Source: Candidatus Niyogibacteria bacterium
GTDB lineage: Bacteria; Patescibacteriota; Minisyncoccia; HO2-45-28
DNA length: 64,000 nucleotides
Direction: 5' to 3'
NCBI GenBank assembly: GCA_016432485.1
Contig: CP066691.1
Coordinates: 516,709-580,708, forward strand
In this document: positions 1 through 64,000 of the stretch, piece by piece
Position numbering within the stretch: the stretch's first letter is position 1
How the letters are laid out: every line of letters starts with the position of its first letter
Translations under genes and position numbers: made by a program
The notes under the pieces: generated by a model
What the model was told of the DNA's origin: nothing
Seen by the model: the letters and a program-made list of their open reading frames with translations, nothing else
Database searches by the model: none

Positions 1-25
1 AATAATCTACTGGCTTTTTATCCTG

Positions 26-97
26 CGCCCTCAAGAGGATTCGAACCCCTATTACAAGCTCCGGAAGCTTGCGTCCTATCCGTTGAACGATGAGGGC
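26..97 (-). tRNA. tRNA-Arg (anticodon CCG)
   Basis: The reverse complement folds as a cloverleaf: acceptor GCCCTCA/TGAGGGC, T-arm GGTTCGAATCC, anticodon loop TTCCGGA with CCG at positions 34-36. No CCA is encoded. Confidence 0.8.
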
Positions 98-99
98 TT

Positions 100-597
100 T
101 TAGGTATAGCGATCCGCGACCACAAAAGCGGCAACCGCTTCGGGCTTTATGACCGCGTCAAATCCGAAACCTTTAGCCATGCCTAAAACGCTTTCTTTGA
201 ATTCTTTGGTCGGACCCACCTCTCCAACATCAATATGCACTGATATTTTATTGTCCCACAAAAAATCTTCGCCCACCCTGTCTTTTAAAACGCTTCTTAC
301 TTCCTGCGCCAAAGTAATTGATTTCATCGCTTCTTTATAAATCCGGTCTCTTAATGTCGGGCATTGCTCCACCCCGGATTTGGTCCAGAAATACCTTCCG
401 CCGTTTCCGATTTTCCAGATGGCAACGGCGCTTACTATTTCGGTTTCATCCGAAGCCCTGGAATCGGAACCGATCATTAACGAATAATTGCGTCTCGGGT
501 CTAACTGGACATAATTTAAAATCTCGTTTATAAGCTCGGTAAAAGAAATAATTTTATCGGCGGAATGAAATTTTAATTGTGAAAGCTCGGGTGTCAT
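100..597 (-). CDS. RNase H-like protein of the YkuK/DUF458 family
   Basis: 165 aa with motifs IGSDSR, HIDVG and a C-terminal VADRYT that I recall from YkuK-like proteins. This is a recalled family resemblance only. Confidence 0.4.
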   Translation of the reverse strand: MTPELSQLKFHSADKIISFTELINEILNYVQLDPRRNYSLMIGSDSRASDETEIVSAVAIWKIGNGGRYFWTKSGVEQCPTLRDRIYKEAMKSITLAQEVRSVLKDRVGEDFLWDNKISVHIDVGEVGPTKEFKESVLGMAKGFGFDAVIKPEAVAAFVVADRYT

Positions 598-599
598 GG

Positions 600-1181
600 T
601 CAGATAAGCGAAAGCTGCGGATTATCTTTGGCGGGAGCCATAGACCAATCCACTTTTAAAGTTTCCGGCTCCGGAGAATAGCGCGAAATAAATTTAACAT
701 AGCCAAACTCTTTTCCGTGCTCGTAAAGTTTTTTTGTAACTTCGACATCCTTTAAACAATAATCCTTAACTTCCTGAATCCGTCCCTGCCTGAACCATTC
801 CAGCGCTTCAAGACCGTCGGCGCTTTTGGCCAAACCAAGCGTGGTCTTGGCCAGATTATCCAAGCTCACGCGAAAACCGGCGGCATTAATCACGCCGTCC
901 ATCATATCAAGTGCCGTAATTTTTTTCAGGTCTGTTTTTACGTATGGCTGCAAGACAGGCAGGTCAAATCCGCGGATATTGAATCCGATAAGTAATCCGG
1001 CATTCCCGAGCATACTCTCAAATTCCGAAAGTTCTTTTTCTTCAAAAATAAAATACTTGTCAGCCGCGTAAGAATAAGCCCCGAGAACCGACACGCCCAA
1101 AAGTTCGGGGTGCTCTCTGCCCCCGACTTCGGCGAACTCTTTTTTTGTCTCCAAATCAAAAATTATTATATCCTTCGCCAT
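600..1181 (-). CDS. DEDD-family 3'-5' exonuclease (RNase H-like fold)
   Basis: The N-terminal IIIFDLET motif is the Exo I motif of DnaQ-like exonucleases. 193 aa. Confidence 0.5.
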   Translation of the reverse strand: MAKDIIIFDLETKKEFAEVGGREHPELLGVSVLGAYSYAADKYFIFEEKELSEFESMLGNAGLLIGFNIRGFDLPVLQPYVKTDLKKITALDMMDGVINAAGFRVSLDNLAKTTLGLAKSADGLEALEWFRQGRIQEVKDYCLKDVEVTKKLYEHGKEFGYVKFISRYSPEPETLKVDWSMAPAKDNPQLSLI

Positions 1182-1779
1182 TTATTACTTTTACCATATT
1201 CCGGTAAAAAATCAAAAGAGTGACGCAAAATTCATTTTTTGCGACCGCGATGTGTTTGCGGCTCGGCGAGATTGCTTTCTCCGACCGGCCGTTCTTTGCC
1301 CCAGCGAGCAAAGCCGGCCTACGTTCTCGGCGCAAAATCGCCCAGCCCTTTTGGTTAATTCCAAAAGGGCTGGGCGAACCATGCTTTTGCGCCTCCGAAA
1401 GTTCTCCGAAAGCAAACATCGCCTCGCCTTACGCAAACCATCGCGGTCTAAATATCCACTCGAAGCGCCGCAAAATTGATTTTCGTTGGCTTGCGGAGGG
1501 ACTTTGAAAATTAAAGAGTTTTGAAGTGAAAAATAGCGAGTAGGAAATTCCTGAGCGTAGCGAAGGAGGAACGATGGAGCGTTATTTTTCGCGAACAAAA
1601 CGACTATAATTTTCAAGACCCGGAGCACCGTCATAAGAAAACAATTTTGTGACGCTTTGAGGGTCTTGCGAGTTAGGAAAAAATGAATCCCGTTAGAAAG
1701 ACATTAAATAATATTTCTAAATAAAAATATGTTAAAGAAAGTTGGACAAAGGGCTTTCTAACGGGATGAATTTTGCGGC

Positions 1780-2181
1780 TTAAAGAGGTAAATCTATGGC
1801 GTAAGCGCCCGCGCCGGTCAAAACCAAAGAAAGGGCCGCGACCAAAAGCATCAAATCAAACTCATAGCCGCCGACAAAACCCTGTTTCGCTTTCACTTTC
1901 CAAATGGCAACCAGCATATCAATCGCGATAAGCAGAGCCGCAAGCTGGGTTGCAAAACCGACGATCAGCGCGATCCCGCCGAAAAATTCAACGACCCCCA
2001 CCACAAAAACCCAGAATTTAGCGGGCTTAATTCCGACGGATTCGAAAAAGCCGACGGTCTGACTGAACCCGCCGAAAAGTTTCGGATATCCGTGAGCGAC
2101 GAAAATCAAACCAACAATTAAGCGCAACAGGAGGGGCGCGAAAAAACCATAATCAAGAAATCCCGGAAATAAATTCAGCAT
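1780..2181 (-). CDS. DoxX family membrane protein
   Basis: 133 aa with four predicted TM helices and a DoxX-like pattern (GLIFVAHGYPKLFG). Confidence 0.6.
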   Translation of the reverse strand: MLNLFPGFLDYGFFAPLLLRLIVGLIFVAHGYPKLFGGFSQTVGFFESVGIKPAKFWVFVVGVVEFFGGIALIVGFATQLAALLIAIDMLVAIWKVKAKQGFVGGYEFDLMLLVAALSLVLTGAGAYAIDLPL

Positions 2182-2211
2182 AATTTAAATTAAAAAAATA
2201 AAAAACGACCT

Positions 2212-2874
2212 TTAATTTATAAATCCCTTAAGCCAGTTTATTATATCATCCATAAGTTCGGAGTGTGCGCTGAATAAATCCGTGCCGTGTCCGCCGACAT
2301 CATAAATTTTAATCTTTTTGCGGCAATTTGCTGTGTCATAAATATTTTGGGACATTTCATCTGCCGCTCCGCCGGAACGAACATCGTCCTTGGCTGCGAT
2401 AAAAAACGCGCCTTGCTCCGGTCTGATTTTTTTTGCCAACGGCAATGTTTCTATCCCTTTATAATTAAGGCCGGCCGAAAGCAATACGGCCGCCGAAACC
2501 CTATCCGATTCCGCTAAATACTGCAAAACCAGATTCGCGCCGATAGAGGCGCCGGCTAAGAAAATTTTGGAATGCTTTTCGGCGGTCATAAAACCAACGG
2601 CCGCGCGGACATCCTCAATGCTTTTTTGATGATCGGCATCAGAAAAATCGCGATAGCCGTCCGGGCCTCCTTCCGATTCTCCGTGCCCTCTTAAATCAAT
2701 GGCCAGCGCGCCGAACCCGGCCTCGTTTAGTTTTTTGGCAAACCCCGCCCAGCTCTTTTTATCCGCCGGCATCATGTGTAGCATCAAAACGCCCGGGCTT
2801 CCCGCTTCGCCCCGATAGTGGTCACCCGCGATATTTACGTCATCGGCTGTTCTTAAATTTATTCTTTCCGGCAT
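2212..2874 (-). CDS. alpha/beta hydrolase (dienelactone hydrolase-like)
   Basis: Nucleophile elbow GASIG and a C-terminal GGHG motif; 220 aa. Confidence 0.55.
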   Translation of the reverse strand: MPERINLRTADDVNIAGDHYRGEAGSPGVLMLHMMPADKKSWAGFAKKLNEAGFGALAIDLRGHGESEGGPDGYRDFSDADHQKSIEDVRAAVGFMTAEKHSKIFLAGASIGANLVLQYLAESDRVSAAVLLSAGLNYKGIETLPLAKKIRPEQGAFFIAAKDDVRSGGAADEMSQNIYDTANCRKKIKIYDVGGHGTDLFSAHSELMDDIINWLKGFIN

Positions 2875-2911
2875 TTTTTTATTTTACCAAAAAAATACTA
2901 TACTTAAAAAT

Positions 2912-3715
2912 ATGGCTAATGTAATCGGAATAATATTGGTTGTAATCCTGGTCGTCATTTTATGGTTCTCCGGCGGGGGGCTTGTTCAGCTGATCGCACC
3001 TCCGAACGGCGGTCAGCAAACCACGCAAACGGAAAACGACATTCCTCTCGTAGAAACTCCGAGCGAAACTAAAAATATAAGAATATACAGCGCGAGCTCC
3101 AGATCTGACGAACCTGAAAATGAATATATCGAAATACAGGCCGACTATTCGAATACAGTGCCGATAAATATAAGCGGATGGAAACTTCAAAATCGCGATG
3201 GAGACATTTTCATCTTACCAACCGGAGCCGGTTTACCTTATTCAGGGCGAGTCAATATAGAAGAAGCTATAAAATTAAACCCTGGCGAAAGGGCAATAAT
3301 TATAACCGGACGTAGCCCGATTGAAGTTAGTTTCAGGCCTAACGCCTGCACCGGCTATTTCAATCGTCTTTATGAATTTAACCCCCGCCTGCCGGAAAAC
3401 TGTCCGGAGCCCAACGAAGAAAAAGGCGTTGACGACCAAAACGACGCTTGTTTTTCATATCTAAAAACCGTTTCCCGATGTAAAACCCCGGTCGCATCCG
3501 ATATGCCGTCGGATGTTGATTTCGCCTGCCGCGAATTTATTGACCAAAGATTAAGCTATGCCGGGTGCGTTGAAAACCACAAAAAAGACGCGAATTTTTT
3601 TTCGGGCGAATGGAGAATATACCTAAAACAGGACAAAGCAATATGGTCTAATGTCCGCGAGAACATAAAACTTTTTGACCAAAATTCCGATTTGGTCGCG
3701 GAAACCTCCATATAG
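2912..3715 (+). CDS. membrane-anchored lamin-tail-domain (LTD) protein with cysteine-rich C-terminus
   Basis: N-terminal TM helix followed by EYIEI...NISGWKL...GDIFILP, which resembles the LTD signature. The C-terminal half has several Cys pairs. Confidence 0.4.
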   Translation: MANVIGIILVVILVVILWFSGGGLVQLIAPPNGGQQTTQTENDIPLVETPSETKNIRIYSASSRSDEPENEYIEIQADYSNTVPINISGWKLQNRDGDIFILPTGAGLPYSGRVNIEEAIKLNPGERAIIITGRSPIEVSFRPNACTGYFNRLYEFNPRLPENCPEPNEEKGVDDQNDACFSYLKTVSRCKTPVASDMPSDVDFACREFIDQRLSYAGCVENHKKDANFFSGEWRIYLKQDKAIWSNVRENIKLFDQNSDLVAETSI

Positions 3716-3719
3716 CCGG

Positions 3720-4511
3720 CTATTTTATCTCAAAAGTTATATTAACCGAACTTGTTATCTCATTCTCTCCGGTCGGAGTGGACGGAACCACCGCGCCCGA
3801 AATGTCTCCACCTTTACCAAATGCTTCTACGGCAAAAATCGGTATGGGAGAGGAAGAAAATTCGTTAAACGAAACTATTTTGCCCAAGCGAACACCGAGC
3901 GAATCTGCCAAAGTCCGCGCTTTTTTCTTCGCTTCAGCTACGGCCTTATCACGAGCTTCTTCTTTTGCTTTATCCGGATCGTCAAGCTTAAAAACCAGCG
4001 AACCAACTTCATTAACTCCAACTTTCGCAAGACCGCTCAAAAACGACCCCGTTTTATTAAGATCCCTGATTTTTAGCTCCATAGTTTGGCGCACCTGATA
4101 ACCCAGGAAAACGCGGCGGCCCTTAGGATAATCATAAACAGAATTGATTGTGTACGAAGTTGTTTTTAAATCTTTATCTTCAACTCCGGAATTCTTGAGA
4201 AACCCCACGGCATCATTGATAACGCGCGCGGAATTCTTTTGGGCGTCAGCCACGCTTGCTTCTTCGGATTCAACGGAAAAAGAAACCAGTCCGATATCCG
4301 GCCGAACAAAAACGCTCCCCTCCGCGCTTATTGAAACGGTCGGGGCGGAAAGCGAGGGGCGCGTGATGTCTTTGACTTCGGCGAAAAATTTAGCGCCGAT
4401 CCAAAAAGTCAAAACAACTGTAAAAACTATTAAAGTGTAACAACCGGCCTCGCAATGAGCCAATAGGTCACCGGACCAAAAAGGTTTTTTCCCGTTAGAC
4501 ATTTTAGTCAT
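3720..4511 (-). CDS. SIMPL/DUF541 family periplasmic protein (YggE-like)
   Basis: Signal anchor followed by a typical SIMPL domain pattern (VSFSVE...AQ...V..L...GV....L.T.SY...P.Y). Confidence 0.6.
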   Translation of the reverse strand: MTKMSNGKKPFWSGDLLAHCEAGCYTLIVFTVVLTFWIGAKFFAEVKDITRPSLSAPTVSISAEGSVFVRPDIGLVSFSVESEEASVADAQKNSARVINDAVGFLKNSGVEDKDLKTTSYTINSVYDYPKGRRVFLGYQVRQTMELKIRDLNKTGSFLSGLAKVGVNEVGSLVFKLDDPDKAKEEARDKAVAEAKKKARTLADSLGVRLGKIVSFNEFSSSPIPIFAVEAFGKGGDISGAVVPSTPTGENEITSSVNITFEIK

Positions 4512-4621
4512 TTTTTAAAATTACTTTAATTGGTAATCAAGCTTAAATAGATTATACAACAATTTCTGAAATTTATTATCCACACTCTGCGCGTTTTAAA
4601 AAAATAGAGCTCGGGGGAGCC

Positions 4622-5023
4622 CTATTCAATATGAAAGATGCCGTGGAGCTTTGTCGGCCGACCCAGAGATAAAAACAAGTTTAAAAAAGATTTCAGATCA
4701 GCCACCGCTTGTTCAAACAAAAATTGCCCCAGAGACGGTGAAGGCATTTTTATTATGGCTATCCGGCTTTCCTGATAATCAAATTCGGTTCCTTCTTCAA
4801 AACTTTGATCGTGAGTCAAAACAAAAACTCTGCTCTCCCTATAATCTTTAGCAGCCATGGTTTCAAAACGTCTGAGAAGTTTTCTATCGGACAGACGATT
4901 AAAATTATCGCCATCATGAACTATTTTCACCAGCGGACTAAAGCCTTCAAGCTCGCGTTTTATTTCCCCGGCGTTGACATCAAGGAAAATCACGATTCGG
5001 TATTGACCCGCCGGTTTCGGCAT
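4622..5023 (-). CDS. hypothetical protein
   Basis: 133-aa ORF with reasonable amino-acid composition. A terminator-like hairpin GGGCTCCCCCGAGCTC plus T-run lies downstream. No family recognised. Confidence 0.35.
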   Translation of the reverse strand: MPKPAGQYRIVIFLDVNAGEIKRELEGFSPLVKIVHDGDNFNRLSDRKLLRRFETMAAKDYRESRVFVLTHDQSFEEGTEFDYQESRIAIIKMPSPSLGQFLFEQAVADLKSFLNLFLSLGRPTKLHGIFHIE

Positions 5024-5117
5024 CGACGCTCCTTTTATGAAAAAACTCTAATTATAGAATACCTTCAAATAAAACAGCACGCAATGCGGGCTGTTTTATT
5101 TGGAGACGCAAAAACAA

Positions 5118-5327
5118 TCAATCAAACCTGTTTTCGTCGGAATGTTTTTTTATCTCGGCGACAAGCATCGCGATATGAGCATCATCGTCATCTTTCATTT
5201 TCTGCCACATTGCGGTGCAGGAATCGCATCCCTCTGCGTTTTTCAAATACTCTTTTTCATATCGCCAGACGGCGTCGTTTTTTTCCGAAAGCGCGTGAAC
5301 TAAATCGTGATTATGGTTTTTTAACAT
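5118..5327 (-). CDS. hypothetical small protein (69 aa)
   Basis: Balanced composition; the overlapping plus-strand ORF is Arg-rich. No SD sequence seen. Confidence 0.3.
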   Translation of the reverse strand: MLKNHNHDLVHALSEKNDAVWRYEKEYLKNAEGCDSCTAMWQKMKDDDDAHIAMLVAEIKKHSDENRFD

Positions 5328-5373
5328 GCCAAAAATTAAGGAATTAATTTATTAACGACTATAATTTTTGAGC

Positions 5374-5437
5374 ACCCTCACACCCATTGTTCAATGCGCG
5401 AAGCGCAAACGAAGTGTTGAATATTGGGTGTGAGGGT
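5374..5437. repeat. palindromic element A1: ~20-bp stem enclosing a short GC mini-hairpin and an A-rich spacer
   Basis: Arms CACCCTCACACCCATTGTTCAA / TTGAATATTGGGTGTGAGGGT with loop GCGCGAAGCGC-AAACGAAG. It is preceded by CGACTATAATTTT. It is related to the element at 26319-26387. Confidence 0.7.
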
Positions 5438-5448
5438 CTCGGCTCGCT

Positions 5449-5631
5449 TTAGCTCGCCTCGACCTTTGTTGAAAGTTTATTGTTTTTATTATACCCCGCC
5501 TCTTTTACCTTTTGGTAGAGCTCCCCGATTTCTTCTTTTTGTTTATCCAAATCCAGAATTCTCCGCCTTATTTTTGCTTTTTCCATGCGGATAAATTTGC
5601 GGATTGATTTCGGCAATCGTTTTCTCGGCAT
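5449..5631 (-). CDS. hypothetical small basic protein (60 aa)
   Basis: Lys/Arg-rich N-terminus and a coiled-coil-like C-terminus. Palindromic element A1 lies immediately downstream and could act as its terminator. Confidence 0.35.
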   Translation of the reverse strand: MPRKRLPKSIRKFIRMEKAKIRRRILDLDKQKEEIGELYQKVKEAGYNKNNKLSTKVEAS

Positions 5632-5720
5632 ATATAGGCCTCATAATACTTTTATCCTCTGACAACCGCAACCCCATTTCCCCAAACCCGTAAAGAAAAA
5701 ACGCACGCAATGCGCGCGCG

Positions 5721-6560
5721 TTATTTTTTAAGCCGGCCGATAACGTCTCCGAAAATCATCACGTCTTCAACGATAATAAGCGTCGGAGTAAGGCAGGCAT
5801 CCGCCCAAATGCGGCCGCGAACCGATTTCTTATCGTCAAAAAGTCCCGCGGGAACATCAATGAAAACAAGCGTGTTCAAATCAAAATCCGCTTTATCTTC
5901 AGCGCGATAATCTGATTTTTCTTTTTCAGTGGCGATATGAATCGTGAAGCGGTCAATTTTCTTGCCTTTATCGCGACCGTACTTTTTTGGAAAAGGAACG
6001 GTGTGTAAAATTATGTCGCGACCGGCTAAAAGCGGCCCGTAAACTCCATTCCTAAGATTATAAAGAGCTGAAAGCAAATCCTCATACCGGCCGATTCCTT
6101 TCGGAATTACCATATCCTCAACAAGCTCAACTGTTCCGTCTATTTCAGAACGCCTCATTATCACGCGCTTTGATTCGTCAAATACAAATCTGGTTGAACG
6201 TTTTGTCGGTGAAAAAAGGCCCCAGATAACGTCCTTTCTGAATTCTATGCTCAACAAATGATTCCCCTCCTCATCAAAACGCATTAAAGAACGATAAGTA
6301 TGTTCGGTACTGCGCAGTAATCCGACAAAACCCCTGGTCTTTGCCTCCAATACCGCCTCGTACCATCGGCTGCTGTCTTTATCGGGCCGTCTATGAATTG
6401 TGAGTACGGCATCGGCAGCACGACTAAATATCAAAAACGAAATGTCGTAAGAGAGCTCTTCATTGAGAACTTCACTATTACATTCAGATGCGGCGGTCGT
6501 CATTGCGGGAAAAACGGAAAACAACAAAAAACACAGAAAAATCCCCGCTGTTTTTATCAC
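5721..6560 (-). CDS. secreted hypothetical protein (DUF3108-like)
   Basis: N-terminal signal peptide (MIKTAGIFLCFLLFSVFPAMTTAAS). The DUF3108 resemblance is recalled and weak. Confidence 0.3.
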   Translation of the reverse strand: MIKTAGIFLCFLLFSVFPAMTTAASECNSEVLNEELSYDISFLIFSRAADAVLTIHRRPDKDSSRWYEAVLEAKTRGFVGLLRSTEHTYRSLMRFDEEGNHLLSIEFRKDVIWGLFSPTKRSTRFVFDESKRVIMRRSEIDGTVELVEDMVIPKGIGRYEDLLSALYNLRNGVYGPLLAGRDIILHTVPFPKKYGRDKGKKIDRFTIHIATEKEKSDYRAEDKADFDLNTLVFIDVPAGLFDDKKSVRGRIWADACLTPTLIIVEDVMIFGDVIGRLKK

Positions 6561-6657
6561 GCGCCCTCTCCAAAAAACGCTCAGACAATCTCAAACCATA
6601 AAAACATAATAAAACTCAAAAAGCAAACCGAGGCCGGTCTAAGTGCCTGCAAAATCG

Positions 6658-8481
6658 TCACTCCGCCTTAATCGGCAGCGTGAAATAGACAGTCGTGCCT
6701 CGCTCCTCCTCGCTTTCCACCCAAATTTTGCCGCCATGGCGTTCAATAATGCTTCGAGCGATAAAAAGACCCAGCCCCGAACCTTCGGTCTGAATACGGA
6801 TTGCGTTTCTTCCTCGAGCAAACTTGTTAAAAATGCGCCCTATGTCGTCTTTTGAAATGCCTATCCCCGTATCGCTAATCCGAATCTCCGCGAGACCGCC
6901 CTTGCCGGATATATATATGTCCACCTTGCCGTTTTCACGATTATATTGAACCGCGTTATCAAGGATATTTGAAAAAGCAAGATTGAATTTTTTGCGGTCA
7001 ATCATCAACGGCTGCAGTTTTTCTTTTGGCATATGGACCATCAATATAATGCCGCGCTCTTTGGCTAAAGCCATAAATTTATCCGCCGTTTCTTTTATGA
7101 TTCCGACCAAATCCTCTTTTTGAAAAACGAAGCCAAGCTGTCCCTCTTCTATGCGCGAAACATCCAGCAAGTCATTAACAAGATTAATCATGCGGTCGTT
7201 AGTCTGATTGGTCCGACTGACCAATTCTTTTTGCTCTGTTTGGAGTTCGCCGGCATCGCCGTCAAGAAGCGCGCGAAAAGCCCATTTTATCGCCGAGAGC
7301 GGTGTACGAAGCTGATGGGCCGCGATGGTGACGAAGTCTGACTTTTCTCGGCTCAAAAGCCGCTCGTGTTCGCGGACTTCCTTTATGCGAACGCGCATCC
7401 GATTAAATTCGTCGGCCAAGTCCTCCAATTCGTCGTTAGTTTTTACCTGAATGGCGTAATCCAGATTATCCAGCCCGATTTGCTCGGCCCCCTTCTGAAG
7501 TTCTTCTATGGGTTTAATTACGCGGCGAGCAAGAAGAATCGCGGCCCCCATTGCCACAGCCAATATGCCGGCAAGAATAATCAAAGAGAAAAAAGTAATT
7601 TCCCTGACCGCGGCCAAGGCGATGGCGGCCGGCAATTCGGCAACGATAAACCAGCGGGTTTTCTCCGCGCTTCCGGAGGCACCCTCAAAAGGAATAACAA
7701 TTCTGGCGCCGGACCCCAAGACCTCTTCTTGAATTTCGTTTTCATAAATATCCGCGAATAACGGTTCGCCGTTATCTTCTATCAAAGATTTTACCACCGG
7801 AATCGCGGAAAAATTTTTTTCGGAAAGTACTTGCGAAATGTCGGGGTGGGCTACGACAATTCCGTTTTTATCCACGATGTAAGCCCGGCCCTCCTCTTTA
7901 GCCACGGAAAGGTCTTTTACCACCGCCTGCATAATTCTGGAGTCAATTTGAGCGAAAACCGAGCCGAAAAATTTTCCGCGAGAATCAAAAATCGCCCGGC
8001 CTATCAGAAAAAAGGGCCTGTTTTTTTCCCAGAAAATATCGCTGATAAACCGACCCTCGTTCTTAGTCGCTATAAATTCTTCGTTTGCAGACCTGTTAAT
8101 AAAGTCCTCCGGGACTACGGTTACGAATTTGCTGACGCGGGCGGTTTCCATGCCATTTTGGTTGACAATTGACACTTCCACGAAACTATCATTGGTAAAT
8201 AGGGTCCTTTCAATGAAAGTTTTCTGAAGATCAGGCTGTTCAATGAGCGAAGGAAAAATGCTTTCCATGGCGGCCAGTTGCCCGAATTGATGGCTGATAA
8301 ATTCGGAAATTTCAAGACTCGCGAGAGCGGCGACATGTTCCGCGTGTCTCACGGCGTTCCTTTTTTGGATGTCCTGCAATTTGACCGTAGCTACGGTCAT
8401 GGCAAAAAAGAAGGGCAGGGAAGCTATGCCGATTAAAACCAGAATAAACTTTAGGCGCAATCTTTTTCTTAAAAATGGCAC
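6658..8481 (-). CDS. sensor histidine kinase with extracellular Cache-like domain, HAMP, HisKA and HATPase_c
   Basis: Two TM helices flank a ~250-aa extracellular domain. H-box IAAHQLRTPLSAI, N-box NLLDNAVQY, G-boxes DTGIGI and GSGLGL are present. Confidence 0.85.
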   Translation of the reverse strand: MPFLRKRLRLKFILVLIGIASLPFFFAMTVATVKLQDIQKRNAVRHAEHVAALASLEISEFISHQFGQLAAMESIFPSLIEQPDLQKTFIERTLFTNDSFVEVSIVNQNGMETARVSKFVTVVPEDFINRSANEEFIATKNEGRFISDIFWEKNRPFFLIGRAIFDSRGKFFGSVFAQIDSRIMQAVVKDLSVAKEEGRAYIVDKNGIVVAHPDISQVLSEKNFSAIPVVKSLIEDNGEPLFADIYENEIQEEVLGSGARIVIPFEGASGSAEKTRWFIVAELPAAIALAAVREITFFSLIILAGILAVAMGAAILLARRVIKPIEELQKGAEQIGLDNLDYAIQVKTNDELEDLADEFNRMRVRIKEVREHERLLSREKSDFVTIAAHQLRTPLSAIKWAFRALLDGDAGELQTEQKELVSRTNQTNDRMINLVNDLLDVSRIEEGQLGFVFQKEDLVGIIKETADKFMALAKERGIILMVHMPKEKLQPLMIDRKKFNLAFSNILDNAVQYNRENGKVDIYISGKGGLAEIRISDTGIGISKDDIGRIFNKFARGRNAIRIQTEGSGLGLFIARSIIERHGGKIWVESEEERGTTVYFTLPIKAE

Positions 8482-8503
8482 AGAGTTGTTTTTTTTATCC
8501 GCT

Positions 8504-9553
8504 TTATTTGCCTATTTTTTCATCGGCTATGGAAAGCATTGATTCCGGAAATGTCAGGCCGTCTTTATCGGCGCGGCCAATATGCAAAATTAGGGAATTT
8601 TTTTGGGTGAATTCTATGGGTATATCGGTTGGTTTTTCGCCCTTGAATATTTTGTCTACCAGTCGGGCCATTTGTTTTCCGGCCGTAAAATAATCGCTTG
8701 AATAAGCAAAATGGCCGCCGGTCGGCAAATCTTCAATTGGAGCGACGTGAGGCACCCCCAAACGATTCGCCAATTCGGCTTCACTTGTTTCCTGCGCGTC
8801 AAAAAAATGTCCGGGAATATGGTAAATGGCGTCTATATCTCCGGCTTTAATTCCGGAAGCGATCTTACGCCAGGCAGATTCAGCGCCGGGAGGAGCGGTA
8901 GTTGTTTTATACTCCACCAATTGAAATCCTAATTTCGGCGCCAGCGCTTTCAACTGGGCGTACATTTCTTCCCCGACATTGGGAATCATAAATCCGTCGC
9001 TAAAGACCCCTATTTTTTTGCCGGCCGGATTTATTTTTTTTATAAATTCCAACTGTTTTCCTATGACATCCGTAAGTTGAGAAGCAATGCCCGTTAAATT
9101 ATTCCCCGAGGATTGGAATGATTGAACGATGCCGTAAGACACCGGGTCATGGAATTGAGCGAGAAATACGACCGGAATGTCGCTTTTCAGCTCCTGCATA
9201 ACGAGCCGAATGTCTTTAGCCGTAATTTCAGACGGAATAAATAATAAATCCACGCCTTCGGCAATCATTTTCCGGACCGCCGCTTGGGCGTCAGCTTGAG
9301 CCGTAGGCCCCAAAGTGAATAACTCTTCTTTATAACTAATCCGTTTATAACCCAAATCTTTTAATCCTCGTTTGACGCCCTCCACCGTTTGAAGCTGTTG
9401 CCTGATGAGAATGGAGCCGATTGTTTTTGGTTCTTTGAGTACTGCCGATTCGGCCGGACCGGAAATACGTATGTCCCTGAATATTCTGAAGAAGCCGAAG
9501 CCGACGACTACAGCAAGAATTACAATTAATAGAATTATTGTTTTTTTAGACAT
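8504..9553 (-). CDS. ABC-transporter-type substrate-binding protein (ABC_sub_bind family), paralog 1
   Basis: N-terminal TM anchor and conserved blocks EYKTTTAPPGAESAW, IKAGDIDAIYHI, EDLPTGGHF. Clearly paralogous to the adjacent gene. Confidence 0.6.
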   Translation of the reverse strand: MSKKTIILLIVILAVVVGFGFFRIFRDIRISGPAESAVLKEPKTIGSILIRQQLQTVEGVKRGLKDLGYKRISYKEELFTLGPTAQADAQAAVRKMIAEGVDLLFIPSEITAKDIRLVMQELKSDIPVVFLAQFHDPVSYGIVQSFQSSGNNLTGIASQLTDVIGKQLEFIKKINPAGKKIGVFSDGFMIPNVGEEMYAQLKALAPKLGFQLVEYKTTTAPPGAESAWRKIASGIKAGDIDAIYHIPGHFFDAQETSEAELANRLGVPHVAPIEDLPTGGHFAYSSDYFTAGKQMARLVDKIFKGEKPTDIPIEFTQKNSLILHIGRADKDGLTFPESMLSIADEKIGK

Positions 9554-9556
9554 GTA

Positions 9557-10609
9557 TTACTTTTCTATTTTAACATTCGCTATTCGCGCCATTGAATCCG
9601 GGAACACGATTCCGTCATCAATCGCCCGTTTTGTATAGAGCACCAGAATATTTTTCTCCTCAAAATCAATCGGGATATCCGAGGGCTTTGCGCCGCCGAA
9701 TATTTTATCGGCTATCCTGGATGCCTGCTCGCCCGAAGCGGTAAGATCTCCGGCGTAACCGAAATGACCTCCGGTTGGCAAGTCCTCCAAAGGAGCCACC
9801 ATCGGAATTCTTAATCTGGAGGCCAGTTCGGTTTCCGCGGTCTCCTGCGCCTCAAAAAAATGACCGGCTATATGATATATGGCGTCAATATCTCCGGCTT
9901 TAATTTTGCTGGCAGTTTGATACCAGGCAGATTCAGCTCCCGGAGGAGCGGCGGTTGTTTTATATTCCACGATATCAAAGCCCTGTTTTTTGCCCTGGTT
10001 TTTTACTTCCTCCAAAAACTTATCTCCAACGTCCGGAACCACAAAACCGCTCCCGAAAACGCCGATTTTTTTAATGGCCGGATTTATCGCTCTTAAAAAT
10101 TCCAGATGTTTTTGCACTACCTCAACCAAATTTATTGAAATTCCGGTCGCGTTATTGCCGGAAGATTTAAAAGATTTTATAACGCCGTACGCCACCGGGT
10201 CATGGAATCTGGATGAAAATACTATCGGGATATCGCTTCCGGTCTCTTTCTCTATTTCCAATGCCGCCAGGGCTATATTTTCTTGAGTCGCGAATATCAA
10301 ATCCACTTTGCCTTGAATCAATTCTCTGGCGGAGTTTTCTATGTCAAGCGGCAAAGTCGGAGAAGAAGTAAAAACCCCTTTGTCCTCAAAAGAAACTTCC
10401 GCGTATCCCATATTCTTAAAACCCTCTTTAAAACCCTGAACGGCTTCTATGTGCTGTCTTGGAAAAATTATCCCTATTCTTTTCGGTTCTTTTAAGTGGG
10501 ACCTATCGGGGGCAAAAAATGGAAAGCCCCTTAATATCTGATAAAGGCCGAAGGCCACCGCCGCGACGATAATCGCCAGAATCAGGATGTTTAATGGTTT
10601 TTTAAACAT
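9557..10609 (-). CDS. ABC-transporter-type substrate-binding protein (ABC_sub_bind family), paralog 2
   Basis: Same architecture and motifs as 8504-9553; the two genes form a tandem pair. Confidence 0.6.
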   Translation of the reverse strand: MFKKPLNILILAIIVAAVAFGLYQILRGFPFFAPDRSHLKEPKRIGIIFPRQHIEAVQGFKEGFKNMGYAEVSFEDKGVFTSSPTLPLDIENSARELIQGKVDLIFATQENIALAALEIEKETGSDIPIVFSSRFHDPVAYGVIKSFKSSGNNATGISINLVEVVQKHLEFLRAINPAIKKIGVFGSGFVVPDVGDKFLEEVKNQGKKQGFDIVEYKTTAAPPGAESAWYQTASKIKAGDIDAIYHIAGHFFEAQETAETELASRLRIPMVAPLEDLPTGGHFGYAGDLTASGEQASRIADKIFGGAKPSDIPIDFEEKNILVLYTKRAIDDGIVFPDSMARIANVKIEK

Positions 10610-10685
10610 AATTTTTTATTGAGATTTTAATAATAAATTAAGGACTCTGCTCTATATTTCATTTTATAACGCGGAGTCCTAAATA

Positions 10686-11939
10686 TCAAAAGTGTGGCTC
10701 TGGTTTTTTTAACCGCAATGCCTCGCGCGCGATTTCGCGGTCATCCCAAGGAATTTTTTGTCCATTTGGACCCATCATCCAGGGTTCGGCGCCCTTGCCG
10801 GTGATGATGACAACATTTCCCTCTTTCGCGTCCGAAATCACCCTTTCAATCGCCTCGCGTCTATCCAAAATTTTTCGGATTTCGGATTTCGGATTTCGGA
10901 TTTGAGAAAACCCAGCCGCAATTTCTTCCAGAATTGCGGCTGGGTTTTCGTCGTAGGGATCCTCATTCGTCAAAATTATTTCATCGCAAAATTCCGCGGC
11001 GATCTTGCCCATTTCCGGCCTCTTCCATTTATCTCTTCCTCCGCCGGCAGAGCCCAAAACGCAAATCAGCTTGTAGCTTGTAGCTTGTAGTTTGTAGTTT
11101 TTTACGGCTTCGTAAACTTTACGGAGCGCGTCTGGGGTGTGAGCGTAGTCCACAATAACCGCGAACGGCTCATGCTGGATGAATTCCATCCGGCCGGGCA
11201 CACCTTCAATTTTTTCGGCCGCGCGTTTAATAACTTCCGCCGGAATACCGAGGACTTCGGCTGTTTTTACGGCGGCTGCCAAATTGTAAAGATTGAATTC
11301 TCCCAAAAGTTTTTCGTTTTTCGGAGCGTCATTTTTTGAATAAGTTATTTTTTTATCGGCGTCGTATTTCAAAAAATGTTCGGCCGAGGGGTCATCTATG
11401 TTTACAATTATTGTTTTTGGCGTATCGGGTTTACGGAATGTTTTTGAAAGCCCGGCAAAAACTTTTTCTTTTGCCGCGCGGTATTTTTCAAATGAACCAT
11501 GGGATTCAATATGTTCGGGCGTGATATTGGTCAAAACCAAAATATCCCAATCAATGTTTTTATGCCGAAATTGCTTTACGCCTTCCGAGGTAATTTCCAA
11601 AACGGCGTGGGTCGCGGCGCTATTAAGCGCGCGACGCAGAAATTTTTGAAGAAAAAACTTTCCGGGCATAGTCATTTTCAGCATATTTTTCTCCATTTCA
11701 TCGCCGATACGGAAATACAGCGACGAGACCGAGGCCGCTTTAATATCCGCTTCCCTCAAAATCTGAAAAATAAATTCAACCGCGCTGGTTTTGCCGTTGG
11801 TGCCGGTAACGCCGATAACTACCATTTTCCGCGACGGCCGGCCGTAAAAAATAACGGCTAAAGCCGAAAACAGCCGGTGATAAAACGGCTGTAAAAAATT
11901 AAAAATCGGCGCGGGAATAATTTTTTTAAAAAATTTCAT
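10686..11939 (-). CDS. Mur ligase family protein, MurE-like (short N-terminus)
   Basis: P-loop VIGVTGTNGKTS, DYAHTPDAL, and GSAGGGRDKWKRPEMG matching the MurE central and C-terminal domains. It contains two in-frame heptamer-repeat insertions. Confidence 0.7.
   Translation of the reverse strand: MKFFKKIIPAPIFNFLQPFYHRLFSALAVIFYGRPSRKMVVIGVTGTNGKTSAVEFIFQILREADIKAASVSSLYFRIGDEMEKNMLKMTMPGKFFLQKFLRRALNSAATHAVLEITSEGVKQFRHKNIDWDILVLTNITPEHIESHGSFEKYRAAKEKVFAGLSKTFRKPDTPKTIIVNIDDPSAEHFLKYDADKKITYSKNDAPKNEKLLGEFNLYNLAAAVKTAEVLGIPAEVIKRAAEKIEGVPGRMEFIQHEPFAVIVDYAHTPDALRKVYEAVKNYKLQATSYKLICVLGSAGGGRDKWKRPEMGKIAAEFCDEIILTNEDPYDENPAAILEEIAAGFSQIRNPKSEIRKILDRREAIERVISDAKEGNVVIITGKGAEPWMMGPNGQKIPWDDREIAREALRLKKPEPHF
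10876..10903. repeat. heptanucleotide tandem repeat (CGGATTT)x4 inside murE
   Basis: Four exact tandem copies encoding SQIRNPKSEIRKI in the murE frame. Confidence 0.9.
11068..11100. repeat. heptanucleotide tandem repeat (AGCTTGT)x3 plus degenerate copies inside murE
   Basis: AGCTTGTAGCTTGTAGCTTGTAGTTTGTAGTTT, encoding KLQATSYKL. The stretch sits between the conserved DYAHTPDAL and GSAGGGRD blocks. Confidence 0.9.
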
Positions 11940-12514
11940 TATTTCCCCCTCCCCAAAATATTAAGCGCGGATTTGATACGGTCGGAAACGCCCTTAACTT
12001 CGGGCGGAACTTTGTTTAGTGCCTCTCGCGCCTCACGTAAAGAATATCCGAGCGAGCGCAAAGCATCTAATGCGTCTTCTTCGTGACGGAATTCGTCAGA
12101 CCCTTCAACCCCCTTGCCCATTTTTTCGCGAAGCTCAATTACTATTTTTTCAGCGGTTTTGCGGCCGATTCCCGAAACTTTGGTCAGGTAAGAAGTTTCG
12201 CCCGCGGCTATCGCCCGTTTCAAAGTATCAACCGGCGCGATGCCCAAAACGCCGAGAGCTGTTCTCGGCCCCACGCCAGGCACATTATTCAGTGTTTCAA
12301 AAAGTTCCATTTCGGCCAAAGTCATAAATCCGTAAAGTTCCATCGCGTCTTCTCTGATGTAAAGAGAAGTGAAAATCTTGATTTTACCTTCGTTTTGTGA
12401 TAATTTTTGAAGCGTTTCGGGTGCGACAAAAACTTTGTAGCCGATACCACCCGCTTCAAGAATGACATAACGCAAACCCTTAAAAGTTATTTTGCCTTCA
12501 AGCGATATAATCAT
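11939..12514 (-). CDS. ruvA: Holliday junction branch migration protein RuvA
   Basis: MIISLEGKI...GIGYKV N-terminal OB domain, HhH motifs (VPGVGPRTA, VSGIGRKTAEKI) and a C-terminal domain III. Confidence 0.9.
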   Translation of the reverse strand: MIISLEGKITFKGLRYVILEAGGIGYKVFVAPETLQKLSQNEGKIKIFTSLYIREDAMELYGFMTLAEMELFETLNNVPGVGPRTALGVLGIAPVDTLKRAIAAGETSYLTKVSGIGRKTAEKIVIELREKMGKGVEGSDEFRHEEDALDALRSLGYSLREAREALNKVPPEVKGVSDRIKSALNILGRGK

Positions 12515-12605
12515 ATGCCAAATTTATACGAACATAAGTGAGTAAATAAATTTGAGCATCCGCCGAAGCTTTATGCGAAGGCGGATATACACATATTATA
12601 CAATT

Positions 12606-14624
12606 ATGGACTTTAAATTACATTCTCCATATAAACCAGCCGGCGACCAACCGCAAGCCATAGAAAAATTGAACGCGGGGATAAACGCCGGAAAAAAATT
12701 CCAGACCCTTATGGGGGTTACCGGCTCCGGCAAAACTTTTACTATGGCGAGCATTATCGCGCGCTTAAATCGGCCGACGCTCGTGATTTCTCACAATAAA
12801 ACCCTGGCGGCGCAACTCTATCAGGAATTCAAAGAATTTTTTCCGGAAAACGCGGTTCATTATTTCGTCTCTTATTACGATTATTACCAGCCGGAGGCCT
12901 ATTTGCCGGCCACCGACACATACATAGAAAAAGACGCCAAAATAAACGATTTCATTGACCGTCTTCGCCACGCCTCAACCGAATCGGCGCTAACTCGGCG
13001 CGACTTCATCATAGTCGCTTCGGTTTCCTGCATTTACGGAATCGGCGACCCCGAAGAATACGCTAAAATCGCGCTGGAACTGAAAATCGGGAGAGTATTT
13101 AAACGGGGGGATTTTTTAAAACGCATGGCTGATATGCAATATGCCAGAAACGACATAGATAAAATACACGGGACTTTTTCGGTCAAGGGTGATGCGGTTG
13201 AAATCGTATCTCCCGATGGAGAGACAATAATACGCGTTGATTTTTTCGGCGACAAAATAGAATCGCTTTCCGAGCGCAAAAACTCTCCATTGTCTAATTC
13301 GCGCGAATTAGACAATAGAAAAATCTTCCCAGCCAAGCATTTCATCACGGAAAAAGAAAAGCTGGGTGTCGCGATAAAAAACATAAAAATCGAACTTGAC
13401 GAACGATTGGAGGAGCTCGGAAAAGCCGGCAAAATACTTGAGGCCGAACGGCTGCGTCAGCGCGTCAACTTTGATATGGAGATGCTGGAACAAACCGGCT
13501 ATGTTTCCGGCATTGAAAATTACTCGCGCCAGCTCTCTTTTCGTAAAGCCGGCTTGCCGCCTCAAACGCTTCTGGATTACCTGCCCAAAGACGCGCTTAT
13601 TTTTATTGACGAATCGCACATGTCCATGCCGCAAATACGCGGGATGTTTGAGGGAGATAAAGCAAGAAAACGGGTGCTCGTGGATTACGGATTTCGTTTG
13701 CCTTCCGCCTTAGACAACAGGCCGCTTAAATTCAATGAATTTGAAGAAAAAATCGGGCAAACCGTTTTTATCTCGGCGACCCCAGCCGATTTTGAAATAA
13801 AAAAATCCGGAGGGGAAATTGTGGAACAACTTATTCGGCCGACGGGACTTTTGGAGCCAAAAATAGAAATACGCCCCGCCTCCGCTTCCGCCTTCGCTAA
13901 AGCTTCGGCGGACAAGAAAGCTACGGCGGGCAAGCCCGCAAAGGGCCAGATAAAAGACGCCGAAGAAGAAATCGCAAAAGCGGCAAAAAATAACGAACGG
14001 GTTTTATTGGTTACGCTGACCAAACGGCTCGCGGAAGAAATAGCGGATTATTTGAGGGAAAAAAATATAAAAGTTGAATACCTTCATTCGGAGATCAAAA
14101 CAATAGAGCGTTCAAAAACATTGCAAAATTTACGCAAGGGCGATTTTGATGTGCTGGTCGGAATAAATCTTCTGCGCGAGGGGCTTGATTTGCCCGAAGT
14201 CGGACTTGTCGCGATATTGGATGCCGATAAAGAAGGTTTTTTAAGAAATTTTACTTCGCTGACGCAAACAATCGGACGCGCGGCGCGTCATCCTAACGGA
14301 AGAGCGATACTTTACGCAGACACATTAACCCTCTCAATTGAACGAACCATCAAAGAAACGGAGCGCCGAAGAAAAATCCAAGAGGACTATAATCGCATCC
14401 ATAAAATCACGCCTCAAGCGATTAAAAAAGAAATAAGGCCTCCGTTTTGGCTGGAAGAAAAAAGCCAAAAAGACGAATTGGCCGAAACCCTAAAACAACT
14501 GCAAAAAGAATTCCGCGACCCGGCGCGCGTAAAAGCCGAGCTTGAACGCCAAATGCTGGAAGCCGCCTCCGAACTTCGTTTTGAAGAAGCGGCTAAATTA
14601 AGAGACCTCTTGAAAATAATTTAA
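12606..14624 (+). CDS. uvrB: excinuclease ABC subunit B
   Basis: [17 protein letters not shown] start, Walker A GVTGSGKT, helicase motifs and a C-terminal UvrB/UvrC interaction region. Start chosen at the internal Met matching the canonical UvrB N-terminus. Confidence 0.93.
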
Positions 14625-14644
14625 GAAGGGCTTATTATCTTTGT

Positions 14645-14914
14645 ATGCCAATAATCAAATCAGCCAAAAAAGCAATAAGGCAGACGGAAAGGCGGAGGCG
14701 CAGAAACATCGCCCGCAAAGACGCCGTAAGCGAAACCGTAAGAAATATCAAAAAACTTGTGGCCGATGGGAAAACGAAAGAGGCCTTAGCACTCTTGCCT
14801 CTGGCCTATAAAGCTCTGGATAAAGCGGCCAAAACAAATGTTATTCACAAAAACGCCGCCAGCCGCAAAAAATCACGCCTGACAAAATTCATAAAAAAAT
14901 CAGGCAAGCTCTAA
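14645..14914 (+). CDS. rpsT: 30S ribosomal protein S20
   Basis: MPIIKSAKKAIRQ... is the canonical S20 N-terminus; 89 aa, basic. Confidence 0.9.
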   Translation: MPIIKSAKKAIRQTERRRRRNIARKDAVSETVRNIKKLVADGKTKEALALLPLAYKALDKAAKTNVIHKNAASRKKSRLTKFIKKSGKL

Positions 14915-15790
14915 AATCAGGCGCTCAAGGCCGGATTCCAGATCCGCGCTTCCTTCTCTTGAGTCCCGCCAAAGGGCGAATAGTTCGTCCCAGATTTTGA
15001 CAAGCTCTTCTTTTGAAAATCGCGAAAGGGCGGATAAACTTTTCTGTATGACAAACGGATGCAAACCTGTGCTCGACTTAATTTGAAAATTATTAAGGCC
15101 TTTTTGCTTTTCGGCCGAAACAGCAAGTAAGGTTTTAATCTGCCACCATAGTTTCCAGAACATTTCTTCGGCCGAAACTCCGCTTGCCAAATCAGCATAA
15201 AAATATTTATAGGCCTCGCGCCTTTTTTTAAGAGTAAACAAGTCCGTCAGACCAAAGGGGTTGTATAAAAATTTACGGACATCAATTTCTCCCCCCAAAC
15301 TTTTAAGCTCAAGGACTTGTGAAATGGTCCAAAGATTTGACTCAAAATCAGAACTTAAAAAACCGATTTCCTGTTCTGACAGAGCCAGCTCCCTGACTTT
15401 TGCCTCATTTATTATCCAGGCCTTTGTTTTGTCGGCCGAAAGCTTGTCCAATTTCAGCGTTTTTTGGGCGAATTTTGATATTTTTTTTACGAGTTTGCTG
15501 TCCGGTTTATTTTCCAAAATAATATAAACATTTTTGGACTCATGCATTTCTTTCGCGCGCTTCGTCAAAAAATCGGCGTGAACTTCCAAAAGCCCGTCAA
15601 AAACGGCGGCTGATTTTCGGCCAAAAAGATTTTGTCCGGCAATCAAGTCGGCTATTTTTTCTTCGTTTGAATTTTCCGGAGTAAGTCGGTGAATCTCCGC
15701 TCCCGGATCGCGGAAAACAAGATTCGCGGTTATTTCACGGACATTTTTTCTAGCCCTATATGAATCCTCTCCGTAAATTAAATACAGCAT
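14900..15790 (-). CDS. holA: DNA polymerase III subunit delta
   Basis: N-terminal LYLIYGEDSY, 296 aa, with a HolA-like domain pattern. Confidence 0.6.
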   Translation of the reverse strand: MLYLIYGEDSYRARKNVREITANLVFRDPGAEIHRLTPENSNEEKIADLIAGQNLFGRKSAAVFDGLLEVHADFLTKRAKEMHESKNVYIILENKPDSKLVKKISKFAQKTLKLDKLSADKTKAWIINEAKVRELALSEQEIGFLSSDFESNLWTISQVLELKSLGGEIDVRKFLYNPFGLTDLFTLKKRREAYKYFYADLASGVSAEEMFWKLWWQIKTLLAVSAEKQKGLNNFQIKSSTGLHPFVIQKSLSALSRFSKEELVKIWDELFALWRDSREGSADLESGLERLILELA

Positions 15791-15801
15791 GCAACAAAAT
15801 T

Positions 15802-15830
15802 TCTAATTTCTAATTTCTAATTTTTCTAAA
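15802..15830. repeat. heptanucleotide tandem repeat (TCTAATT)x3 at the polA 3' end
   Basis: TCTAATTTCTAATTTCTAATTTTTCTAAATT; it encodes the polA C-terminal tail LEKLEIRN. Confidence 0.85.
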
Positions 15831-18154
15831 TTGGCCCAGTTGGGTCCCGCGCTTAGTTCAACCTTTATCGGGACATCCGATTCCAAAACGCCTTCCATAA
15901 TTTCTTTGATTTTTTTGCCCGCGGATTTTAAAATCTCTTCGTCAACTTCAAACAAAAGCTCGTCGTGAATCTGCAAAATCATATTCGCTTTTCCTTTAAA
16001 ATTTTTATCTTTGTTTAACAAATCGTGAATCTTAATCATTGATATTTTAATCATGTCCGCGGCAGTTCCCTGGATAGGCATATTGACGGCCATTCTTTCC
16101 GCCTCGCGCCTGATAAACTCCAAATGCGAATTGATTTCCGGCAAAAGCCGTCTGCGTCCGAAAAAAGTGGAAACAAAACCTTTCTCGCGCGCCTCCTCAA
16201 CGATTTTTTGGGTATAATTCCTGACGCCTTCAAAGTCGCTGAAATATTCATGGATATAAAGCCCGGCTTCTTCCTGACTGATGCCCAAATTTTCAGCTAG
16301 GGCCCGCTTCCCCATGCCGTAAAGTATACCGAAATTTATTATTTTGGCCCGTCTTCTCATTTCGGGCGTAACTTCATTTTCTTTGACATTAAAAATTTCG
16401 CCGGCGGTGGCCGCGTGAATATCCTTTCCGGCCAGAAAAGCGTCTTTAATTTTTTTATCATCCGAAAGAATGGCTGCGATCCTTAATTCTATCTGGGAGT
16501 AATCCGCCGCCAGAAGAACTTTTCCGGCCGGCGCGTAAAATGCCCCCCGCACCTCGCGGCCGAGCTCCGTTCTGGCGGGAATATTCTGAAGATTCGGATC
16601 GCGAGACGCCAAACGGCCGGTTACGGTGCCGGTCTGCAGAAAAGTCGTATGCAGTCGTTTGTCGGAGCCGACCAATTTAGGAAGCGCGTCCACATAAGTT
16701 GATTTTAATTTCGCCAGCTCCCTGTATTTTAGAATTTCATCAATTATGGGATTTGAACCCCTGAGTTTCAAAAGTTCGGAAAATCTGGTTGATTTTTCGC
16801 CTCCTCCGGTTTTTTTAATGCCCCTGGCCTCAAGCCCCAATTTTTCAAAAATGATCCGGCGCAATTCTTTGGTTGAATTTATGTTGAATTTTTCGCCCGC
16901 GATTTTATGTATGGCCTCCGTAAGACGCAGAAGTTCTTTATCATATTTTTTGGAAAGCTCTTTTAAAATTTTAATATCAAGCGCGATGCCGGTTTCGCGC
17001 ATTTCCCACAAAACACCTATCAAGGGCAGTTCAATATCCTGAAAAATCTTGAGAAGTCCGGCCTTTTCCATCTCAAGTTTAAGCGACACGTAGGCTTCGG
17101 ACGCGTCTTTGACGCCCATTGATTTAACTACTTCCTCGGCTGAAACATTCAGACGGCGCGAATCCAAAAGCCAAAAAGCCAATTCTATTTTTGACGCAAG
17201 TTCGGCGTTTATTTTGCCTCTCTCTGTTTCTTCTTCTTTCCCGCCCGTCGCCTGAGAAATGCGTTGGATCAAGCTGGCAAAACCGAGTTCCCGAAAAAGA
17301 TTTTCAATCTCTTTCGGTTTAAATCCTGACCAGCGGGCTTTATCCAGGTCAAATTTAATTTTCGCGTCTTTACGAATAGTCGCCAATGTCTTTGAAAACA
17401 GGGCTTCTTCTTCGTTTTCAGCCAAAAGTTTTATTATCCGGTCTTTGATTCCGGCGGATTTTAATTTTTCCGGTTTATTTTTGGCTAAATCCAAAATATT
17501 TTCAAGGGAGCCGAATTTTTGGATTAAATCCTTGGCCGTTTTTTCGCCGATGCCTTTAACTCCGGGGATATTATCCGACGGGTCGCCGACCAGACCTTTA
17601 TAGTCCGGAACAAATTCCGGGCCGAAGCCGTATCGTTTTTCCACTTCTTTCTGGTTGTAAATAAATTCCTCCTTGCCTTTTTTCAAAGTATAAACTCGAA
17701 CTTTATCCCCGCTGACCAGCTGCAGGGTGTCTAAATCGCCGGAGGCAATCACAATATTTAAATCTTTGGATTTTTTATTTTTTTCGGAAACAGTCCCGAT
17801 TATGTCATCCGCTTCGTATCCGGCTTCTTCATAAACCGGAATGTTGAAAGATTTTAAAATTTCCCGCGAACGATTAAATTGCGGAATCAGTTCATCGTCA
17901 ACTTTGGCTCTCGTGGCTTTGTATTTTTCGAAAGCCAAATGGCGAAAAGTCGGCTCAGCCATATCATAGGCCGCGGCGATATAGTCCGGTTTTAACTCGC
18001 GGATTATTTTTAAAAGCATTGTTGTAAATCCGTAAAGCGCTCCGGTCGGCTCGCCCTTAGGAGAAGTAAAGGGCGGCAAAGCGTGATAAGCCCGATGCAA
18101 AATCGCGTGAGCGTCAAGAATCACAAGCAGTTTTTTGGTTTGTTTTTTGGCCAT
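15803..18154 (-). CDS. polA: DNA polymerase I (5'-3' exonuclease plus polymerase domains)
   Basis: 5'-nuclease N-terminus and polymerase motifs RRRAKIINFGILYGMG and QIHDELLFE. The C-terminal tail is encoded by a heptamer repeat. Confidence 0.93.
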   Translation of the reverse strand: MAKKQTKKLLVILDAHAILHRAYHALPPFTSPKGEPTGALYGFTTMLLKIIRELKPDYIAAAYDMAEPTFRHLAFEKYKATRAKVDDELIPQFNRSREILKSFNIPVYEEAGYEADDIIGTVSEKNKKSKDLNIVIASGDLDTLQLVSGDKVRVYTLKKGKEEFIYNQKEVEKRYGFGPEFVPDYKGLVGDPSDNIPGVKGIGEKTAKDLIQKFGSLENILDLAKNKPEKLKSAGIKDRIIKLLAENEEEALFSKTLATIRKDAKIKFDLDKARWSGFKPKEIENLFRELGFASLIQRISQATGGKEEETERGKINAELASKIELAFWLLDSRRLNVSAEEVVKSMGVKDASEAYVSLKLEMEKAGLLKIFQDIELPLIGVLWEMRETGIALDIKILKELSKKYDKELLRLTEAIHKIAGEKFNINSTKELRRIIFEKLGLEARGIKKTGGGEKSTRFSELLKLRGSNPIIDEILKYRELAKLKSTYVDALPKLVGSDKRLHTTFLQTGTVTGRLASRDPNLQNIPARTELGREVRGAFYAPAGKVLLAADYSQIELRIAAILSDDKKIKDAFLAGKDIHAATAGEIFNVKENEVTPEMRRRAKIINFGILYGMGKRALAENLGISQEEAGLYIHEYFSDFEGVRNYTQKIVEEAREKGFVSTFFGRRRLLPEINSHLEFIRREAERMAVNMPIQGTAADMIKISMIKIHDLLNKDKNFKGKANMILQIHDELLFEVDEEILKSAGKKIKEIMEGVLESDVPIKVELSAGPNWANLEKLEIRN

Positions 18155-18279
18155 TTATTATTTAATTGTAAAGAAAAATAACCCTCTCTACGAGGGGCTT
18201 GACTTTTTAACGGTAAAATGCTACTTATACTGTAGGCGTAAATTACGCAACACACGAACATTCACAAAAGGAGAGAGGC

Positions 18280-18894
18280 GTGAACAACACACAGCTAAAC
18301 AGAACTCTGGATGATTTTATGGCCAAAAAAGTGAAATCAGACCAAGAAAATCTCCGCGTCGAGGAACTTGAAATAGCTTCCGAAGCAAGAAAACGGTGGA
18401 ATATTGAAACCTTTTCGGACGAAGAATTTCTGAACCTTATGATCAAAAAGAGCGTCTCTGTCAGAGATGTTAAATCTATGCTATTTACCGAAAGAAAACT
18501 AAACGCCAAGAACCGCCTTAACCGTGACGAGGAAAAACACTGGTCAAGAATTAATTTTTCAGCCGCCGAAAACGTAAGGAAAAAACTGGTACTCTCGTCC
18601 ATGTCCAAAGCAAATGCTGTCGAATCTTATAAAACATGGCTGCGAGGTTTTTTGGAAAGAGGCGGACGATTAACGAATTCTTACAATTATCCAATGCCAA
18701 GCGTGTTTTTTGTGGCAAAGGAAGATTTCGTAATGATTCCTTTGTATGGCTCGTCTTCCATTAATGTCATAGTCCCGGCCAACATTCATTTTTTGGGCGG
18801 CTCACTTGGACACTCCGGTCTTTTCTTAACGGATAAATTCGAGGTTGTCGGCGGAACCGGGCGGGTCCCGATTTATAGCGATATCAGATTCTAG
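18280..18894 (+). CDS. hypothetical protein (GTG start)
   Basis: Strong SD AAAGGAGAGAGG 5 nt upstream of GTG; 204 aa with no recognised family. Promoter-like TTGACT upstream and a terminator-like GC hairpin plus T-run downstream. Confidence 0.45.
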   Translation: MNNTQLNRTLDDFMAKKVKSDQENLRVEELEIASEARKRWNIETFSDEEFLNLMIKKSVSVRDVKSMLFTERKLNAKNRLNRDEEKHWSRINFSAAENVRKKLVLSSMSKANAVESYKTWLRGFLERGGRLTNSYNYPMPSVFFVAKEDFVMIPLYGSSSINVIVPANIHFLGGSLGHSGLFLTDKFEVVGGTGRVPIYSDIRF

Positions 18895-18953
18895 ATCTTA
18901 GCTCGTTCAATTTGCCCTGCGGCTTTTTCAAGCCCGCGGGGTTTTTGTTTTTT

Positions 18954-19409
18954 TTACTTATTGCCAAACTCTATTCTTCTTTTGTTTTCGGAAATATGTT
19001 GGAAATTTATATCAAAATGGTCTTTGGGCAAAATTTTCGCGATGTGACGCGCCCATTCCACGACAATTATATTTTTTGGATTTTTAACAAGCTCTTTCCA
19101 GCCGAGGACCAAAATGTCTTTCGGTCTTTTGAGGCGATAAGCGTCAATATGCGCGAACAGCTTGTAGCTTTTAGCTGGTAGCTTATAGATTCTCATTATT
19201 AAAAAAGTCGGGCTTTGGATTTTGGAACGAATGCCGAGGCCCCGAGCAAAACCCTGGACGAAAGTCGTTTTCCCGCTACCTAAATCGCCCGAAAGCGCCA
19301 AAATTAAAGCGTGTTTTTGAAGACAAACTTTAATCAATTCGCCGGCCAAAATTTTGGCTATCTTTTGAGTTTCTTTCGCCGAATTTGTTTTAAAAGAAAC
19401 GCTGCTCAT
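18954..19409 (-). CDS. tsaE: tRNA threonylcarbamoyladenosine biosynthesis protein TsaE
   Basis: P-loop LSGDLGSGKTTFVQG and a HIDAYRL motif. An in-frame degenerate heptamer repeat encodes YKLPAKSYKL. Confidence 0.85.
   Translation of the reverse strand: MSSVSFKTNSAKETQKIAKILAGELIKVCLQKHALILALSGDLGSGKTTFVQGFARGLGIRSKIQSPTFLIMRIYKLPAKSYKLFAHIDAYRLKRPKDILVLGWKELVKNPKNIIVVEWARHIAKILPKDHFDINFQHISENKRRIEFGNK
19159..19188. repeat. degenerate heptanucleotide tandem repeat (AGCTTNT)x4 inside tsaE
   Basis: AGCTTGTAGCTTTTAGCTGGTAGCTTATAG. It shares the 13-mer CAGCTTGTAGCTT with the murE repeat. Confidence 0.8.
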
Positions 19410-19440
19410 TAAACCAATTTTATCGAAAATTTAGGCAAAT

Positions 19441-19487
19441 ATAAAATATCCCGCCAAACAGAGCTTACGAGCTCTGTCTAGCGGGAC
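19441..19487 (-). terminator. intrinsic terminator of the lipoprotein gene
   Basis: Hairpin CCCGCC...CAGAGC-TTAC-GAGCTCTG...GCGGG followed on the minus strand by ATATTTTAT. Confidence 0.55.
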
Positions 19488-19491
19488 GTTT

Positions 19492-20019
19492 TCACTTTCC
19501 TGACAAAAGCCGAGACGCGATATGGGCCGCGACCCTGAAAGAACTTAACCAAGCGCCGGCGTAAATCCCGCTATCGCCCCTAAACTCATGTTCTCCAACC
19601 GAAGCGGCAATCACGCGTCCGGCTTGATCAATCACCCGGACAACAATCATAGCCCTGCCTTTATAAAGATACAAGTTCCCAAAGACATTGCTTTTATCCC
19701 GTATCCGCGAGGCGCAAACCAGGGCCTCAAAATCAGGTAGCGCCCAACGCTTGCGCGGCCAACGATCGCGCACGCCCTCAACCACTACGATGGCACCCCG
19801 ATGACGCAAACCCCTCTCAATTATGGGCGCGATAATCGCGACATCCTCGCCGGTTCCGCGGGCATAACATTGCCCAACATTGTAACGAATCAAAACAGTA
19901 CTATTGCGGATTTGAGGAACGGGCCTCCACCTCGGAAGTTTGATGGCCTTTGGACTGGAAGCGCACCCGAAGATAAAAATCGGCATAAACGCACAGAAAA
20001 TCCACAGGATTCTCTTCAC
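19492..20019 (-). CDS. putative lipoprotein (GC-rich, Arg-rich)
   Basis: Signal peptide with lipobox FGCASS; GTG start with SD AAAGGAGG; local GC about 52% against about 45% background. Confidence 0.5.
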   Translation of the reverse strand: MKRILWIFCAFMPIFIFGCASSPKAIKLPRWRPVPQIRNSTVLIRYNVGQCYARGTGEDVAIIAPIIERGLRHRGAIVVVEGVRDRWPRKRWALPDFEALVCASRIRDKSNVFGNLYLYKGRAMIVVRVIDQAGRVIAASVGEHEFRGDSGIYAGAWLSSFRVAAHIASRLLSGK

Positions 20020-20059
20020 TTTTCCGCCTCCTTTAAGAGTTTTTCAACAGGTAATTAAC

Positions 20060-20088
20060 TGCCTATTGGATTATATCACTATTTGTTT
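20060..20088 (-). promoter_or_regulatory. near-consensus sigma70 promoter TTGACT-N17-TATAAT for the lipoprotein gene
   Basis: The minus strand reads TTGACTtgggaaacaaatagtgaTATAAT about 40 nt upstream of the SD. Confidence 0.6.
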
Positions 20089-20159
20089 CCCAAGTCAAAT
20101 AATATATTTACCTAAAACACAAACAATAAAGATTCGAATCTTGCTTCTTTGCGCCGGAA

Positions 20160-21287
20160 ATGATAAGAAATAATAAAGTGACCCAAAATCAAGAAACGTT
20201 AAAAAATCTTATAGACTCAAGCGTCAAAATTTTGCTCGCAAGCGAACCTTCGGCCGACGAAGCAACGAGGCTGGCTATGTTTGCCTTAAAAAATGTGCTG
20301 GAGAGCCTGGGTAAAGAAGTTTTTTTACATCCCGCTCCGGGTGAAAAATTCAAAGAAAAATTCAAAGAAATTCTCCCCGAAAGGTTTGAGAGAGAAATCC
20401 CGCAGAAAATAAAAATAAAAATCCCAAAATCCTCCATAATTGATGAGCTGCGCTACGAAGAAGAAGAAAATTTCTTAAGCGTGGTCGTCTTGCCGAAAGG
20501 AAAAATTGAGCCGGCAACTATTCAAATTGAAAAATCGCCCTATGACATGGACGCGGCTTTTTGCTTTTTTGCGCCACAAGACTCCTCTCTCGGCGAAGAC
20601 TATGAATCCGGATGGCGTAAAATCGCGGCCCCGACGGCAAAACCGCCCGGAGAAAAAATAGTCTACCTCGTTAACGGCGAAAAAACTCTTGCCGGAAAAA
20701 TAAGTGACATTCACGAAGCGATGGACGGCTCTCAGTCTTTGCCCCCACTAACGGCAACTCTTTTGATGGCTTCGCTTGTTTATGAAACCGAGAATTTCCA
20801 AGGACGATGCGGACCGGAAGCATTCAAACTCGCAAATTTATTGCTCGAACTCGGCGCCGATAAAAAGACCTTAGACAAAATATTGCTCTTGGAAAAAGAC
20901 CCTCGATTTGTCCAGATTGTGGGCCGGGCGCTGGCGCGAACGGCGTCTGAAACAGAACTTAAAACCAGCTGGACATACCTCACCAAAAAAGACTTTGAAA
21001 AGACCGAATTGGAATCAACGAAAGAAAATCTGCTTTTTATTTTACGAAAGATTCGGGCCGGCATTATGCCTCACCGGTCCTCAATAATATGTTACGAAAG
21101 CGGCGGCGGAATAGAATCGCTCATTTTTAACGAGGACAGAAAAATTCTAAACGTCATGGCCGCGGTTTTGGGAGCGGAGCCCGAAAGCCTGTATTTTTTT
21201 ACTTCCGGTTTTAAAAATTTTTCGGAAGCCGAAACAAAAATACGCCAATTGTTGAAAGATAACATTTCGGATAGAATGAAAGAATAG
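20160..21287 (+). CDS. DHH/DHHA1-like protein with degenerate catalytic motifs (NrnA-like)
   Basis: Overall NrnA-like layout, but DHH is replaced (DMDAAF) and GGGH is GGGIE. Contains a short 12-nt tandem repeat (AAATTCAAAGAA) encoding EKFKEKFKE. Confidence 0.35.
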   Translation: MIRNNKVTQNQETLKNLIDSSVKILLASEPSADEATRLAMFALKNVLESLGKEVFLHPAPGEKFKEKFKEILPERFEREIPQKIKIKIPKSSIIDELRYEEEENFLSVVVLPKGKIEPATIQIEKSPYDMDAAFCFFAPQDSSLGEDYESGWRKIAAPTAKPPGEKIVYLVNGEKTLAGKISDIHEAMDGSQSLPPLTATLLMASLVYETENFQGRCGPEAFKLANLLLELGADKKTLDKILLLEKDPRFVQIVGRALARTASETELKTSWTYLTKKDFEKTELESTKENLLFILRKIRAGIMPHRSSIICYESGGGIESLIFNEDRKILNVMAAVLGAEPESLYFFTSGFKNFSEAETKIRQLLKDNISDRMKE

Positions 21288-21288
21288 A

Positions 21289-22953
21289 ATGGCAAAAAAT
21301 AACGATATTGAAACGAAACTGGAAGAATTCAGGCAAAGAGAAGCCGAGGATTTGGCGCGGCTCCTTTCTGAAAAACACGGCCTGCCCTACTCGGATTTAT
21401 CCCGAATGACTATTAATCTGGATGCCCTTAAGATTGTTCCCGAAAATGAAGCCAGGGAAGCTAAAATGGCCGTGTTCCAAAAAGTGGCTAAACGTCTGCA
21501 GGTTGCGGCGTTAAATCCGGACCTCATCAAAACCAAAGATATTTTAAAAAGGCTCGCCGATGAAGGTTATACGGTTGAGCTTTTTTTTGTTTCGGAGGCA
21601 AGTCTTAGGCGGGCGTGGTCAAGATATGCCGAAATTCCGGCTTTTGAAGAAATAGAAACGGGCTTGATAGATATATCGCCCCAGCGCCTTGAAGAATTTC
21701 AAAAAGAAGTCAAAAATATTCAAAGCTTGCAAAAACTCATTGAGCCGCATCTTACGGCTCAAAAAATAAGAAAAATATCGGAGACCGTTGAAGTGATTCT
21801 GGCGGGAGCCATGGCTCTGGATGCGTCAGATATCCACTTGGAACCGAGAGAAAAAGAAGCGCGGATACGCTTTCGCCTTGACGGCGTACTAAACGACATT
21901 TCTTCTTTCGGCATAGCATCTTACGGCCCGATTATTTCAAGGCTGAAGCTTTTGTCTGAAATGAAACTGAATATCCACGACCGCGCCCAAGACGGCAGAT
22001 TTACCATAAGAACCAAAAACGCGGACATAGAAGTGCGGTCCTCAATCCTACCCGGGCCCTACGGCGAAACCGCGGTTATGCGAATACTCAACCCGAAAAC
22101 AATATCAATAACTTTGGAGGATTTGGGTATGCATCCGGAATTTCTGAAAGTGATGGAAGAAGAACTCAAAAGGCCCAATGGGATGATTCTGACCACCGGC
22201 CCCACCGGATCCGGAAAAACCACGACCCTCTACGCTTTTATTAAAAATACGGTTCGGCCGGGCATAAATATAGTAACCATAGAAGACCCAATAGAATATC
22301 ACATCACCGGAATCAACCAGACGCAAGTTGACGCGAAAAAAGGATACGATTTCGCAAACGGCCTTCGCTCCATATTGAGACAGGATCCGGACGTAATTCT
22401 GGTCGGAGAAATTCGCGACCTGGAAACGGCTCAAATTGCCATGCACGCTTCGCTGACCGGCCATCTGGTATTTTCAACTCTGCATACCAATAACGCCGCG
22501 GGCACCATACCGCGCCTGATAGACCTCAAAGCCGACCCGACAATCATTGCTCCGGCAATAAACGTAACCATGGCTCAGCGTTTGACGCGAAAATTGTGCC
22601 CAGAATGCCGGAAAAAAGACAAACCAACGGCCGAAGAAGAAAAAATCATTAAAAAATCCCTACAAGAAACTCCGGCAAAATATAAAAAAACCGCGCCGAA
22701 AAACTTAGTTTTGTGGCGCGCCGTCGGATGTGAAAAATGCAATAATATCGGCTACAAAGGACGAATCGGCATATTTGAAGCTTTTTTGGTAGATGATGAG
22801 GTTGAAAAAATGATTTTAAAAAAACCGGCCGAGGCCGATCTGAAAGCGGCTATGAAAAAACAAGATATGATGACGATGTTTAATGACGGGGTGTTAAAAG
22901 TTTTATCCGGCGCCACATCACTTGAAGAATTAAAGCGGGTGGCATCCGAATAA
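21289..22953 (+). CDS. PilB/GspE-family secretion ATPase (type IV pilus / type II secretion)
   Basis: Walker A TGPTGSGKTT, Asp box, His box, a C-terminal CxxC...CxxC zinc motif and an N-terminal GSPII_E_N-like domain; 554 aa. Confidence 0.85.
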   Translation: MAKNNDIETKLEEFRQREAEDLARLLSEKHGLPYSDLSRMTINLDALKIVPENEAREAKMAVFQKVAKRLQVAALNPDLIKTKDILKRLADEGYTVELFFVSEASLRRAWSRYAEIPAFEEIETGLIDISPQRLEEFQKEVKNIQSLQKLIEPHLTAQKIRKISETVEVILAGAMALDASDIHLEPREKEARIRFRLDGVLNDISSFGIASYGPIISRLKLLSEMKLNIHDRAQDGRFTIRTKNADIEVRSSILPGPYGETAVMRILNPKTISITLEDLGMHPEFLKVMEEELKRPNGMILTTGPTGSGKTTTLYAFIKNTVRPGINIVTIEDPIEYHITGINQTQVDAKKGYDFANGLRSILRQDPDVILVGEIRDLETAQIAMHASLTGHLVFSTLHTNNAAGTIPRLIDLKADPTIIAPAINVTMAQRLTRKLCPECRKKDKPTAEEEKIIKKSLQETPAKYKKTAPKNLVLWRAVGCEKCNNIGYKGRIGIFEAFLVDDEVEKMILKKPAEADLKAAMKKQDMMTMFNDGVLKVLSGATSLEELKRVASE

Positions 22954-22963
22954 CATGCCTCAA

Positions 22964-23102
22964 GGTCTCTAGGCAGGAGCTCGCAGTATGGGGAACCACA
23001 AGCCAAGGATTTGCCGATGAAACGGCCAAGCTTTGACCTCAACAAGGAGGCGGCCAAGCCGCCCTAGCGGTCAAAACCAAAATATAAAGTTGCCTAGAGA
23101 CC
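22964..23102. other. structured GC-rich intergenic element closed by a 12-bp inverted repeat (candidate small RNA)
   Basis: GGTCTCTAGGCA ... TGCCTAGAGACC enclose ~115 nt containing GCCAAG repeats and the hairpin GGCGG-CCAAG-CCGCC. No convincing ORF. Confidence 0.3.
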
Positions 23103-23154
23103 CTGGGGCACGTGAAAATAGCTTTCGGAAGAAGTATAGCAAATAAAATATGAT

Positions 23155-24177
23155 TTGTCAAGTATAAAAATGATAAACCCGTCTTTCAATAATAAAAATG
23201 AAGATTCCGGTTTGGAACAAACCCTGCGTCCCGCAAGGTGGGATGATTATGTCGGACAAGAGCCGATTAAAAAAAATCTGAAAATACTGATGCAGGCGGC
23301 GCACGAAAGAAACGAGGCGCTGGAACATATACTGCTTCACGGCCCGGCTGGCCTTGGCAAAACCAGTCTGGCTCATTTGATAGCCAAAGAAATGTCCAGC
23401 CAGATAAAAATCACTTCGGGCCCGGCTATAGAAAGAGTCGGAGACCTTGCTTCCATCCTGACCAATTTGTCCGACGGCGATGTTTTGTTTATTGACGAGG
23501 TACACAGGCTGAATAAAACAATAGAAGAAGTGCTTTATCCGGCAATGGAATCGGGGAATCTTGACATTATTATCGGCAAAGGACCCGGAGCGCGTTCAAT
23601 CCAGATAGACCTCCCGCCTTTTACTCTCATCGCCGCAACCACGCGCATAGCTCTTCTTTCAAATCCTTTGCGCTCGCGATTTTCCGGAGGAACTTTTAAA
23701 TTGGATTATTATTCAACGGATGAACTAATTAAAATAATAAAGCGTTCTGCCGAAATACTGAAAACCGAGGTCGCCGCCGGAGCCGCCGAACTAATCGCTT
23801 TACGTTCCCGTTTTACTCCGCGCATAGCCAACCGCCTCTTAAAACGCGCCAGGGATTACGCCCAAGTGCATAAAATTTCAACAATAAACGAAAACGCCGT
23901 AACCAAAACGCTTGAACTTTTAGGCATTGACCACAAAGGCCTGGAAGAAACCGATCGGCAAATCCTAAAAGTTTTAATAAATAAATTCAGCGGAGGCCCG
24001 GTGGGTCTCAATACTTTAGCCGCGGCAACCTCCGAAGACCCGGCTACGGTTGAAGAAGTCTACGAGCCGTTTTTACTGCGCCTCGGCTTTATTGAGCGCA
24101 CTCCGCGAGGCCGCATGGCCACTCCGAGCGCCTACAAACATCTGGACATTAAAGCGCCTCAGGCAAAATTGATTTAA
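23155..24177 (+). CDS. ruvB: Holliday junction DNA helicase RuvB
   Basis: Walker A GPAGLGKTSLA, Walker B LFIDEVHRL, sensor motifs and a C-terminal winged helix. Confidence 0.93.
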   Translation: MSSIKMINPSFNNKNEDSGLEQTLRPARWDDYVGQEPIKKNLKILMQAAHERNEALEHILLHGPAGLGKTSLAHLIAKEMSSQIKITSGPAIERVGDLASILTNLSDGDVLFIDEVHRLNKTIEEVLYPAMESGNLDIIIGKGPGARSIQIDLPPFTLIAATTRIALLSNPLRSRFSGGTFKLDYYSTDELIKIIKRSAEILKTEVAAGAAELIALRSRFTPRIANRLLKRARDYAQVHKISTINENAVTKTLELLGIDHKGLEETDRQILKVLINKFSGGPVGLNTLAAATSEDPATVEEVYEPFLLRLGFIERTPRGRMATPSAYKHLDIKAPQAKLI

Positions 24178-24191
24178 AGTATAATAAAACA

Positions 24192-24422
24192 GTGCAAGGA
24201 AATATAAAAATAATCATAATTCTGGGACATTTTGCTTTTTTGCTGGTATATGCCACGCTCGTGGCCGCGCTCCTTTGGCATTACCAAAAATACAGTTTGC
24301 CCCGCGACCGGGCGCGCTGGATTATCGGGTTATTTTTAACAATCGCTTCTATCTTGGCCGTCATTTCCACGATTTTAATATTTTCCGTGCCGTGGGAAAA
24401 AATCGCGAATTTAAAAGTTTAA
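24192..24422 (+). CDS. small membrane protein (2 TM)
   Basis: 76 aa with two hydrophobic helices; reads as an operon with the next gene. Confidence 0.4.
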   Translation: MQGNIKIIIILGHFAFLLVYATLVAALLWHYQKYSLPRDRARWIIGLFLTIASILAVISTILIFSVPWEKIANLKV

Positions 24423-24437
24423 ATAAAATCTGAAATC

Positions 24438-24962
24438 GTGCTTGAACTGCAAAAAGAAGAAAAAGTCATAATCGCCTTTCACCGCCATTGGATAGTGGTG
24501 GCAAATAAACTGACTTTTGCCGCTCTCGCTTTAATCCCGCCGATTGTCGTGCTTATTCTTATGCCGACTTTTCAAATCGGGGCGGAATTAAATCTTTTGA
24601 TCATCTACGCCGTGATCGTGTATCTTTTGGCGTCTCTTATGGCCGCCTTCGTCATTTGGTTTGATTATTATCTTGATGTCTGGATCGTAACCGATAGGAG
24701 AATAATTGATGTGGAACAAATAGGCATGTTTCGCCGTCAAACCTCGGAATTTATGCTTTCCCGCGTTCAAGACGTCACTGTGGAAATTCCCGGCTTTATC
24801 GCCACCTTGCTCCATTACGGAAACATTCGTGTGCAAACGGCGGGGGAACAAGGTTTTGAAGCCAGCGATATCCCCAACGCGGATAAAATCAAAGACATAA
24901 TTCTTGAGGAGGCCAGAAAGACCAACGGACATAGACCCGAGGAGACAACCAATCACTTATGA
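24438..24962 (+). CDS. YdbT-like membrane protein with bacterial PH domain (bPH_2/DUF304)
   Basis: Two N-terminal TM helices and a C-terminal domain, VWIVTDRRIIDVEQ...VQTAGE, which I take to be a bacterial PH fold. Confidence 0.5.
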   Translation: MLELQKEEKVIIAFHRHWIVVANKLTFAALALIPPIVVLILMPTFQIGAELNLLIIYAVIVYLLASLMAAFVIWFDYYLDVWIVTDRRIIDVEQIGMFRRQTSEFMLSRVQDVTVEIPGFIATLLHYGNIRVQTAGEQGFEASDIPNADKIKDIILEEARKTNGHRPEETTNHL

Positions 24963-25498
24963 GCGGACATTCCAAGTGGTCTCAAATCAAACATAAAAAG
25001 GCTCTGACTGACGCCAGAAAAAGTAAAGAGTTCGCGAAACTGGCGAAACAAATAACCGTTGCCGCGCGCGAAAAGGGGCCTGATCCGGCGTCAAACCCGT
25101 CTTTAAGGGCGGCCGTGGAAAAAGCCCGCTCTTTCAACATGCCCTCCGACAACATTGAGCGGGCGATAAAGCGCGCGACTTCGAAAGACGAAAACGCTCT
25201 GGAGGAAGTTTTGTTTGAGGCCTACGGGCCCGGGGGCAGCGCGATATTGATTGCCGGAATTACAGACAATAAAAATCGCACGACGCAAGAAATAAAGCAT
25301 CTTCTTTCCGAAAACGGCGCGAAGCTCGCCTCTCCCGGATCCGCAAAATTTTTATTCCAAAAAACCGAAGACGGCTGGCAGCCGATCGCGAACATAACAG
25401 TTGACGAAAAAACAAAAGAGGCGCTCTCAAAAATTTTTGAAGCGCTTGATGAAAACGACGACATAAACGACATATATACCAACGCAGATTTTACTTAA
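24959..25498 (+). CDS. yebC: YebC/PmpR family DNA-binding regulator (shortened)
   Basis: MSGHSKWSQIKHKKA... plus ANPSLRAAVEKA and EAYGPGGSAILI are canonical YebC blocks. 179 aa, so the C-terminal domain is shortened. Confidence 0.8.
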   Translation: MSGHSKWSQIKHKKALTDARKSKEFAKLAKQITVAAREKGPDPASNPSLRAAVEKARSFNMPSDNIERAIKRATSKDENALEEVLFEAYGPGGSAILIAGITDNKNRTTQEIKHLLSENGAKLASPGSAKFLFQKTEDGWQPIANITVDEKTKEALSKIFEALDENDDINDIYTNADFT

Positions 25499-25522
25499 TC
25501 AATGTCCTTATTTGAATTAAAA

Positions 25523-25552
25523 CAGCCCACGACAGCAAAGCCGTCGTGGGCC
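25523..25552 (-). terminator. intrinsic terminator of the GC-rich inserted gene
   Basis: GCCCACGAC-GGCTTTGCT-GTCGTGGGC followed by TGTTTTAATT on the minus strand. Confidence 0.7.
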
Positions 25553-25581
25553 GAGGGTCAAGGATTCAATAATCCAAGTCC

Positions 25582-26151
25582 CTACTTGCGGGAAACGACG
25601 CGAGAGCCGGCACTCCACCCGAACGGGTGCTTGACCGAGCGGGCCGCAACGTCCCAGTAGCGATCGACGGAGAACCAGCACGCGCGCACAGCCCAGAGCT
25701 TTCCTTTCTTGTCCCTGATGTAGGCGATGCACCACCCGCCATTTTGGTTCTTGAGGAAATTCAGAAAGTGAACAAGGTGGATTTCTTCCTTGTCTCCCAG
25801 CTCTTTCCGGATAGGCTGGTCCACGGACGGTTTCTTGAGCTTGTGGATGTTCAGCTCCGTAGCCGAGACGTTCTCCTCGACCTTACCCTTGAACAGGCGA
25901 TCGAAGTTGGAGCCCGTCCATCCGACATTGGCCTTTTTCAGGGCCTCGTCGTCGCAGACAAACCTTTCCGCGCCGTCCACTCGAACCGTGCCGACGAACT
26001 TGAGGAGGTCGAATTCCGGACTGAGACCGCGAAGGTACTCCTGGAGCCCCTGCGGGTCGTCAATCCATCTCTGCATGGCCTCCTTGTTCATTTCCGGCAG
26101 GTTTTCTGCGATTCGAGAAATGAACTTTCCTGTCTGTTTCTGTCTGTCCAT
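25582..26151 (-). CDS. hypothetical protein in a GC-rich (~56%) islet between yebC and ruvC
   Basis: Start placed at the internal Met with a perfect SD AAAGGAGGAAAAATCGCC-ATG. Lys-rich N-terminus, no recognised family. The overlapping plus-strand ORFs look like antisense artefacts of the high GC. Confidence 0.5.
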   Translation of the reverse strand: MDRQKQTGKFISRIAENLPEMNKEAMQRWIDDPQGLQEYLRGLSPEFDLLKFVGTVRVDGAERFVCDDEALKKANVGWTGSNFDRLFKGKVEENVSATELNIHKLKKPSVDQPIRKELGDKEEIHLVHFLNFLKNQNGGWCIAYIRDKKGKLWAVRACWFSVDRYWDVAARSVKHPFGWSAGSRVVSRK

Positions 26152-26290
26152 GGCGATTTTTCCTCCTTTGGGTTTTCGCCATTTTCGTTTGCCAGAGGGC
26201 CGTCCCAATGACAGCCATAGCCAGAAAATCTTAATTTTTAAGGCCTTTTGGCTATGGCCGCCGGTAAAAAATTTTAAGAACTATGCGTGC

Positions 26291-26319
26291 ATTATACACC
26301 CACCCTATTCGTTTGTCCC
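26291..26319 (-). promoter_or_regulatory. sigma70-like promoter GGGACA-N17-TATAAT for the GC-rich gene
   Basis: The minus strand reads GGGACAaacgaatagggtgggtgTATAAT, directly abutting palindromic element A2. Confidence 0.45.
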
Positions 26320-26387
26320 CCCCCACACCTATTGAGCAATAGCGCCTGAAGGCGCGAAAAAACAAAATTGCTCAATAGGTGTGGGGG
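26319..26387. repeat. palindromic element A2 (perfect 20-bp stem, GC mini-hairpin and A-rich spacer in the loop)
   Basis: CCCCCACACCTATTGAGCAAT / ATTGCTCAATAGGTGTGGGGG with loop AGCGCCTGAAGGCGC-GAAAAAACAAA. The arm sequence is related to A1 (CACACCYATTG...CAAT). Confidence 0.75.
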
Positions 26388-26429
26388 TCAACCCCTTCTT
26401 TTTGGGCTGAATCGTGTCAAAATTAAGTA

Positions 26430-26882
26430 ATGGGCAGAAAAATTTTAGGAATAGACCCCGGATACGGACGATTGGGATACGCCGTTTTGGAAAACGGCGC
26501 GCTTTCGGATGCGGGCTGTCTTGAAACGCCCAAGGAGATGGCACACGAGGAGCGGCTGAGGGTTGTGGGCAAGCATTTCAAAGAATTAATCCGCGCTCAC
26601 AAGCCAGAGGTCCTCGCGATGGAAAAATTATTTCTAAACACCAATCAAAAAACCGCCATGCGCGTGGCGGAAGCCAGAGGAACCATGCTCTACCTTGCCG
26701 ACGGCCTCGAAATACGGGAATTTTCGCCGCCGGAGATCAAGTTGGCCGTATGCGGATACGGCCGGGCAGACAAAAAACAGGTAGAACGGATGATCCGTAT
26801 GATTTTCAAAACCCGCGAGGCACTAAATGACGACGCGATTGACGCTGTGGCGGTAGCGTTTACCGCGTCCGGACGGATTTAA
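26430..26882 (+). CDS. ruvC: crossover junction endodeoxyribonuclease RuvC
   Basis: ILGIDPGYGRLGYAVLE N-terminus, catalytic Asp/Glu pattern, 150 aa. Confidence 0.9.
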   Translation: MGRKILGIDPGYGRLGYAVLENGALSDAGCLETPKEMAHEERLRVVGKHFKELIRAHKPEVLAMEKLFLNTNQKTAMRVAEARGTMLYLADGLEIREFSPPEIKLAVCGYGRADKKQVERMIRMIFKTREALNDDAIDAVAVAFTASGRI

Positions 26883-27153
26883 AGTTTTCCACAGCCCATT
26901 ATTTAACTACTTTACAAGCCCAAACATAATTGATAAAAATGAATCCAGCCCCCCGATACTCATCGGAGGGCGGTCGCATAAATCTTTATAAGCAAATTCT
27001 AAAGAACCATGCGTTATCAAGACGAAATCTTGGGACTTTACGCGCAGGATGAAGACGCAGACGCCGGAGAAGTAGAAGGGGTAGAAAACGAATTGCCCGT
27101 AGAGGAAACCACGGAGGAAGAGGAAAATCTTGAATAATAATAGGATATAAAAA

Positions 27154-27187
27154 CCAAAAACCCCGCTTCGACGGGGTTTTTGGTTTA
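27154..27187. terminator. bidirectional intrinsic terminator (tyrS and the region downstream of ruvC)
   Basis: AAAAACCCCG-CTTCGA-CGGGGTTTTTGGTTT, with an A-run before and a T-run after. Confidence 0.7.
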
Positions 27188-27192
27188 TCGAT

Positions 27193-28389
27193 TTAAACTA
27201 TTTTTATTTTAACAAAGCGTTTCTTGCCCGCGCGCATTATCCCGCCCCGCTCAAATTTGGCGCCGATATCTTTCACAATCGCGCCGTCAATTTCAACCGC
27301 TCCGGCTTTTATCAGCCGGGAGGCCTCGGATTTGGAAGAAACTAATCCCGAGCGCGCGAGAACATCTTTTATCATTTCGCCTTTCTTAACGATAACGGTC
27401 GTTGCGTCCTGCGGAAGATTCTTTTTCTGGAATGTTTCAACGAAAAAATTTTTAGCGTCCTTCGACTCATCAGCTGAATGGTATTTCAAAACCACTGCTT
27501 CAGCCAGCTCCATTTTAGCATCTTTAGGGTTGATTTTTTTACCTTGCAGACCGCGCTCTATTTCTCTGATGCGGACAAGAGCCGTGTCGCTATAAACTTC
27601 AAAATATTGAATTATCAGGTCATCCGGAATGCTCATTATTTTTCCAAACTTCTCGCGAGCCGAATCCAAAAGCCCTATATAATTGCCGAGGCTTTTAGAC
27701 TGTTTTTCGCCGCCGCGTATTCCGGGAGTAATTTTAGTGGTAATAATGACCTGGGGAGATTGCCCGAATTTTTGCTGCAAATCCCGCCCCATCATTTCAT
27801 TAAAAAGCTGGTCCGATCCGATTACGGTTAAATCCGACTCAAGCATAATCGAATCGTAGCCCTGCAAAATTGGATAGATAAGTTCGTTTTCAAAAATGTC
27901 CTTGCCTTCCTTTATTCTTTTCTGAAACATATCGCGCTTAATCAGTTGGGCGTTGGTAACCAGCGACATAAGTTCAAGCAGTTTTTCGGTTTTCATTTTG
28001 GAATACCACTCCGAATTTTTACGGATTTCAAAGACTTTTTTGTCAGTCAAAAGAATCCTGGAAACTTGCTTAATAAATTCTTTCGCTCCCCTTTTTATGT
28101 CGGCTTCGGAAATTTTCGGCCGCTTTTCGTTTCTGCCGGTGGGGTCGCCTATGCGAGTGGTAAAATCGCCCACCAAAAAAACAATTTTGTGTCCTTCTTC
28201 CTGAAAAGCGCGCATCAGCCACAAATTAACCGCGTGCCCCAAATGCAAAAATGGAGATGTAACATCAACCCCGTATTTTATGCGGAGTTTTTGCCCGGAT
28301 TTCAACCGTCCTTCCAGTTCTTTTTCGGTGATTATTTCCTCCGAAAGACGCGATATTTTTTCATTTAATTTAGAACTTGGGCTTGTCAT
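27193..28389 (-). CDS. tyrS: tyrosine--tRNA ligase
   Basis: HIGH motif HLGHAV, KMSKS-like KQSKS and a C-terminal S4 RNA-binding domain. Confidence 0.9.
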   Translation of the reverse strand: MTSPSSKLNEKISRLSEEIITEKELEGRLKSGQKLRIKYGVDVTSPFLHLGHAVNLWLMRAFQEEGHKIVFLVGDFTTRIGDPTGRNEKRPKISEADIKRGAKEFIKQVSRILLTDKKVFEIRKNSEWYSKMKTEKLLELMSLVTNAQLIKRDMFQKRIKEGKDIFENELIYPILQGYDSIMLESDLTVIGSDQLFNEMMGRDLQQKFGQSPQVIITTKITPGIRGGEKQSKSLGNYIGLLDSAREKFGKIMSIPDDLIIQYFEVYSDTALVRIREIERGLQGKKINPKDAKMELAEAVVLKYHSADESKDAKNFFVETFQKKNLPQDATTVIVKKGEMIKDVLARSGLVSSKSEASRLIKAGAVEIDGAIVKDIGAKFERGGIMRAGKKRFVKIKIV

Positions 28390-28467
28390 TTTTAAAGAAT
28401 AGCATAAACGCAGCGGTTTTTCATAATCATTGAAAAAGCGCTGAAAACAAGATATTATAAAATCTTA

Positions 28468-31032
28468 ATGGCAGGAAAAAGAAACCTCCTCAAAAAGACA
28501 AAAAAGATATTCTTTTACGGAATAGCCGCGGCGGTTTTGTTCGTTGGCTCTCTTTCCGTGTGGGCTTTAACTTTGGACATTCCGGACTTTGAGGCCTTTG
28601 ACCAGCGCAAAGTCGTGCAGTCAACAAAAATTTACGACCGCTCGGGCGATATTCTTTTATATGACATACATAATGACATACGAAGAACCGTGGTCGCTTT
28701 TGGCGAAATACCGCCCGGCGTCAAAAACGCGACCGTGGCCATGGAAGATTCTAATTTTTACAACCACTACGGCATAAGCTTTCTCGCGATTATGCGCGCG
28801 GCTTTTGTTGACGTGATTTACGGCGGCGTGCACCAGGGCGGATCAACCATAACCCAACAGCTGGTCAAAAAAGCTCTTCTGACCGACGAACAAACCATAA
28901 CCCGCAAACTCAAAGAATTGGTGTTGGCACTCAAGGTGGAACGCGCTTTCAGCAAAGAACAAATCCTGGGTTTTTATCTCAATGAAATACCCTACGGATC
29001 TTCGGCCTACGGAATCGCGGCGGCCGCCGAAACTTTTTTCGGCAAAAAACTGCGGGACATAACTTTAGCCGAATCGACCTATCTTGCTTCTCTCCCCAAC
29101 GCGCCGACTTTTTATTCGCCGTACGGCCCGCACCAAAAAGAACTTAATGAAAGAAAAAATCTGGTTCTTAAAAGAATGTTGGACCTCGGCTTCATAACCC
29201 AAGACGAGGCCGATAAAGCCGAGAGGGAGGAAGTTAAATTCATACCGCGCGGCAATGAAACGTTGAAAGCGCCGCATTTTATATTCTACGTCCGAGATTA
29301 CCTCACTGAAAAATACGGGGAAGAGGCCGTGGAATCTGGCGGACTTAAAGTGGTAACGACTCTTGATTGGAATCTTCAGCAAAAAGCCGAGGACTTAACG
29401 GAAAAATTTGTTGAGGATGAAGAAGAAAAATTTAATGTTTATAATGCCGGCCTTATCGCTACCGACCCTCAAACGGGCCAAATACTGGTAATGGTCGGCT
29501 CAAAAGATTGGTTTTCTGAGCCCAAACCCGAAGGATGTTCGCCGGGCTTAAACTGCAAATTTGAACCGCACGTAAATGTGACCGCTTACGCCTCGGGCCG
29601 CCAGCCCGGCTCGGCTTTCAAACCATTTGTTTATGCGACTGCTTTTCAAAAGGGCTTTACTCCCGAAACCGCGGTCTTTGATTTGCCGACCGAGTTTAAT
29701 CCGTCTTGCGACCCGGACGCGGCCAAGGCCCTTGCCCGAGAAGAAGAACAAAACGAAGAAAAAAAAGATAATTGCTATCACCCGAGAAACTATGACGGCG
29801 TCTTTCGCGGGCCGATAATTCTGCGGGAAGCGCTGGCTCAATCCATCAACCTGCCGGCAGTCAAAACTCTTTACCTTGCCGGCCTTTCGGAATCGCTTAA
29901 AACCGCGAAAAAACTGGGCATTACAACCCTTAATGATCCCGACCGTTATGGATTAACTCTGGTTTTAGGCGGAGGAGAAGTTAAATTGCTGGAAATGGTC
30001 GGAGCATACGGGGTCTTCGCTAACGATGGGGTACGTAATCCCTTAACATCAATCCTTAAAGTGGAGGACGCGAAAGGGAACATTCTTGAAGAATTCCAGC
30101 CAAAACCCGAAGAAGTTCTTGATAAGCAAACCGCCCGTCTTATAAACGATGTGCTCTCGGATAATGAAGCCCGAACTCCGGCTTTTGGCGCGGCCTCTCC
30201 CTTATATTTTCCGGGCTGGGATGTCGCGGCTAAAACCGGAACCACCAATGATTCCAGAGATGCCTGGGTGGTGGGCTATACTCCCAATCTGGCCTGGGGA
30301 GTGTGGTTTGGCAATAACGACAACTCGGAGATGGTCAAAAGTATTGCCGGATTTATCGCAGCACCATTGTGGAATGCTTTTTTTCAGGAAGCATCGCGTA
30401 CCCTTGAGAAAAAAGAATTTATTTCTCCGGCACCGACCGAACCTAAAAAGGCGGTGCTTAACGGCGGGTGGCGCGGAAGCCGAACTTACACCATTGATAA
30501 GATTTCAAAAAAATTAGCGACTGCTTTTACGCCGCAGCAGTATAAGGAAGAAAAACCGCTGATTCAGATACATTCAATTCTTTACTGGCTGGATAAAAAT
30601 AATCCGGACGGGCCCATCCCTCAAAATCCATCAGACGACTCCCAATTTTCTTTATGGGAATATCCCGTAAGAAAGTGGGCCGAATCAAAAAATCTCCGCG
30701 AAGAGAGCGAAAGCGACATTCCGACGCAATATGATGACGTTCATCTTCCTCAGTACGCGCCGGAGATTTCGTTTGTTGTTTCGCCTCCGGATGAGTCCAC
30801 GTATTCCGGTTCGATATCATTCACATTGTCGGCTAGTTCCCGCTATCCCATAAGTCAGATGGACGTTATCTTTGGCAACAGATTTATCGGCTCCATTAAA
30901 AACGCGCCGTACTCGTTTTCCATTGATCTTGCAAAAATAAAAGACCTGCGTCCCGAAGAAACTCTGGTCATAAATGTTTACGACAGCGTCGGTAACAGTT
31001 CTTCACTTGAAAAAACCATCCGTTTGAGATAG
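28468..31032 (+). CDS. class A penicillin-binding protein (glycosyltransferase plus transpeptidase) with C-terminal extension
   Basis: GT51 motifs (EDSNFYNHYGIS, RKxxE), transpeptidase SAFKP (SxxK), SxN and KTG triad; 854 aa. Confidence 0.9.
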   Translation: MAGKRNLLKKTKKIFFYGIAAAVLFVGSLSVWALTLDIPDFEAFDQRKVVQSTKIYDRSGDILLYDIHNDIRRTVVAFGEIPPGVKNATVAMEDSNFYNHYGISFLAIMRAAFVDVIYGGVHQGGSTITQQLVKKALLTDEQTITRKLKELVLALKVERAFSKEQILGFYLNEIPYGSSAYGIAAAAETFFGKKLRDITLAESTYLASLPNAPTFYSPYGPHQKELNERKNLVLKRMLDLGFITQDEADKAEREEVKFIPRGNETLKAPHFIFYVRDYLTEKYGEEAVESGGLKVVTTLDWNLQQKAEDLTEKFVEDEEEKFNVYNAGLIATDPQTGQILVMVGSKDWFSEPKPEGCSPGLNCKFEPHVNVTAYASGRQPGSAFKPFVYATAFQKGFTPETAVFDLPTEFNPSCDPDAAKALAREEEQNEEKKDNCYHPRNYDGVFRGPIILREALAQSINLPAVKTLYLAGLSESLKTAKKLGITTLNDPDRYGLTLVLGGGEVKLLEMVGAYGVFANDGVRNPLTSILKVEDAKGNILEEFQPKPEEVLDKQTARLINDVLSDNEARTPAFGAASPLYFPGWDVAAKTGTTNDSRDAWVVGYTPNLAWGVWFGNNDNSEMVKSIAGFIAAPLWNAFFQEASRTLEKKEFISPAPTEPKKAVLNGGWRGSRTYTIDKISKKLATAFTPQQYKEEKPLIQIHSILYWLDKNNPDGPIPQNPSDDSQFSLWEYPVRKWAESKNLREESESDIPTQYDDVHLPQYAPEISFVVSPPDESTYSGSISFTLSASSRYPISQMDVIFGNRFIGSIKNAPYSFSIDLAKIKDLRPEETLVINVYDSVGNSSSLEKTIRLR

Positions 31033-31033
31033 T
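31008..31033. repeat. 26-bp direct repeat, left copy (3' end of the PBP gene)
   Basis: TGAAAAAACCATCCGTTTGAGATAGT is identical at 32693-32718. Confidence 0.9.
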
Positions 31034-31821
31034 CATTCGGATGTCGTATTTTTAAGTTTTTCTTCCTCCTCCCTGTCATATCTCTCTGCCCTTTCCCAGG
31101 CCAGTTCGTAAAGTTTTTTCATGGCCTCGGCAATTTCGCGGCCTTCAATAACTACTCCGAATTTTTCAGCTAAAGACATAAAAACGACCTTGTTATCATA
31201 GATGTATATTTCGGGCGATATGCTGAATTTTTCATGAGGTACCAAAAGCGCGGTGCGCAAAAACTTTTCTCCGACGCGTTTTAAATGAAGGCCGTATTTT
31301 TCCGTGGGAATAATGGTGCGAATTGGTATTCCTTTTTCAGTGCGGCGGCGGAAATAGTTCTCGGCGTATGAGCCAAGCACTTTTTTAATGTCATGTGTTG
31401 AGCTGTAGCTTAAAATCGTTTCGGAGCTTGTCAAACTGTCTTCATAAAGCGAGGTAACGCCGTCAAACCCCTCATAATAACGCACTTGGGGTTTGTCTTT
31501 GCGCAAACTATGAATGGAGAGAAGTTGGGGCAAAAGTTTTTTAGCCGCTTCTAACCGCTTTTTGTTCTTACTCAGGTCGTCTTCAAGCCGGTCCACCAAA
31601 ATGTACGGGTCTTCGGCGGCATAAATCTTCCTCCCTCTTCTGTCTTGGGATTGACTGACCAGCTTCTTTGCCACCAAACCCTCCAAAACGTTATAGCCAC
31701 TAGTGCGATTTATACCTGCTTTTCGAGCAATATCAGCCACAGCTGATGACCCCAGCTCTAAATTTGCCGCATAAACTCGGGCTTCATTTTCAGAAAAACC
31801 CAATTCTTCCAACTCACGCAT
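31033..31821 (-). CDS. TrmB-family transcriptional regulator
   Basis: N-terminal wHTH (ELEELGFSENEARVYAANLELG...IARKAGINRTSGY) and a C-terminal TrmB-type domain. Start taken at the Met preceded by GGAGGT. Confidence 0.7.
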   Translation of the reverse strand: MRELEELGFSENEARVYAANLELGSSAVADIARKAGINRTSGYNVLEGLVAKKLVSQSQDRRGRKIYAAEDPYILVDRLEDDLSKNKKRLEAAKKLLPQLLSIHSLRKDKPQVRYYEGFDGVTSLYEDSLTSSETILSYSSTHDIKKVLGSYAENYFRRRTEKGIPIRTIIPTEKYGLHLKRVGEKFLRTALLVPHEKFSISPEIYIYDNKVVFMSLAEKFGVVIEGREIAEAMKKLYELAWERAERYDREEEEKLKNTTSE

Positions 31822-31830
31822 TATACCTCC

Positions 31831-31862
31831 ATTATACACCTACAGTATTTTGTGTCAAGACT
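31831..31862 (-). promoter_or_regulatory. perfect-consensus sigma70 promoter TTGACA-N16-TATAAT for the TrmB gene
   Basis: The minus strand reads TTGACAcaaaatactgtaggtgTATAAT-GGAGG-tataATG. A second TTGACA and a CAAGACTCTTG palindrome lie just upstream and are candidate operators. Confidence 0.65.
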
Positions 31863-31918
31863 CTTGCACAGTTTGTCAAGAGCAGTATGTTTTACAACAA
31901 TTTTCTTGTCCCTACTAC

Positions 31919-31946
31919 TTGACAAGGTGTCTGTTTGATGTATAAT
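31919..31946 (+). promoter_or_regulatory. perfect-consensus sigma70 promoter TTGACA-N16-TATAAT for the membrane protein gene
   Basis: cTTGACAaggtgtctgtttgatgTATAAT; the -35 lies inside the palindromic CTTGACAAG motif that is shared with the divergent promoter. Confidence 0.65.
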
Positions 31947-32010
31947 GGGGACAGGAAGTCAGTAGTTTCCTTGAAACATAAACCAGTACAAACAGAAAGG
32001 GAGAAGAAAA

Positions 32011-32585
32011 TGTATACCTGGATTGGCGTGCCGGCTTTGGTATTCGTGTTTATATGTTTGGGCGTGTGGCTCAACGAAAAAACCAACTGGAATCTAAGAG
32101 ATATCCTAAAAGCAATGGCTGCTGCAGCATTGATTACACCGTTCATTGGGGCCTGCGTTGCAGCGGTCGCTGACGTCATAGCGTCTCATGTATCCGAAAG
32201 CCGCTTGGTTCTTGCGGAGACAAAGCCTTTAGTCCGGACACAAAACAAGGGATTGGTCACAGTATGGTTCGTCACAGAAAATGCCAGCGCCTTGGTCAAC
32301 GATCCGCAGGAACGTGCCTATCTCGTCTTTTTCACCAGAGAAAGCGGCGGCAATACGACGCTCAATAAACTCCCTTTGCGTCTGGGCCGTAACGTGGAGA
32401 TCGTGGAGGAAAAACGCGCAGGTGGGATTTTAGAACTCTATGAGTGGCGGTTTGTAAACCCTGCTACAGCCATAAGATGGACGCTCATTTCGGGGGCTGC
32501 AGCATTTTCAGGCCCAAAGTGGGTTCTCCGTATTCCAGAAGGATCAATCGAAACGAGCCGGAATCCACGGCTAAAAACAAAATAA
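32011..32585 (+). CDS. hypothetical membrane protein (2 TM) of atypical composition
   Basis: SD AGGGAG upstream of ATG; 191 aa; ~50% GC; followed by a strong terminator. Confidence 0.5.
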
Positions 32586-32605
32586 CCCGAGAAGCGACAA
32601 GTAAA

Positions 32606-32640
32606 AAACCGCCGGGAGGCAAGCTCCTTCCGGTGGTTTT
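32606..32640 (+). terminator. intrinsic terminator
   Basis: 13-bp stem AACCGCCGGGAGG / CCTTCCGGTGGTT with loop CAAGC, followed by TTTTTAATT. Confidence 0.75.
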
Positions 32641-32644
32641 TAAT

Positions 32645-32689
32645 TATTTAAGAACTCTTCATCGGCATTACCAGATAAAGATACGAAAC
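32645..32689. repeat. degenerate duplicate of the dnaN 3' end (encodes DVSYLYLVMPMKSS-stop on the minus strand)
   Basis: About 85% identical to 33002-33042, the true dnaN terminus. Confidence 0.7.
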
Positions 32690-32692
32690 ATC

Positions 32693-32718
32693 TGAAAAAA
32701 CCATCCGTTTGAGATAGT
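32693..32718. repeat. 26-bp direct repeat, right copy
   Basis: Identical to 31008-31033; in frame it would encode EKTIRLR-stop, the PBP C-terminus. Confidence 0.9.
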
Positions 32719-32990
32719 TATTTAAATAAAATTTTTTGGGGGGCTCTATTTCCGAATTTTTTTCTTAATTCGTCGAGCAAAGAATTCTGCGAAGTAAATA
32801 TAAAGGTTTTAACCGCCATGTTCTTCGTAGAAATTATTATATTAGGCTGGCGAACTTTAATTTCCAGGTCATTCCCGCTTAAATTGTTTTTTTTAAAACA
32901 CCACTCCAAAATATCTTTTTCAACTATCTGGCTATGTGATTTTAATCCGTCAAATTTTTTTAGGAATTCAAAAATCTGCTTAAAAGGCAT
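32718..32990 (-). CDS. small protein downstream of dnaN, possibly DUF721/DciA-like
   Basis: 90 aa immediately 3' of dnaN. The DUF721 assignment rests only on genomic position and a loose recalled pattern resemblance. Confidence 0.3.
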   Translation of the reverse strand: MPFKQIFEFLKKFDGLKSHSQIVEKDILEWCFKKNNLSGNDLEIKVRQPNIIISTKNMAVKTFIFTSQNSLLDELRKKFGNRAPQKILFK

Positions 32991-33001
32991 ACCAAATTCC
33001 T

Positions 33002-34111
33002 TTAGCTTTTCATCGGCATAACCAAATAAAGATATGAAACGTCGCGCGGGTTTTGGATTAGAAGAGGTTTGCTTGCTCCCGAAAAACGCAAAATAACGTC
33101 TTCGGAATTTACGGGCTCCAACCCCTCAAGCAAATATCTCTGATTAAAAGACGCTTCAAGATTTTCTCCGGTAATCTGAGCCTTAAGCTGACCGTTGTGC
33201 TCGCCGAGCTCGCTGTCACTGGTGGTTATCTCAAAAATATTGTCCCCGGCGTAAGCGCGCAATTTTACTTCTTTCAGGCGGCCGGAAAAAACGCCGGCTA
33301 ATTTAAGGTTGTCCGTAAGTTCTTTTTTATTCAGAGTAACTTCGGTGCTGAATGCCGACGGAATTATTTGCTCGTAATCGGGGAAGTTTCCCTCAATCAA
33401 TCTGGTAAAATACGAAAAAGAGGGGTGAAGCGCGAAAAGATGCTGGCGGTCAAACTCCAATTCTACGTCTCCTTCAAAATTCTCAATTATTTTTATGAAA
33501 TCAAGGGCTGATTTTCCGGGAAAGAGAAAAGAGTCTATTTTTTCAGTTTTTGAATCAAAGGATTTTTCAGCCAGACGGAAAGAATCGGTGGCCGCCATTT
33601 TAAAAAATGAGCCCGGATTGTTTTTGCTGCCGGAGGAAAAGAAAACGCTTGATATTTCCGGTTTGATATCGGATTCGGAAGCGGCGAAAATCACGCTTTT
33701 CATGTTTGAAAACAATTTTTCCGCGTTGAAAACCAATTTTTGCCCGTTTTTTATTTTAGGCAGTTTCGGAAAGTCTTCCTGATCATAAGCTTTTATTGTG
33801 GTGGAGGTATTTTTAGTAGTCAGATTAATGTTGTTATTTTTTGATTCTAAAAATATTTTTTCGTCGTTTACTGACGATAAAAGAGAAATAATGGGTTTAG
33901 CCTGAATAACCAGTGTTCCTTCTTTTTTTACTTGAGCCGGTATTTTTGTCTCAAAACCGCTGTATAAATCGGTTGACCTGATAAGCAGATGATTTTTTTC
34001 GGCTTTTAAAAATATTCCGTTTAAAACCGGATTGGCGTTTCTCTGATTGGTTTGCCTTTCGGCCAATTGAATACTTTTTTGGAAATGAGTTTTAAAGCAA
34101 GACAACTCCAT
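33002..34111 (-). CDS. dnaN: DNA polymerase III beta sliding clamp
   Basis: 369 aa with a three-domain layout and MELSCFKTHF...N-terminus. Lies immediately downstream of dnaA. Confidence 0.85.
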   Translation of the reverse strand: MELSCFKTHFQKSIQLAERQTNQRNANPVLNGIFLKAEKNHLLIRSTDLYSGFETKIPAQVKKEGTLVIQAKPIISLLSSVNDEKIFLESKNNNINLTTKNTSTTIKAYDQEDFPKLPKIKNGQKLVFNAEKLFSNMKSVIFAASESDIKPEISSVFFSSGSKNNPGSFFKMAATDSFRLAEKSFDSKTEKIDSFLFPGKSALDFIKIIENFEGDVELEFDRQHLFALHPSFSYFTRLIEGNFPDYEQIIPSAFSTEVTLNKKELTDNLKLAGVFSGRLKEVKLRAYAGDNIFEITTSDSELGEHNGQLKAQITGENLEASFNQRYLLEGLEPVNSEDVILRFSGASKPLLIQNPRDVSYLYLVMPMKS

Positions 34112-34319
34112 AATAATAAATTTAATTAATTAAACTGTAGTTGTAGATGTTAGCGTGCATAAGTGTAAAAACCATTTATGTGTTTAGTTTAAACCCTTTT
34201 TAACTATAAAACTGTTTATTTTCTTGTTGATAAATCGTGGAAATGATTTTGATAATTTTCAGTCCGAATTCTTTTTTATAAATCATCAACATTTTTTCAA
34301 CATAATTTTCATAAGATAC
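34112..34319. other. AT-rich dnaA-dnaN intergenic region with DnaA-box-like motifs (candidate oriC part)
   Basis: TGTTGATAA (= TTATCAACA), TTTTGATAA and TCATCAACA are present in a >75% AT region. Confidence 0.4.
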
Positions 34320-35684
34320 TCACTGTTTTTCTTCCTCATATAATTGGGCCCGGATTGTTTTTATTTCTTCTTTGAGGCGGTCGTCTCTTTTAATCTCGTT
34401 GGTTATTTTAGTATAGGCGTGAATGGCGGTTGTATGGTCTCGGCCGCCGAATTTTTGTCCGATATAAGGAAAAGAGCCGTTAAAATCTTCTCTTAGAAGG
34501 TACATCGCTACTTGTCTCGGCTTGACTACCTCCTTCCTTCTGGTTTTCTCAAAAAGAAATTTTTCCTGAATGTCGTAAAATTGCGCGATCTTTCTTATTA
34601 TCTGCTGAGCGCTTAGAACTTTCCTCGGTTTTTCGTTTTTGGTCAGTATTTCTTTTACCTCGGACAAATCCAGAGGCCGCTTTTTCATTTTTGAGCGCAC
34701 GATCACGGAATTAAGCGAACCCTCCATCTCCCTGATATTGGATTGGACGGCTGATGCTATGTATTCCAGTATTTCAAGCGAGGGCTGGTATTCTTGGTTT
34801 GGAGCTGTTTTGGACTGCAGTATTGCCAGCCTGGTTTCGTAGTCCGGTTCTACTATGTCGGCTATCGTGCCTCCCTCAAAACGCGATCTAAGGCGGTCTT
34901 CAATGTTTGGTATTAATTTGGGAGGCCTGTCGGAAGAGAAGATTATTTGTTTATTCGCCTGATGCATGGAGTTGAAAGTGTGAAAAATTTCTTCCTGGGT
35001 AGCGGCTCCGCGGCTGGCAATGAACTGGATATCGTCAATTATCAAAACGTCAAAAGAGCGGTACTTATCTTTAAAAAAGACGGTTTCGTTATTGCGGATT
35101 GCCGCGACCAATTCGTTGGCAAAACGTTCCGCGCTGACGTAATAAACTTTTTTATCGGGATAGTCGGCTTTCATTTTATTTCCTATTGCCTGCATTAAGT
35201 GGGTTTTTCCCAGCCCGACTCCGCCATAAATAAAAAGAGGGTTGTAGAGAACGCCCGGGTTTTTTATTACCGATAGAGCGGAGGCATGAGCCAGCTCATT
35301 GAATATCCCTACGATAAAATTATCCAGAGTATATTTAGGATTGAGGTTTGTTTCGCGGTCGGTGTATATATCGCGAAAATCCATTTGTTCTTCCGTTGAT
35401 TTAGGCTCTGCTTTTTTCTCCTGGACCGTGCCGAACGTCGCTATCTTGAATTCGATTGAACGCACTTCGGGCGAGCGAGCCCGGAGGCATTTTAAAATAT
35501 GTTTTTGGTATTTATCCTCCAGCCACTCTTTAATAAAAGCCGAGGGGGTCCCTATGATTATTTTCCCTTCGTCCTGGTCGGCTATGAACGTATTTTGAAA
35601 CCAAGTCGCGAAATTGGCTTTCGAAACGGTTAATTCTAATTCTCTCAAAATCTCCTTCCAGAGCTCTTCTTTAATCATAATCAT
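34320..35684 (-). CDS. dnaA: chromosomal replication initiator DnaA
   Basis: AAA+ Walker A GGVGLGKTHL, Walker B LIIDDIQF, a C-terminal DnaA-box-binding HTH and an N-terminal domain I. Confidence 0.93.
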   Translation of the reverse strand: MIMIKEELWKEILRELELTVSKANFATWFQNTFIADQDEGKIIIGTPSAFIKEWLEDKYQKHILKCLRARSPEVRSIEFKIATFGTVQEKKAEPKSTEEQMDFRDIYTDRETNLNPKYTLDNFIVGIFNELAHASALSVIKNPGVLYNPLFIYGGVGLGKTHLMQAIGNKMKADYPDKKVYYVSAERFANELVAAIRNNETVFFKDKYRSFDVLIIDDIQFIASRGAATQEEIFHTFNSMHQANKQIIFSSDRPPKLIPNIEDRLRSRFEGGTIADIVEPDYETRLAILQSKTAPNQEYQPSLEILEYIASAVQSNIREMEGSLNSVIVRSKMKKRPLDLSEVKEILTKNEKPRKVLSAQQIIRKIAQFYDIQEKFLFEKTRRKEVVKPRQVAMYLLREDFNGSFPYIGQKFGGRDHTTAIHAYTKITNEIKRDDRLKEEIKTIRAQLYEEEKQ

Positions 35685-35833
35685 CTAAGTTTTTTAAACG
35701 ATTTCTATATTATATCTTTAATGTTTTTTATTTACGAACCACCAAAATTTTACTAAACCCTACTCTGATGTTAATAAGCTGTGGATGATTTGTGAATATT
35801 GTTTAAATTAAAAATATGTGTAAGAATAATCAT
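35685..35833. other. AT-rich region upstream of dnaA / rpmH with DnaA-box-like motifs (candidate oriC part)
   Basis: TGTGGATGA and TGTGAATAT are near-matches to the TGTGGATAA box; the flanking genes are divergently oriented. Confidence 0.4.
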
Positions 35834-35974
35834 ATGTCGCCAAAAAGAACTTATCAGCCCAAAAAACGCAAAAGGAAAAAGACTCACGGTTTCCGAAAAC
35901 GCTCCAGAAGCGCCGGGGGCAAGCGTATTTTGAAGGGCCGGCGCCGGAAAGGCCGCAAGAAGCTTACGGTTTGA
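35834..35974 (+). CDS. rpmH: 50S ribosomal protein L34
   Basis: [23 protein letters not shown]... is the canonical L34 sequence. At 46 aa it falls below the 60-aa cutoff of the ORF track. Confidence 0.9.
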
Positions 35975-36324
35975 TGGCCGCTTTTAAGCGCAGCCGGCGG
36001 CTTTACGATAAAAAAGCGATTAGTCAAGTTTTGCGCCGCGGCCGAAGGATTGAGCGCGGTGGCCTCGTTGTCTATTTTCAAAGTTCTGATAATTCCGCAT
36101 CGCGTCTCGCAGTGGTCGTTTCAAAGAGCGTTGATAAAAGAGCGGTGAGGCGCAATAAAATTAGGCGGCAGATAAGTGAGATAATGCGGGGGCTCATTTT
36201 CGGAATAAAAAAACCCTTGCGTATAATCGTAAGGGTTTTGCCCGAAGCTTCCAAGGCGGACTTTGGGCGGCTGAAAAACGCGCTGGAAGAAATATTCGTA
36301 AATATAAACAATCTAAAAATTTAA
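35974..36324 (+). CDS. rnpA: ribonuclease P protein component
   Basis: Basic ~115-aa protein directly after rpmH, with a KRAVRRNKIRRQI motif. Confidence 0.85.
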   Translation: MAAFKRSRRLYDKKAISQVLRRGRRIERGGLVVYFQSSDNSASRLAVVVSKSVDKRAVRRNKIRRQISEIMRGLIFGIKKPLRIIVRVLPEASKADFGRLKNALEEIFVNINNLKI

Positions 36325-36334
36325 GAATCTTATA

Positions 36335-37111
36335 ATGGCCTGGCTATTAGTAATTTTTAACGAGATTTTTTATCGCCCGCTTTTAAATGCTCTGGTGTGG
36401 CTCACCGGTTTTTTGCCGTTCAATGATTTGGGACTTGCGGTTATTGTTTTGACCGTAGTGGTTAGAATCGTGCTTTTTCCTTTGACCCACCGTTCAATTA
36501 AAACCCAGAACAAAATGAAGCAGATTGAGCCCGAGCTTAAAAAAATAAAAGATAATTTTAAAGATCGCCAGGAACAAGCGCGCCGCACTATGGAACTCTA
36601 TCGCGCTCACGGTATCAATCCCCTTTCCGGAATCCTTTTGCTTTTTTTACAGCTTCCGATTCTTATTGCTCTTTATTTGGTTTTCCGAGAGAGCGTTAAC
36701 ATAGATGCCGCCTATTTATACGGTTTTATCGCCGTTCCGGAGCATGTCAATACGATGTTTTTGGGTTTATTTGACCTTAGTCAGGGGAGCATGATACTTG
36801 CGGCCGCGGCCGCTTTATCGCAGTTTATGCAGATAAAACTTGCTAAGCTGCCTTCCATCGCCCGCAGTTCCTCCCCCGGCGCGAAATCAATGGATTTTGG
36901 CAAGATGATGTCCTGGCAGATGACTTATTTCATGCCGCTTTTGATATTTTTTATAGCCATGCGTTTTCCGTCAGCAGTCAGTCTTTATTGGACAACGCTC
37001 AATATTTTTGCTACAGTGCACGAAGGGATAGTAAGAAAAAAAGCCCAAAAAATTTATGCCGTCGAAGGAAACAGTTCAAAGGATACAAATTCTGATTCAA
37101 AACCTTCTTGA
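36335..37111 (+). CDS. yidC: membrane protein insertase YidC (short form)
   Basis: YidC/Oxa1 core helices (PLTHRSIKTQNKMKQIEPELKKIK, LQLPILIALY). Confidence 0.88.
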   Translation: MAWLLVIFNEIFYRPLLNALVWLTGFLPFNDLGLAVIVLTVVVRIVLFPLTHRSIKTQNKMKQIEPELKKIKDNFKDRQEQARRTMELYRAHGINPLSGILLLFLQLPILIALYLVFRESVNIDAAYLYGFIAVPEHVNTMFLGLFDLSQGSMILAAAAALSQFMQIKLAKLPSIARSSSPGAKSMDFGKMMSWQMTYFMPLLIFFIAMRFPSAVSLYWTTLNIFATVHEGIVRKKAQKIYAVEGNSSKDTNSDSKPS

Positions 37112-37520
37112 AAGAATGGGGTGTTCCGGCTCTGTTGATTTTATTGAGTACCCCGAAAATTTATTTTTCAGCGTGCATACTTCCGACGGCGGAATTTTGA
37201 TAGGAGAGTCTGGTGAAAGACTGAAAGCCATCAATCACATTATTCATAAAATGGCAGAGCGCGAATTCCCCGCGGACTACCCTAGTTTGAAGTTTTTTGT
37301 TGACGTTAACGATTATCAAAAGCAAAAAATAGAAGAACTAAAGGACTTGGCGCGGCTTTCCGCCCAGCGCGTGCGTTATTTTAAAAAAGAAATTGAAATG
37401 CAGCCGATGACCTCTTATGAGCGTCGCATTATTCACGCCACGCTTACCGAGTATCCGGATATTTCCACCCAGAGCACGGGCGTCGGCGAAGAAAGAAGAG
37501 TGGTAATTAAACCTCTTTAA
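37056..37520 (+). CDS. jag: Jag/KhpB-type RNA-binding protein (KH plus R3H)
   Basis: C-terminal R3H motif (SYERRIIHATL). The true start may be the internal ATG at 37116, which would remove the overlap with yidC. Confidence 0.75.
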   Translation: MPSKETVQRIQILIQNLLERMGCSGSVDFIEYPENLFFSVHTSDGGILIGESGERLKAINHIIHKMAEREFPADYPSLKFFVDVNDYQKQKIEELKDLARLSAQRVRYFKKEIEMQPMTSYERRIIHATLTEYPDISTQSTGVGEERRVVIKPL

Positions 37521-37527
37521 AAAATCT

Positions 37528-38691
37528 CTAATTTATAATTTCTAAACTCCAAAGTGAGCCGCTGTTTTTATCTATGAAGAATAGAAAGACGCCGTCGTAT
37601 GATACGGTTATTTGTTTTATGTTGAACGGCAAGGTTTCGTCAAGCAGACGTTTTTGTCCGGTTTCAAAATTTATTTCCCATAATGTATCGCTGGTTGAAA
37701 TAGAGCCTTGCAGCCATTCATCGGGGTAAACAGCCGCTTGCAGACCCTGATCTAGGCCGCAATAAACAAGACCGGCGTTTTTTCGGGTAAAAGAGCATTT
37801 TTCAGCCAGGCCATCGGTTTGGATATCGACAGCCGTTTTTTTGTTCAGGTCGTAAATGAAAAGCCGAGGTTTTTCCGAGGCGGCGTCGTAGACGGAGTAA
37901 ATGACTTTCTGGCCGTCATCTGAAAATTTTATCTGCAGTCCTGCCAGGTCTCCCAAAATTTTGTTAAGAGTCCCCCGCTGGAGGTCGTATTTAAACAGAA
38001 ATCCTTCGGCAACTCCGGACGGACGGCTTAACAGATAAACGGAATTTTTTTCGGGCCAATAAATATCAAAATCTCCGAAAGGAAAAGACGCGACATCAGT
38101 CTGTCTGGAATTATCGGGGTCGGCGGCAATAAGACGCGAGCCGTTCGGCGTCGGTACGAGATAGAGGAGGCGTTCTCTATCCGGCGCGAACGCGAATGAA
38201 ATTATATTTTGGGGCAGAACCGTCGCCCTTGTTGAGGTCGCTATAAATTCGGCCGAAACTGTCCGGATATTGTCATTCTCAATATATTTAAAAATTATTT
38301 TTGAGGCATTTTGGGACCACGATGTTTCAAATATTTTCGGTATGGTCGTGTTTGAAACTCGAGTTTGGTCTTCTCCACGCGGCCCGATGTCCATTATATG
38401 TCCGTCTTGTTTCAAGAGGTAGCGCAGACCGGTTTCTTTTATTGAAAAACTTTCAACCGGACCCTGGTCAAGCATTAAAAGCGCCAGTTCTTCCGCAATC
38501 GGCGCGGGCGCGGTTTCGGGTGAAGGCTGAGCTGGCTCCCCTCCTCCGAAAAGACCGAAAGGAAATCTTTGTAAAAATCCGCGCTCCGCTTCTTCAGCTA
38601 ACGGCGCCGGTCTGACCGCAAGCCAAATCGCCCCGGCGGCGATTACGAGGATGAAAAATATGATTAATCCTATAGCTAATGGTTTATTCAT
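37528..38691 (-). CDS. membrane-anchored beta-propeller (TolB/PD40-like) protein; last gene of the T4SS-like block
   Basis: N-terminal TM helix followed by a repetitive beta-strand-rich sequence with PD40-like patterns. Confidence 0.35.
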   Translation of the reverse strand: MNKPLAIGLIIFFILVIAAGAIWLAVRPAPLAEEAERGFLQRFPFGLFGGGEPAQPSPETAPAPIAEELALLMLDQGPVESFSIKETGLRYLLKQDGHIMDIGPRGEDQTRVSNTTIPKIFETSWSQNASKIIFKYIENDNIRTVSAEFIATSTRATVLPQNIISFAFAPDRERLLYLVPTPNGSRLIAADPDNSRQTDVASFPFGDFDIYWPEKNSVYLLSRPSGVAEGFLFKYDLQRGTLNKILGDLAGLQIKFSDDGQKVIYSVYDAASEKPRLFIYDLNKKTAVDIQTDGLAEKCSFTRKNAGLVYCGLDQGLQAAVYPDEWLQGSISTSDTLWEINFETGQKRLLDETLPFNIKQITVSYDGVFLFFIDKNSGSLWSLEIIN

Positions 38692-38699
38692 AATTTATT

Positions 38700-39542
38700 T
38701 TAACAATTTGTGCCTAACCATGAACATAAAAATCCTTTGGATTGTTGAGACGATTGTTGCTGGGTTGTCTGTTGCTGTGTTTTGGCGGAGCCTACGCAAA
38801 CATAATATCTGGCAGCGCCACTTATATTGCCGCTTCCGGGGAATTGCGACAGGAGACCGAACTCGCCGCCCGCCCCCGAGCATTTTTGCTCCATATTTTC
38901 TATGGCTTTTCTTCTTTCATTGATGTCGTTTGTGCCGAAACTCATCAAATCAATAAATTCTTCAATTTTTAACTTTTTACCGTAAACAGACAGTTTTTGA
39001 TTGATGTTTTCCACGGTTTTAGCCGTATCTCCCGGTATATTAGGACTGGGCGGTATAACTTTTTTCGTTGCGTTCTTTACGATTTCTTGTGTTGATGGTT
39101 CGACTCCGAATAACACATCTTTCCAATCCGGACATTTTCCCTCCGGACATTCTGATGTAAAGGCGCTTGGCGTTTTCGGATTCACAAAAACCGGATTTAT
39201 GGTGTTTAAAGTTATCCATGAAAGAAGAGCCACTGCTAATCCTAGAACAGACGCGGCAATGCGGTTTTTGGCCGCTTCAACCTGCGGAGGGGAGATTGCC
39301 CCTGCCATCCACTGAAAACCCGCGAATATAATGGAAAGAGTAGCGATGACGGCAGCTGAGGCAATCATCAGAGGGAAAAGCCATTTTAAAAAACCGATAA
39401 AACCGTCCCGGGTTTGATTCCATGTGGTGAACTGCTGGGCTGCCTGTTTATCTATCGTGTAATCAGCCGCCTCCGTTGTTATTGCGGCAAACGATATAAA
39501 AAGCGCGATTATTATTGATATGTAAATAATTTTATAAAACAT
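38700..39542 (-). CDS. secreted membrane protein with VirB2/TrbC-like hydrophobic hairpin (candidate pilin) and Q-rich C-terminal extension
   Basis: Signal peptide followed by two long hydrophobic helices (LFPLMIASAAVIATLSIIFAGF / AASVLGLAVALLSWITL), then a ~150-aa soluble tail. Confidence 0.3.
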   Translation of the reverse strand: MFYKIIYISIIIALFISFAAITTEAADYTIDKQAAQQFTTWNQTRDGFIGFLKWLFPLMIASAAVIATLSIIFAGFQWMAGAISPPQVEAAKNRIAASVLGLAVALLSWITLNTINPVFVNPKTPSAFTSECPEGKCPDWKDVLFGVEPSTQEIVKNATKKVIPPSPNIPGDTAKTVENINQKLSVYGKKLKIEEFIDLMSFGTNDINERRKAIENMEQKCSGAGGEFGLLSQFPGSGNISGAARYYVCVGSAKTQQQTTQQQSSQQSKGFLCSWLGTNC

Positions 39543-40536
39543 TTATCGTAAAAGTTTGCCTGGCTTCTTGTAAGATGTTGGAGGTGTTTTTAATTAAAAT
39601 TTCCACCACCGAACTGCCGCCGGCATCGGCCGCGGCCCCGAGGTTTAAAATGTTTTGCGGAGCTTCCTGGCCGGCTCTTCGGCCGTCCACCGACCAGACG
39701 TATTCAAGGTTTTCGCGGCCGCGATCCAGCGAGAAAAAGAACGGATGAGCTATAAAAGATTTTTTCTCTCCGGCAAAAATTACATCATTCCTTCGGTCTT
39801 GAAAAGCGAAATCGTTTTTGGGTCCCGAGAGCGCGTCGTTTTCGTAAACTAGAATAGAAGGATTTAAGACGCCGATATCTATTGATTTTTTGGCAGTGAT
39901 GTTTCCGTCCAGATTTGAAACTTCAAGGTTAACGATATGCGTGAGGTCGGAAGAAAATCCCGCGCCGAAAGTGAAAGTATTTCTGCCCGCGCCTGATTGC
40001 GCCTGTTTGAAATCATTGTCAAGCGTCCAGCGATAAATCAGGCCGGATGCCGGAATTTTTCTGCCGCCGGAAACCAGGTTTGGGAAAGCGCTTGCGGTTA
40101 TTGCTGATTTCGGCGAAGCCAGAGCTTTTCCTTTGTACCAAAAAGGAATTGATGTCGCGGCCCGCCATAAGATGTCAACATCGGCTATGACCAGCGAGAA
40201 TTCTGTTTCGTGGCGTATGCCGTTTACGTCTATTGCGACGACGGTTAATATTTCTGATTTTCCGACATCTCCGGTTGTGAATCCGTATTCTTTAAGGCCG
40301 GTTCCGCGGAGCGCGACCGCGCCGTTATGAATCCATGTAATTTGTGAGCTGTTTAATTCAAAAGAAAACGCCGAAACGCGGGCGATAATGTTTTGATTGG
40401 GACCCGGAGCATCGGTTGGGATCAGCTCTATAAAAAAGTTTTCCGTTCCCGTTCCCAAATCAATCTGGGCTCCGGCAGGAAAAATCGTCAGAAAAGCCAG
40501 AAATAAAACCGTTGTTAATAAAAATTTATTTCGCAT
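39532..40536 (-). CDS. secreted hypothetical protein
   Basis: Cleavable signal peptide (LFLAFLTIFPAGAQ) and a beta-rich sequence; 334 aa. Confidence 0.4.
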   Translation of the reverse strand: MRNKFLLTTVLFLAFLTIFPAGAQIDLGTGTENFFIELIPTDAPGPNQNIIARVSAFSFELNSSQITWIHNGAVALRGTGLKEYGFTTGDVGKSEILTVVAIDVNGIRHETEFSLVIADVDILWRAATSIPFWYKGKALASPKSAITASAFPNLVSGGRKIPASGLIYRWTLDNDFKQAQSGAGRNTFTFGAGFSSDLTHIVNLEVSNLDGNITAKKSIDIGVLNPSILVYENDALSGPKNDFAFQDRRNDVIFAGEKKSFIAHPFFFSLDRGRENLEYVWSVDGRRAGQEAPQNILNLGAAADAGGSSVVEILIKNTSNILQEARQTFTINVL

Positions 40537-40540
40537 ATTA

Positions 40541-40924
40541 TTATTCTCCGAAAAACGTCCTAAATTGCGGACTCTTATTGTAAAAGTATAGAAACACCAC
40601 CATTCCGGTATAAGCCGGCAGAAAAGGTATGAATCCCGAAGCCCCGCTTAGGTGAAAGGCCCACGGTTTTTTAAGTTCGCGGGCTTGTGTCCACGCGAAT
40701 ATAGTAAACCAAGCTATACCGTCTATTATAAAACCGACAAGGGGTACTTGGCTAATTAAGTCGCAAAACGAAGCAAAACCAATCATCATTCCGAACTCGG
40801 ACTTGCTTACCATGGGACCGGCCACGGCGGCCGCTTTTTGCGTCGCCAGGCCTTCATTTTTACGGGATTCCTGAAGTTTCAAGTTTCGTTCGCCTTCCTC
40901 GGTTGTAATATTTTCATCAGCCAT
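40541..40924 (-). CDS. small membrane protein
   Basis: 127 aa with 2-3 hydrophobic helices. Confidence 0.4.
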   Translation of the reverse strand: MADENITTEEGERNLKLQESRKNEGLATQKAAAVAGPMVSKSEFGMMIGFASFCDLISQVPLVGFIIDGIAWFTIFAWTQARELKKPWAFHLSGASGFIPFLPAYTGMVVFLYFYNKSPQFRTFFGE

Positions 40925-40932
40925 GTTTTAAA

Positions 40933-42750
40933 TTATTTTTCCTGCGCTATTCCCTGCTTCGCCTTTTTAATCGCTAATAATTGCTGGGGGTCGGAAGTTA
41001 TAATTTGGTCTTCGGTGTAAGACGATATTATTTTGATGGCCACATGTTTGAGGCCGGCGAAAAACAACCCTTCGCCGATATCGGACTCCAGTATCAGGAA
41101 TTTTTCTTCGTCGGTCAGGTTGAAAGTTTTTTGGAGAAGATCAATGGTCGCGGGCGACTGTTTTAAAAGAATCTGGATTGAAGAGTTTGTAATGATGGGC
41201 ACGCCGTAAGGGGAGCGCAAAAAATCGCCCACGTCTTGAGTAATCGTCGCCACTCCCAAAAAATATTTTCTCGCGCGCTTGGCTATGCCGAATAAGAATG
41301 AGGCGCCCTGTTCTTCTTTCATAATCCACCAGGCTTCGTCTATGACCAGAATTCTCTTTTTTAAATTTTTTCGGACAGCGTTCCAGATATGGTGGGTTAT
41401 CAAATACATTGCCACCGGACGCAGTTCGTCCTCCATGTCTCTTACCGAAAAAACCACCAGCTTTTTATTTATATCAACATTTGTAGGCTGGTTGATGAAG
41501 CCGGCCCAAGTGCCCTGGGTGTATTTGCGCATGCGCTGGGCCAATCCTTCGCCGCCTTCCATATTGGCTAAAATCAATTCAAGATCCGAAAGTATCGGCG
41601 GAATTTTTGAAGAAAAATCAGATTCCGGAGTAATGTCGCGCGAAGCGTAAGTTTCGGTGATGGCCCGGTCTAAAATGGAATCCTCTTCCGGCGTAAGTCC
41701 GCCGAGCATTATGCGGAAAAGTCCGACTAAGTTTATGATGTTAGACCTTAAAATATCCGAGGGGTCTTCGTCTTCGCGGGGTTTGGGCAGGTCAAAAGGA
41801 TTAATATGATGCTGGGAAGAAAGAGAGATGTTGAAATATCGGCCGTCAACGGCCTCCGACAGAAATTCATATTCGCGTTCGGGGTCAATCACTATGACAT
41901 CGGTGTCAAACATTAAAGAGCGAAGTATTTCAAGTTTCGTGGCATAACTTTTTCCCGCTCCGGCTTTGGCGAAAATGACCGAATTGTAGTTTTCAAGCGA
42001 GAATCTGTCAAAAAGAACCAGGCTGTTATTATGGCGATTTACGCCGTAAAGAATGCCTCGGTTGGAAGTGAGGTCAAATGAAACAAAAGGGAAAAGACTT
42101 GATATCGGCGAGGAATTAAGTTTGTTGTTGACTCCCAGAATGTCCCGTCCCAGGGGGAAAACAGTCAGGAGGCCGTCATCCTGCTGGAAAAGAGCGGGTT
42201 TGGCGTAAACCAGACGGGATTCAAGCATTGACCTTATTTCCGTTTCGTCCCGGTTGAGTTCTTCCAGAGTGTCGGCATAGATTGTCATATAAAGGCCGAA
42301 AGAAAAAAGTTTTTCCTGCGCCTGTTGCAGTTTGTCGCGCAGTTCCTCCAGGTTTTGATAAGCGGCATCCAGCATCGGGTCCCTAACCAGGCCTTTTTCT
42401 TCGCGCATGTGGATTTGAGACTGGACTTCGGCGACCTTTTTCTGGAGCTGGCGTAAAACTCCGGCCGTATCCATCGGATGGATGTAAATAGATATGTCAA
42501 AAACCTTGTCGAGATTTATGATTGAGCTGAACCAGTTCACGGCCAGATATTTGGGATAGGAGAAAATAAAAATGGTGCGGGCTATTTTTTCCCCGATTTT
42601 TACGTAATTTGAATTTACTTCCAAAGCTGACGGCGCGATGATGTCTTTCAATTCCAAAACCGCGGCCTCGTAAATCTGTTCGGGCTGAATCGCGATTATC
42701 TCGTCGTTTGCCCCCACCTCCTTCTTTTTGAATAAGTCTCCTAAAGCCAT
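40933..42750 (-). CDS. VirB4/TrbE/CagE-family type IV secretion ATPase (C-terminal ATPase part)
   Basis: Walker A FAKAGAGKSYATK, the VirB4-type Walker B LVIDEAWWIM and downstream motifs; 605 aa. Confidence 0.7.
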   Translation of the reverse strand: MALGDLFKKKEVGANDEIIAIQPEQIYEAAVLELKDIIAPSALEVNSNYVKIGEKIARTIFIFSYPKYLAVNWFSSIINLDKVFDISIYIHPMDTAGVLRQLQKKVAEVQSQIHMREEKGLVRDPMLDAAYQNLEELRDKLQQAQEKLFSFGLYMTIYADTLEELNRDETEIRSMLESRLVYAKPALFQQDDGLLTVFPLGRDILGVNNKLNSSPISSLFPFVSFDLTSNRGILYGVNRHNNSLVLFDRFSLENYNSVIFAKAGAGKSYATKLEILRSLMFDTDVIVIDPEREYEFLSEAVDGRYFNISLSSQHHINPFDLPKPREDEDPSDILRSNIINLVGLFRIMLGGLTPEEDSILDRAITETYASRDITPESDFSSKIPPILSDLELILANMEGGEGLAQRMRKYTQGTWAGFINQPTNVDINKKLVVFSVRDMEDELRPVAMYLITHHIWNAVRKNLKKRILVIDEAWWIMKEEQGASFLFGIAKRARKYFLGVATITQDVGDFLRSPYGVPIITNSSIQILLKQSPATIDLLQKTFNLTDEEKFLILESDIGEGLFFAGLKHVAIKIISSYTEDQIITSDPQQLLAIKKAKQGIAQEK

Positions 42751-42761
42751 AATGTTAAAGT

Positions 42762-43415
42762 TTAAGTTCTAATTTGCGGCGCGTGTCCTTTTTCCAATTC
42801 CCCCGGGTTGAATAATCCGTAGAAGAGTTCAACCGCCTCTTCGGTGTTTAGGGGCGCGGTTCGCGTTCCGGTTGAAGCAATGGCTCCCGAAACCGTTTCG
42901 GCTCTTTGCCAGAGTTGATTTTTATGTTCCTCAAATTTTTCATCGCTTAGTTGTTTGTCTTCTTTTTTTACGCCGAAAAGCCCTTTGAATATCCCGCCCA
43001 GTCCGTTTTTTTTGCCGATCTCAATTAAGGGAGGGGCAAAAGAGACGACGATGTAGAAATTTTTGGTCACGATTTTTGTGGTTTCAACAAAAGTTCTGAT
43101 GAATTCAATGTATTCGCGTGTCTGTATTTTCAATAATTCATTAGTCTGGTCGCGTTCTGTTTCGCGCAGAGTTTCAAGGTAGGGTTCAATATTGAGCCTG
43201 CGTGACTGGATCACGATTTGCACCGAGAAATCCAGCGCGTTTAAAAAGTTTTGATATTGCGCGGTAATGGCCTCTTGCTCCTCGTTTGACCTTAAGGCGA
43301 AATTCAAAGACGAAGCCATCAAAACCATATGTAGGCTTTTATCTTCGGTGATTATTATGCCGTCGCGTATTTCTCTTATCGGCACGAATTCCTGCGCTGA
43401 TAGTGGTTTTGCCAT
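42762..43415 (-). CDS. probable N-terminal domain of VirB4 encoded as a separate ORF
   Basis: 217 aa ending 11 nt before the ATPase ORF. Combined length of 822 aa equals a typical VirB4. Confidence 0.4.
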   Translation of the reverse strand: MAKPLSAQEFVPIREIRDGIIITEDKSLHMVLMASSLNFALRSNEEQEAITAQYQNFLNALDFSVQIVIQSRRLNIEPYLETLRETERDQTNELLKIQTREYIEFIRTFVETTKIVTKNFYIVVSFAPPLIEIGKKNGLGGIFKGLFGVKKEDKQLSDEKFEEHKNQLWQRAETVSGAIASTGTRTAPLNTEEAVELFYGLFNPGELEKGHAPQIRT

Positions 43416-43820
43416 TTACTTAATTTTCTCTTTAACATCTAAAGACCAAGCCAGGTCCTTTAATTTGCTTTCGGTGGTTTTAGGTAAAACGAATTCTTGT
43501 TTGGGAGCCGAAATTTTTTGGGCTTTGGGTTTTTTGGTCTCGCTTCTTTTCCAGATATAAAGTTTTGATTTGGTGTAATATGATACGGCGTTGGCCATTA
43601 CGTTTATGAAAGGCTGATTATGCACTTTATAAAATGCCAAAGCCAAAGCCAGCCCGGCGACCGGCAAACCCAGAAGCACTGTCAGAAAAAAGGGCAGAAA
43701 AACATATATTATGAAAACCGTAGCGACGCCCCCCAGAAGATAGATAAACTGCTTCAGGGTCAGCGGCCCGAAAATTTTGTCTTCAACCTCTATGAATTGC
43801 GGAACGCTAAATTGTCTCAT
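43416..43820 (-). CDS. VirB3/PrgI-like small 2-TM protein
   Basis: 134 aa with two TM helices, located immediately upstream of VirB4, which is the conserved VirB3 position. Confidence 0.4.
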   Translation of the reverse strand: MRQFSVPQFIEVEDKIFGPLTLKQFIYLLGGVATVFIIYVFLPFFLTVLLGLPVAGLALALAFYKVHNQPFINVMANAVSYYTKSKLYIWKRSETKKPKAQKISAPKQEFVLPKTTESKLKDLAWSLDVKEKIK

Positions 43821-43822
43821 AT

Positions 43823-44452
43823 TTATTTTGGGGGCTCTTTATAAGGGTCGGCTTTATCCGGATAACGATTTTCTTTTCGGGCTTGCTCTGTTTCTTCGGA
43901 CAATGATTCCCCGGGCATAAAAACTTTTTCTTCAAGCCTGGTTTCAAACGGCGAAGTTTTTAAACTTTTAAACTCTTCTGTCCCCTTTATTTCACGATTC
44001 GGAGTTTGCGTCTCGGTTTCAACTGATTTTTCGGGAGGAACGGCAGGAACATGGGAAATAGGAGCAACAGGAGAAACGGGTGGGACAAAAGGAGTGGGCG
44101 CGGTCGGCGTTTCGGAAATAACTTCCTCACCAACCGCGTGTATTTTTTTCAGAGATTCTTTGACTTTTGAAAAAATCTGCGCGTTTATCTCCTGCGCGAT
44201 TTTTTTAGTCGTTTCCGGATCGGTTCCGAGACGTCCGGTTAAATTAGAAATGAAATCGCGCGGATGCGTGACTCCAAGCATCAGAAGTCCGGTTTCATCG
44301 TCCAGTTCTCCCATTTTGTCAATTTGGAGGCCGTATTTTTTGCCAATCGCCTGAACAATATCAGCTGTATCTATGCTGGTGATGGCATTTTGCAGTTCTT
44401 TCGGCAGGCCTTTATATTTTTCAAAAATTTGTTCGTTAGTTAGTTGAGACAT
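43823..44452 (-). CDS. hypothetical soluble protein with Pro-rich linker
   Basis: 209 aa; the stop overlaps the next gene's start; contains PTAPTPFVPPVSPVAP. Confidence 0.4.
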   Translation of the reverse strand: MSQLTNEQIFEKYKGLPKELQNAITSIDTADIVQAIGKKYGLQIDKMGELDDETGLLMLGVTHPRDFISNLTGRLGTDPETTKKIAQEINAQIFSKVKESLKKIHAVGEEVISETPTAPTPFVPPVSPVAPISHVPAVPPEKSVETETQTPNREIKGTEEFKSLKTSPFETRLEEKVFMPGESLSEETEQARKENRYPDKADPYKEPPK

Positions 44453-46140
44453 TATTTATTCTTTTTTTCTTTATCTGATTCGGCCTTTTGCTTAGACATT
44501 TTTTCTACTTCCTCCAGACTTTCGTTCATGGCATTTATTTTTTCCCCGACAGTAGCCTTGGGATTATTTAAAATTGCCGCTCTTTTTGCCTTCCTGCTTC
44601 TTTCGTCCAAAACTTTTTCAATTGCTTCTCGTCGCGCTCTATTCAGGAATTGCAGCCTAGAGGTCTTTAAGTTTTTAAGGGTGTCTGTGCTGTAAGAAGA
44701 GTATTGTTGCGTGTAGCGTTTTATTTCGGGTTGATCGAGCGTTGATGCTTTAGTTATGCCGCGCCCGACAAATGGCATGGAGCGCACAAACTTCGCGGCG
44801 CGCGTTTCACTTTCAGCAATAGTTTTGGCGATAGGCGCGGTGTATCTTTTGCCGACCGTTCCGGCATATCCGACAGCCCACTTGCGGGCGGATTTTACTC
44901 CTTTTTCGGCCCATTCGGCGGCTTTGCCGCCCATTTGTTTGGCCACAAGAACGCTTGCCATAAGCATTATGATTAAAAGAAGGTAGTAAGCAATCATTGA
45001 AAAACTGGTAACAAAGGCCGTGCTTTCGGCTTGCCCGCCTTTTATTCCCGTCAGCAGGTCTTTGGCTTTGCCCGAAGCAATCATTTCAACCGTAACGCCA
45101 AAAAGGAAGAAAAACGCCGGCGCGAAAAATGCCTGTTTGAGCAAAGTTGACCACCATTGTCTGGCATAAGAATCCAATCCCGGGATTGCGTAGAATAGAA
45201 ACGCGACGGGAGAAAGAATCATTAAAAACCATAAAATTACCACCCGGATTAAAAGCGATAGTCCGGCAAAAGCTAGCGCAAATATGGCGACAAGAATAAA
45301 AACCGTTACGCCGAGCATTGCCACTGTCATCTGAATCAGAGTATTAGGCAGGTCTTTTTGCGCGGTTTCAAGCTTTTTTCGCAGGCTTTCTTCCTCACTG
45401 AGGAGTTTTTTTATTCCGGGATCTTCCGGAGCGCTCTCGCCGACAATAAGCTTTTCCGTCACGCTCGCCAATTGTTCCTGTATTTTCGATATGTCGCTGA
45501 ATCCGAACTTGGCGCTTTTAAACATCTGATTCGGATTTAATCCGGCAAGAAATTTGACCGAGAGGGACGCCGAACTTTTTCCCTGCGCCCCCCCCGGCAG
45601 AAAAAATCCGGTCATAAGATTTGAAGAAAAGACAACGTATTGCGTAAGCAAAAACGAAAAGTTGATGAAGAGGGCGGCTATTATCAGGCGGGGCAGAAGT
45701 TTTTTGACTCCGAACGTATCTACCTGCAGGATGGTCGCGATGGCGATGGTTAAAAGTATAAAAATGAAAAAGAGGTTCGCGCTGTCGCGGGCTATGGTCC
45801 ACCCCTTGTAGATGGCGTCAAGATTATAGGTTGCCGGATCAAGCGTGAATGCAGTTACCAGGTCAAAGATAATTCCGAAAACCTGAAACATTGCTGATAC
45901 GAACATGAGTGCCGCGAATACCATCCAGCTTACTGCGGTAAGAATTGGGCAGCCGAGAAACCAGCCGACCCCTGACAAATCAGCACAAGATGCTTTTGAA
46001 AGTTCGGCGGCAACGCCGGTGTTTTGAGCGTAAGCGGCTGCGGGCTGCAAATACAGAATTGAGATTATCAGCATTAAAATCGCTACCGTTATTAAAGCGG
46101 CCGATTTCTTACTTTTTAATTTCTTTTTTAAAAAATTCAT
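44452..46140 (-). CDS. polytopic membrane protein, VirB6/TrbL-like
   Basis: Signal peptide then at least 8 TM helices over ~400 aa and a ~130-aa charged C-terminal tail; sits in the T4SS context. Confidence 0.35.
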   Translation of the reverse strand: MNFLKKKLKSKKSAALITVAILMLIISILYLQPAAAYAQNTGVAAELSKASCADLSGVGWFLGCPILTAVSWMVFAALMFVSAMFQVFGIIFDLVTAFTLDPATYNLDAIYKGWTIARDSANLFFIFILLTIAIATILQVDTFGVKKLLPRLIIAALFINFSFLLTQYVVFSSNLMTGFFLPGGAQGKSSASLSVKFLAGLNPNQMFKSAKFGFSDISKIQEQLASVTEKLIVGESAPEDPGIKKLLSEEESLRKKLETAQKDLPNTLIQMTVAMLGVTVFILVAIFALAFAGLSLLIRVVILWFLMILSPVAFLFYAIPGLDSYARQWWSTLLKQAFFAPAFFFLFGVTVEMIASGKAKDLLTGIKGGQAESTAFVTSFSMIAYYLLLIIMLMASVLVAKQMGGKAAEWAEKGVKSARKWAVGYAGTVGKRYTAPIAKTIAESETRAAKFVRSMPFVGRGITKASTLDQPEIKRYTQQYSSYSTDTLKNLKTSRLQFLNRARREAIEKVLDERSRKAKRAAILNNPKATVGEKINAMNESLEEVEKMSKQKAESDKEKKNK

Positions 46141-46163
46141 TTATGGCGAAATTTTTATGATTT

Positions 46164-47507
46164 TTATGACCCCGGACACGCCTGAAGTTCTGAAAGAAGC
46201 GAATCAAGTTTTTCCTGGAATTCGTCTGCTTGTTGGTTGGCCGCGTCTATATCGTCTTGCGATGCCGATTGGTTTGCCGAATCAACCGCCTGCGTCCCGA
46301 CATCGCTTAATTCCTGGGGACTGTTTGTCGTTTCCGCTTTTACTCGCGAGTTTTCGTAGTCGCTAAGCGCGGCGCGAGCCGATTTAAGTTCGCTTTTTAT
46401 GTCATCAAGGTTTTTTTGCGCTTCGGCAATTTCTTCGTTTCGCGGTTGCGTCCCGCAGCTATGTAATTTGTTAAGCGTCTGAATTGTTTGAGTCAGTGTA
46501 TTTGATGACCGCTCTTTTGCTTTTATGTAGCCGTTCGTTAGGTTTATGGCATCAGTTAAGAGGGGGGTTATTCCCTTTCGGCTGTTATTGAGAAGTCCGG
46601 AATAGTCCGGATTGGATGACCCGCCCGAAGACAGTATGCCGTCTCTGCCGGTGCCGCTTAGGGCGCTATTTAAAAGTTGTACTACGACCGTTGAGATAAG
46701 TTCGTTTATTTCATCCGACACTGCTGTTTTGATAGCTGTGTATTCGTCCGGAAGTTCAAGTTTTTTAGCCACATAACTTCCCGGCGTTACGGTTTCTTCC
46801 CTTAAGCAGGGTTTGTCAGTGCCCGCGGCTTCGCTAAAAGCGATTTCTTTGGAATACTCCGCGCATCTTTTCCAGCTGAGAAATCCTCCGGACGCTTGAG
46901 ATTCAAGTTTCAGGCCGGTTACCTTTTCAAGTATGGCCCGCTGCGTCTGGTCCATTTGGATTAGAATGGAGCCGAAAGCGTTGTTGGCCACATTAGCGGT
47001 GGTAATTGAAATAAAGCCGGTCCAGCCGTAGGTTTCAAAGGTGTTATAGAGCGCGTCCACATTGGCAATAAACCTATCAAGAGTACAGACTGCTTGTTGT
47101 CTTTGAGCCGAGACCAAACCCAGAACAATGTCTATTCTAAAAGGACTGCAGATATTCGGCGCGCCATTAGCGATAAGGCCATCAACAAAAATACCAAAGG
47201 CTTCGTTTCCGGCTTTTCTTAAATATCCTTCCCAGTCGGTTACGAAAAGAGGTTTGCCGTTAAAGCCGTTTCGTATCCAGCTTTTTATGTTGTCGGACAT
47301 AGTCCTGATTAGAGCGACTCCTATAGCGTTGACCAACGGATCAAGGACATAATCTTTGACCGCCTCTGATCCAGCCGGCAGCTCTATTGTAAAAAATGTT
47401 ACAGCCTCGGCTTTTGGCGGCGAAAAAGGAAATAGTGTAGCGAGCAGAATCGCGACAATAACCGGGACAATATATTTTTGAAATCGGACGCTTCGCTTAA
47501 AAATCAT
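46164..47507 (-). CDS. secreted protein with C-terminal coiled coil
   Basis: N-terminal signal/TM and a C-terminal ~120 aa with heptad-like Q/E/K-rich sequence. Confidence 0.4.
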   Translation of the reverse strand: MIFKRSVRFQKYIVPVIVAILLATLFPFSPPKAEAVTFFTIELPAGSEAVKDYVLDPLVNAIGVALIRTMSDNIKSWIRNGFNGKPLFVTDWEGYLRKAGNEAFGIFVDGLIANGAPNICSPFRIDIVLGLVSAQRQQAVCTLDRFIANVDALYNTFETYGWTGFISITTANVANNAFGSILIQMDQTQRAILEKVTGLKLESQASGGFLSWKRCAEYSKEIAFSEAAGTDKPCLREETVTPGSYVAKKLELPDEYTAIKTAVSDEINELISTVVVQLLNSALSGTGRDGILSSGGSSNPDYSGLLNNSRKGITPLLTDAINLTNGYIKAKERSSNTLTQTIQTLNKLHSCGTQPRNEEIAEAQKNLDDIKSELKSARAALSDYENSRVKAETTNSPQELSDVGTQAVDSANQSASQDDIDAANQQADEFQEKLDSLLSELQACPGS

Positions 47508-48532
47508 TGCAGAGCGATTATTAAATTAATTAACGCGAAGCCGGCTTCACTCGGCTTAAAGACCAGATTGTCTTTTTGAATTAAAACGCCCGCCGTCAAA
47601 AGCGCGTTTTTGACATTTTTAGATTCATTCAGGTATTGCTGCACGGCGCCAAGTCCGGTTACTGGGTCGGACATAAATTGTGAAAACGCTTTATTTATTT
47701 TCGCGAGATTGTTTAAGGCGTTTAAATATTTTAAATGCGCGGAAATGTAAGTTTGCGGCACCATCAGTTTTGATATTTCAAGTGCCGCGTCTTCGTATGC
47801 CCGGGCGTAAATTTTAAATTCGTCAAACGAATTGAAATTGTCTTCGGAGTTTGACTGCTGGATTAAACGCGTCAGCAAATCCAGTTCATTTTCTTTTATC
47901 TGCCCGCTGTATTTGTCGGATATTTCCGCTAAGCCATTTATATAAGCTTTGGCGTTTTCCGGAGAGGCGCTTGTTACGCGCGCGTTATTGAGCGAGAAAT
48001 CATTTTTGAAAACCGCGGCGGGATTGTCGTTTAAAAGAGCGTCCACGACTTGACTCGCGGTTTCTTTGGGGTCAAGGCCGGCATTTCTTTGCTGGATGTA
48101 CGAGGCAAAAAGGTCTCGGGTTATTCTTTGGGTCGGGTTATAGGGTTCGCCGGCAGGCGCGCCATCGGACATTTGATTTTCGTCATTACTGGACGCGCTT
48201 GACGAATTCAATAAATCATCCGGGCCTTTTTTCAAAGGGTCGCGCCCCAATTTTATTTCTTCTCCGTCGGGCGCTTGGTCGCCGTCGGTGTCAGGATTTA
48301 GCGGGTCAGTACCCCAAAGTTTTTCTTCCCAGTCCTTTAAGCCGTCACCGTCAGAATCCGGAGATTCAATGGCCGTTTTTTCTCCGGAAATCGGCGTTAT
48401 ATTTACTCCGGAAGCCATTTTTTTGACATCGGGTTTTTTGGAAATCCAAAAAGCGCCCGCAGCTATGGCTAGCGCGAGAATTATTGCGAATATTGTTCTT
48501 TTATTTCCTAAAAATGCCAAAATCGCAGGCAA
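47504..48532 (-). CDS. membrane-anchored protein with calcium-binding-like DxDxDG repeats (TTG start)
   Basis: TM helix, then DSDGDGLKDWEE...DPLNPDTDGDQAPDGEE, which resembles thrombospondin type 3 repeats. TATAAT and AAGGCG lie upstream. Confidence 0.4.
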   Translation of the reverse strand: MPAILAFLGNKRTIFAIILALAIAAGAFWISKKPDVKKMASGVNITPISGEKTAIESPDSDGDGLKDWEEKLWGTDPLNPDTDGDQAPDGEEIKLGRDPLKKGPDDLLNSSSASSNDENQMSDGAPAGEPYNPTQRITRDLFASYIQQRNAGLDPKETASQVVDALLNDNPAAVFKNDFSLNNARVTSASPENAKAYINGLAEISDKYSGQIKENELDLLTRLIQQSNSEDNFNSFDEFKIYARAYEDAALEISKLMVPQTYISAHLKYLNALNNLAKINKAFSQFMSDPVTGLGAVQQYLNESKNVKNALLTAGVLIQKDNLVFKPSEAGFALINLIIALQ

Positions 48533-48581
48533 TACGCCTTACAATAATTATAGCATTTTACTTTTTCTATTGATTTTTATT

Positions 48582-49445
48582 TTATTTTCTGCTGTGGATA
48601 TCTGTTCTTTTTGTCAGACATGCCCAATTTTTAAGGGAAAGTTCCTCTGCGCGCGCATTCTTGGCTATTTTGCATTTTTTGAAACTTGAGACCTGAAACT
48701 TGAAATTTTTTAAGTTATTTTTTAAAAGCTTGCGCGGGTGGCGGAATCCGGTTTTAACCAGTTTAAAAAATGCTTTTTGGCCGATTTTATGCTGACGAAA
48801 AAAATCAACCCCCCGTTTTTTAAATATAACTACAGCCGAATCAACTTTCGGCTGGGGCCAAAAATTGCCTTTTTTAACCAAAAAGGCAATTTTTGGCTTT
48901 ACGAAAACTTGCACCGAAATAGCCAGCAAGTTCATTTTAAATCCGAACTCGGTTCGGACCCGAACCGAGTTCGGATTTAAACTTGAACATATCCGTTTTG
49001 CTACCTCTTTTTGAAGCATTATTACCAACAACTTTGTCTTAAGCAGACCACGAGATACTTGGGGCAAGATGAGGCGCAGAAGCTGGCCGGTAAGATAATA
49101 AGGGATATTGGCTACAACCTTGTTTATTCCGATTCCGAACTCGGTTCGGATTCGGACGCCGAACCGAGTTCGGAATCGGACAATGTCGCGGATGTCAGCG
49201 TTGAGCAAAACCAGCCGTCCGGCATCTATAAAAACCCTGAATTTAGAAGTCAAAATGTTGAAAAGCTTAATATCTTTTTCAACTGCGATTACCTTCGCGC
49301 CCGTTTTTAAAAGTTCTTCGGTCAAAATTCCCTTACCGGGCCCGATTTCCAAAATAGTATCCTTTGGCCCGACTTCGGCCGCAAGGACCATTTTGCGGGT
49401 GATATTTTTTGAAGTTAGAAAGTTTTGTCCGAGTTTTGTCGGCAT
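48582..49445 (-). CDS. ksgA: 16S rRNA (adenine1518/1519-N6)-dimethyltransferase KsgA/RsmA carrying three in-frame palindromic insertions
   Basis: LGQNFL start, SAM motif EIGPGKGILT, NIPYY and PKVDSAVV. Three palindromic DNA elements add extra residues within its loops. Confidence 0.8.
   Translation of the reverse strand: MPTKLGQNFLTSKNITRKMVLAAEVGPKDTILEIGPGKGILTEELLKTGAKVIAVEKDIKLFNILTSKFRVFIDAGRLVLLNADIRDIVRFRTRFGVRIRTEFGIGINKVVANIPYYLTGQLLRLILPQVSRGLLKTKLLVIMLQKEVAKRICSSLNPNSVRVRTEFGFKMNLLAISVQVFVKPKIAFLVKKGNFWPQPKVDSAVVIFKKRGVDFFRQHKIGQKAFFKLVKTGFRHPRKLLKNNLKNFKFQVSSFKKCKIAKNARAEELSLKNWACLTKRTDIHSRK
48857..48897. repeat. perfect 18-19-bp hairpin inside ksgA
   Basis: GCCAAAAATTGCCTTTTTT-AACC-AAAAAGGCAATTTTTGGC; it encodes LVKKGNFW, inserted in the conserved PKVDSAVV neighbourhood. 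Confidence 0.85.
48940..48977. repeat. TCCGAAC-family palindromic element (38 nt) inside ksgA
   Basis: AATCCGAACTCGGTTCGGACCCGAACCGAGTTCGGATT; it encodes SVRVRTEFGF. Confidence 0.9.
49129..49178. repeat. TCCGAAC-family palindromic element (50 nt) inside ksgA
   Basis: CCGATTCCGAACTCGGTTCGG-ATTCGGACG-CCGAACCGAGTTCGGAATCGG; it encodes RFRTRFGVRIRTEFGIGI. Confidence 0.9.
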
Positions 49446-49446
49446 A

Positions 49447-51396
49447 TTATATTTCTATGATTTTTTCTTCGTCTGCGTTCTCCATCAGTTCTGGTGGAAT
49501 ATCCGAAAGAAAACGGGAGGGCATATTGGCTTGTTTTTCACCGAATATTGTTCTGAAAAAAGCCATTGAAAGAAAAACTTTTTTTCGGGCGCGGGTTAAG
49601 GCGACGTAAAAAAGCCGGCGTTCTTCCTCCAGCCTTAATTTTTCGTCTTCGCTTGCGATGGTAGTGTGGGGAAAAAGTCCGTCTTCAAGCCCGGATATGA
49701 AAACATAATCAAATTCAAGCCCTTTGGCCGCGTGAACCGTAGTCAGAGGAATGCCGTCTTTTCTGCTGCCGATGGCATCCTGGTCGGACATTAAACTTGC
49801 CTCTTCCAGCATATTCATCAGGCCGTCCGGCGGCTTTATTTTATCAAATCTGACGGCAAGACTTACCAATTCTTTGATATTTGCCAAGCGCATAACGCCT
49901 TCTTCGGTTCCGGCAGATTCAAACAGGTCAAGATACCCGCTTTCTTTGAGCGTCGCGGCAACCGCGCGCGACGCCGGAAGATTTTCAGCGGCGGACTTTA
50001 TTTTATTAAGCGTTTTTTCAAAAATTGATATTTTTTCAGCTTCTCCCGATTTCAATCCGACTGCCGCGAAGTATTTGGCAAGGGTTACTTTGCCTATGCC
50101 GCGCGCGGGCTGGTTGATTATTCTTTTTTTGCTCAAAAGATCATTTGAGTTGAGGGAGGCGCGGATATAGGCCAGAATATCTTTTATTTCTTTGCGGTTG
50201 TAAAACTTTACGCCGACCACGTAATGCGGCAGTGTGTATTCCAAAAATTTTTCCTCCAGAACTCTTGATTGGGAGTTGGTGCGGAAAAGCACGGCTATTT
50301 CTTCGGGTTTGGCTCCGCCGGCAATGAGACTTTGGGACTCGGCCGCTACGAAATACGCTTCGTCGTTTTCCGTTTCCGCGGCGTATATTTCCAGTTTTTC
50401 GCCGCCCTTTTTTCTGGTAAAAAGATTTTTTGGCAGACGTTCTTTATTTTTGGCTATCACGGCGTTGGCCGCCTCCAGTATCTGTTCGGTTGAACGGTAA
50501 TTTTCTTCAAGCGTTACGATTTTGGTTTCGGGATAGGTTGCCTCAAATTCCAGGATGTTTCTGAAATCAGCTCCGCGGAAGCCGTATATTGATTGGTCTA
50601 GGTCGCCGACCACGCAGATATTCTTGTGAAGGGCGGCAAGTTGCTGGCTTAAGCGGCTCTGGACATGGTCGGTGTCTTGATATTCGTCTATCAAAATGTA
50701 TTGCCAGAGGGATTGGTATTTGGCAAGAATTTCCGGATGCGATGAAAAAAGAACAACAGTTTTCACCAAAAGATCGTCAAAATCCAGACTGTTTGAAGAT
50801 TTCAATTTTTGCTCGTACAAGCTCCAGATTGAGGCCAATTTTTTTGAAAAATAATTTTCGTCTTCGGACAAAAAATCGTCGGCGTTTGCCAGATCGCATT
50901 TTTTCCCGGAGATTATCTTTCTGATTTTTGATGGCTGGAACTGTTTGGGGTCTATTTCCAGCTCTTTAATTGATTCTTTGATTAAAGATAAAGCATCTTC
51001 TTCATCTATGATTGAAAAATTCTTTTTAAAGCCAAGCGCCGCGGCTTCGCGGGGCGCGGCCTTGCGTCCCGCTTCACGTCTTAAAATCCAGGCGCCAAGA
51101 GAGTGAAAGGTGCCGACCCAAGGAGAAGCGTTTGAATCGTGCGGGCGCGGCGGCTGAACATTTTGAACAAGTTTTGCGATGCGTTCTTTCATTTCGTTTG
51201 CGGCTTTGTTGGTGAATGTTATTGCCAGAATTTTTTCCGGTCGGACGCCGGTCGAGATCAGATGAGATACGCGATGAGTCAGAACTTTGGTTTTGCCCGA
51301 CCCCGCGCCGGCCACAACCAAAATAGGGCCGTTTATATGCAAAACCGCATCAATTTGAGCCGTATTCAGGCCGGAGAGATGACTTGGGTTTGACAT
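49447..51396 (-). CDS. ATP-dependent DNA helicase UvrD/PcrA family
   Basis: Walker A GAGSGKT and superfamily 1 helicase motifs I-VI; 649 aa. Confidence 0.9.
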   Translation of the reverse strand: MSNPSHLSGLNTAQIDAVLHINGPILVVAGAGSGKTKVLTHRVSHLISTGVRPEKILAITFTNKAANEMKERIAKLVQNVQPPRPHDSNASPWVGTFHSLGAWILRREAGRKAAPREAAALGFKKNFSIIDEEDALSLIKESIKELEIDPKQFQPSKIRKIISGKKCDLANADDFLSEDENYFSKKLASIWSLYEQKLKSSNSLDFDDLLVKTVVLFSSHPEILAKYQSLWQYILIDEYQDTDHVQSRLSQQLAALHKNICVVGDLDQSIYGFRGADFRNILEFEATYPETKIVTLEENYRSTEQILEAANAVIAKNKERLPKNLFTRKKGGEKLEIYAAETENDEAYFVAAESQSLIAGGAKPEEIAVLFRTNSQSRVLEEKFLEYTLPHYVVGVKFYNRKEIKDILAYIRASLNSNDLLSKKRIINQPARGIGKVTLAKYFAAVGLKSGEAEKISIFEKTLNKIKSAAENLPASRAVAATLKESGYLDLFESAGTEEGVMRLANIKELVSLAVRFDKIKPPDGLMNMLEEASLMSDQDAIGSRKDGIPLTTVHAAKGLEFDYVFISGLEDGLFPHTTIASEDEKLRLEEERRLFYVALTRARKKVFLSMAFFRTIFGEKQANMPSRFLSDIPPELMENADEEKIIEI

Positions 51397-51693
51397 TATA
51401 GAGCGATTTTAGCATTTTTTATGGTTGTGGACAGGGTAGTAGGTCTGCGCGGCGCGACTGCTGCCCTGTGGATAAATATGTTCGCCAGGTTGACTTTCGG
51501 TTGCCGCGGGTATATTATTAAGGATGTTCCGGTATGCGTTACCGGATTTGTTGTTGAAAGGCCGTCTATCTGTTTTTCCCCTTAATTTAAGCCTATTTTA
51601 GAGCCTAATCAAAGGAAAACCTCTTTTAAAATCCCTTCGGGACTCAAGGGCTTTTTAGCCGTTTTAGCCGTCTCGGCTCTATTTTTTACCGGC

Positions 51694-52650
51694 TTGGACA
51701 GGGCAGATGCCGGTTTTTTTGATGTTTTGAAAAGTATTTTCGGCGCCGGAGACTCTGCCGGACAGACCGCGGCGTTAAATTCCCAGAATATGCCGCTTCT
51801 TATGGCTCCGAATAATACTGACCCTTTGGCCGGAACCGGCGGCGGGGATATTACCATAGTTCAAAACAGCGCCCTACTTTCTGTTTCTGGGCCGTTGGGT
51901 AGTTTGGCTGATGTAGAGGTTGAGTCGCGAAAAAGCGATCAAATTTCCATTTATATCGTCCGCGAGGGAGATAATCTTTCAAGTATTGCTAAAATGTTTG
52001 GCGTTTCAGTCAATACCATTCGGTGGGCCAACGATCTGACAACTTCAACCGTCATAAAGCCCGGGCAGACCTTAATAGTGTTGCCTATAAATAGCATTCA
52101 GCACACGGTGGCTAAAGGTGAAACGCTTAAAGGGATTGTTAAAAAATACGGCGGCGACCTCAATGAGACCCTGGCTTTTAACGAATGGCCGGCCGGTTAT
52201 GAGCCGGAAGTCGGGATGATTGTTATTGTTCCGGACGGGGAAGGCGAGCCATTGGTAAATTACGGCAGCAAGACAGTTCGGGGCACGGGCGGCCCGGTTT
52301 ATGCCGGATATTATATCCGTCCGATAAACGGCGGAAGAATATCCCAGGGTTTGCACGGGCTTAATGCCAAGGATTTCGCGACTTACTGTGGCGCCCCGAT
52401 TTTTGCCTCCGCCCGGGGAACGGTTATCATTGCGCGTTCGGGCGGTTGGTTCAGCGGTTACGGTTCATACGCGGTTATCGCGCATCCGAACGGGACCCAG
52501 ACGCTCTATTCCCATATGAGCAGGATTGCCGTAACACCCGGATGGAATGTGGTTCAGGGACAGGTGATCGGCTATGTGGGTTCTACCGGCAATTCCACGG
52601 GATGCCATGTGCATCTTGAAATCCGGGGAGCCGCGTTTCCCAATATCTAA
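51694..52650 (+). CDS. LysM-domain M23 metallopeptidase (TTG start; possible N-terminal extension)
   Basis: Two LysM repeats and an M23 HxH motif (CHVHLEIR). An in-frame upstream signal-peptide-like segment has no ATG, GTG or TTG. Confidence 0.7.
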   Translation: MDRADAGFFDVLKSIFGAGDSAGQTAALNSQNMPLLMAPNNTDPLAGTGGGDITIVQNSALLSVSGPLGSLADVEVESRKSDQISIYIVREGDNLSSIAKMFGVSVNTIRWANDLTTSTVIKPGQTLIVLPINSIQHTVAKGETLKGIVKKYGGDLNETLAFNEWPAGYEPEVGMIVIVPDGEGEPLVNYGSKTVRGTGGPVYAGYYIRPINGGRISQGLHGLNAKDFATYCGAPIFASARGTVIIARSGGWFSGYGSYAVIAHPNGTQTLYSHMSRIAVTPGWNVVQGQVIGYVGSTGNSTGCHVHLEIRGAAFPNI

Positions 52651-52656
52651 CCCATT

Positions 52657-54174
52657 TTAGAAATTGCTTTTTGGCCTATATTGGAGGGCTTCCAGAATAT
52701 GGCTCTGTTTTATTTCGTCCTCGTTTTCAAGGTCGGCTATGGTCCGGCTTATTTTTATCACCCGATGATAAGCTCTTGGCGATAAATCCATTTGTTTAGC
52801 CGAAATATTAAGGATGTTTCTGGCATCGGGCGATAGGGGCGCGAAATTTTCAAGGTTGCGCACCCCCAGTTCGCTATTGGAAACTAGGCCCAGCTTTTTG
52901 AATCTGCGCTTCTGGCGGTCGCGCGCGGCGATTACTTTTTTACGTATATCAGCCGATGTTTCCAGCGCGTCTTTTTTTGAAAGTTCTTCATGGTCAATGT
53001 TAGAAACCTCCATCCAGAGATCAATACGGTCGGCTATGGGTCCGGAAACCTTTCTTTGATAGCGGAAAAGCGAAGAGGGGGTGCAAAGACACATTTTGTT
53101 TTTGGAGCCGAGATTTCCGCAGGGGCACGGGTTCATTGCCGCGACCAGCATGAATCTGGCAGGAAACCTAACAGTGCCCCTGGAGCGGGCAACGGTTATT
53201 ATTCCGTCTTCAAGCGGTTGGCGAAGCGATTCAATGACTCGGCGTTCAAACTCGGGAAACTCGTCGCAAAACAGCACTCCGCGATGGGCCAGCGTTATTT
53301 CGCCCGGTCTTGGCCACACGCCCCCGCCGACCATAGCGACATAAGACGCGGTATGATGGGGAGACCTGAAGGGCCTGTATCTGGCAAAAGAGCCGTCAAG
53401 AGAGCCGGCAATGCTGTGGATGGCGGTCACTTCAAGCGCCTCTTCTTTTGAAAGGGGAGGAAGAATTGACGGCAGAGCTTTAGCCAGAAGGGTCTTGCCG
53501 GTTCCGGGCGGACCCGACATTAAAATATTATGGTTGCCGGAGGCGGCAATCATTAAGGCCCGTTTTGCGGTTTCTTGGCCCCGTATGTCCGATAGGTCGT
53601 GGCTCGCCGCCTCTGTTTGCGGCGAAAGTTTTGTTTTGGGCAGGATTTCAAGCGCGGTTTCTCCTTTAAGATGCAGAAGAACTTGATTCAGATTTTCGAC
53701 TTCCCGCGCGGATATGTTTTCAATTAAGGCCGCCTCTTCTCCGTTGCCTTTGGGCACATATATTTCTTTAAAGCCCGCTAAAGACGCTTTTTGCGCAAGC
53801 GCCAGAACTCCTTTAATCGGACGCAATGTTCCGTCTAAAGCCAATTCGCCCAAAAATATTTTATCTTTTGTTTCAAATTCGGCTTGATGTGAAGCCAGAA
53901 TATATCCAAGAGCGATGGCCAAATCAAAAGCCGACCCCTCTTTTTTAAGGTCAGCCGGCGCGAGTGACACGATCACTTTTTGGTTTTGTTTGTGCGGGGG
54001 CTTGAGCCCGATATTTTTAATGGCGTAAGATATTCTTTCTTTGGCTTCATCCACGGCTTTATCCGCAAGCCCGACAATGGTAAAAGACCGCAAACCCTTT
54101 GAATAATCAACTTCAACGTCAATTATTTCGCCGTCAAGTCCCATTATTTCGGCCGCGTGCAATTTTACCGACAT
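52657..54174 (-). CDS. YifB/ComM family Mg-chelatase-like ATPase
   Basis: Lon-like N-terminal domain, AAA+ Walker A GPPGTGKT, and a C-terminal Mg-chelatase domain. Confidence 0.88.
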   Translation of the reverse strand: MSVKLHAAEIMGLDGEIIDVEVDYSKGLRSFTIVGLADKAVDEAKERISYAIKNIGLKPPHKQNQKVIVSLAPADLKKEGSAFDLAIALGYILASHQAEFETKDKIFLGELALDGTLRPIKGVLALAQKASLAGFKEIYVPKGNGEEAALIENISAREVENLNQVLLHLKGETALEILPKTKLSPQTEAASHDLSDIRGQETAKRALMIAASGNHNILMSGPPGTGKTLLAKALPSILPPLSKEEALEVTAIHSIAGSLDGSFARYRPFRSPHHTASYVAMVGGGVWPRPGEITLAHRGVLFCDEFPEFERRVIESLRQPLEDGIITVARSRGTVRFPARFMLVAAMNPCPCGNLGSKNKMCLCTPSSLFRYQRKVSGPIADRIDLWMEVSNIDHEELSKKDALETSADIRKKVIAARDRQKRRFKKLGLVSNSELGVRNLENFAPLSPDARNILNISAKQMDLSPRAYHRVIKISRTIADLENEDEIKQSHILEALQYRPKSNF

Positions 54175-54197
54175 AATGGCTAGATTCTAGCGCATCT

Positions 54198-54243
54198 TTA
54201 ATAAAAAGAAAATCCCACCCTCTCCCCGAAAGGAGAAGGTGGG
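54198..54243 (-). terminator. intrinsic terminator of the small GC-rich gene
   Basis: CCCACCTTCTCC-TTTCGG-GGAGAGGGTGGG followed by ATTTTCTTTTTATT on the minus strand. Confidence 0.7.
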
Positions 54244-54260
54244 CGGCTTGCCCGTGTTGT

Positions 54261-54467
54261 TCAACGCTTCTTGAGGTCCTCCAGGGTCTTGACGATTTTG
54301 TCGGTGGCCTCTTTGATCTCGTCGATGAAGGGTTGGAACACAAGGGCCATCATGATGATGAAGAGGCCGAAGAACGCCACCGCCAGGAAAACCCCGATTG
54401 AGTTGCTGGCGACCGACGCGAAAAAGGTGGAGACAGTGAGACAGACAGCGGCCAGAGGTAGCCTCAT
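54261..54467 (-). CDS. small hydrophobic membrane protein (68 aa) in a GC-rich islet
   Basis: SD AAAAGGAG 7 nt from ATG; perfect consensus promoter upstream and terminator downstream; local GC about 55%. Confidence 0.5.
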   Translation of the reverse strand: MRLPLAAVCLTVSTFFASVASNSIGVFLAVAFFGLFIIMMALVFQPFIDEIKEATDKIVKTLEDLKKR

Positions 54468-54556
54468 GTGAATTCTCCTTTTCTGTTGGGGGTTTCAGAA
54501 GCGCCTGCTTCATAGTCCTGAAGCAGGAAAACACCTGTTTTTAACTTACTCCCTTC

Positions 54557-54585
54557 ATTATATCAAATAAGAATATGCTTGTCAA
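54557..54585 (-). promoter_or_regulatory. perfect-consensus sigma70 promoter TTGACA-N17-TATAAT
   Basis: The minus strand reads TTGACAagcatattcttatttgaTATAAT. The 5' UTR contains the hairpin CCTGCTTCA-GGACTAT-GAAGCAGG. Confidence 0.65.
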
Positions 54586-54618
54586 TACCTTCGTAATGGT
54601 TCAACAGTGTGTAAAATT

Positions 54619-54981
54619 CTATTTCCCGGCGTGCTCCACGCAGGTTTTTGCCGCGGGGTTGGCTTCAAGGCGCCTTGGGTCAATAGGTTTTTGGTCGATC
54701 GCGCAAAGGCCGTAGGTCCCCTTTTCAATACGCTCAAGCGCAGAATTTATTTCATTGAGTCTTGTCTCCAGTTCAACTTCGCGCGCGGCGCGATTTCCCA
54801 TTTCTTCAAACAAGTCGGCCATTTCGCTTTGCTCTGACGCCTGGGTATTTAAATCCGGCGGAGTCGGCTGCCAATCCTTGGGGTTGTCCGGCGATATTTT
54901 GGCAATAGTCTGGAGCTCGCCTTCCACACGCAGGCGTTCTTCGTCAAGTTTTTTTCTGAAATAATTTAGGTCTAAAGACAT
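54619..54981 (-). CDS. DksA/TraR-family protein (possibly zinc-less variant)
   Basis: Coiled-coil N-terminus and a C-terminal region with only two Cys (GLCAIDQKPID...KTCVEH). Confidence 0.45.
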   Translation of the reverse strand: MSLDLNYFRKKLDEERLRVEGELQTIAKISPDNPKDWQPTPPDLNTQASEQSEMADLFEEMGNRAAREVELETRLNEINSALERIEKGTYGLCAIDQKPIDPRRLEANPAAKTCVEHAGK

Positions 54982-55030
54982 GTTTGCATATTAGCATTAT
55001 TTTTTATCTGCCCAAACTGTCCGACTCCAA

Positions 55031-55066
55031 GTCCGAACCGAGTTCGGATCCGAACTCGGTTCGGAC
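55031..55066. repeat. TCCGAAC-family perfect 36-nt palindrome (intergenic)
   Basis: GTCCGAACCGAGTTCGGATCCGAACTCGGTTCGGAC, abutting the stop codon of the gene at 55066-55932. Confidence 0.9.
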
Positions 55067-55932
55067 TATTGCGGGGGCAGGGTGCTCATTATTCTGATAA
55101 TCGCTCCGACGGCTTGTTCTGATTGGGCGATTATGAGAAATTGTTTATTGAATATGGAATATCCGATTATGGGTTTTCCGGTGCGGTTTCGCAGAAAACG
55201 AGCGTCGTTATTTTCCACGACCGAATCCAGAAAGACGTTTTCTCCGCGATCGTACGACAAATCCGGTTTAAGAAGTTTCGCGAAGTCCGCGGTCATTTTT
55301 TCTTCCCATTGAAGCAGGCCGGCGAAAGCCGAAGAATACAAATTGATTTCAATTATAAAAACGGGTTCGTTCCCCAAAGCAGTGTCTATGATTCCGAAAG
55401 TTGAACGCGGCCCCATTCCGTTTTCAAATAAAGGCGGCGGCGTAATTTCGACCAGATTAAAAATATCTTTCGCGTCCAAAAATTCATTTTGGCTCTGGTC
55501 AAAAGTTTTCACATAAATAAATTCTCGCGGCCGAAGCTGGGAGTCCAGAAATTTCTGCCATAAATCCAAAAATGTTTTTTGGTTCCGCGTTTCCAGCTCT
55601 ATGGCAACTTCGCGGTCCGCGCGGATTATGGGCGGCGGGGATTCTGCCGCCGTCCCCGCGCTGGGCCCCTGAATTGTTCTTTTGAGCCAAAATGCCCCGA
55701 AAGCCGCGACAATTATTATAAGCAAAGCGATAAAAACATAAATGGCCGGCCTTATCTTTGACATTGGAGATTCAAATGCGGCCGCGGTTTTTCTTTCCTG
55801 CTTCGCGCTGACGAGTTCACCCAGGGAGAATTTTTTTCCGCTGGCATATTCCCGGACGTCCGAAATCATGGTTCTTATGCCGGGCTTTTTAGGCTCGTTT
55901 TTTTCAGGAACATTTTGACTGCCGCCGTTCAT
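55066..55932 (-). CDS. hypothetical single-pass membrane protein
   Basis: 288 aa with a TM helix near residue 70; no recognised family. Confidence 0.4.
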   Translation of the reverse strand: MNGGSQNVPEKNEPKKPGIRTMISDVREYASGKKFSLGELVSAKQERKTAAAFESPMSKIRPAIYVFIALLIIIVAAFGAFWLKRTIQGPSAGTAAESPPPIIRADREVAIELETRNQKTFLDLWQKFLDSQLRPREFIYVKTFDQSQNEFLDAKDIFNLVEITPPPLFENGMGPRSTFGIIDTALGNEPVFIIEINLYSSAFAGLLQWEEKMTADFAKLLKPDLSYDRGENVFLDSVVENNDARFLRNRTGKPIIGYSIFNKQFLIIAQSEQAVGAIIRIMSTLPPQ

Positions 55933-55941
55933 TTTTATTTT

Positions 55942-58044
55942 TTATTTTGTTTTTTCGCGGTATTGGGAAGATTGTTTGATTGAAAGATTGACTCTGCCGA
56001 GCTCGTCAATGCTGATTATTTTCACCGGCACTTCGTCGCCGATGTTGACTATATCGCGCACTTTGTTGACCCGATACGGCGCGAGCTCCGAAATATGCAC
56101 CAGTCCTTCCTGTTTCGGTCCGATTTCAACCATGGCTCCGAATTCAAATATGCGGCTGACTTTACCCATAAATTCCTCGCCCACTTCGTATTCACGAGTC
56201 AGATTTCTGATGGCTTCGGCTGCCCTTTCGGCCGATTCCTGATTTTTGCCGGTAATGAATATCTCGCCAGTCTGTTCAATGTCTATCTCGGCTCCGGTTT
56301 CGTCAATTATTTTATTTATGGTCTTTCCTCCCGGACCGACCACGTCTCTTATTTTGTCGGGATTTATGTTGATGGTTATGATTTTCGGAGCGTGGGGCGA
56401 AATGTTTTCGCGCGGTTTGGGCAGGACTTTAAGCATCACTTCCATTATTCTGATTCTTGCCTCCCTCGCGTCTTCAAGGGCTTTTTTAAGCATCTCAAGC
56501 GTTACTCCATCCACTTTGACGTCCATTTGAATCGCGGTTATTCCATTTTTAGTGCCCGCGGCTTTGAAATCCATATCGCCGTGATGGTCTTCGGGACCCT
56601 GAATATCGGTCAGAACTTTGAAGCGGCCGTCACTGTCCATCATTAAGCCCATGGCAATTCCGGCGACAGGCTCTTTAATCGGCACGCCCGCGTCCATCAA
56701 AGACAGGGTTGAAGCACACACCGATCCCATTGAGGTTGAGCCGTTTGAAGACATTGTTTCCGAAACCAGACGAATGGTGTAGGGGAAAATTTCTTTTGGA
56801 GGAATGACGGCTTCCAGCGCGCGCTCGGCCAAAGCGCCATGTCCGATTTCTCTTCGGCCGGGCGAGCCCATTCTCCCTGTTTCACCGGATGAAAAAGGCG
56901 GAAAGTTGTAATGATGCATAAAGCGTTTTTTGGTTTGCGTTTCCATTCCTTCTATCAGCTGAACATCTCCGGGAGCTCCGAGCGTTGTGACGGATAAGAT
57001 ATGGGTTTCCCCTCTGAAAAATAAAGATGAGCCGTGATTGCGTTTAAGCAAACCGATCTCGGCGTATAAAGAGCGTATTTCATTGAGTTTGCGGTGGTCC
57101 GGCCTTTTTTCGCGTTCAAGTATGTTTTTATGGACTATTTCGTCAATTGCTTTTTCATAAAGGTCGTCGGCTTCGTTTACAAGGCCGCTGAATTGTTCCT
57201 GAACCGCGTCCATCCATTCTTTTTTGAGCTCTCCCAGTCGCGTGTTGCGCACGGGCTTTTCGGTTATATATATGTAATCTTCAAGGCGCGGCTTGATGTG
57301 GCTGGTAAAAAGTTCCAGAAATTCCGCCGGCTCTTCCGGAAATTCAAGTTTCATTTTTTCTTTGCCGACCTCCGCGATTATATCCCTCTGGAATTTTTCA
57401 ATTTTCGCGAATTCCGGCAGAGCGCTCTTGAGAGCCTGCATTATTTTTTCTTCAGGAATTTCTTTGGCCCCTGCTTCAATCATATTTATTTTTCCATTTC
57501 TGGCACAGGCGACAAGATCCAATCCCGATTCTTCTTTTTCGGCGTAAGTCGGGTTGAAAATAATTTCGTTGTTTTTAATGCCCAGTCTTAACGGGCTGAC
57601 CGGACCGTCCCAGGGGATGTCCGAGGTTGCCACAGCCAAAGAGGCCGCGAGTATTCCGGGAACATCGGGGTCATTTTCGCCGTCTATTGAAAGAGCCATA
57701 ATCACCACGTGTATTTCGTTTCGCGATTTTTTATTGAAAAGCGGGCGGAGGGTTCGGTCAATCAGCCGGCCGTTAAGCACTGCTTCATCAGACGGCCGGC
57801 CCTCTCTGCGAACAAAGCGGGAACCCAGAATTTGCCCTGCGGCGTAGAATTTTTCTTCGTAGTCAACCGAAAGCGGGAAAAAATTTATTCCGGTTCGCGG
57901 GCTTTTGGCCATTGTAGCCGTGGCGAAAACAGTGGTTTCGCCGTAACGCACCAGAACCGAGCCGTTAGCCTGGGCAGCCAAATCCGAAAACTCCACTTCC
58001 AATTTGCGTCCGGCTATATCGGTTGAGTATTTTTTGCCCTGCAT
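55942..58044 (-). CDS. pnp: polyribonucleotide nucleotidyltransferase
   Basis: Two RNase PH domains, a KH domain and a C-terminal S1 domain. Start set at MQGKKYS to avoid overlap with the upstream gene. Confidence 0.93.
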   Translation of the reverse strand: MQGKKYSTDIAGRKLEVEFSDLAAQANGSVLVRYGETTVFATATMAKSPRTGINFFPLSVDYEEKFYAAGQILGSRFVRREGRPSDEAVLNGRLIDRTLRPLFNKKSRNEIHVVIMALSIDGENDPDVPGILAASLAVATSDIPWDGPVSPLRLGIKNNEIIFNPTYAEKEESGLDLVACARNGKINMIEAGAKEIPEEKIMQALKSALPEFAKIEKFQRDIIAEVGKEKMKLEFPEEPAEFLELFTSHIKPRLEDYIYITEKPVRNTRLGELKKEWMDAVQEQFSGLVNEADDLYEKAIDEIVHKNILEREKRPDHRKLNEIRSLYAEIGLLKRNHGSSLFFRGETHILSVTTLGAPGDVQLIEGMETQTKKRFMHHYNFPPFSSGETGRMGSPGRREIGHGALAERALEAVIPPKEIFPYTIRLVSETMSSNGSTSMGSVCASTLSLMDAGVPIKEPVAGIAMGLMMDSDGRFKVLTDIQGPEDHHGDMDFKAAGTKNGITAIQMDVKVDGVTLEMLKKALEDAREARIRIMEVMLKVLPKPRENISPHAPKIITININPDKIRDVVGPGGKTINKIIDETGAEIDIEQTGEIFITGKNQESAERAAEAIRNLTREYEVGEEFMGKVSRIFEFGAMVEIGPKQEGLVHISELAPYRVNKVRDIVNIGDEVPVKIISIDELGRVNLSIKQSSQYREKTK

Positions 58045-58048
58045 TTTA

Positions 58049-58573
58049 TTATTTTGTTGATTTATGCGGAAGATCCAATAAAAATTTTGACGATTCTCCC
58101 AGGTCAGTAAATTCATCGGCTTCCTCCTTGAGTTTTCCTGAAGCCGAGCGGCCAAAGGCCATGATTTCGACTCGCATGCCGTACGTTCCTTTTAAATAAT
58201 CAACAAGCGGCATGAAGTCTCCGTCTCCGGTTATTAAAACTACGGCGTCTACGCTCGGGGCGAGACATACGGCGTCAATGGTTAGTCCGACATCCCAGTC
58301 GGCTTTTTTCATTCCGCCGGCGAAAATCTGCAAGTCTTTGAATTTCGGCTCAATTCCTATTTTTTCCAGCGCTTCAAAGAAGGCCGATTCCTCTCCGGAT
58401 TCCGTTTTTATAACATAGCCGATAGCGCGCACCAGCTTTCTGCCGGCAACGGCCGCTTTCAGGACCTCTTTAAAATTGACGCGCTTGCCAAAGAGGTTGC
58501 GCGCCGAGTGATACATGTTTTGAACGTCAATTAAAATCGCCACTCGCTGTTCGCGATGTTTTATCACTGCCAT
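58049..58573 (-). CDS. NYN/LabA-like domain protein
   Basis: VAILIDVQN ... VLITGDGDF are the Asp-bearing NYN motifs; 174 aa. Confidence 0.6.
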   Translation of the reverse strand: MAVIKHREQRVAILIDVQNMYHSARNLFGKRVNFKEVLKAAVAGRKLVRAIGYVIKTESGEESAFFEALEKIGIEPKFKDLQIFAGGMKKADWDVGLTIDAVCLAPSVDAVVLITGDGDFMPLVDYLKGTYGMRVEIMAFGRSASGKLKEEADEFTDLGESSKFLLDLPHKSTK

Positions 58574-58579
58574 GTTCTT

Positions 58580-58849
58580 TTATTTTTTTAAACCTATTTT
58601 TTTAATAATATTTGAATAGCGCTTCTCGTCTTCTTTTGAGAGGTAGTCCAATAGGGATTTTCTCTTTGAGACCATTTTTAAAAGCCCGCGCCTTGAATGA
58701 ATATCTTTGGGGTGGTCTTTTAAATGCTGGGTCAGGCGTTTTATTTCTTCGGTCAAAAGCGCGATTTGGACCTCCGAAGACCCGGTGTCCTTTTCGTGCA
58801 GTTTATATTTTTCCACCACTTTTTGTTTAGTCTTTACAGCTAACATCAC
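58580..58849 (-). CDS. rpsO: 30S ribosomal protein S15
   Basis: 89 aa with [32 protein letters not shown]; lies in the classic rpsO-pnp arrangement. Confidence 0.9.
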
Positions 58850-58937
58850 CTACATCCTAGCATATATCTGTTTTTTATTCAAGCGCTTCTTTACAAGACA
58901 AAGAAGGCGTGTTAATTTTTAAAACTAACCATTAATT

Positions 58938-60065
58938 ATGGATGTTCAAATTAAAAAATTGCCGAAATCAGAAATTGAAATATCCGGAGAAATTCCCGCG
59001 GACGAATTTGAGGCGCATTACCAAAGCGCTCTTAAAGAACTGAACGAAAAATCATCCGTTGCGGGGTTCAGGCCCGGGCATATTCCGGAAAATATGCTTG
59101 TTGAAAAAATAGGCGAAGATTCGGTTTTGGAACACGCGGCCGAACACGCGCTTGAGGAGGCATATCCGAAAATACTTGAAGAAAATAAAATTGATGCCTT
59201 GGGACAACCGCGAATAACCATAACTAAAATAGCGCGTCAAAACCCCCTGGGTTTTAAGATTCAGACCGCGGTTTTGCCCGAAATAAAACTTCCCGACTAT
59301 AAAAATATCGCCGCAGGCATTAGCGCCCGCATAGATGAGATAAAAGTGGAAGAAAAAGAAATTGAAGAGGCACTTAACTTTTTAAGAAAATCCAAATCCA
59401 AAAACACCGAGAACACCGAGTCGCAAAACACCGAGTCACATGATTCGGACGGCCGTCCGAATCAGATTACTGGGACGAATCAGATTACCGAGACGAAAAA
59501 ACCGGAGGGATTGTCGGAGGGATTGTCGGAGGGGCCGGAAAGCGACGATGAATTCGCAAAAAGTTTCGGACAACAGGACCTTAATGGTTTAAAAAAACTT
59601 CTTGAAGAAAACATAAGACAGGATAAAACAACTAAAGCGCGAGAGTCGCGTAGAATGGAAATAATGGATAAAATTTCGTCCTTAGTCGTTGCGGAAATTC
59701 CCCAGATTTTAATTGATTCAGAAAAAGAAAAAATGTCAGCCGAACTTCGTTCCTCAATTGAAAATATGGGTATGAAATGGGAGGACTATTTGAATCACAT
59801 TAAAAAAACAGAAGAAGAATTAAAGAAAGATTGGGCGGGCGAAGCCGAAAAACGCGCCCGTTACGCTCTGATTTTAAGAGAGATCGCGAATGCCGAAAGC
59901 ATCGCGCCGTCAGACGAAGAATTAAACGGTTTTGTCGTAAGTTCTCTCGCACAATATCCCGCGCCCGAGCGCGCCAAAATTGACAAAGAGCGTTTTAAGG
60001 ACTATGCTTACGGTATATTAAGAAACGAAAAGGTTTTTAATTTTTTGGAATCCAAAACTAAATAA
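58938..60065 (+). CDS. tig: trigger factor (with internal low-complexity repeat insertion, short C-terminus)
   Basis: N-terminal ribosome-binding domain (GFRPGHIPE). The central region contains tandem-repeat-encoded [11 protein letters not shown] and GLSEGLSEG plus a palindrome. Confidence 0.75.
59398..59535. repeat. cluster of short tandem repeats and a 22-nt perfect palindrome inside tig
   Basis: (AACACCGAG)x3, (GAATCAGATTAC)x2, (GGAGGGATTGTC)x2, and GATTCGGACGGCCGTCCGAATC, which is related to the TCCGAAC family. Confidence 0.85.
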
Positions 60066-60067
60066 AA

Positions 60068-60676
60068 ATGGACGAAGAATACTATAATTATTTAATTCCG
60101 ACCGTAATTGAAAAATCGCAATTCGGCGAGCGGGCTTACGATATTTATTCCAGACTTTTGAAAGAAAGGATTGTTTTTGTTTCGGGGCCGATTGCCGACC
60201 CGATTGCCAATACCGTAATAGCCCAGCTTTTATTTTTGGAATCGCAAGACCCCAAAAAAGATATTTCTCTTTACATAAATTCTCCCGGGGGTTCGGTTTC
60301 GGCGACCTTAGCTATTTATGACACTATGCAGCATATTAAGCCGGATGTTTCAACCATCTGCGTCGGATTTGCCGCATCGGGCGCGGCCATTCTTTTAGCC
60401 GCGGGCGCCAAAGGCAAGCGTTTTTCCCTGCCAAATTCGGAAATAATGATTCATCAGGTTATAGGCGCGGCCGAAGGGCAGGCGACCGAAATTGAAATAT
60501 CCGCGCGCCACATTTTGCGAGTCAAAGAAAAGTTAAATAAAATTCTGGCCGAGCATACTAACCAGCCATTGGATAAAATAGAAAAAGACACTGACCGCGA
60601 CTTTTTTATGGATGCCGATGAAGCCAAAAAATACGGCATTCTGGACAAAATTGTAAGGTCAAAAAACGGAAAATAA
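60068..60676 (+). CDS. clpP: ATP-dependent Clp protease proteolytic subunit
   Basis: Catalytic Ser in GFAASGAA, His in MIHQ, and Asp; 202 aa; in the tig-clpP arrangement. Confidence 0.92.
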
Positions 60677-60685
60677 AAAATAAAG

Positions 60686-60738
60686 CCCCCTCCAGCATGC
60701 GTCTGCTGGAGGGGGTGCCCCCCCATTGGGGGGTTTTG
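60686..60738 (+). terminator. tandem intrinsic terminator after clpP
   Basis: CCCCCTCCAGCA-TGCG-TCTGCTGGAGGGGG followed by CCCCCCATTGGGGGG and TTTT. Confidence 0.7.
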
Positions 60739-60970
60739 GGCGGCCCACTCTAGTCGTGCAGCACGGGTTCACCTTCTCTCTCACAAGGATCGAGAAGCTG
60801 TGAGATCCCGAGGGCCACAGACAGTTGTGGACGGCCCGATGGTATACTACGCCTGGCCAGCCGCAACGCGATTTAGCCAGGGAAGAGCGGGTGACCGGCA
60901 GACCTTGATTTGACTCTGGTCTACGCGACCTTGTTTACAAGGTCTGCCGGTTCCCCCCGCGGCGCCGTGG

Positions 60971-61057
60971 TCAGGCGGCGGTCATGCCGTCGTGGACGAG
61001 GGCGGTCATCTTGGGGTAAATGGTGCCCTTGGCACCGGTGGGTGATCGTGACTGCAT
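60971..61057 (-). CDS. candidate 28-aa mini-ORF (MQSRSPTGAKGTIYPKMTALVHDGMTAA) inside a GC-rich structured locus
   Basis: Perfect SD AAAGGAGGAAAAATG; a consensus promoter lies 120 nt upstream. No homology is assessable, so it could equally be part of a non-coding RNA. Confidence 0.25.
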   Translation of the reverse strand: MQSRSPTGAKGTIYPKMTALVHDGMTAA

Positions 61058-61181
61058 TTTTCCTCCTTTTCTCCCCCCGGATTTCTCCTCTTTATAGGGG
61101 GATTAGACGGCGTATGGGCCTACTTTCCCTCGCGCAAGGCCTGTCCTTGCGGGGGGTGCTTCATTCCAAGGTACATCATCC

Positions 61182-61210
61182 ATTATACTCCCGGGCTTTT
61201 AATATGTCAA
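61182..61210 (-). promoter_or_regulatory. perfect-consensus sigma70 promoter TTGACA-N17-TATAAT overlapping the gpmI stop codon
   Basis: The minus strand reads TTGACAtattaaaagcccgggagTATAAT and points into the GC-rich non-coding region at 60720-61180. Confidence 0.6.
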
Positions 61211-62797
61211 GTCCTTGATATTTTCCATTTTATCCGCTAAAGAAATGCCGGTCATCTCCGCGGGTTTTGCCAGACCCAAAAGTTCAAGCGCGGTTGGCGC
61301 GACATCGGTCAAAGTCCCTTTTACCTCATTATATTTTTTCAAAATTTCTTCGTTTGAACGCTCTTTTTTGGATTCAAAATCTTTTATCGCGATAAAAAAC
61401 GGCACGGGATTTGACGTATGTTTGGTTCTTTTTTCTCCGGTTATCCGGTATTGTTTTTCTTCCGCGTTGCCGTGATCTCCGGTCACAATAACCGCTCCTC
61501 TAAGTTCCAAAACGCGCGGAATGATTTTTCCAAGCGCTTCATCCAGCGTTTCAACCGCCTTTACGGTCGCCTCAAAGTCTCCGGTGTGGCCGACCATATC
61601 GGCATTGGCGAAATTAACCAAAATGAAATCGTATTTTTCAAGAGATTCCAGAACTTTGTCGGTTACGGCCTCGGCCGACATTCGCGGGAATTCGTCAAAG
61701 TGGGCGGTTAAAACCGAAGGAATTAAAATTCGGTCTTCTCCCGGAAAAGCTTTTTCCCGGCCGCCGTTGAAAAAATAAGTAACATGCGCGTATTTTTCCG
61801 TTTCGGCTATATGAACCTGCTTTAATCCGGCGTCAGCAATGATTTTAGCCAGCGAGAGTCTGATATCGAGCGGAGAAAAAGCAACCTCGGCTTTAAAAGC
61901 CGGATCGTATTGGGTCATTGTTACAAAAAAAAGATTGTTTATTTTCGTCCTCGGAAATTTGTCAAACCCGTCGGCGATAAAGGCGCCGGTCAGTTCCCGC
62001 GCGCTGTCTTCGCGGTAGTTGAAAAATACGGCGGCGTCATTATCCTGAATTCTGCCCGCGGGCCTTCCGGCTTCAGCTAAAAACCCGGGCTCAATGAATT
62101 CATCGGTGAGGCCCTCTTTGTAGCTTTTTTCTATGTAGAGAGGCGCGTTTTCATAAGGCCGGCCTTTGTCCAAAGCCAAGAGATTATATGTTTTTTCAAT
62201 AAGTTCCCATTGGTTGTCGCGGTCCATCGCGAATCTCCGGCCGATAACTGAAGCGATTTTGGCCTCGGGATAATTCTGAGCCAATCTGGATTCCAGAAAC
62301 GCAAAAAGTTTTGAGGCTTCCTGCGGCGGAGCGTCTCGGCCGTCAGTAAAAAGATGGAGATATAGCTCATCCAGTCCGTTCTTTCGGGCCAGCTCCAGGA
62401 GGGCATAAACATGGTCAATATAGGCGTGCACTGAACCCGAAGAAAAAAGCCCGATCAGATGCAGGCGCGAATTATTTTTTTTGACGTGACTTACGGCTTT
62501 TTTAAAAGAGGGATTTTCAAAAAAACTTCCGTCGCGAATTGCCATTATGATGCGCGGGAGATGAGTGTAAATAACGCGGCCGGCCCCGATGGTCAAATGT
62601 CCAACTTCAGAATTGCCTTCTTCACCCCACGGAAGTCCGACGGCGGCACCCGAGGCCTGCAGGGTGGTGAAAGGGTAAAATTTTTCAAGATGTTCAAAAT
62701 TAGGCCGCTTTGCCAGACGTAAAGGCGACTCGGAAGTTTTGGCGTTCACGCCGTAGCCGTCAAGTATTATAAGTACGACGGGCTTATAGGTCATCAT
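61199..62797 (-). CDS. gpmI: 2,3-bisphosphoglycerate-independent phosphoglycerate mutase
   Basis: VVLIILDGYG start, metal-binding Asp/His/Ser motifs of iPGM, 532 aa. Confidence 0.92.
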   Translation of the reverse strand: MMTYKPVVLIILDGYGVNAKTSESPLRLAKRPNFEHLEKFYPFTTLQASGAAVGLPWGEEGNSEVGHLTIGAGRVIYTHLPRIIMAIRDGSFFENPSFKKAVSHVKKNNSRLHLIGLFSSGSVHAYIDHVYALLELARKNGLDELYLHLFTDGRDAPPQEASKLFAFLESRLAQNYPEAKIASVIGRRFAMDRDNQWELIEKTYNLLALDKGRPYENAPLYIEKSYKEGLTDEFIEPGFLAEAGRPAGRIQDNDAAVFFNYREDSARELTGAFIADGFDKFPRTKINNLFFVTMTQYDPAFKAEVAFSPLDIRLSLAKIIADAGLKQVHIAETEKYAHVTYFFNGGREKAFPGEDRILIPSVLTAHFDEFPRMSAEAVTDKVLESLEKYDFILVNFANADMVGHTGDFEATVKAVETLDEALGKIIPRVLELRGAVIVTGDHGNAEEKQYRITGEKRTKHTSNPVPFFIAIKDFESKKERSNEEILKKYNEVKGTLTDVAPTALELLGLAKPAEMTGISLADKMENIKDLTY

Positions 62798-62896
62798 TTA
62801 ATTTTAACGGGGCGCTGGACAAATTCAAAGGACTTTGATATATTGTAAGTATTCTTTATAAGCCCATGGTTTTAGAGCCAAAAACAAAAAATTATT

Positions 62897-64000
62897 ATGA
62901 TTTTACCTTCAACAGCGCTTATCGCGCTGGCGGCAGGAGCGTTCGGTCTTGTGGCCGGATACGTTTTACGCCAGATTATCGCCCAACAGCGCCGAAACTC
63001 AATAGAGTTAAAAATTAAACAGATACTTCTTGACGCCAAATCCGAAGCCCAAAAAACATTAGACGAAGCGAAACTTAAAGCCGATTCCGTACTTGAATCG
63101 GTAAAACGCGAAGAAAAAGAAAGGGAAACGGCGCTGCGCAGGCTGGAAGAAAGGATCGGCCAAAAAGAAGAGTCGGTTGAAAAAAGGAGAGCCGACATAG
63201 AACGCGAAACAAAAGATGTCGTCAAGCAGAAAGAAGACCTCAAGCGCCGCTATGAGTCGCTGGAGTCGGTTGAAACCGAGCGTCGGAAAGAATTGGAAAA
63301 ATTATCAGGGTTATCGGAAGAAGAAGCAAAGTCTGCTCTGATGACGAGCGTTGAAAAAAAATACGAATCGGACATTTTGACCCGTATGCAAAAACTTGAA
63401 AATTTCGGACAGGAAAAGCTTGAGCAGCGCGCCCGTGAAACCATTGCCTCGGTCATTCAGCGACTGGCGTCTTCAACCGCATCCGAAATAACCACGACCT
63501 CGGTCGCGATACCGTCGGACGACATCAAAGGAAAAATAATCGGAAAAGAAGGCCGTAATATCCGCGCGCTTGAAAAAGCGGCAGGAGTTGAGGTGATTGT
63601 TGATGATACTCCGGGTTCAATCATCATTTCAAGTTTTGATCCGGTCCGGCGCCACGTTGCCAAAGTAGCTCTTGAGAATTTAATTCTTGACGGCCGGATT
63701 CAGCCGACCAGAATTGAGGAAATGGTTGAGAAAGCGCGGGCCGAAGTTGAAAAGATAATGAAAGAAGCGGGCGAAGCGGCCATCTACGAAGTCGGCGTTT
63801 TTGATATTGATGCAAGACTGGTTAATCTTCTCGGCCGCCTGCGTTTCCGCACAAGTTTTGGGCAGAATGTTTTACAGCATTCAATTGAAATGACGCATCT
63901 TGCCGGAATGCTCGCATCCGAACTGGGCGCGGACGTTCAAATATCCAAAAAGGGCGCCTTGTTTCACGATATAGGCAAGGCGATGGACCATGAAATACAG
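62897..64000 (+). CDS. rny: ribonuclease Y (3' truncated by the window edge)
   Basis: N-terminal TM helix, coiled coil, KH motif IGKEGRNIRALE and the HD domain start (FHDIGKA). The ORF is open to the end of the window. Confidence 0.88.
   Translation, partial: MILPSTALIALAAGAFGLVAGYVLRQIIAQQRRNSIELKIKQILLDAKSEAQKTLDEAKLKADSVLESVKREEKERETALRRLEERIGQKEESVEKRRADIERETKDVVKQKEDLKRRYESLESVETERRKELEKLSGLSEEEAKSALMTSVEKKYESDILTRMQKLENFGQEKLEQRARETIASVIQRLASSTASEITTTSVAIPSDDIKGKIIGKEGRNIRALEKAAGVEVIVDDTPGSIIISSFDPVRRHVAKVALENLILDGRIQPTRIEEMVEKARAEVEKIMKEAGEAAIYEVGVFDIDARLVNLLGRLRFRTSFGQNVLQHSIEMTHLAGMLASELGADVQISKKGALFHDIGKAMDHEIQ

Follow-up and report, generated by a model that had tools for sequence, protein, structure and literature searches.

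The gene pair between the penicillin-binding protein (PBP) gene and dnaN in a 64,000-nucleotide stretch of Candidatus Niyogibacteria DNA (the window) has probably been imported as chromosomal DNA of related Niyogibacteria, leaving a scar like that of homology-facilitated illegitimate recombination (HFIR), and is probably not a self-mobile element. The features seen directly at this locus are a 26-bp repeat, a foreign dnaN remnant, a mosaic PBP gene, empty sites in relatives, and the lack of a recombinase. The sequence-only reading had interpreted the locus as a site-specific insertion at a gene 3' end with target duplication. The insertion at the PBP 3' end and the duplication of the PBP tail have been retained, but the site-specific mechanism has not, since the insert ends in 45 nt of the dnaN of a relative plus a 2-nt spacer, and the PBP sequence just upstream has also been replaced by the same lineage from position 29525. 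We will use the term “A-type” for this Niyogibacteria lineage, whose sequenced representatives are GCA_964574495.1 and GCA_016187675.1. Because the insert ends in the dnaN and spacer of that lineage, it can be described as a chunk of a relative's chromosome, and not as an element that has its own ends.

The PBP-dnaN junction has been compared in related genomes, as the sequence-only reading had suggested, and it lacks the regulator/membrane-gene pair (“empty”) in five relative lineages. The empty junction has the order dnaN>|<PBP in L019, L020, and L028, dnaN>orf90>|<PBP in L021-24 and L111, and dnaN>orf90> 23 nt <PBP in L025-27. The insertion of the pair at the PBP 3' end is specific to this lineage. 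The conserved 90-aa gene orf90 (32718..32990, minus strand) is intact downstream of dnaN; the window shares it with L021, L025, and L111, and the A-type genomes L019, L020, and L028 lack it. A donor with the cassette between PBP and dnaN has not been recovered, and in the sequenced A-type genomes these genes abut, with their ends just 2 nt apart.

The two ORFs between the repeats encode a TrmB helix-turn-helix protein and an orphan membrane protein. The first is a TrmB-like wHTH regulator of 262 aa (31033..31821, minus strand), and its earlier assignment to the TrmB family is borne out by the match to Pfam PF01978 (E = 1.6e-14, 53.9 bits, cut-off 25.6). A profile of 30 regulator homologs matches the PDB structure of TrmB (3QPH, E = 1.6e-9) as well as TrmBL2, and the PDB matches of the regulator to TrmB and TrmBL2 span its N-terminal 100–140 residues. 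The regulator thus resembles the TrmB/TrmBL2 family (PDB 3QPH, 5BQT) in the N-terminal winged helix-turn-helix and the next helix, and it is about equal in size to TrmBL2. Unlike TrmB proper, it is a bacterial (CPR) member, and the TrmB sugar-binding C-terminal domain was not found with Pfam or NCBIfam. Past residue 78 there is no Pfam match, and the NCBIfam TrmB/TrmBL1 equivalogs score 30–37 bits, far under their cut-offs of 600–650. Related regulator loci number 351 in CPR genomes, and the closest TrmB homolog found has 55% identity.

The second ORF encodes the orphan membrane protein of 191 aa (32010..32585, plus strand), with two N-terminal TM segments in the hydropathy plot and a beta-rich C-terminal part. 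It belongs to no Pfam or NCBIfam family, a search among 1.84 billion representatives returned only the protein itself and two marginal matches, and its AlphaFold model is poor (pLDDT 43). The earlier description of a divergent two-TM protein stands, but its atypical GC content does not, as the value of 0.498 is at the 91st percentile of same-size windows. The GC content of the whole cassette is 0.458 versus a window mean of 0.452. Every public contig that contains the cassette matches the window at 100% identity, and a search for the cassette terminator gave 0 matches. In architecture, the cassette looks like an ordinary module of a regulator and a divergent target.

The region between the two genes (31831..31946) contains two divergent promoters, three CTTGACA motifs, and the palindrome CAAGACTCTTG. 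The minus-strand promoter (31858-31831) and the plus-strand promoter (31919-31946) both read TTGACA-16-TATAAT and match the sigma70 consensus 12/12, in agreement with the perfect-consensus pair claimed previously. The CTTGACA motifs start at 31853, 31874, and 31918, and 3 of the 8 copies in the window fall in 31853-31924. This cluster and the CAAGACTCTTG palindrome are plausible candidate TrmB operators. The TrmB-like repressor is predicted to bind the CTTGACA repeats overlapping both -35 boxes, and would then control its own gene together with that of the orphan membrane protein. The cassette also has an intrinsic terminator (32604..32641, plus strand), which agrees with the strong terminator noted earlier between the repeat copies. 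Its 16-bp stem is preceded by an A-run and followed by a T-run, and the hairpin has a folding energy of -25.9 kcal/mol (z = -4). Given the two runs, the terminator could work in both directions.

The repeat TGAAAAAACCATCCGTTTGAGATAGT is an exact 26-mer with two copies in the whole window, at 31008-31033 and 32693-32718, and the claim that it duplicates the PBP 3' end, with copy 1 as the true end, is correct at both coordinates. A third copy is absent from the window even when up to 3 mismatches are allowed, and 0 copies are expected by chance (100 shuffles). The search for the 26-mer elsewhere, also suggested in the sequence-only reading, gave 0 matches in JGI metagenomes. Copy 1 (plus strand) is the functional 3' end of PBP, with the stop codon TAG (31030-31032) inside it, and its last T doubles, on the opposite strand, as the start of the TrmB stop codon. 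The final 17 coding nt of copy 1 are resident-type (TIRLR*), not A-type. Copy 2 (plus strand) appears to be the recipient's original PBP 3' end, displaced by the insertion. It adjoins the orf90 stop in the same way as the PBP end does in the relatives L021 and L111, and by this comparison it keeps the ancestral position of the recipient PBP end.

The gene pair and the terminator had been correctly placed between the repeats, but the last 47 nt of this interval (32646..32692, minus strand) are a remnant of the 3' end of an A-type dnaN, 46/47 identical to L019/L020. The remnant consists of the 2-nt spacer AT, the stop codon, and 14 codons; the peptide DVSYLYLVMPMKSS* is encoded by 32648-32692 (45 nt), directly left of copy 2. 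In comparison with the resident dnaN tail, only 33/38 positions are identical (5 differences). The resident dnaN (33002..34111, minus strand, 369 aa) is intact, and its nucleotide identity to the A-type dnaN of L019 is ~74%. The homology to L019 ends exactly at 32692/32693, where an A-type dnaN codon meets a recipient PBP codon. The order of a dnaN tail followed by a PBP tail is unlike that of two convergent genes, and reads as an illegitimate joint. Microhomology at 32692/32693 is not demonstrable, as what the recipient originally had to the left of the joint has been lost. The 26-bp repeat is most likely a by-product of where this joint fell and not a recombinase target.

On the other side of the cassette, the PBP gene (28468..31032, plus strand) encodes a class A penicillin-binding protein of 854 aa with Pfam transglycosylase and transpeptidase domains. 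The sliding identity to L019 shows a mosaic gene, in which resident (“W”) sequence alternates with imported (“A-type”) sequence. The first imported tract, S2 (29525..30761, plus strand), is 96% identical to L019, with 46 mismatches in 1237 nt, 39 of which are at third codon positions. Left of 29525, PBP has 289 mismatches to L019 in 1057 nt (73% identity). The switch at 29524/29525 is sharp (Fisher p = 2.5e-61), the maximum chi-square places the breakpoint at about 29488-29525, and no comparable switch is found against L021 or L025.

The import is interrupted by a resident-type patch, S3 (30762..30880, plus strand), with 55% identity to the A-clade and 64–70% to the orf90-clade; its protein motif PPDE..SASSRYPISQMD..FGN resembles those of L021, L025, and P0227. 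A second imported tract, S4 (30881..31015, plus strand), is 93% identical to L019. S4 has 84% identity to the A-clade relative L028 versus 72–76% to the orf90-clade. Because S4 is nearer to this second A-clade genome than to the orf90-clade, the sequence comparison indicates a transfer from A to W. The high-identity tracts are local, as elsewhere in the 20 kb of synteny the identity is 73–80%.

Based on these observations, we propose that a piece of ~3.2 kb (29525-32692) was imported from an A-type chromosome bearing the TrmB/membrane pair between convergent PBP and dnaN genes. At the left end, homologous exchange in PBP would have crossed over at 29524/29525, in a conserved part of the gene shortly before the SxxK motif. 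It would have been a patchy exchange, in which the two stretches that diverge most (30762-30880 and the final 17 nt of PBP) stayed recipient. The right end would lie 45 nt into the donor dnaN, where an illegitimate joint was made 26 nt before the recipient PBP stop. The product would have the order intact PBP, cassette, dnaN remnant, 26-nt PBP remnant, resident orf90, and resident dnaN. A joint upstream of the end of homology would give a short duplication in place of the HFIR deletion. We infer that the donor bore the cassette and that a single event produced the whole arrangement, and the way in which the DNA was taken up is likewise inferred.

HFIR has been defined and experimentally documented, and in natural transformation it has been described in S. 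pneumoniae, Acinetobacter baylyi, and Pseudomonas stutzeri (PMC3240628). As in laboratory HFIR, donor-type anchor tracts (PBP 29525-30761 and 30881-31015, within 29525-31015) on one side of the locus adjoin foreign DNA, and the far joint at 32692/32693 is non-homologous, here from donor dnaN codon -14 to recipient PBP nt -26. A-type DNA is found on both sides of the cassette, although the 17-nt PBP tail beside it is recipient-type and no cassette-bearing donor has been found. A simple HFIR event would put the donor tail in copy 1, so that this model requires patch repair, or a donor that already had the recipient-type tail. In canonical HFIR, the product has usually lost a similar length of recipient DNA and has no duplication (PMC3240628); the present locus has a 26-nt duplication and no apparent deletion, with intact orf90 and dnaN genes and a patchy anchor. 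Also unlike the laboratory cases, the host is an uncultivated CPR bacterium.

HFIR has been invoked for natural loci that keep displaced 3' remnants, namely for additive displacement at the V. cholerae T6SS effector-immunity arrays and Rhs loci (PMC5361080). These resemble the present locus in that a module is anchored in a conserved upstream gene, the old 3' end is pushed downstream, orphan remnants are left, and no integrase is involved. On the other hand, functional immunity genes are kept and selected in V. cholerae, while only non-functional tails of 26 nt and 45 nt remain here, and the present locus is not a toxin system.

A less probable alternative is that at least two events took place. 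A fragment with the cassette and the dnaN remnant, either circularised or linear, would have been inserted at the PBP end by a Campbell-type single crossover through ~26 bp, or by double illegitimate recombination, making the duplication, and PBP 29525-31015 would have been replaced separately from a cassette-less A-type strain, with the exchange halting where homology ends. The recipient-type tail in both 26-mer copies fits a true duplication of recipient sequence, and it would be natural for homologous exchange to stop at heterology. There are A-type genomes that lack the cassette, and they probably live alongside the window genotype; the contig of L020 breaks within the shared tract. In experiments, duplications on either side of an insert have been seen to arise from single crossovers of circular molecules; the Campbell integrations in E. 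coli lacZ likewise left the shared segment as direct repeats around the insert, but these duplications measured 109–950 bp as opposed to 26 bp here (PMC3240628). Such an integration would leave the adjacent donor-type PBP tract unexplained, and it would be a coincidence that two independent A-type inputs (PBP tracts on one side, dnaN remnant on the other) lie immediately beside the cassette. The circle would also need a recipient-type PBP tail and an A-type dnaN tail, hence a hybrid source. A shared segment of 26 bp is at the lower limit for RecA-dependent exchange.

It is improbable that the insert is an integrase-less mobile cassette with a 26-bp att site at the PBP 3' end and a recombinase supplied in trans. 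The same low probability is given to a minimal mobile module that moves between the abutting convergent ends of core genes (PBP, dnaN) near the replication origin, with a host recombinase recognizing the 26-mer. As in islands and prophages at gene 3' ends, which typically use tRNA genes and a tyrosine integrase, the 26-bp direct repeats duplicate the target 3' end, copy 1 completes PBP and leaves it intact, and relatives have empty sites. Since the A-type PBP and dnaN ends are 2 nt apart, an insertion there would touch both genes, and the dnaN remnant could have been acquired by imprecise excision from an earlier host. However, Pfam matches of called genes show no tyrosine or serine recombinase in the cassette or ~10 kb around it, confirming the lack of an integrase noted earlier, and no transposase in the cassette or nearby genes. 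The element or att site has not been found recurring in other genomes or loci, with the 26-mer restricted to this locus in the window and absent from JGI metagenomes, and neither another copy nor a close relative of the cassette has been found (nearest TrmB 55%, membrane protein orphan). Also unlike islands and prophages, the insert ends in a gene fragment of another host and the adjacent 1.5 kb of homologous upstream PBP DNA came with it, a co-transfer that site-specific integration leaves unexplained.

The insert has no phage, plasmid, or viral match, and its ends show no credible terminal inverted repeats. The best inverted similarity is marginal (p about 0.04, gapped, 6-nt offset), with plain dnaN coding sequence as its right arm. 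Target-site duplications of transposons and IS elements are typically 2–15 bp and of fixed length, and the 26-bp duplication does not conform to this short fixed-length pattern.

An assembly artefact, in the form of a chimeric contig of two coexisting strains, is very improbable. Two related strains do seem to coexist, and several assemblies break precisely at the limits of this segment: contigs of 3 other runs end exactly at 32692 and 32663 (30-nt overlap), and further contigs end at 29515 and 29525, where A-type differences lie. In favour of the import, these contig ends suggest a coexisting genotype that shares 29515-32692 and has other flanks, but an A-type strain without the cassette could leave the same ends once an assembler has cleaned its graph. 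No shared k-mer at 32692/32693 could mislead an assembler, and this junction is spanned at 100% identity in independent Logan assemblies of at least 3 runs (contigs of SRR12113419, SRR12113401, SRR12113425, and SRR12113421). The PBP breakpoint is spanned in SRR12113432, SRR12113425, and SRR12113385. An old within-lineage tandem duplication of the interval from the PBP tail to the dnaN tail, followed by divergence and gene replacement, would explain the joint topology of dnaN tail and PBP tail, but is scarcely credible given a dnaN remnant that is 46/47 identical to another lineage with 5/38 differences from the resident dnaN, and no further similarity between the two intervals.

The import from a relative's chromosome would be a clean natural case of accessory genes entering a tiny, uncultivated CPR (Patescibacteria) genome without mobile-element machinery, through recombination with a co-occurring relative that is ~25% diverged. 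As both displaced gene tails are still intact, the locus can be regarded as a dated scar. Direct repeats that duplicate a gene 3' end are by themselves no evidence of site-specific integration, and call for checks of mosaicism in the flanking gene and of foreign gene fragments at the insert ends. Among the Niyogibacteria, the locus points to recent gene flow between lineages in the dnaA-dnaN region.

The cassette, made up of a TrmB-like regulator gene and a gene for a 191-aa protein, lies between two copies of the 26-mer TGAAAAAACCATCCGTTTGAGATAGT. The copies are exact and are located at 31008-31033 and 32693-32718. They are the only two in the 64-kb window, where no third copy is found at up to three mismatches and none is expected by chance. 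Copy 1 covers the stop of the class A PBP gene (28468-31032) and the eight codons before it. The T at its end also belongs to the stop codon of the TrmB-like gene, which is convergent with PBP. The sequence-only reading had described a 26-bp direct repeat duplicating the PBP 3' end, and this description is correct at both sites.

The TrmB-like gene (31033-31821, minus strand) matches Pfam PF01978 with E = 1.6e-14, confirming the earlier family assignment. The annotated form starts with ATG and has 262 aa, and an exact-protein look-up with the GTG-extended ORF gave no match. Its N-terminus matches the TrmB and TrmBL2 structures, and no sugar-binding domain has been detected with Pfam or NCBIfam. 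Members of this family, 250-265 aa in length, occur widely in CPR genomes, at 351 loci in the set of species representatives. The closest homolog of the window protein is 55% identical to it. Of 80 CPR loci carrying a TrmB homolog, 60 have a divergently transcribed neighbour upstream of it. The identity of this neighbour differs between loci, and membrane or secreted proteins are frequent. There is no conserved partner in the form of the 191-aa protein, a homolog of which is present at 0 of the 80 loci. The 191-aa protein, an orphan in a set of 1.84 billion representatives, has two N-terminal hydrophobic segments, in keeping with the two-TM membrane protein proposed for the divergent gene. Its structural model was discarded as unusable (pLDDT 43).

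The GC content of the cassette is 0.458 and that of the membrane gene is 0.498. Both are inside the normal range of the window and, therefore, the earlier remark on atypical GC in the membrane gene falls. The two divergent perfect-consensus sigma70 promoters and the strong terminator have also been recovered. Both promoters read TTGACA-16-TATAAT and are located in the 188-bp control region between the two genes, while the terminator hairpin is at 32604-32641. Three of the eight CTTGACA heptamers of the window fall within 72 nt, on both -35 boxes and a third site, a placing that would fit autoregulation together with repression of the divergent gene.

The window comes from a Candidatus Niyogibacteria MAG, and the relatives recovered through their dnaN proteins represent five lineages. 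All are cassette-less, and the PBP-dnaN junction is an empty site in each. In L021-L024 and L111, dnaN is followed by a 90-aa gene (orf90) in the same direction, which converges on PBP with abutting stop codons. In L025-L027, the order is the same with a 23-nt spacer. In the A-type genomes L019 and L020 (GCA_964574495.1 and GCA_016187675.1) and in L028, a further A-clade genome, dnaN converges on PBP directly, with a 0-2 nt spacer and without orf90. The 90-aa gene is conserved directly 3' of dnaN (window 32718-32990, L021 10122-10394, L025 10120-10392, L111 4595-4867) and falls in no Pfam or NCBIfam family. Some Niyogibacteria lineages have it, and the A-type lineage lacks it. The PBP stop adjoins the orf90 stop in L021 and L111, and copy 2 adjoins it identically. 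As a result, copy 2 is taken to be the original PBP end of the recipient, displaced from its gene.

The segment 32648-32692, directly adjoining copy 2 on the left, reads DVSYLYLVMPMKSS followed by a stop on its minus strand and is a second, truncated dnaN C-terminus. The fragment differs from the resident dnaN (33002-34111, minus strand) at 5 of 38 nucleotides. The region 32646-32692 is identical to the dnaN end of L019/L020 at 46 of 47 positions, including the 2-nt AT spacer, while the resident dnaN and that of L019 share only 74% identity. The remnant is therefore foreign and of A-type. The resident DnaN ends in MPMKS (33002-33007), one residue shorter than the KSS/KNS/KGS ends of all 15 closest homologs. 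In 32646-32718, the dnaN tail precedes the PBP tail, the reverse of what convergent genes would give. This is the topology of a two-molecule joint, or of a circle or tandem junction.

The PBP gene is itself a mosaic. Up to 29524 it is 73% identical to L019 (289 mismatches in 1057 nt), while 29525-30761 is 96% identical (46 mismatches in 1237 nt, 39 of them at third codon positions). The switch at 29524/29525 is highly significant (Fisher p = 2.5e-61) and is not seen against L021 or L025. The next 119 nt (30762-30880) are not A-type, with 55% identity to both A-clade genomes and 64-70% to the orf90-clade genomes, whose protein motifs they share. The tract 30881-31015 is A-type again (93% to L019, 84% to L028, and 72-76% to others). 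The last 17 nt are of recipient type and encode the tail TIRLR, compared with TIRLK, DIRLK, and EIRLK in the orf90-clade and KINLK in the A-clade, each before the stop. Since the 30881-31015 tract is nearer to both A-clade genomes than to any orf90-clade genome, the transfer went from A-type to the window lineage. The contig of the A-type MAG GCA_016187675.1 ends inside PBP within the high-identity tract, at the equivalent of window 29979, as co-assembly of donor-like and recipient-like strains at the same site would produce.

The rest of the 20-kb synteny with L019 shows 73-80% identity, except for a 121-nt intergenic stretch between a 189-aa gene and ruvC (26198-26317), which is 96% identical with flanks of about 75%. 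It contains the hairpin CAGCCATAGCCA...TGGCTATGGC and has next to it a long palindrome (26318-26388) whose 21-nt arms match perfectly. The 26198-26388 element matches no tRNA or Rfam family. Possible identities are a conserved ncRNA or regulatory element and another small import of A-type DNA.

Both junctions have been found in independent assemblies. Logan contigs 100% identical to the window span 32692|32693 in SRR12113419, SRR12113401, SRR12113425, and SRR12113421, and 29524|29525 in SRR12113432, SRR12113425, and SRR12113385. This makes a chimeric assembly very unlikely. Three other runs have cassette contigs that end exactly at 32692 and dnaN-orf90 contigs that end at 32663, with an overlap of 30 nt. 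The Logan graph has k = 31, and a 30-nt overlap is expected at a branch. Other contigs end at 29515 and 29525, just past positions that differ from L019, and a single SRR12113426 contig covers exactly 29515-32692. These ends suggest a coexisting genotype with the whole imported block and other flanks, as the donor would look. Alternatively, an A-type strain without the cassette, together with graph cleaning by the assembler, could produce similar ends. In addition, the Logan contigs L005, L006, L008, L018, and L110 end at 31376, 31897, 32213-32242, and 32805. The public assemblies of some runs are thus broken inside the cassette and orf90, which implies that those samples contain a mixture of strain-level variants of the genotype with the cassette.

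The simplest account linking all pieces is that 29525-32692 was imported from the chromosome of an A-type donor, where the cassette would have been located between PBP and dnaN. One end would be a homologous exchange inside PBP, serving as the anchor. The other would be an illegitimate joint, placed in the recipient 26 nt short of the PBP stop. A cassette-bearing A-type donor would be expected to have GATACGAAACATC linked to GCGGGGGTTTTG. The recipient-type 17-nt tail in copy 1 may be the outcome of patch repair, acting on the two stretches that diverge most, or the donor may already have had that tail. On the other hand, a multi-step history is also plausible, in which a fragment with the cassette and the dnaN remnant was inserted with duplication and PBP was then separately replaced by homologous recombination up to the heterology. 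The single-import and multi-step accounts agree on the core: the repeat is a scar left by recombination between related chromosomes.

The sequence-only reading had proposed a site-specific insertion with target duplication. The insertion and the empty sites in relatives stand, but the mechanism is not supported. The right end of the insert is the dnaN of another lineage. A tandem-duplication origin is rejected on the foreign type of this remnant. Several further findings speak against a self-mobile element. As the earlier reading stated, no integrase is present, and neither the cassette nor about 10 kb around it encodes a recombinase or transposase. The similarity of candidate terminal inverted repeats is marginal, and these were not accepted. 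JGI metagenome scans with a 28-mer of the cassette terminator and a 25-mer of the repeat gave 0 matches. A TrmB-profile scan of viral contigs found no relative, and the whole cassette had no blastn match among plasmids and phages. When TrmB, the 191-aa protein, orf90, and dnaN were looked up as exact proteins, every contig retrieved was 100% identical to the window. A search for PBP homologs yielded nothing beyond the window PBP and the cassette-less A-type PBP, and the database holds no dnaN homolog above 77% identity. A conserved cluster at about 38500-43200, about 6-10 kb from the cassette, encodes TraG/VirB4-like P-loop (DUF87) and TraC-like proteins. It is syntenic in all relatives (compare L010, L019, and L021) and is therefore core and not part of the insertion. 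It may have some bearing on DNA transfer or uptake.

The proposed import has the two traits of homology-facilitated illegitimate recombination (HFIR), a homologous anchor at one end and an illegitimate joint at the other. HFIR has been defined experimentally (PMC3240628) and has been put forward to explain natural loci with retained, displaced 3' remnants (PMC5361080). The window locus departs from canonical HFIR in its 26-nt duplication, where deletion is usual, and in the recipient-type 17-nt tail of copy 1. In the E. coli system, duplications came from single crossovers of circles (PMC3240628). Mosaic, discontinuous tracts are reported for natural transformation (PMC13344027). The locus is best explained by a recent recombinational import between lineages, from which two gene-tail remnants persist intact, an event of a known kind that is well preserved in an uncultivated CPR genome.

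Follow-up and report, generated by a model that had tools for sequence, protein, structure and literature searches.

Eleven ORFs lie in one direction on the minus strand at positions 37528-48532 of the window, by which we mean the whole 64-kb stretch of DNA that was analysed. They are densely packed (neighbors overlap by up to 11 nt or are separated by up to 23 nt), and all are intact. The DNA belongs to a Candidatus Niyogibacteria MAG, from an ultrasmall bacterium (Patescibacteria, Paceibacteria-type); two Ca. Niyogibacteria proteins, HYY55_03045 and HYY55_03080, match it exactly. The sequence-only reading, an earlier account of this DNA, had described eleven co-directional, tightly spaced or overlapping genes, and every one of these ORFs was found at its coordinates on the minus strand. 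The genes of the block and their neighbors are the following:

47504-48532, minus strand: g01, N-terminal membrane anchor, TSP3 repeats (PF18884) and a helical domain without a family
46164-47507, minus strand: g02, signal/anchor, conserved cysteine-containing, mainly helical domain and C-terminal coiled coil
44452-46140, minus strand: g03, VirB6/TrbL-like polytopic membrane protein (orthologue matches to PF04610)
43823-44452, minus strand: g04, soluble protein of 209 aa with no hydrophobic segment
43416-43820, minus strand: g05, PrgI/VirB3-family small membrane protein (PF12666, 1.4e-10)
42762-43415, minus strand: g06, TrsD-like protein, a VirB4 N-terminal domain as its own ORF, 217 aa (NF045971/NF045975/NF041427)
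40933-42750, minus strand: g07, VirB4 ATPase body of the Gram-positive (MPF_FATA, CD1110) type, 605 aa (NF045971)
40541-40924, minus strand: g08, small hydrophobic membrane protein (hydrophobic segments at residues 48-78)
39532-40536, minus strand: g09, secreted protein with three tandem Ig-like beta-sandwich domains
38700-39542, minus strand: g10, signal peptide, VirB2-like T4SS pilin domain and C-terminal ectodomain (PF18895, clade profile)
37528-38691, minus strand: g11, N-terminal membrane anchor and extracellular TolB-type beta-propeller, the final gene of the run
48582-49445, minus strand: ksgA (PF00398, 9.8e-41), 49-nt gap to the block
49447-51396, minus strand: uvrD/pcrA-type helicase (PF00580/PF13361), 1-nt gap to ksgA
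33002-37520: origin region, dnaN and dnaA (minus strand), then rpmH, rnpA, yidC and jag/KhpB (plus strand), by Pfam matches except for rpmH, whose translation we read as ribosomal protein L34

The core of the block consists of a split VirB4, PrgI/VirB3, a VirB6/TrbL-like polytopic protein and a VirB2-like pilin-domain protein, with six further proteins alongside. Five conserved envelope or extracellular proteins belong to the same run: a TSP3 calcium-repeat protein, a cysteine/coiled-coil adhesin-like protein, a triple-Ig protein, a TolB-type propeller and a small soluble protein. Having at least five conserved extracellular proteins as accessories to its core, the block is only arguably "minimal", as it had been called. 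Families could be assigned to six of the eleven proteins (VirB4, TrsD-like, PrgI, VirB6-like, pilin domain and TSP3) and a fold to two more. Sequence comparison turned up neither a VirB8-like nor a VirB1-like component in the block.

To follow conservation, we used a synteny set of 44 related loci from species-level genomes, each with at least 8 kb of flank on either side. The g07 ATPase carries both the Walker A AKAGAGKS and Walker B LVIDEAWW motifs and matches NCBIfam NF045971, "VirB4-like conjugal transfer ATPase, CD1110 family", over nearly its full length (384.6 bits, E 9.4e-115; curated cutoff 325 bits). Its best PDB match is Thermoanaerobacter VirB4 4AG5 (4.6e-39), with TrwK at 4.8e-6. 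These matches bear out the VirB4 assignment made earlier from the motifs, as opposed to a HerA/FtsK or terminase family. Relatives with 70-90% identity were found in more than 548 species-level genomes; the best 80 VirB4 loci, which were kept, all come from MAGs labelled Patescibacteria/CPR or unclassified. The earlier account needs correcting in that VirB4 is split: the adjoining g06 matches the N-terminal ~120 positions of VirB4 models (NF045971, 5.2e-8; NF045975, 1.4e-8) and TrsD NF041427 (6.5e-4), with further matches to PF11130 TraC_F_IV (weak) and PF26593 TraC-like (precomputed). In all 44 loci it is a separate ORF, of 209-225 aa.

The small protein in the VirB3/PrgI position was correctly recognized: g05 scores 42 bits against PF12666 PrgI (cutoff 27), has a hydrophobic stretch at residues 20-50 and is present in 44/44 loci. 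By analogy, it would be the membrane tether of VirB4. The g03 protein, found in 43/44 loci, has a hydrophilic loop in its center and a charged tail at its C-terminus, and a Pfam search with g03 itself gave no match. PF04610 TrbL/VirB6 was matched by 11 of 36 positional orthologues (best 8.6e-8), and the family profile aligned with pCF10 PrgH in hhalign (P 4.8e-4, 115 columns). The VirB6-like assignment thus stands, while the more than eight transmembrane segments attributed to this protein are not clearly there; a hydropathy scan gave 12 partly overlapping windows, which we read as merging into about 7-8 hydrophobic segments, the N-terminal one included.

The pilin domain of g10 spans residues ~46-120 and ends in a conserved LNTINP motif. 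It is followed by a C-terminal, cysteine-rich ectodomain of 160 aa that is hypervariable and cannot be aligned even between close relatives. The match of g10 itself to PF18895 is weak (E 1.1e-3, below cutoff), so that the VirB2/TrbC-type pilin named earlier finds its solid footing in the orthologues by position, 29/30 of which match PF18895 and 9/30 PF04956 TrbC/VirB2. Against a clade pilin profile, g10 scored E 3.5e-27 and was the sole pilin-domain ORF in the 64 kb; the same profile also picks up stand-alone Patescibacteria pilins of 100-135 aa (up to 2.6e-26). The pilin domain of relatives is usually joined to a variable C-terminal ectodomain, which in at least seven is a peptidoglycan hydrolase. 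A lone pilin-domain protein that carries a 160-aa ectodomain might fit into a helical pilus only after the ectodomain has been removed by cleavage.

Four secreted or membrane proteins had been left without a family, a description that holds in part. The g02 and g04 proteins found no family in Pfam, NCBIfam or PDB searches, whereas g09 resolved into three Ig-like domains and g11, also given no family, into a TolB-type propeller fold. The g09 protein is a universally conserved accessory component. The g11 family profile matches TolB structures (6pnv, 5e-7, and 11 more TolB entries), with weak TolB and Dpp5 propeller matches in NCBIfam; g11 has one hydrophobic segment (residues 5-23) and accompanies the core in 44/44 loci. 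The DxDxDG repeat of g01, rightly read as calcium-binding, is the bacterial TSP3 repeat (PF18884, 2.6e-10), and the family profile also matches the calcium repeats of the biofilm-associated surface protein Bap (7c7u, 1.2e-6). The g01 protein has a single hydrophobic segment (residues 3-31), and its gene occupies the same place in 28/44 loci. Directly upstream of the VirB6-like gene, g02 (31/44 loci) gave an AlphaFold2 model that is confident for the coiled coil at 303-442 only, residues 1-300 being mostly below pLDDT 50. Its orthologues carry variable domains, namely F5/8 type C (three cases), CHB_HEX_C_1, Fn3_assoc, bacterial surface Ig-like and GEVED, which orthologue lengths, rather than coordinates, would place C-terminally; g02 is a candidate surface adhesin or tip protein. 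The alignment of g04 (29/44 loci) shows a conserved domain at the N-terminus and, beyond a proline-rich linker, a DPY(R/K)EP motif conserved at the C-terminus; g04 shows no similarity to pCF10 PrgF or PrgG. Sequence relatives of g08, which found no family in Pfam or NCBIfam, occur in 4/80 loci only. The interval between VirB4 and g09 holds an ORF of at least 50 aa, mostly with hydrophobic segments, in 36/69 loci and none in the others, so g08 marks an accessory slot of variable content rather than a conserved part of the machine. Nor is it pilin-like by the clade profile. None of the accompanying proteins is an ordinary envelope-biogenesis protein.

The block is strongly conserved in relatives. 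The block lies between ksgA/uvrD on one side and the jag-yidC-rnpA-rpmH/dnaA-dnaN origin region on the other, and the order uvrD-ksgA-block-jag/yidC/rnpA-dnaA-dnaN, housekeeping flanks included, is kept in 44/44 loci, an arrangement far beyond chance. The conserved upstream neighbors ksgA and uvrD, which run in the direction of the block, were found in 31/44 and 24/44 loci (counts lowered by the flank limit), with their order kept and their strand nearly always kept as well, and the origin-region neighbors recur in about 40/44. An operon may start within the spacer at 51397-51693. Cumulative GC skew reaches its minimum at ~31-33 kb of the window, and the GC content of the block (0.43-0.47) matches adjacent DNA with no compositional break. 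As had been claimed, a Pfam scan of the ~60 window ORFs found no relaxase, T4CP (VirD4), VirB11 or integrase domain, and no flanking tRNA or att repeats were found in the 64-kb window. A T4CP, a relaxase or more pilin genes may lie elsewhere, outside the window, which covers 64 kb of a contig of about 837 kb; many VirD4 homologues lie far from virB4 in Patescibacteria (PMC12102498). Taken together, these data support the reading of the block as a T4SS-derived apparatus that lies in the chromosome beside the replication origin and is not mobile, in line with the earlier view that it is unlikely to be conjugative.

The closest described system is the T4SS of the Patescibacteria clade (Quinonero-Coronel et al. 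2025, PMC12102498), with MPF_FATA ancestry, TrsD, PrgI, VirB6 and VirB2-like pilins, no relaxases and a location near dnaA/dnaN/rnpA/ksgA. Our locus shares its MPF_FATA-type VirB4, separate TrsD-like ORF, PrgI/VirB3 and VirB6, the VirB2-like pilin domain by virB4, the lack of a relaxase or T4CP nearby and the chromosomal position. The composition is therefore not "essentially undescribed", the system having been published in PMC12102498, PMC10633639 and the review PMC12857230; since publications of 2023-2025 had already covered this type of system, its location and its lack of DNA-transfer genes, the locus is a typical example and not a discovery. The experimentally studied case is Southlakia epibionticum SEML1_0006-0019, a Saccharibacteria counterpart that proved essential to growth as an epibiont (Wang et al. 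2023, PMC10633639). Its T4SS and pilins are essential, with no recognizable coupling or relaxase protein in that T4SS (PMC10633639), and a distant t4cp homologue is non-essential (PMC12102498). S. epibionticum has an array of six short pilins, in contrast to the one gene with a long variable ectodomain here, and, immediately after virB4, genes for a peptidase or lysozyme (PMC12102498) that this locus lacks. A cultivated Microgenomatia strain has tubular structures, proposed to be T4SS pili, alongside acquisition of host RNA (bioRxiv 10.64898/2026.06.21.733656). The essentiality and the tube images come from other classes, Saccharimonadia and Microgenomatia, than that of the present Paceibacteria-type locus.

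More distant systems share parts of this layout. The core order VirB6-VirB3-VirB4 is the canonical one of prgH-prgI-prgJ in Enterococcus faecalis pCF10 (Prg/Pcf, the MPF_FATA prototype), which has the same PrgI family, a VirB4 with 27% identity to g07 over 559 aligned positions (PrgJ residues 222-772, E 1e-45) and a PrgH of weak similarity. pCF10 differs in its single 796-aa VirB4, in the absence of a pilin and in having the T4CP PcfC, a relaxase, the PrgK hydrolase, VirB8-like PrgL and the adhesins PrgB/PrgC, none of which was found here. In the staphylococcal pGO1/pSK41 Trs system (TrsD and TrsE), the N-terminal VirB4-like domain is likewise a separate small protein adjoining the ATPase, but Trs is plasmid-borne and conjugative, with a relaxase and T4CP, and its subclass has no VirB6 homologue (PMC12102498). 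Helicobacter pylori ComB is similarly chromosomal, with VirB2/3/4/6-type parts, no T4CP, VirB11 or relaxase and a role other than conjugation; it belongs to the diderm type and has an outer-membrane core of VirB7-10 proteins, whereas the VirB4 here is of Gram-positive type. Unlike ComB, competence in the sole genetically tractable Patescibacterium is a matter of ComEC and type IV pili.

We consider it likely that the block is the chromosomal, vertically inherited T4SS typical of Patescibacteria (CPR), derived from monoderm MPF_FATA conjugation machinery but with the DNA-processing half lost, and serving as a host-contact conduit. That it is instead an integrated conjugative element or its decaying remnant, with relaxase, T4CP and integrase beyond the window, is highly improbable: its VirB4, PrgI, TrsD-like and VirB6 families are typical of Gram-positive conjugative plasmids and ICEs, and a few relaxases have been found in Patescibacteria (PMC12102498), but identical housekeeping neighbors flank the block in 44 species-level genomes, its ORFs here are intact, no integrase, flanking tRNA, att repeats or compositional break was found in the window, and the 70-90% VirB4 identity across relatives points to purifying selection and vertical descent. 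A HerA/FtsK- or terminase-type DNA pump amid unrelated envelope genes, with no secretion involved, could draw on weak secondary g07 matches to HerA DUF87 (2.5e-6) and AAA_10; it is refuted by the matches to NF045971, 4AG5 and pCF10 PrgJ, and PrgI, TrsD-like, VirB6 and pilin partners stand beside the ATPase in canonical order.

The remaining alternatives concern what is carried. A competence system that imports extracellular or host DNA for transformation or nucleotides, as in H. pylori ComB or archaeal Ced, is named as a possibility in PMC11665869 and would suit the ComB-like set of parts. The partial match of g07 to the DNA-import protein CedB (NF041017, 3.5e-10) is limited to the P-loop region common to all VirB4. 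The surroundings include genes for DNA repair and recombination, with uvrD/pcrA directly upstream and, at 52657-54174, a ComM-type Mg-chelatase-family ATPase, and comF/recG/radA adjoin the T4SS in class ABY1 (PMC12102498), yet uvrD and ComM serve ordinary housekeeping, and their closeness to the block may reflect nothing more than conserved origin synteny. As S. epibionticum competence relies on ComEC and type IV pili, and comEC deletion leaves its viability unaffected while the T4SS is essential (PMC12857230, review), we regard DNA import as quite unlikely. Export of effectors, with toxins or host-manipulating proteins injected as by the Xanthomonas X-T4SS or Streptococcus suis 89K, is somewhat unlikely. 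A T4SS core with variable surface-exposed enzyme or lectin modules in relatives fits host attack, protein export was suggested by Wang et al. (PMC10633639) and delivery is reported as speculation in PMC11665869. Against it, the usual substrate receptor, a T4CP, was not found in the window, no candidate effector/immunity pairs were recognized beside the block, and the hydrolase modules have signal peptides and are joined to the membrane hairpin of the pilin domain, which suggests Sec-dependent surface display rather than translocation through the channel.

For the host-contact conduit, the literature points to a function in the epibiotic lifestyle, not in conjugation. Acquisition of host cytoplasmic macromolecules (nucleic acids) is our tentative choice of role, with effector-protein export ranked next; in both, the direction of transport is inferred. 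By analogy with solved T4SSs, a VirB4 hexamer tethered by PrgI would dock on the VirB6-like platform and pull pilin-domain subunits out of the membrane, which could then polymerize into a short pilus or tube across the cell wall. The part that spans the wall or contacts the host might consist of the Ig-like, propeller and calcium-binding proteins, and the variable C-terminal module of the pilin (a peptidoglycan hydrolase in several relatives), like the variable lectin-like ends of g02 orthologues, may break through the partner cell's wall or attach to it. New in this locus, and unnamed in the published catalogue, are the universally conserved triple-Ig protein, the membrane-anchored TolB-type propeller, the calcium-repeat protein and the adhesin-like cysteine/coiled-coil protein; also new is the pilin domain usually fused to a variable C-terminal ectodomain.

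The block at 37528-48532 consists of eleven open reading frames (ORFs), every one on the - strand, with adjacent genes overlapping by up to 11 nt or separated by up to 23 nt.

Genes of the block and its neighbours
49447-51396, same direction as the block: UvrD/PcrA-type helicase (uvrD), upstream of ksgA, 1-nt gap
48582-49445, same direction as the block: ksgA, upstream of the block, 49-nt gap
47504-48532, - strand: TSP3 calcium-repeat protein
46164-47507, - strand: cysteine/coiled-coil protein
44452-46140, - strand: VirB6-like protein
43823-44452, - strand: soluble protein
43416-43820, - strand: PrgI/VirB3
42762-43415, - strand: TrsD-like ORF
40933-42750, - strand: VirB4
40541-40924, - strand: variable slot
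39532-40536, - strand: 3xIg protein
38700-39542, - strand: pilin-domain protein
37528-38691, - strand: TolB-type propeller protein
Downstream of the block, + strand: jag, yidC, rnpA and rpmH (rpmH from reading its translation as L34, the others from Pfam)
34320-35684, - strand: dnaA (Pfam)
33002-34111, - strand: dnaN (Pfam)

The sequence-only reading had called the ATPase a VirB4 from its Walker A (AKAGAGKS) and Walker B (LVIDEAWW) motifs. Both are present in the 605-aa protein, and the call was upheld by a match to NCBIfam NF045971 (VirB4-like conjugal transfer ATPase, CD1110 family) of 384.6 bits (cutoff 325; E 9.4e-115) over 547 residues, spanning model positions 179-733 of 752. A HerA/FtsK or terminase ATPase was ruled out, the HerA/DUF87 match in Pfam being marginal by comparison (2.5e-6, 63 residues). 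The protein is 27% identical to residues 222-772 of PrgJ from pCF10, the Enterococcus faecalis conjugative type IV secretion system (T4SS) used as reference, and its closest solved relative is the Gram-positive-type 4AG5 (4.6e-39), well above TrwK (4.8e-6). At the level of sequence, it thus appears to be of MPF_FATA (Gram-positive, CD1110-like) type and to group with the VirB4s of Patescibacteria. What had been overlooked is that this VirB4 is split: ~220 N-terminal residues of a normal VirB4 are absent from it, and the 217-aa ORF directly upstream supplies them, with matches both to the TrsD family and to the N-terminal portion of VirB4 models. The small protein in the VirB3/PrgI position was identified as PrgI (PF12666, 1.4e-10). 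For the VirB6-like protein, previously credited with more than eight transmembrane segments, a hydropathy scan gave 12 partly overlapping windows that we read as ~7-8 hydrophobic segments. This protein had no Pfam match of its own and its profile search of PDB returned nothing significant; its VirB6 assignment stood through its positional orthologues, 11 of 36 of which matched TrbL/VirB6 (PF04610), and through a weak hhalign alignment of the family profile with pCF10 PrgH (P 4.8e-4). Subject to that indirect route for VirB6, the block shares with other Patescibacteria T4SSs the presence of VirB3 (PrgI) and VirB6 beside virB4, and the VirB6-VirB3-VirB4 order is the same as that of prgH-prgI-prgJ in pCF10.

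Conservation was assessed in one genome per GTDB species, which yielded at least 548 loci with a VirB4 relative. The best 80 of these (70-90% identity) were kept, all of them MAGs labelled Patescibacteria/CPR or unclassified, and gene counts were taken from the 44 flanked on each side by 8 kb or more. PrgI, VirB4, the 3xIg protein, the propeller and the TrsD-like ORF, itself a companion of virB4 in Patescibacteria T4SSs, were found in 44/44 loci and the VirB6-like gene in 43/44, followed by the cysteine/coiled-coil (31/44), soluble (29/44) and TSP3 (28/44) proteins. Gene order and strand were uniform, and the housekeeping flanks recurred as well (ksgA in 31, uvrD in 24, yidC in 41, dnaA in 41 and dnaN in 40). 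The synteny in relatives on which the earlier reading depended is therefore clearly present.

The pilin call made from a hydrophobic hairpin was confirmed. In Pfam, the T4SS_pilin match of the window protein is below threshold; with a clade pilin profile the protein scores 3.5e-27, and its positional orthologues carry PF18895 in 29 of 30 cases and TrbC/VirB2 in 9. When the clade profile was run against a 5.8-billion-protein collection, it recovered only stand-alone Patescibacteria pilins of 100-135 aa, a search that on sequence similarity confirms the pilin domain and gives no census of fusions. A VirB2-like pilin gene near virB4 is typical of Patescibacteria T4SSs; the 160-aa C-terminal ectodomain found here, which is cysteine-rich and without a family, is atypical. 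Among 71 pilin-domain ORFs of related loci, 56 continue for 100 residues or more past the pilin domain (median 177), and only 8 have the appearance of a plain short pilin. The domain ends in a conserved L-N-T-I-N-P, with L invariant and T-I-N-P kept in at least 90% of sequences, beyond which the sequence is hypervariable. At least seven relatives have a recognised peptidoglycan-active enzyme as their C-terminal module, and the coordinates put it after the pilin domain.

Enzymes fused to the pilin domain in related loci
Amidase_2: L069
VanY: L054
Peptidase_M15_4: L074
NlpC/P60: L034, L044, L051
SLT_2: L047

An alignment-wide scan of the orthologues gave further matches to YkuD, CHAP and Amidase_5. 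As a general observation, T4SS pilin domains in this clade mostly sit at the N terminus or in the middle of larger proteins and are followed by a hypervariable C-terminal ectodomain. In the window, LNTINP lies at 39192-39209 (residues 112-117; protein alignments A6/A11), exactly at the border between pilin hairpin and variable tail. RP4 TrbC undergoes C-terminal trimming, and by analogy LNTINP may be a processing site. The pilin family gave a negative hhalign result against pCF10 PrgF.

Several accessory proteins had been described as lacking any recognisable family. That description fails for the protein at the end of the block, an N-terminal anchor plus TolB-type beta-propeller (profile 5e-7 against TolB structures), for the 3xIg protein and for the first protein, which has a membrane anchor, TSP3 calcium repeats and a helical domain without a family; it holds for the soluble protein and for the N-terminal domain of the cysteine/coiled-coil protein. 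The latter, whose gene immediately precedes that of the VirB6-like protein, combines a conserved cysteine-containing helical domain with a coiled coil that AlphaFold2 predicted confidently, the conserved N-terminal 300 residues having pLDDT <50 in the same model (11-sequence alignment). Its orthologues carry variable F5/8 type C (discoidin), CHB_HEX_C, Fn3-associated or Ig-like domains, which orthologue lengths would place at the C terminus, and the protein looks like an adhesin; no VirB5 similarity was detected in it. The soluble protein has a conserved N-domain and a DPY(R/K)EP end, with no relatives in the libraries searched (Pfam, NCBIfam, PDB). PDB profile searches gave nothing significant for the 3xIg, cysteine/coiled-coil and soluble proteins, and hhalign comparisons with pCF10 were negative for 3xIg against PrgL, cysteine/coiled-coil against PrgK, and soluble against both PrgF and PrgG. 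No sequence similarity to a VirB8-like (PrgL/TraM) or VirB1-like (PrgK/TraG) part was therefore seen in the first two of these comparisons; alongside that search, we saw the hydrolase fusions to the pilin domain in relatives. A LysM plus M23 peptidase at 51694-52650, 3 kb upstream of the block and divergent from the uvrD-ksgA-T4SS run, recurs in that position in 5 related loci and might provide a VirB1-like function. The ORF at 40541-40924 occupies a variable slot, filled in only 36/69 loci, mostly by small hydrophobic proteins, with sequence relatives in only 4 loci; a divergent pilin was ruled out there, since the clade pilin profile failed to match it.

The block was said to lie next to the replication origin, and gene context together with a cumulative GC skew minimum at ~31-33 kb bears this out; DnaA boxes were not enriched (14 matches in the window against 9.8 expected, no cluster). 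Location on the chromosome near dnaA, dnaN, rnpA, rpmH and ksgA is also a Patescibacteria T4SS trait. Only two perfect TTATCCACA DnaA boxes occur in the window, at 4576-4584 and at 51467-51475, the second of them in the intergenic stretch that precedes uvrD, the presumptive start of the long - strand run. Should oriC be situated between dnaA and rpmH, replication would run head-on into transcription of all 13 genes from uvrD through to the propeller gene (35685-51396); the orientation of this run relative to yidC/jag and dnaA is identical in all related loci examined. A promoter scan found 23 promoter-like sites (19.4 expected), and 36 terminator-like sites (24.7 expected) lay on both strands and mostly within genes, and are therefore uninformative on an operon. 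Within ksgA, 48943-49174 holds four copies of a 16-nt palindrome, CCGAAC..GTTCGGA, as two pairs 192 nt apart, so that an RTEFG-like peptide is repeated in the KsgA methyltransferase.

Together, these features make it probable that the block is a Patescibacteria T4SS. Its MPF_FATA-type ATPase also raises a conjugative T4SS, an integrative conjugative element (ICE) or a remnant of one. The earlier finding of no relaxase, VirD4, VirB11 or integrase was sustained: Pfam searches of window ORFs of at least 110 aa turned up none of the four, TcpA-type coupling proteins being counted with VirD4, and the sole T2SSE-family ATPase (21289-22953) is of type IV pilus/T2SS PilB type, 16 kb from the block. 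The lack of a relaxase or coupling protein (T4CP) associated with virB4, here across the 64-kb window, is a trait of Patescibacteria T4SSs. The only tRNA found in the window is at 25-97, no att-like exact repeats flank the block and no compositional break occurs at it. An ICE or remnant is therefore very unlikely, and with the position fixed in 44 genomes we rejected it; the earlier interpretation of the block as non-conjugative is supported.

The composition of the machine had been considered essentially undescribed, which did not hold, as the same system is published. A survey of VirB4 across Patescibacteria (Quinonero-Coronel et al. 2025, PMC12102498) recovered a monophyletic clade related to MPF_FATA, in which TrsD was the component found most often with virB4, ahead of PrgI/VirB3, VirB6 and VirB2-like pilins; hardly any relaxases were present and most T4CPs lay far from virB4, the neighbours in Paceibacteria and Microgenomatia were dnaA, dnaN, rnpA, ksgA and rpmH, and VirB1 homologues were tied to virB4 specifically in Paceibacteria. 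By Tn-seq, the Saccharibacteria counterpart, pilins included, is essential in co-culture and has no recognisable coupling or relaxase proteins (Wang et al. 2023, PMC10633639); a need for the T4SS in epibiotic growth on the host has been shown only for S. epibionticum in that study. A 2025 review (PMC12857230) treats such systems as possible pilus conduits, and a cultivated Microgenomatia strain is reported to show tubular connections, proposed as T4SS pili, and to acquire host RNA (bioRxiv 10.64898/2026.06.21.733656). Given this literature, the block is a correct rediscovery of a known kind of system, and, among Paceibacteria-type loci, a complete and clean example with strong synteny. What it adds is its set of accessory proteins and the pilin-enzyme fusions, the latter a pattern that we did not find described in PMC12102498 or the other literature searched.

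Patescibacteria account for a large part of bacterial diversity, and for the way in which they exploit hosts the leading candidate conduit is the origin-proximal T4SS, which is essential in the sole species tested. In solved T4SSs, VirB4 hexamers on VirB3 and VirB6 power pilin extraction and polymerisation. By analogy, VirB4, VirB3 and VirB6 would here build a short tube that crosses the monoderm wall, with the conserved extracellular proteins as collar and contact elements, and engaging or opening the wall of the partner would fall to the variable enzyme and lectin modules. What we observed directly is gene content, order and conservation, and a function as a host-contact conduit is suggested by analogy with other classes. 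Within the T4SS assignment, import of host macromolecules is a real possibility that falls somewhat short of even. Export of effectors through the same conduit is a little less likely. ComB-like DNA uptake is improbable: no VirB8/9/10 families of the VirB7-VirB10 core typical of ComB systems occur among the eleven proteins (Pfam, NCBIfam), and comEC deletion abolishes competence and leaves viability unaffected (PMC12857230).

We tentatively propose, with less than even confidence, that the Paceibacteria-type Patescibacteria T4SS is a distinct architectural variant, defined jointly by its extracellular half and its pilin-domain carrier. The extracellular half would comprise lineage-specific proteins named by no T4SS description, with the 3xIg protein and TolB-type propeller in every locus, the TSP3 calcium-repeat protein, and the cysteine/coiled-coil protein, whose lectin ends would be swappable. 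As carrier, the one VirB2-like pilin domain would bear exchangeable ectodomains; counted over clear coordinate-resolved fusions, these include peptidoglycan-active enzymes of at least six Pfam families, and the conserved LNTINP boundary may be where they are released or exposed. If this proposal is true, the pilus or stalk itself would be a wall-breaching tool against the partner cell. The locus offers as experimental targets two universally conserved extracellular accessory proteins and a pilin domain with variable ectodomains, which are enzyme modules in several relatives.

Other genes of the window deserve brief mention. A ComM/YifB-type Mg-chelatase-family ATPase is encoded at 52657-54174, 4 kb upstream of the block. 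The PilB-type ATPase gene is preceded by a 375-aa ORF without a family, and 20160-22953 probably belongs to a locus for type IV pili, which are the other envelope machine reported essential in Saccharibacteria. At 55942-58573, a PNPase ORF (TTG start at 58155) overlaps an NYN-domain ORF (58049-58573) by ~107 nt, so that PNPase probably starts further downstream than called; this is also the enzyme proposed to allow feeding on host RNA (bioRxiv 10.64898/2026.06.21.733656). Finally, a dCache-HAMP histidine kinase adjoins two tandem ABC_sub_bind (PF04392) substrate-binding proteins at 6658-10609, a sensory/uptake module amid an otherwise housekeeping stretch.

Follow-up and report, generated by a model that had tools for sequence, protein, structure and literature searches.

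REP-type hairpins are usually regarded as extragenic, and Rickettsia is the best-known case of palindromes inserted in frame. Fungal mitochondria carry double-hairpin elements and GC clusters, small mobile elements of two hairpins that sometimes lie inside coding regions; these are organellar, are not known to be associated with a Y1 transposase and are unrelated in sequence to the family described here. Intragenic REP monomers and dimers encoding 20–30 aa have already been described (Di Nocera et al. 2013, PMC3733652), so intragenic REPs as such are known, and they are the closest system to the elements found here in ksgA. The likeness covers the short palindromic units (20–40 nt), often in inverted dimers, their positions at gene 3’ ends and in frame inside genes, sometimes two per gene, their frequent occurrence in DNA-repair and RNA-related genes, and, as far as the relatives of the present genome are concerned, the link of some families to Y1 transposases bracketed by their own repeat. 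REPINs and RAYTs (Bertels & Rainey 2011; Nunvar et al. 2010) are alike in that two inverted units form one long, genome-specific hairpin, and in the bracketing of a Y1/HUH gene by the repeat (the ‘REPtron’ arrangement), which was seen here in relatives. RPEs (Ogata et al. 2000) are alike as in-frame palindromic repeats in housekeeping genes, compatible with fold and function, in a small host-dependent genome. No paper on palindromic or REP elements within CPR/Patescibacteria coding sequence was found.

The same behaviour is reported here from the candidate phyla radiation, whose genomes are tiny and almost wholly coding. The coding fraction of the present genome is ~90–95%, which leaves scant extragenic space for hairpin elements. 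The window, meaning the whole 64-kb stretch of DNA analysed, differs from the intragenic REP systems in its patescibacterial (CPR) host, in its units of 15–17 nt with 6-bp stems, and in that the two loops of one gene are filled by different families across lineages. Its dimers span 38–53 nt, as against ~70–110 nt for REPINs. The sequence-only reading of this DNA had likened the ksgA palindromes to RPEs. The comparison is apt for two of the three, which are repeat copies inserted in frame into a functional housekeeping gene at apparently permissive positions. It does not extend to size, since RPEs are ~100–150 bp and encode a conserved 30–50-aa peptide, whereas the ksgA elements (38–53 nt) encode 12–18 aa. 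The two sets of sequences were judged by inspection to be unrelated.

Table 1. Coordinates of the features discussed. Positions are those of the window, except for the Y1-flanking hairpins, which are numbered in the related contigs.
Feature	Coordinates	Strand	Details
ksgA/rsmA CDS	48582..49445	minus	287 aa; contains all three palindromes; Pfam RrnaAD E=1e-40
Site-1 double hairpin (REPIN-like dimer)	49128..49180	minus	perfect 22-nt arms, 9-nt loop
Site-2 double hairpin	48936..48981	minus	perfect 22-nt arms, 2-nt loop
Non-insertional coding palindrome	48857..48897	minus	perfect 18-nt arms, 5-nt loop; no indel vs B. subtilis KsgA or any orthologue
Third CCGAAC double hairpin, essentially intergenic	55030..55067	.	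19-nt arms, no loop; -31.9 kcal/mol
Possibly related 24-nt perfect palindrome TGATTCGGACGGCCGTCCGAATCA	59441..59464	plus	10-mer GATTCGGACG in common with site-1 element centre
L003 Y1-flanking hairpins	4141-4163, 4866-4888		
L020 Y1-flanking hairpins	8124-8148, 8855-8879		
L092 Y1-flanking hairpins	9958-9982, 10636-10664		
L093 Y1-flanking hairpins	9945-9975, 10656-10686		

The host gene was identified as ksgA/rsmA by a TIGR00755 score of 171.5 bits (cutoff 171), and its product aligned over its full length with KsgA of B. subtilis (6ifs). The SAM-binding GxGxG motif (EIGPGKG) and NIPYY, which has the N(L/I)PY form, were present and were invariant in the orthologue alignment, in agreement with the earlier statement that the SAM-binding and catalytic motifs are intact. 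An AlphaFold2 model of the protein had a mean pLDDT of 84.8. Perfect palindromes with arms of at least 12 nt were far in excess in the window (11 observed, 0.15 expected). An Rfam scan of the whole window returned tRNA as its sole match, so the ksgA hairpins belong to no RNA family on record there, and the 64 kb contains no rRNA that could serve for comparison. A role of the hairpins as a mimic of 16S helix 45 (autoregulation) was rejected by inspection; the stem, rather than a GGAA loop, would contain the two adenines, and copies of the unit also exist outside ksgA.

All three palindromes that had been reported within the ksgA frame were present and perfect, in an intact ORF. The extent given earlier for the 41-nt palindrome was correct, while 48940–48977 and 49129–49178 proved too short at both ends (Table 1). 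The claim of three loop inserts of 8–18 residues held for site 1 (~8 residues) and site 2 (~12); the 41-nt palindrome leaves the length unchanged and falls in a core strand. The site-1 element, TCCGATTCCGAAC-TCG-GTTCGG...CCGAAC-CGA-GTTCGGAATCGGA, encodes VRFRTRFGVRIRTEFGIG (residues 89–106) immediately before the NIPYY motif, in a segment of 21 aa as compared to the usual 13. The site-2 element reads TTTAAATCCGAAC-TCG-GTTCGG-GT-CCGAAC-CGA-GTTCGGATTTAAA on the coding strand and encodes SLNPNSVRVRTEFGFK (residues 155–170) after the QKEVAKRI helix; here 18 aa replace a 6-residue Patescibacteria baseline, and the excess over B. subtilis KsgA is ~8. The RNA hairpins were predicted to be very stable, at -41.9 kcal/mol (z=-8.8) for site 1 and -35.3 kcal/mol (z=-9.0) for site 2. 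In the AlphaFold model, pLDDT was 54–70 at site 1 and below 50 at residues 160–167 of site 2, which suggests that both inserts occupy permissive surface loops of KsgA. The predicted insert-spanning peptides are RFRTRFGVRIRTEFG and NPNSVRVRTEFG.

Assembly programs may be misled or interrupted by perfect palindromes, and an independent Logan contig of run SRR12113425 ends at 55059, inside the 55030–55067 palindrome. The elements might then be fold-back chimeras of assembly or amplification. However, that assembly was 100% identical to the window across 38582–55059, and therefore through ksgA, and equivalent in-frame hairpins were present in orthologues that came from at least five further samples and had been built with three assemblers; ORF and fold are also intact. 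The sequence-only reading had named an assembly artefact as a refutation, and the identical second assembly and the orthologue hairpins make an assembly artefact very unlikely, to a degree close to negligible. Another account is that the inserts are missing from the protein, through ribosomal bypass (as in the yeast mitochondrial ‘byp’ elements or T4 gene 60) or removal from the mRNA. Known bypass elements do feature strong hairpins inside genes. Against this, all of the ~20 intragenic hairpins checked, in the window and in relatives, keep the frame and carry no stop codon in the frame used, a constraint that would be needless if they were skipped. This account is most improbable.

The family unit is a short stem-loop of REP type, 15–17 nt long with a 6–7-bp stem and a 3-nt loop, and the 15-nt units pair in inverted orientation (CCGAAC-TCG-GTTCGG / CCGAAC-CGA-GTTCGG). 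As in REPINs, all three family loci are inverted dimers, with perfect arms of 19–22 nt and folding energies of -32 to -42 kcal/mol, and none of the six reading frames of the dimer core contains a stop codon. A search of the window with the core TCCGAACNNNGTTCGGA gave eight matches at up to two mismatches, including six family units with 0–1 mismatch, where 0.30 were expected; this count was reached in none of 100 shuffles. Within the 64 kb the copy number was three loci and six units, an observation that speaks against a REP reading; genuine REP families generally number tens to hundreds of copies. Ahead of the units stand CGTC at site 1, GGTC at site 2 and AGTC at the 55030 copy. NGTC is therefore constant and the full CGTC/GTAG tag is not, whereas intragenic REPs end strictly in CGTC or GTAG. 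Two of the three loci lie within the ksgA reading frame, unlike extragenic REPs. The third overlaps the stop codon of an ORF at 55066–55932 (minus strand), the 288-aa product of which had no Pfam or NCBIfam match. The sequence-only reading had not recognised the family, and fairly so, since the exact double unit was absent from 185,579 GTDB species genomes and the pattern CCGAACYSRGTTCGG-N(0-12)-CCGAACYSRGTTCGG was absent from JGI metagenome contigs. One Mycobacterium match to this pattern in the GTDB species genomes was dismissed as chance-like.

Orthologues at 55–62% identity carried lineage-specific hairpins or double hairpins at both window sites, and some alleles were empty, as an insertion at sites 1 and 2 had led one to expect; the 48857–48897 palindrome is inherited within the clade. 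The two ksgA sites agree with each other within each genome. Both have GGTCAGAAC-YSR-GTTCTGACC in L006 and L008, and CAAGAGC-NNN-GCTCTTG in L003 and L005. The window stem CGAAC/GTTCG and the L008 stem AGAAC/GTTCT are one base pair apart, consistently in all four ksgA units, and the same one-pair change across the four indicates copying or concerted evolution rather than passive decay. L011 has monomers where L006 and L008 have dimers, so that monomer, dimer and empty states are all observed at these loops. L008 and L010, otherwise near-identical alleles, differ in that just one of them has the site-2 element. A clean, recent insertion was rejected for this pair because a patch of ~100 nt is replaced, with clustered flanking substitutions; to judge from the two sequences, recombination between old alleles fits better. 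The L008 insert is bordered only by a one-sided 9-nt tandem repeat, ACCAAAATG. The insert borders showed no target-site duplication or other target-site signature, and no clean boundary of insertion. A metagenome scan with a KsgA profile recovered distant relatives (31–44% identity) and none of the close clade. Among 80 more distant loci, seven perfect in-frame palindromes were present in ksgA, of which four lay at site 1; this is ~5 times the density in other coding sequence. With its two defined loops, reused by differing hairpin families in different lineages, this conserved enzyme offers a testable system.

Of the three family loci in the 64 kb, two share a single 864-bp gene whose same sites are filled across lineages. 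This observation runs against a REP reading, and the clustering could alternatively reflect selection on ksgA for a function of the hairpin or the loop. In that case the hairpins would serve the gene itself, as mRNA stems for stability or processing (RNase III, RNase J/Y entry, ribosome pausing) or as Arg-rich loops aiding rRNA binding, with copies elsewhere being secondary. Predicted stem stability is high (-26 to -42 kcal/mol, with z from -6 to -9, and 22-bp arms in two cases), the window inserts are Arg-rich (VRFRTRFGVRIRTEFG), the same loops are filled in many lineages with a perfect palindrome in each copy, and palindrome density in the ksgA genes of relatives is ~5 times that of other coding sequence. 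The stem of the non-insertional palindrome is also conserved in six genomes, with two pairs altered on both sides, although its covariation is weak, as described below. However, several orthologues and one near-identical allele are without inserts, which indicates that the inserts are dispensable. The insert peptides are not conserved across lineages, and homologous units are even read in different frames. The CCGAAC element also occurs outside ksgA (55030–55067), and related hairpins flank transposase genes. On balance, a function within ksgA as the primary explanation is unlikely, though not far-fetched.

The third palindrome in ksgA, at 48857–48897, displays a different pattern. It encodes PKIAFLVKKGNFW, a conserved core beta-strand and turn ahead of the PKVDS motif, and the model places the product in strand 182–190 with pLDDT above 90. 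In five relatives the counterpart is a near-palindrome that keeps 13–17 of the 18 Watson-Crick pairs. Pairs changed on both sides were seen in L003 (A-T to G-C) and L011 (G-C to U.G); over the six genomes 93.5% of cells were paired, and all one-sided stem changes were sense-strand U.G wobbles. The covariation support was weak, being matched by 23 of 500 shuffles with six sequences. By its sequence, this palindrome is to be read as an inherited core-coding hairpin that was not inserted and does not belong to the CCGAAC family; it would be an mRNA stem under selection, or else a quasi-palindrome perfected by template switching in replication.

Through template switching, an imperfect inverted repeat can become a perfect hairpin in a single step and can also grow longer, and fold-back copying of this kind could be proposed for all of the palindromes, formed in place with neither mobile element nor transposase. 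The ksgA palindrome is perfect in the window and a near-palindrome in relatives, complementarity is 100% in all arm pairs observed, and two further perfect palindromes lie in conserved coding sequence with the length unchanged, in a MurE-like gene (10906–10949) and in uvrB (13289–13316). This explanation leaves unaccounted for the recurrence of one 15-nt unit at three separate loci, the within-genome agreement of the two ksgA sites, and the identity of the L003 ksgA hairpin with a hairpin flanking a transposase gene. As the overall explanation of the palindromes template switching is decidedly improbable. For the non-insertional ones, however, it could well hold, side by side with a REP-like origin of the inserts.

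Each of the four related contigs examined (L003, L020, L092 and L093) holds one Pfam Y1_Tnp (PF01797) gene. The best NCBIfam match of these proteins, and the sole NCBIfam family listed for each, was REP_Tyr_transpos (NF047646), at 36.0–40.3 bits; unlike RAYTs, they thus stay below the equivalog cutoff of 80. The L003 protein (gene at 4165–4833) shows LMPNHFHLIL and YIHLNP, as expected of a Y1/HUH fold with its HUH motif and catalytic tyrosine. Hairpins bracket the gene on both sides in all four contigs, and a third, conserved copy lies in frame inside it, which is a further difference from RAYTs. These hairpins are of the type GTC-N-RAAC...GTTY-N-GAC, the core of which resembles that of the window family; the L092 hairpin GTCGAAC...GTTCGAC is one stem base pair apart from the window’s GTCCGAAC...GTTCGGAC. 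The L003 hairpin TGTCAAACA-N5-TGTTTGACA is also found in frame within L003 ksgA. A tblastn search of the 64-kb window with the L003 protein gave no Y1 transposase, so a tie between the CCGAAC family and such an enzyme in the window genome is suggested by analogy with the relatives. The enzyme family is large and unstudied, with more than 3,600 homologues, hairpin-flanked and hairpin-interrupted; those with a taxon name among the matches listed belong to Patescibacteria lineages.

Taken together, sites 1 and 2 are probably genome-specific REP/REPIN-like elements tolerated in permissive KsgA loops of a gene-dense genome. Two inverted 15-nt units (6-bp stem CCGAAC/GTTCGG, 3-nt loop) would fold together into a 22-bp hairpin and, translated in frame in two surface loops, would add 8–12 residues to KsgA. 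A Y1 (HUH) enzyme resembling REP-associated tyrosine transposases, acting on single-stranded DNA hairpins, may spread, replace or homogenise the elements. Reuse of the loops across lineages might arise if the current family is drawn to or overwrites old hairpins, or if only these loops are tolerant. Such elements bear on the persistence of repeats in streamlined genomes, on the gain of sequence by protein loops, and on breaks in assemblies and gene calls at such sites.

A broader version of this reading would see in Patescibacteria a lineage-wide, vertically inherited hairpin/Y1 system that actively exchanges hairpins, as more than passengers, at fixed sites in essential genes, the ksgA loops being the prime example; codon-level covariation (K-F, E-F, Q-L) would maintain the pairing of the in-frame copy that the Y1 gene always contains. 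This would be a domesticated, site-reusing replacement and not ordinary selfish REP spread, and if true it would remodel protein loops and mRNA structure alike; we regard it as doubtful.

Returning to the REP/REPIN-like family within the window, one further palindrome, at 59441–59464, lies in a low-complexity insert (HDSDGRPNQ) of the trigger-factor gene. The 10-mer that it has in common with the site-1 element suggests that it is possibly related to the CCGAAC family.

The three palindromes that the sequence-only reading had described within the ksgA ORF of the window are present, and all are perfect; the last two extend a few bases further than it placed them. The identity of the host gene is supported by a TIGR00755 equivalog score of 171.5 bits (cutoff 171) and by an end-to-end alignment with B. 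subtilis KsgA (6ifs). The palindromes are far from chance: the window contains 11 perfect palindromes (arms of at least 12 nt, loops of at most 12 nt) as compared to 0.15 expected from first-order Markov simulations, and the motif TCCGAACNNNGTTCGGA has 8 matches at up to two mismatches as compared to 0.30 expected. Six of these eight matches are units of the repeat family described below, with 0–1 mismatch. The coding-strand RNA stems of the three ksgA palindromes, in table order, are predicted to fold at -25.7, -35.3 and -41.9 kcal/mol (z-scores -6 to -9). The closest KsgA proteins (55–62% identity) are without names or are labelled Patescibacteria, and slightly more distant ones belong to Candidatus Niyogibacteria and other Parcubacteria. 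A 33.7-kb contig in the Logan assembly of run SRR12113425 was 100% identical to window 38582-55059 over the 16,478 bases compared. This contig (SRR12113425_24853) terminates at window 55059, within the intergenic palindrome listed in the table, and hairpins of this kind may systematically fragment assemblies of such genomes. Downstream of ksgA, a gene run at 38582-47507 (7553-16478 of the fetched contig L002) has matches to PrgI, TraC-like and TraG/DUF87 P-loop ATPase proteins, which points to an apparatus for type IV secretion or of a conjugation-like kind.

Palindromes, host genes and transposase loci in the window and in relatives. L-handles are fetched contigs or loci of relatives, P-handles are KsgA orthologue proteins, and coordinates without a handle are those of the window.
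Feature	Coordinates	Strand	Details
KsgA/RsmA 16S rRNA dimethyltransferase ORF	48582-49445	minus	287 aa; Pfam RrnaAD E=1e-40
Perfect palindrome in ksgA	48857-48897		arms 18 nt, loop 5 nt
Perfect palindrome in ksgA, site 2	48936-48981		arms 22 nt, loop 2 nt
Perfect palindrome in ksgA, site 1	49128-49180		arms 22 nt, loop 9 nt
Third copy of the family	55030-55067		unit order reversed; overlaps stop codon of ORF 55066-55932, otherwise intergenic
Perfect palindrome in MurE-like ligase gene	10906-10949		44 nt, 18-nt arms; peptide ENPAAILEEIAAGF within conserved motif
Perfect palindrome in uvrB	13289-13316		28 nt, 14-nt arms, no loop; encodes 10 residues
ksgA sites 1 and 2, L008			double hairpins GGTCAGAAC-YSR-GTTCTGACC; arms 19, 18 nt; peptides GQNRVLT / GKNSVLT
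ksgA sites 1 and 2, L006			version of the L008 element with 13-nt arms
ksgA sites 1 and 2, L011			one single unit at each site
ksgA sites 1 and 2, L005			dimers of TGACAAGAGC-NNN-GCTCTTGTCA
ksgA sites 1 and 2, L003			GCCAAGAGC-TTA-GCTCTTGGC at each site
KsgA site 2, P0003, P0009, P0011, P0015, P0016			empty
Y1 gene with flanking hairpins	L003:4141-4888		
Y1 gene with flanking hairpins	L020:8124-8879		
Y1 gene with flanking hairpins	L092:9958-10664		
Y1 gene with flanking hairpins	L093:9945-10686		

The elements at sites 1 and 2 each consist of two 15-nt hairpin units, CCGAAC-TCG-GTTCGG and CCGAAC-CGA-GTTCGG. These units are inverted relative to each other, and each locus can therefore form either a pair of small hairpins or a single long one. 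None of the six frames of the dimer core has a stop codon, and two of them are used within ksgA (PNSVR-VRTEFG and RFRTRFG-VRIRTEFG). The exact double unit had only one, chance-like, match among GTDB genomes (one genome per species) and was absent from JGI metagenome contigs; the CCGAAC family appears to be private to the window lineage. The 41-nt palindrome has nothing in common with this family. The trigger-factor gene has an acidic, low-complexity insert that contains a 24-nt perfect palindrome (59441-59464); the 10-mer GATTCGGACG occurs both in this palindrome and at the centre of the site-1 element.

Comparison with 120 homologues showed that site 1, before the NIPYY motif, spans 21 residues in the window KsgA versus the usual 13, and that site 2, after QKEVAKRI, spans 18 versus 6 in the common Patescibacteria form. 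The excess over B. subtilis KsgA is 9 and 8 residues, respectively. The two sites are the two poorly defined internal stretches of an AlphaFold2 model (26 sequences, mean pLDDT 84.8), with 10-residue block means of 54 and 70 for residues 91–110, 69 and 51 for residues 151–170, and values below 50 at residues 160–167. The peptide of the 41-nt palindrome, PKIAFLVKKGNFW, is modelled with pLDDT above 90 as part of a strand-turn unit directly before the conserved PKVDS motif. The earlier proposal of three insertions of 8–18 residues therefore holds for sites 1 and 2, which are longer than in homologues, but not for the 41-nt palindrome, because no homologue has an indel there.

The ksgA orthologues differ in the hairpins that they have at these sites, with dimer, monomer and empty states (see table). 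The repeated double-hairpin element is in frame, in loops that are permissive. In every genome, the elements at sites 1 and 2 match one another; the element sequence is lineage-specific and, within a genome, has evolved in concert. The stem in the window, CGAAC/GTTCG, and that in L006 and L008, AGAAC/GTTCT, differ by one base pair, which is altered on both arms in all four ksgA units. Independent point mutations cannot produce this pattern, which means that the units were copied from a common source or underwent gene conversion. The window (PNSVR) and L008 (QNSVL) use one reading frame for the first unit of site 2, suggesting that site 2 was inserted in a common ancestor and that its sequence was replaced later. 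The L008 and L010 contigs come from different samples. Over 1.3 kb they differ solely in a patch of ~100 nt at site 2 (alignment A2, columns 509-611), where one has a 50-nt dimer and the other has none; both states are thus in circulation. Clustered substitutions flank the patch on both sides, and it looks like recombination between old alleles rather than a fresh insertion, or else like a strain-chimeric assembly.

In the case of L003, a Y1_Tnp (Pfam) gene with the HUH motif HFH and the motif YIHLNP was found 5 kb from ksgA. The hairpin TGTCAAACA-N5-TGTTTGACA lies on either side of this gene, a third copy lies in frame inside it (peptide VKHRMFD), and the same hairpin lies in frame near the C-terminal end of L003 ksgA (peptide MSNTGCLT). 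The peptide signatures of this hairpin, VKHxMFD, MSNIGCL and MSDIGCL, were seen in many other orthologues, at site 1 or at the C-terminal third site. At the C-terminal spot where many orthologues have the MSNIGCL-type palindrome, the window ksgA has a 10-nt direct repeat, TGAAACTTGA (48680-48689 and 48694-48703, within 48680-48703). The Y1 genes of L020 (directly after ksgA), L092 and L093 likewise have a hairpin on each side and one internally at the same protein position, a fixed point upstream of the HUH motif. The sole NCBIfam family listed for all four proteins was REP-associated tyrosine transposase (RAYT), at 36–40 bits (cutoff 80); they resemble RAYTs but fall outside the NCBIfam RAYT model. 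These Y1 proteins belong to a family with over 3,600 homologues, and the taxa named among those listed are Niyogibacteria, Giovannonibacteria, Berkelbacteria, Tagabacteria and Minisyncoccia.

Covariation was assessed in an alignment of 122 Y1 sequences, made up of 120 homologues from databases and the proteins of L003 and L020. Residues of the internal hairpin pair as base complementarity predicts: K with F rather than L (70 versus 4), E with F rather than L (11 versus 0) and Q with L rather than F (17 versus 7). This covariation makes the internal hairpin look like a structured element that is conserved in the gene. The L092 hairpin GTCGAAC...GTTCGAC is one stem base pair apart from GTCCGAAC...GTTCGGAC of the window, and the pattern GTC-N-RAAC...GTTY-N-GAC fits the window, L008 and L003 units. 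In relatives, the Y1 genes are thus embedded in hairpins of this type, one of which is also present in ksgA. No Y1 gene is present within the 64-kb window, and we infer the transposase link for its genome.

From established knowledge of IS200/IS605-type HUH transposases, the Y1 enzyme would recognize the hairpin in single-stranded DNA and then copy or replace it, as proposed for REP/RAYT systems. Survival of the elements in coding sequence could reflect the near absence of intergenic space in such genomes, the lack of stop codons in the units, and selection that clears every insertion except those in loops. Reuse of the sites may arise from targeting of existing hairpins or from purifying selection. 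Under the strongest rival explanation, the stems or loops would serve the expression of ksgA or RNA binding.

Rickettsia palindromic elements (RPEs) are the classical example of palindromes lying in frame within genes; among them, RPE-4 and RPE-6 have been classed as CGTC-type REPs (Di Nocera et al. 2013; PMC3733652). The same study described REP monomers and dimers inside genes, encoding 20–30 aa, at times with two REPs in one gene, notably uvrA, uvrB, uvrD and dnaE. The present elements differ from known intragenic REPs in host phylum and in their very small unit. Further novel points are that intragenic copies dominate in the region sampled, that different hairpin families have reused the same ksgA loops, and that the transposase gene always has a hairpin of its own in frame. 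No precedent in CPR bacteria for in-gene hairpin repeats of this kind was found in the literature searched.

The 41-nt palindrome behaves differently from sites 1 and 2, with no length change relative to any homologue. The same codons in five close relatives form 13–17 of 18 Watson-Crick pairs, and all one-sided stem changes are U.G wobbles on the sense strand. Two pairs are altered on both sides, one in L003 (CCA/TGG to CCG/CGG) and one in L011 (G-C to U.G). Across the six sequences, 93.5% of cells are paired, falling to ~70% when the partner is slid by one column; with these six sequences only, the observed covariation was reached by 23 of 500 column shuffles. Distant relatives have a median of 6 of 18 pairs, and part of the pairing arises because conserved residues have reverse-complement codons (KIAF versus KGNF; PK versus FW). 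Taken together, these alignments indicate a clade-level coding hairpin. Selection for an mRNA stem may account for it, or template switching may repeatedly have perfected a quasi-palindrome.

A wider survey covered 80 more distant ksgA loci (831 kb, 31–44% identity). With a minimum arm length of 12 nt, perfect palindromes occurred at 0.30 per 10 kb of coding sequence, and their density in ksgA was ~5-fold that elsewhere. Of the seven in frame in ksgA, four occupy site 1 and two an upstream loop, and the last lies in the inter-domain linker. Some palindromes in L051 and L054 belong to families repeated on the same contig, and inverted pairs of small hairpins recur in L052, L054 and L059. The window has eight such palindromes inside long ORFs, ~4 times the rate in distant relatives, two of the eight being in doubtful ORFs. 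These two, at 1338-1377 and 5066-5102 (17-nt and 13-nt arms), lie in ORFs (1212-1634, minus; 4805-5347, plus) whose translations look non-genuine, and Rfam gave no RNA gene at either. Window 1181-1780 sits between two minus-strand genes. The MurE-like palindrome involves no indel relative to PDB homologues, and template switching is a candidate account of a perfect 18-bp stem inside its conserved motif. The uvrB palindrome leaves the protein the same length as in solved UvrB structures; uvrB is among the genes that host intragenic REPs elsewhere (PMC3733652). A unique 37-nt perfect palindrome with 15-nt arms (L092:6531-6567) lies in frame in dnaE and encodes SGGVVYTSQLRLK.
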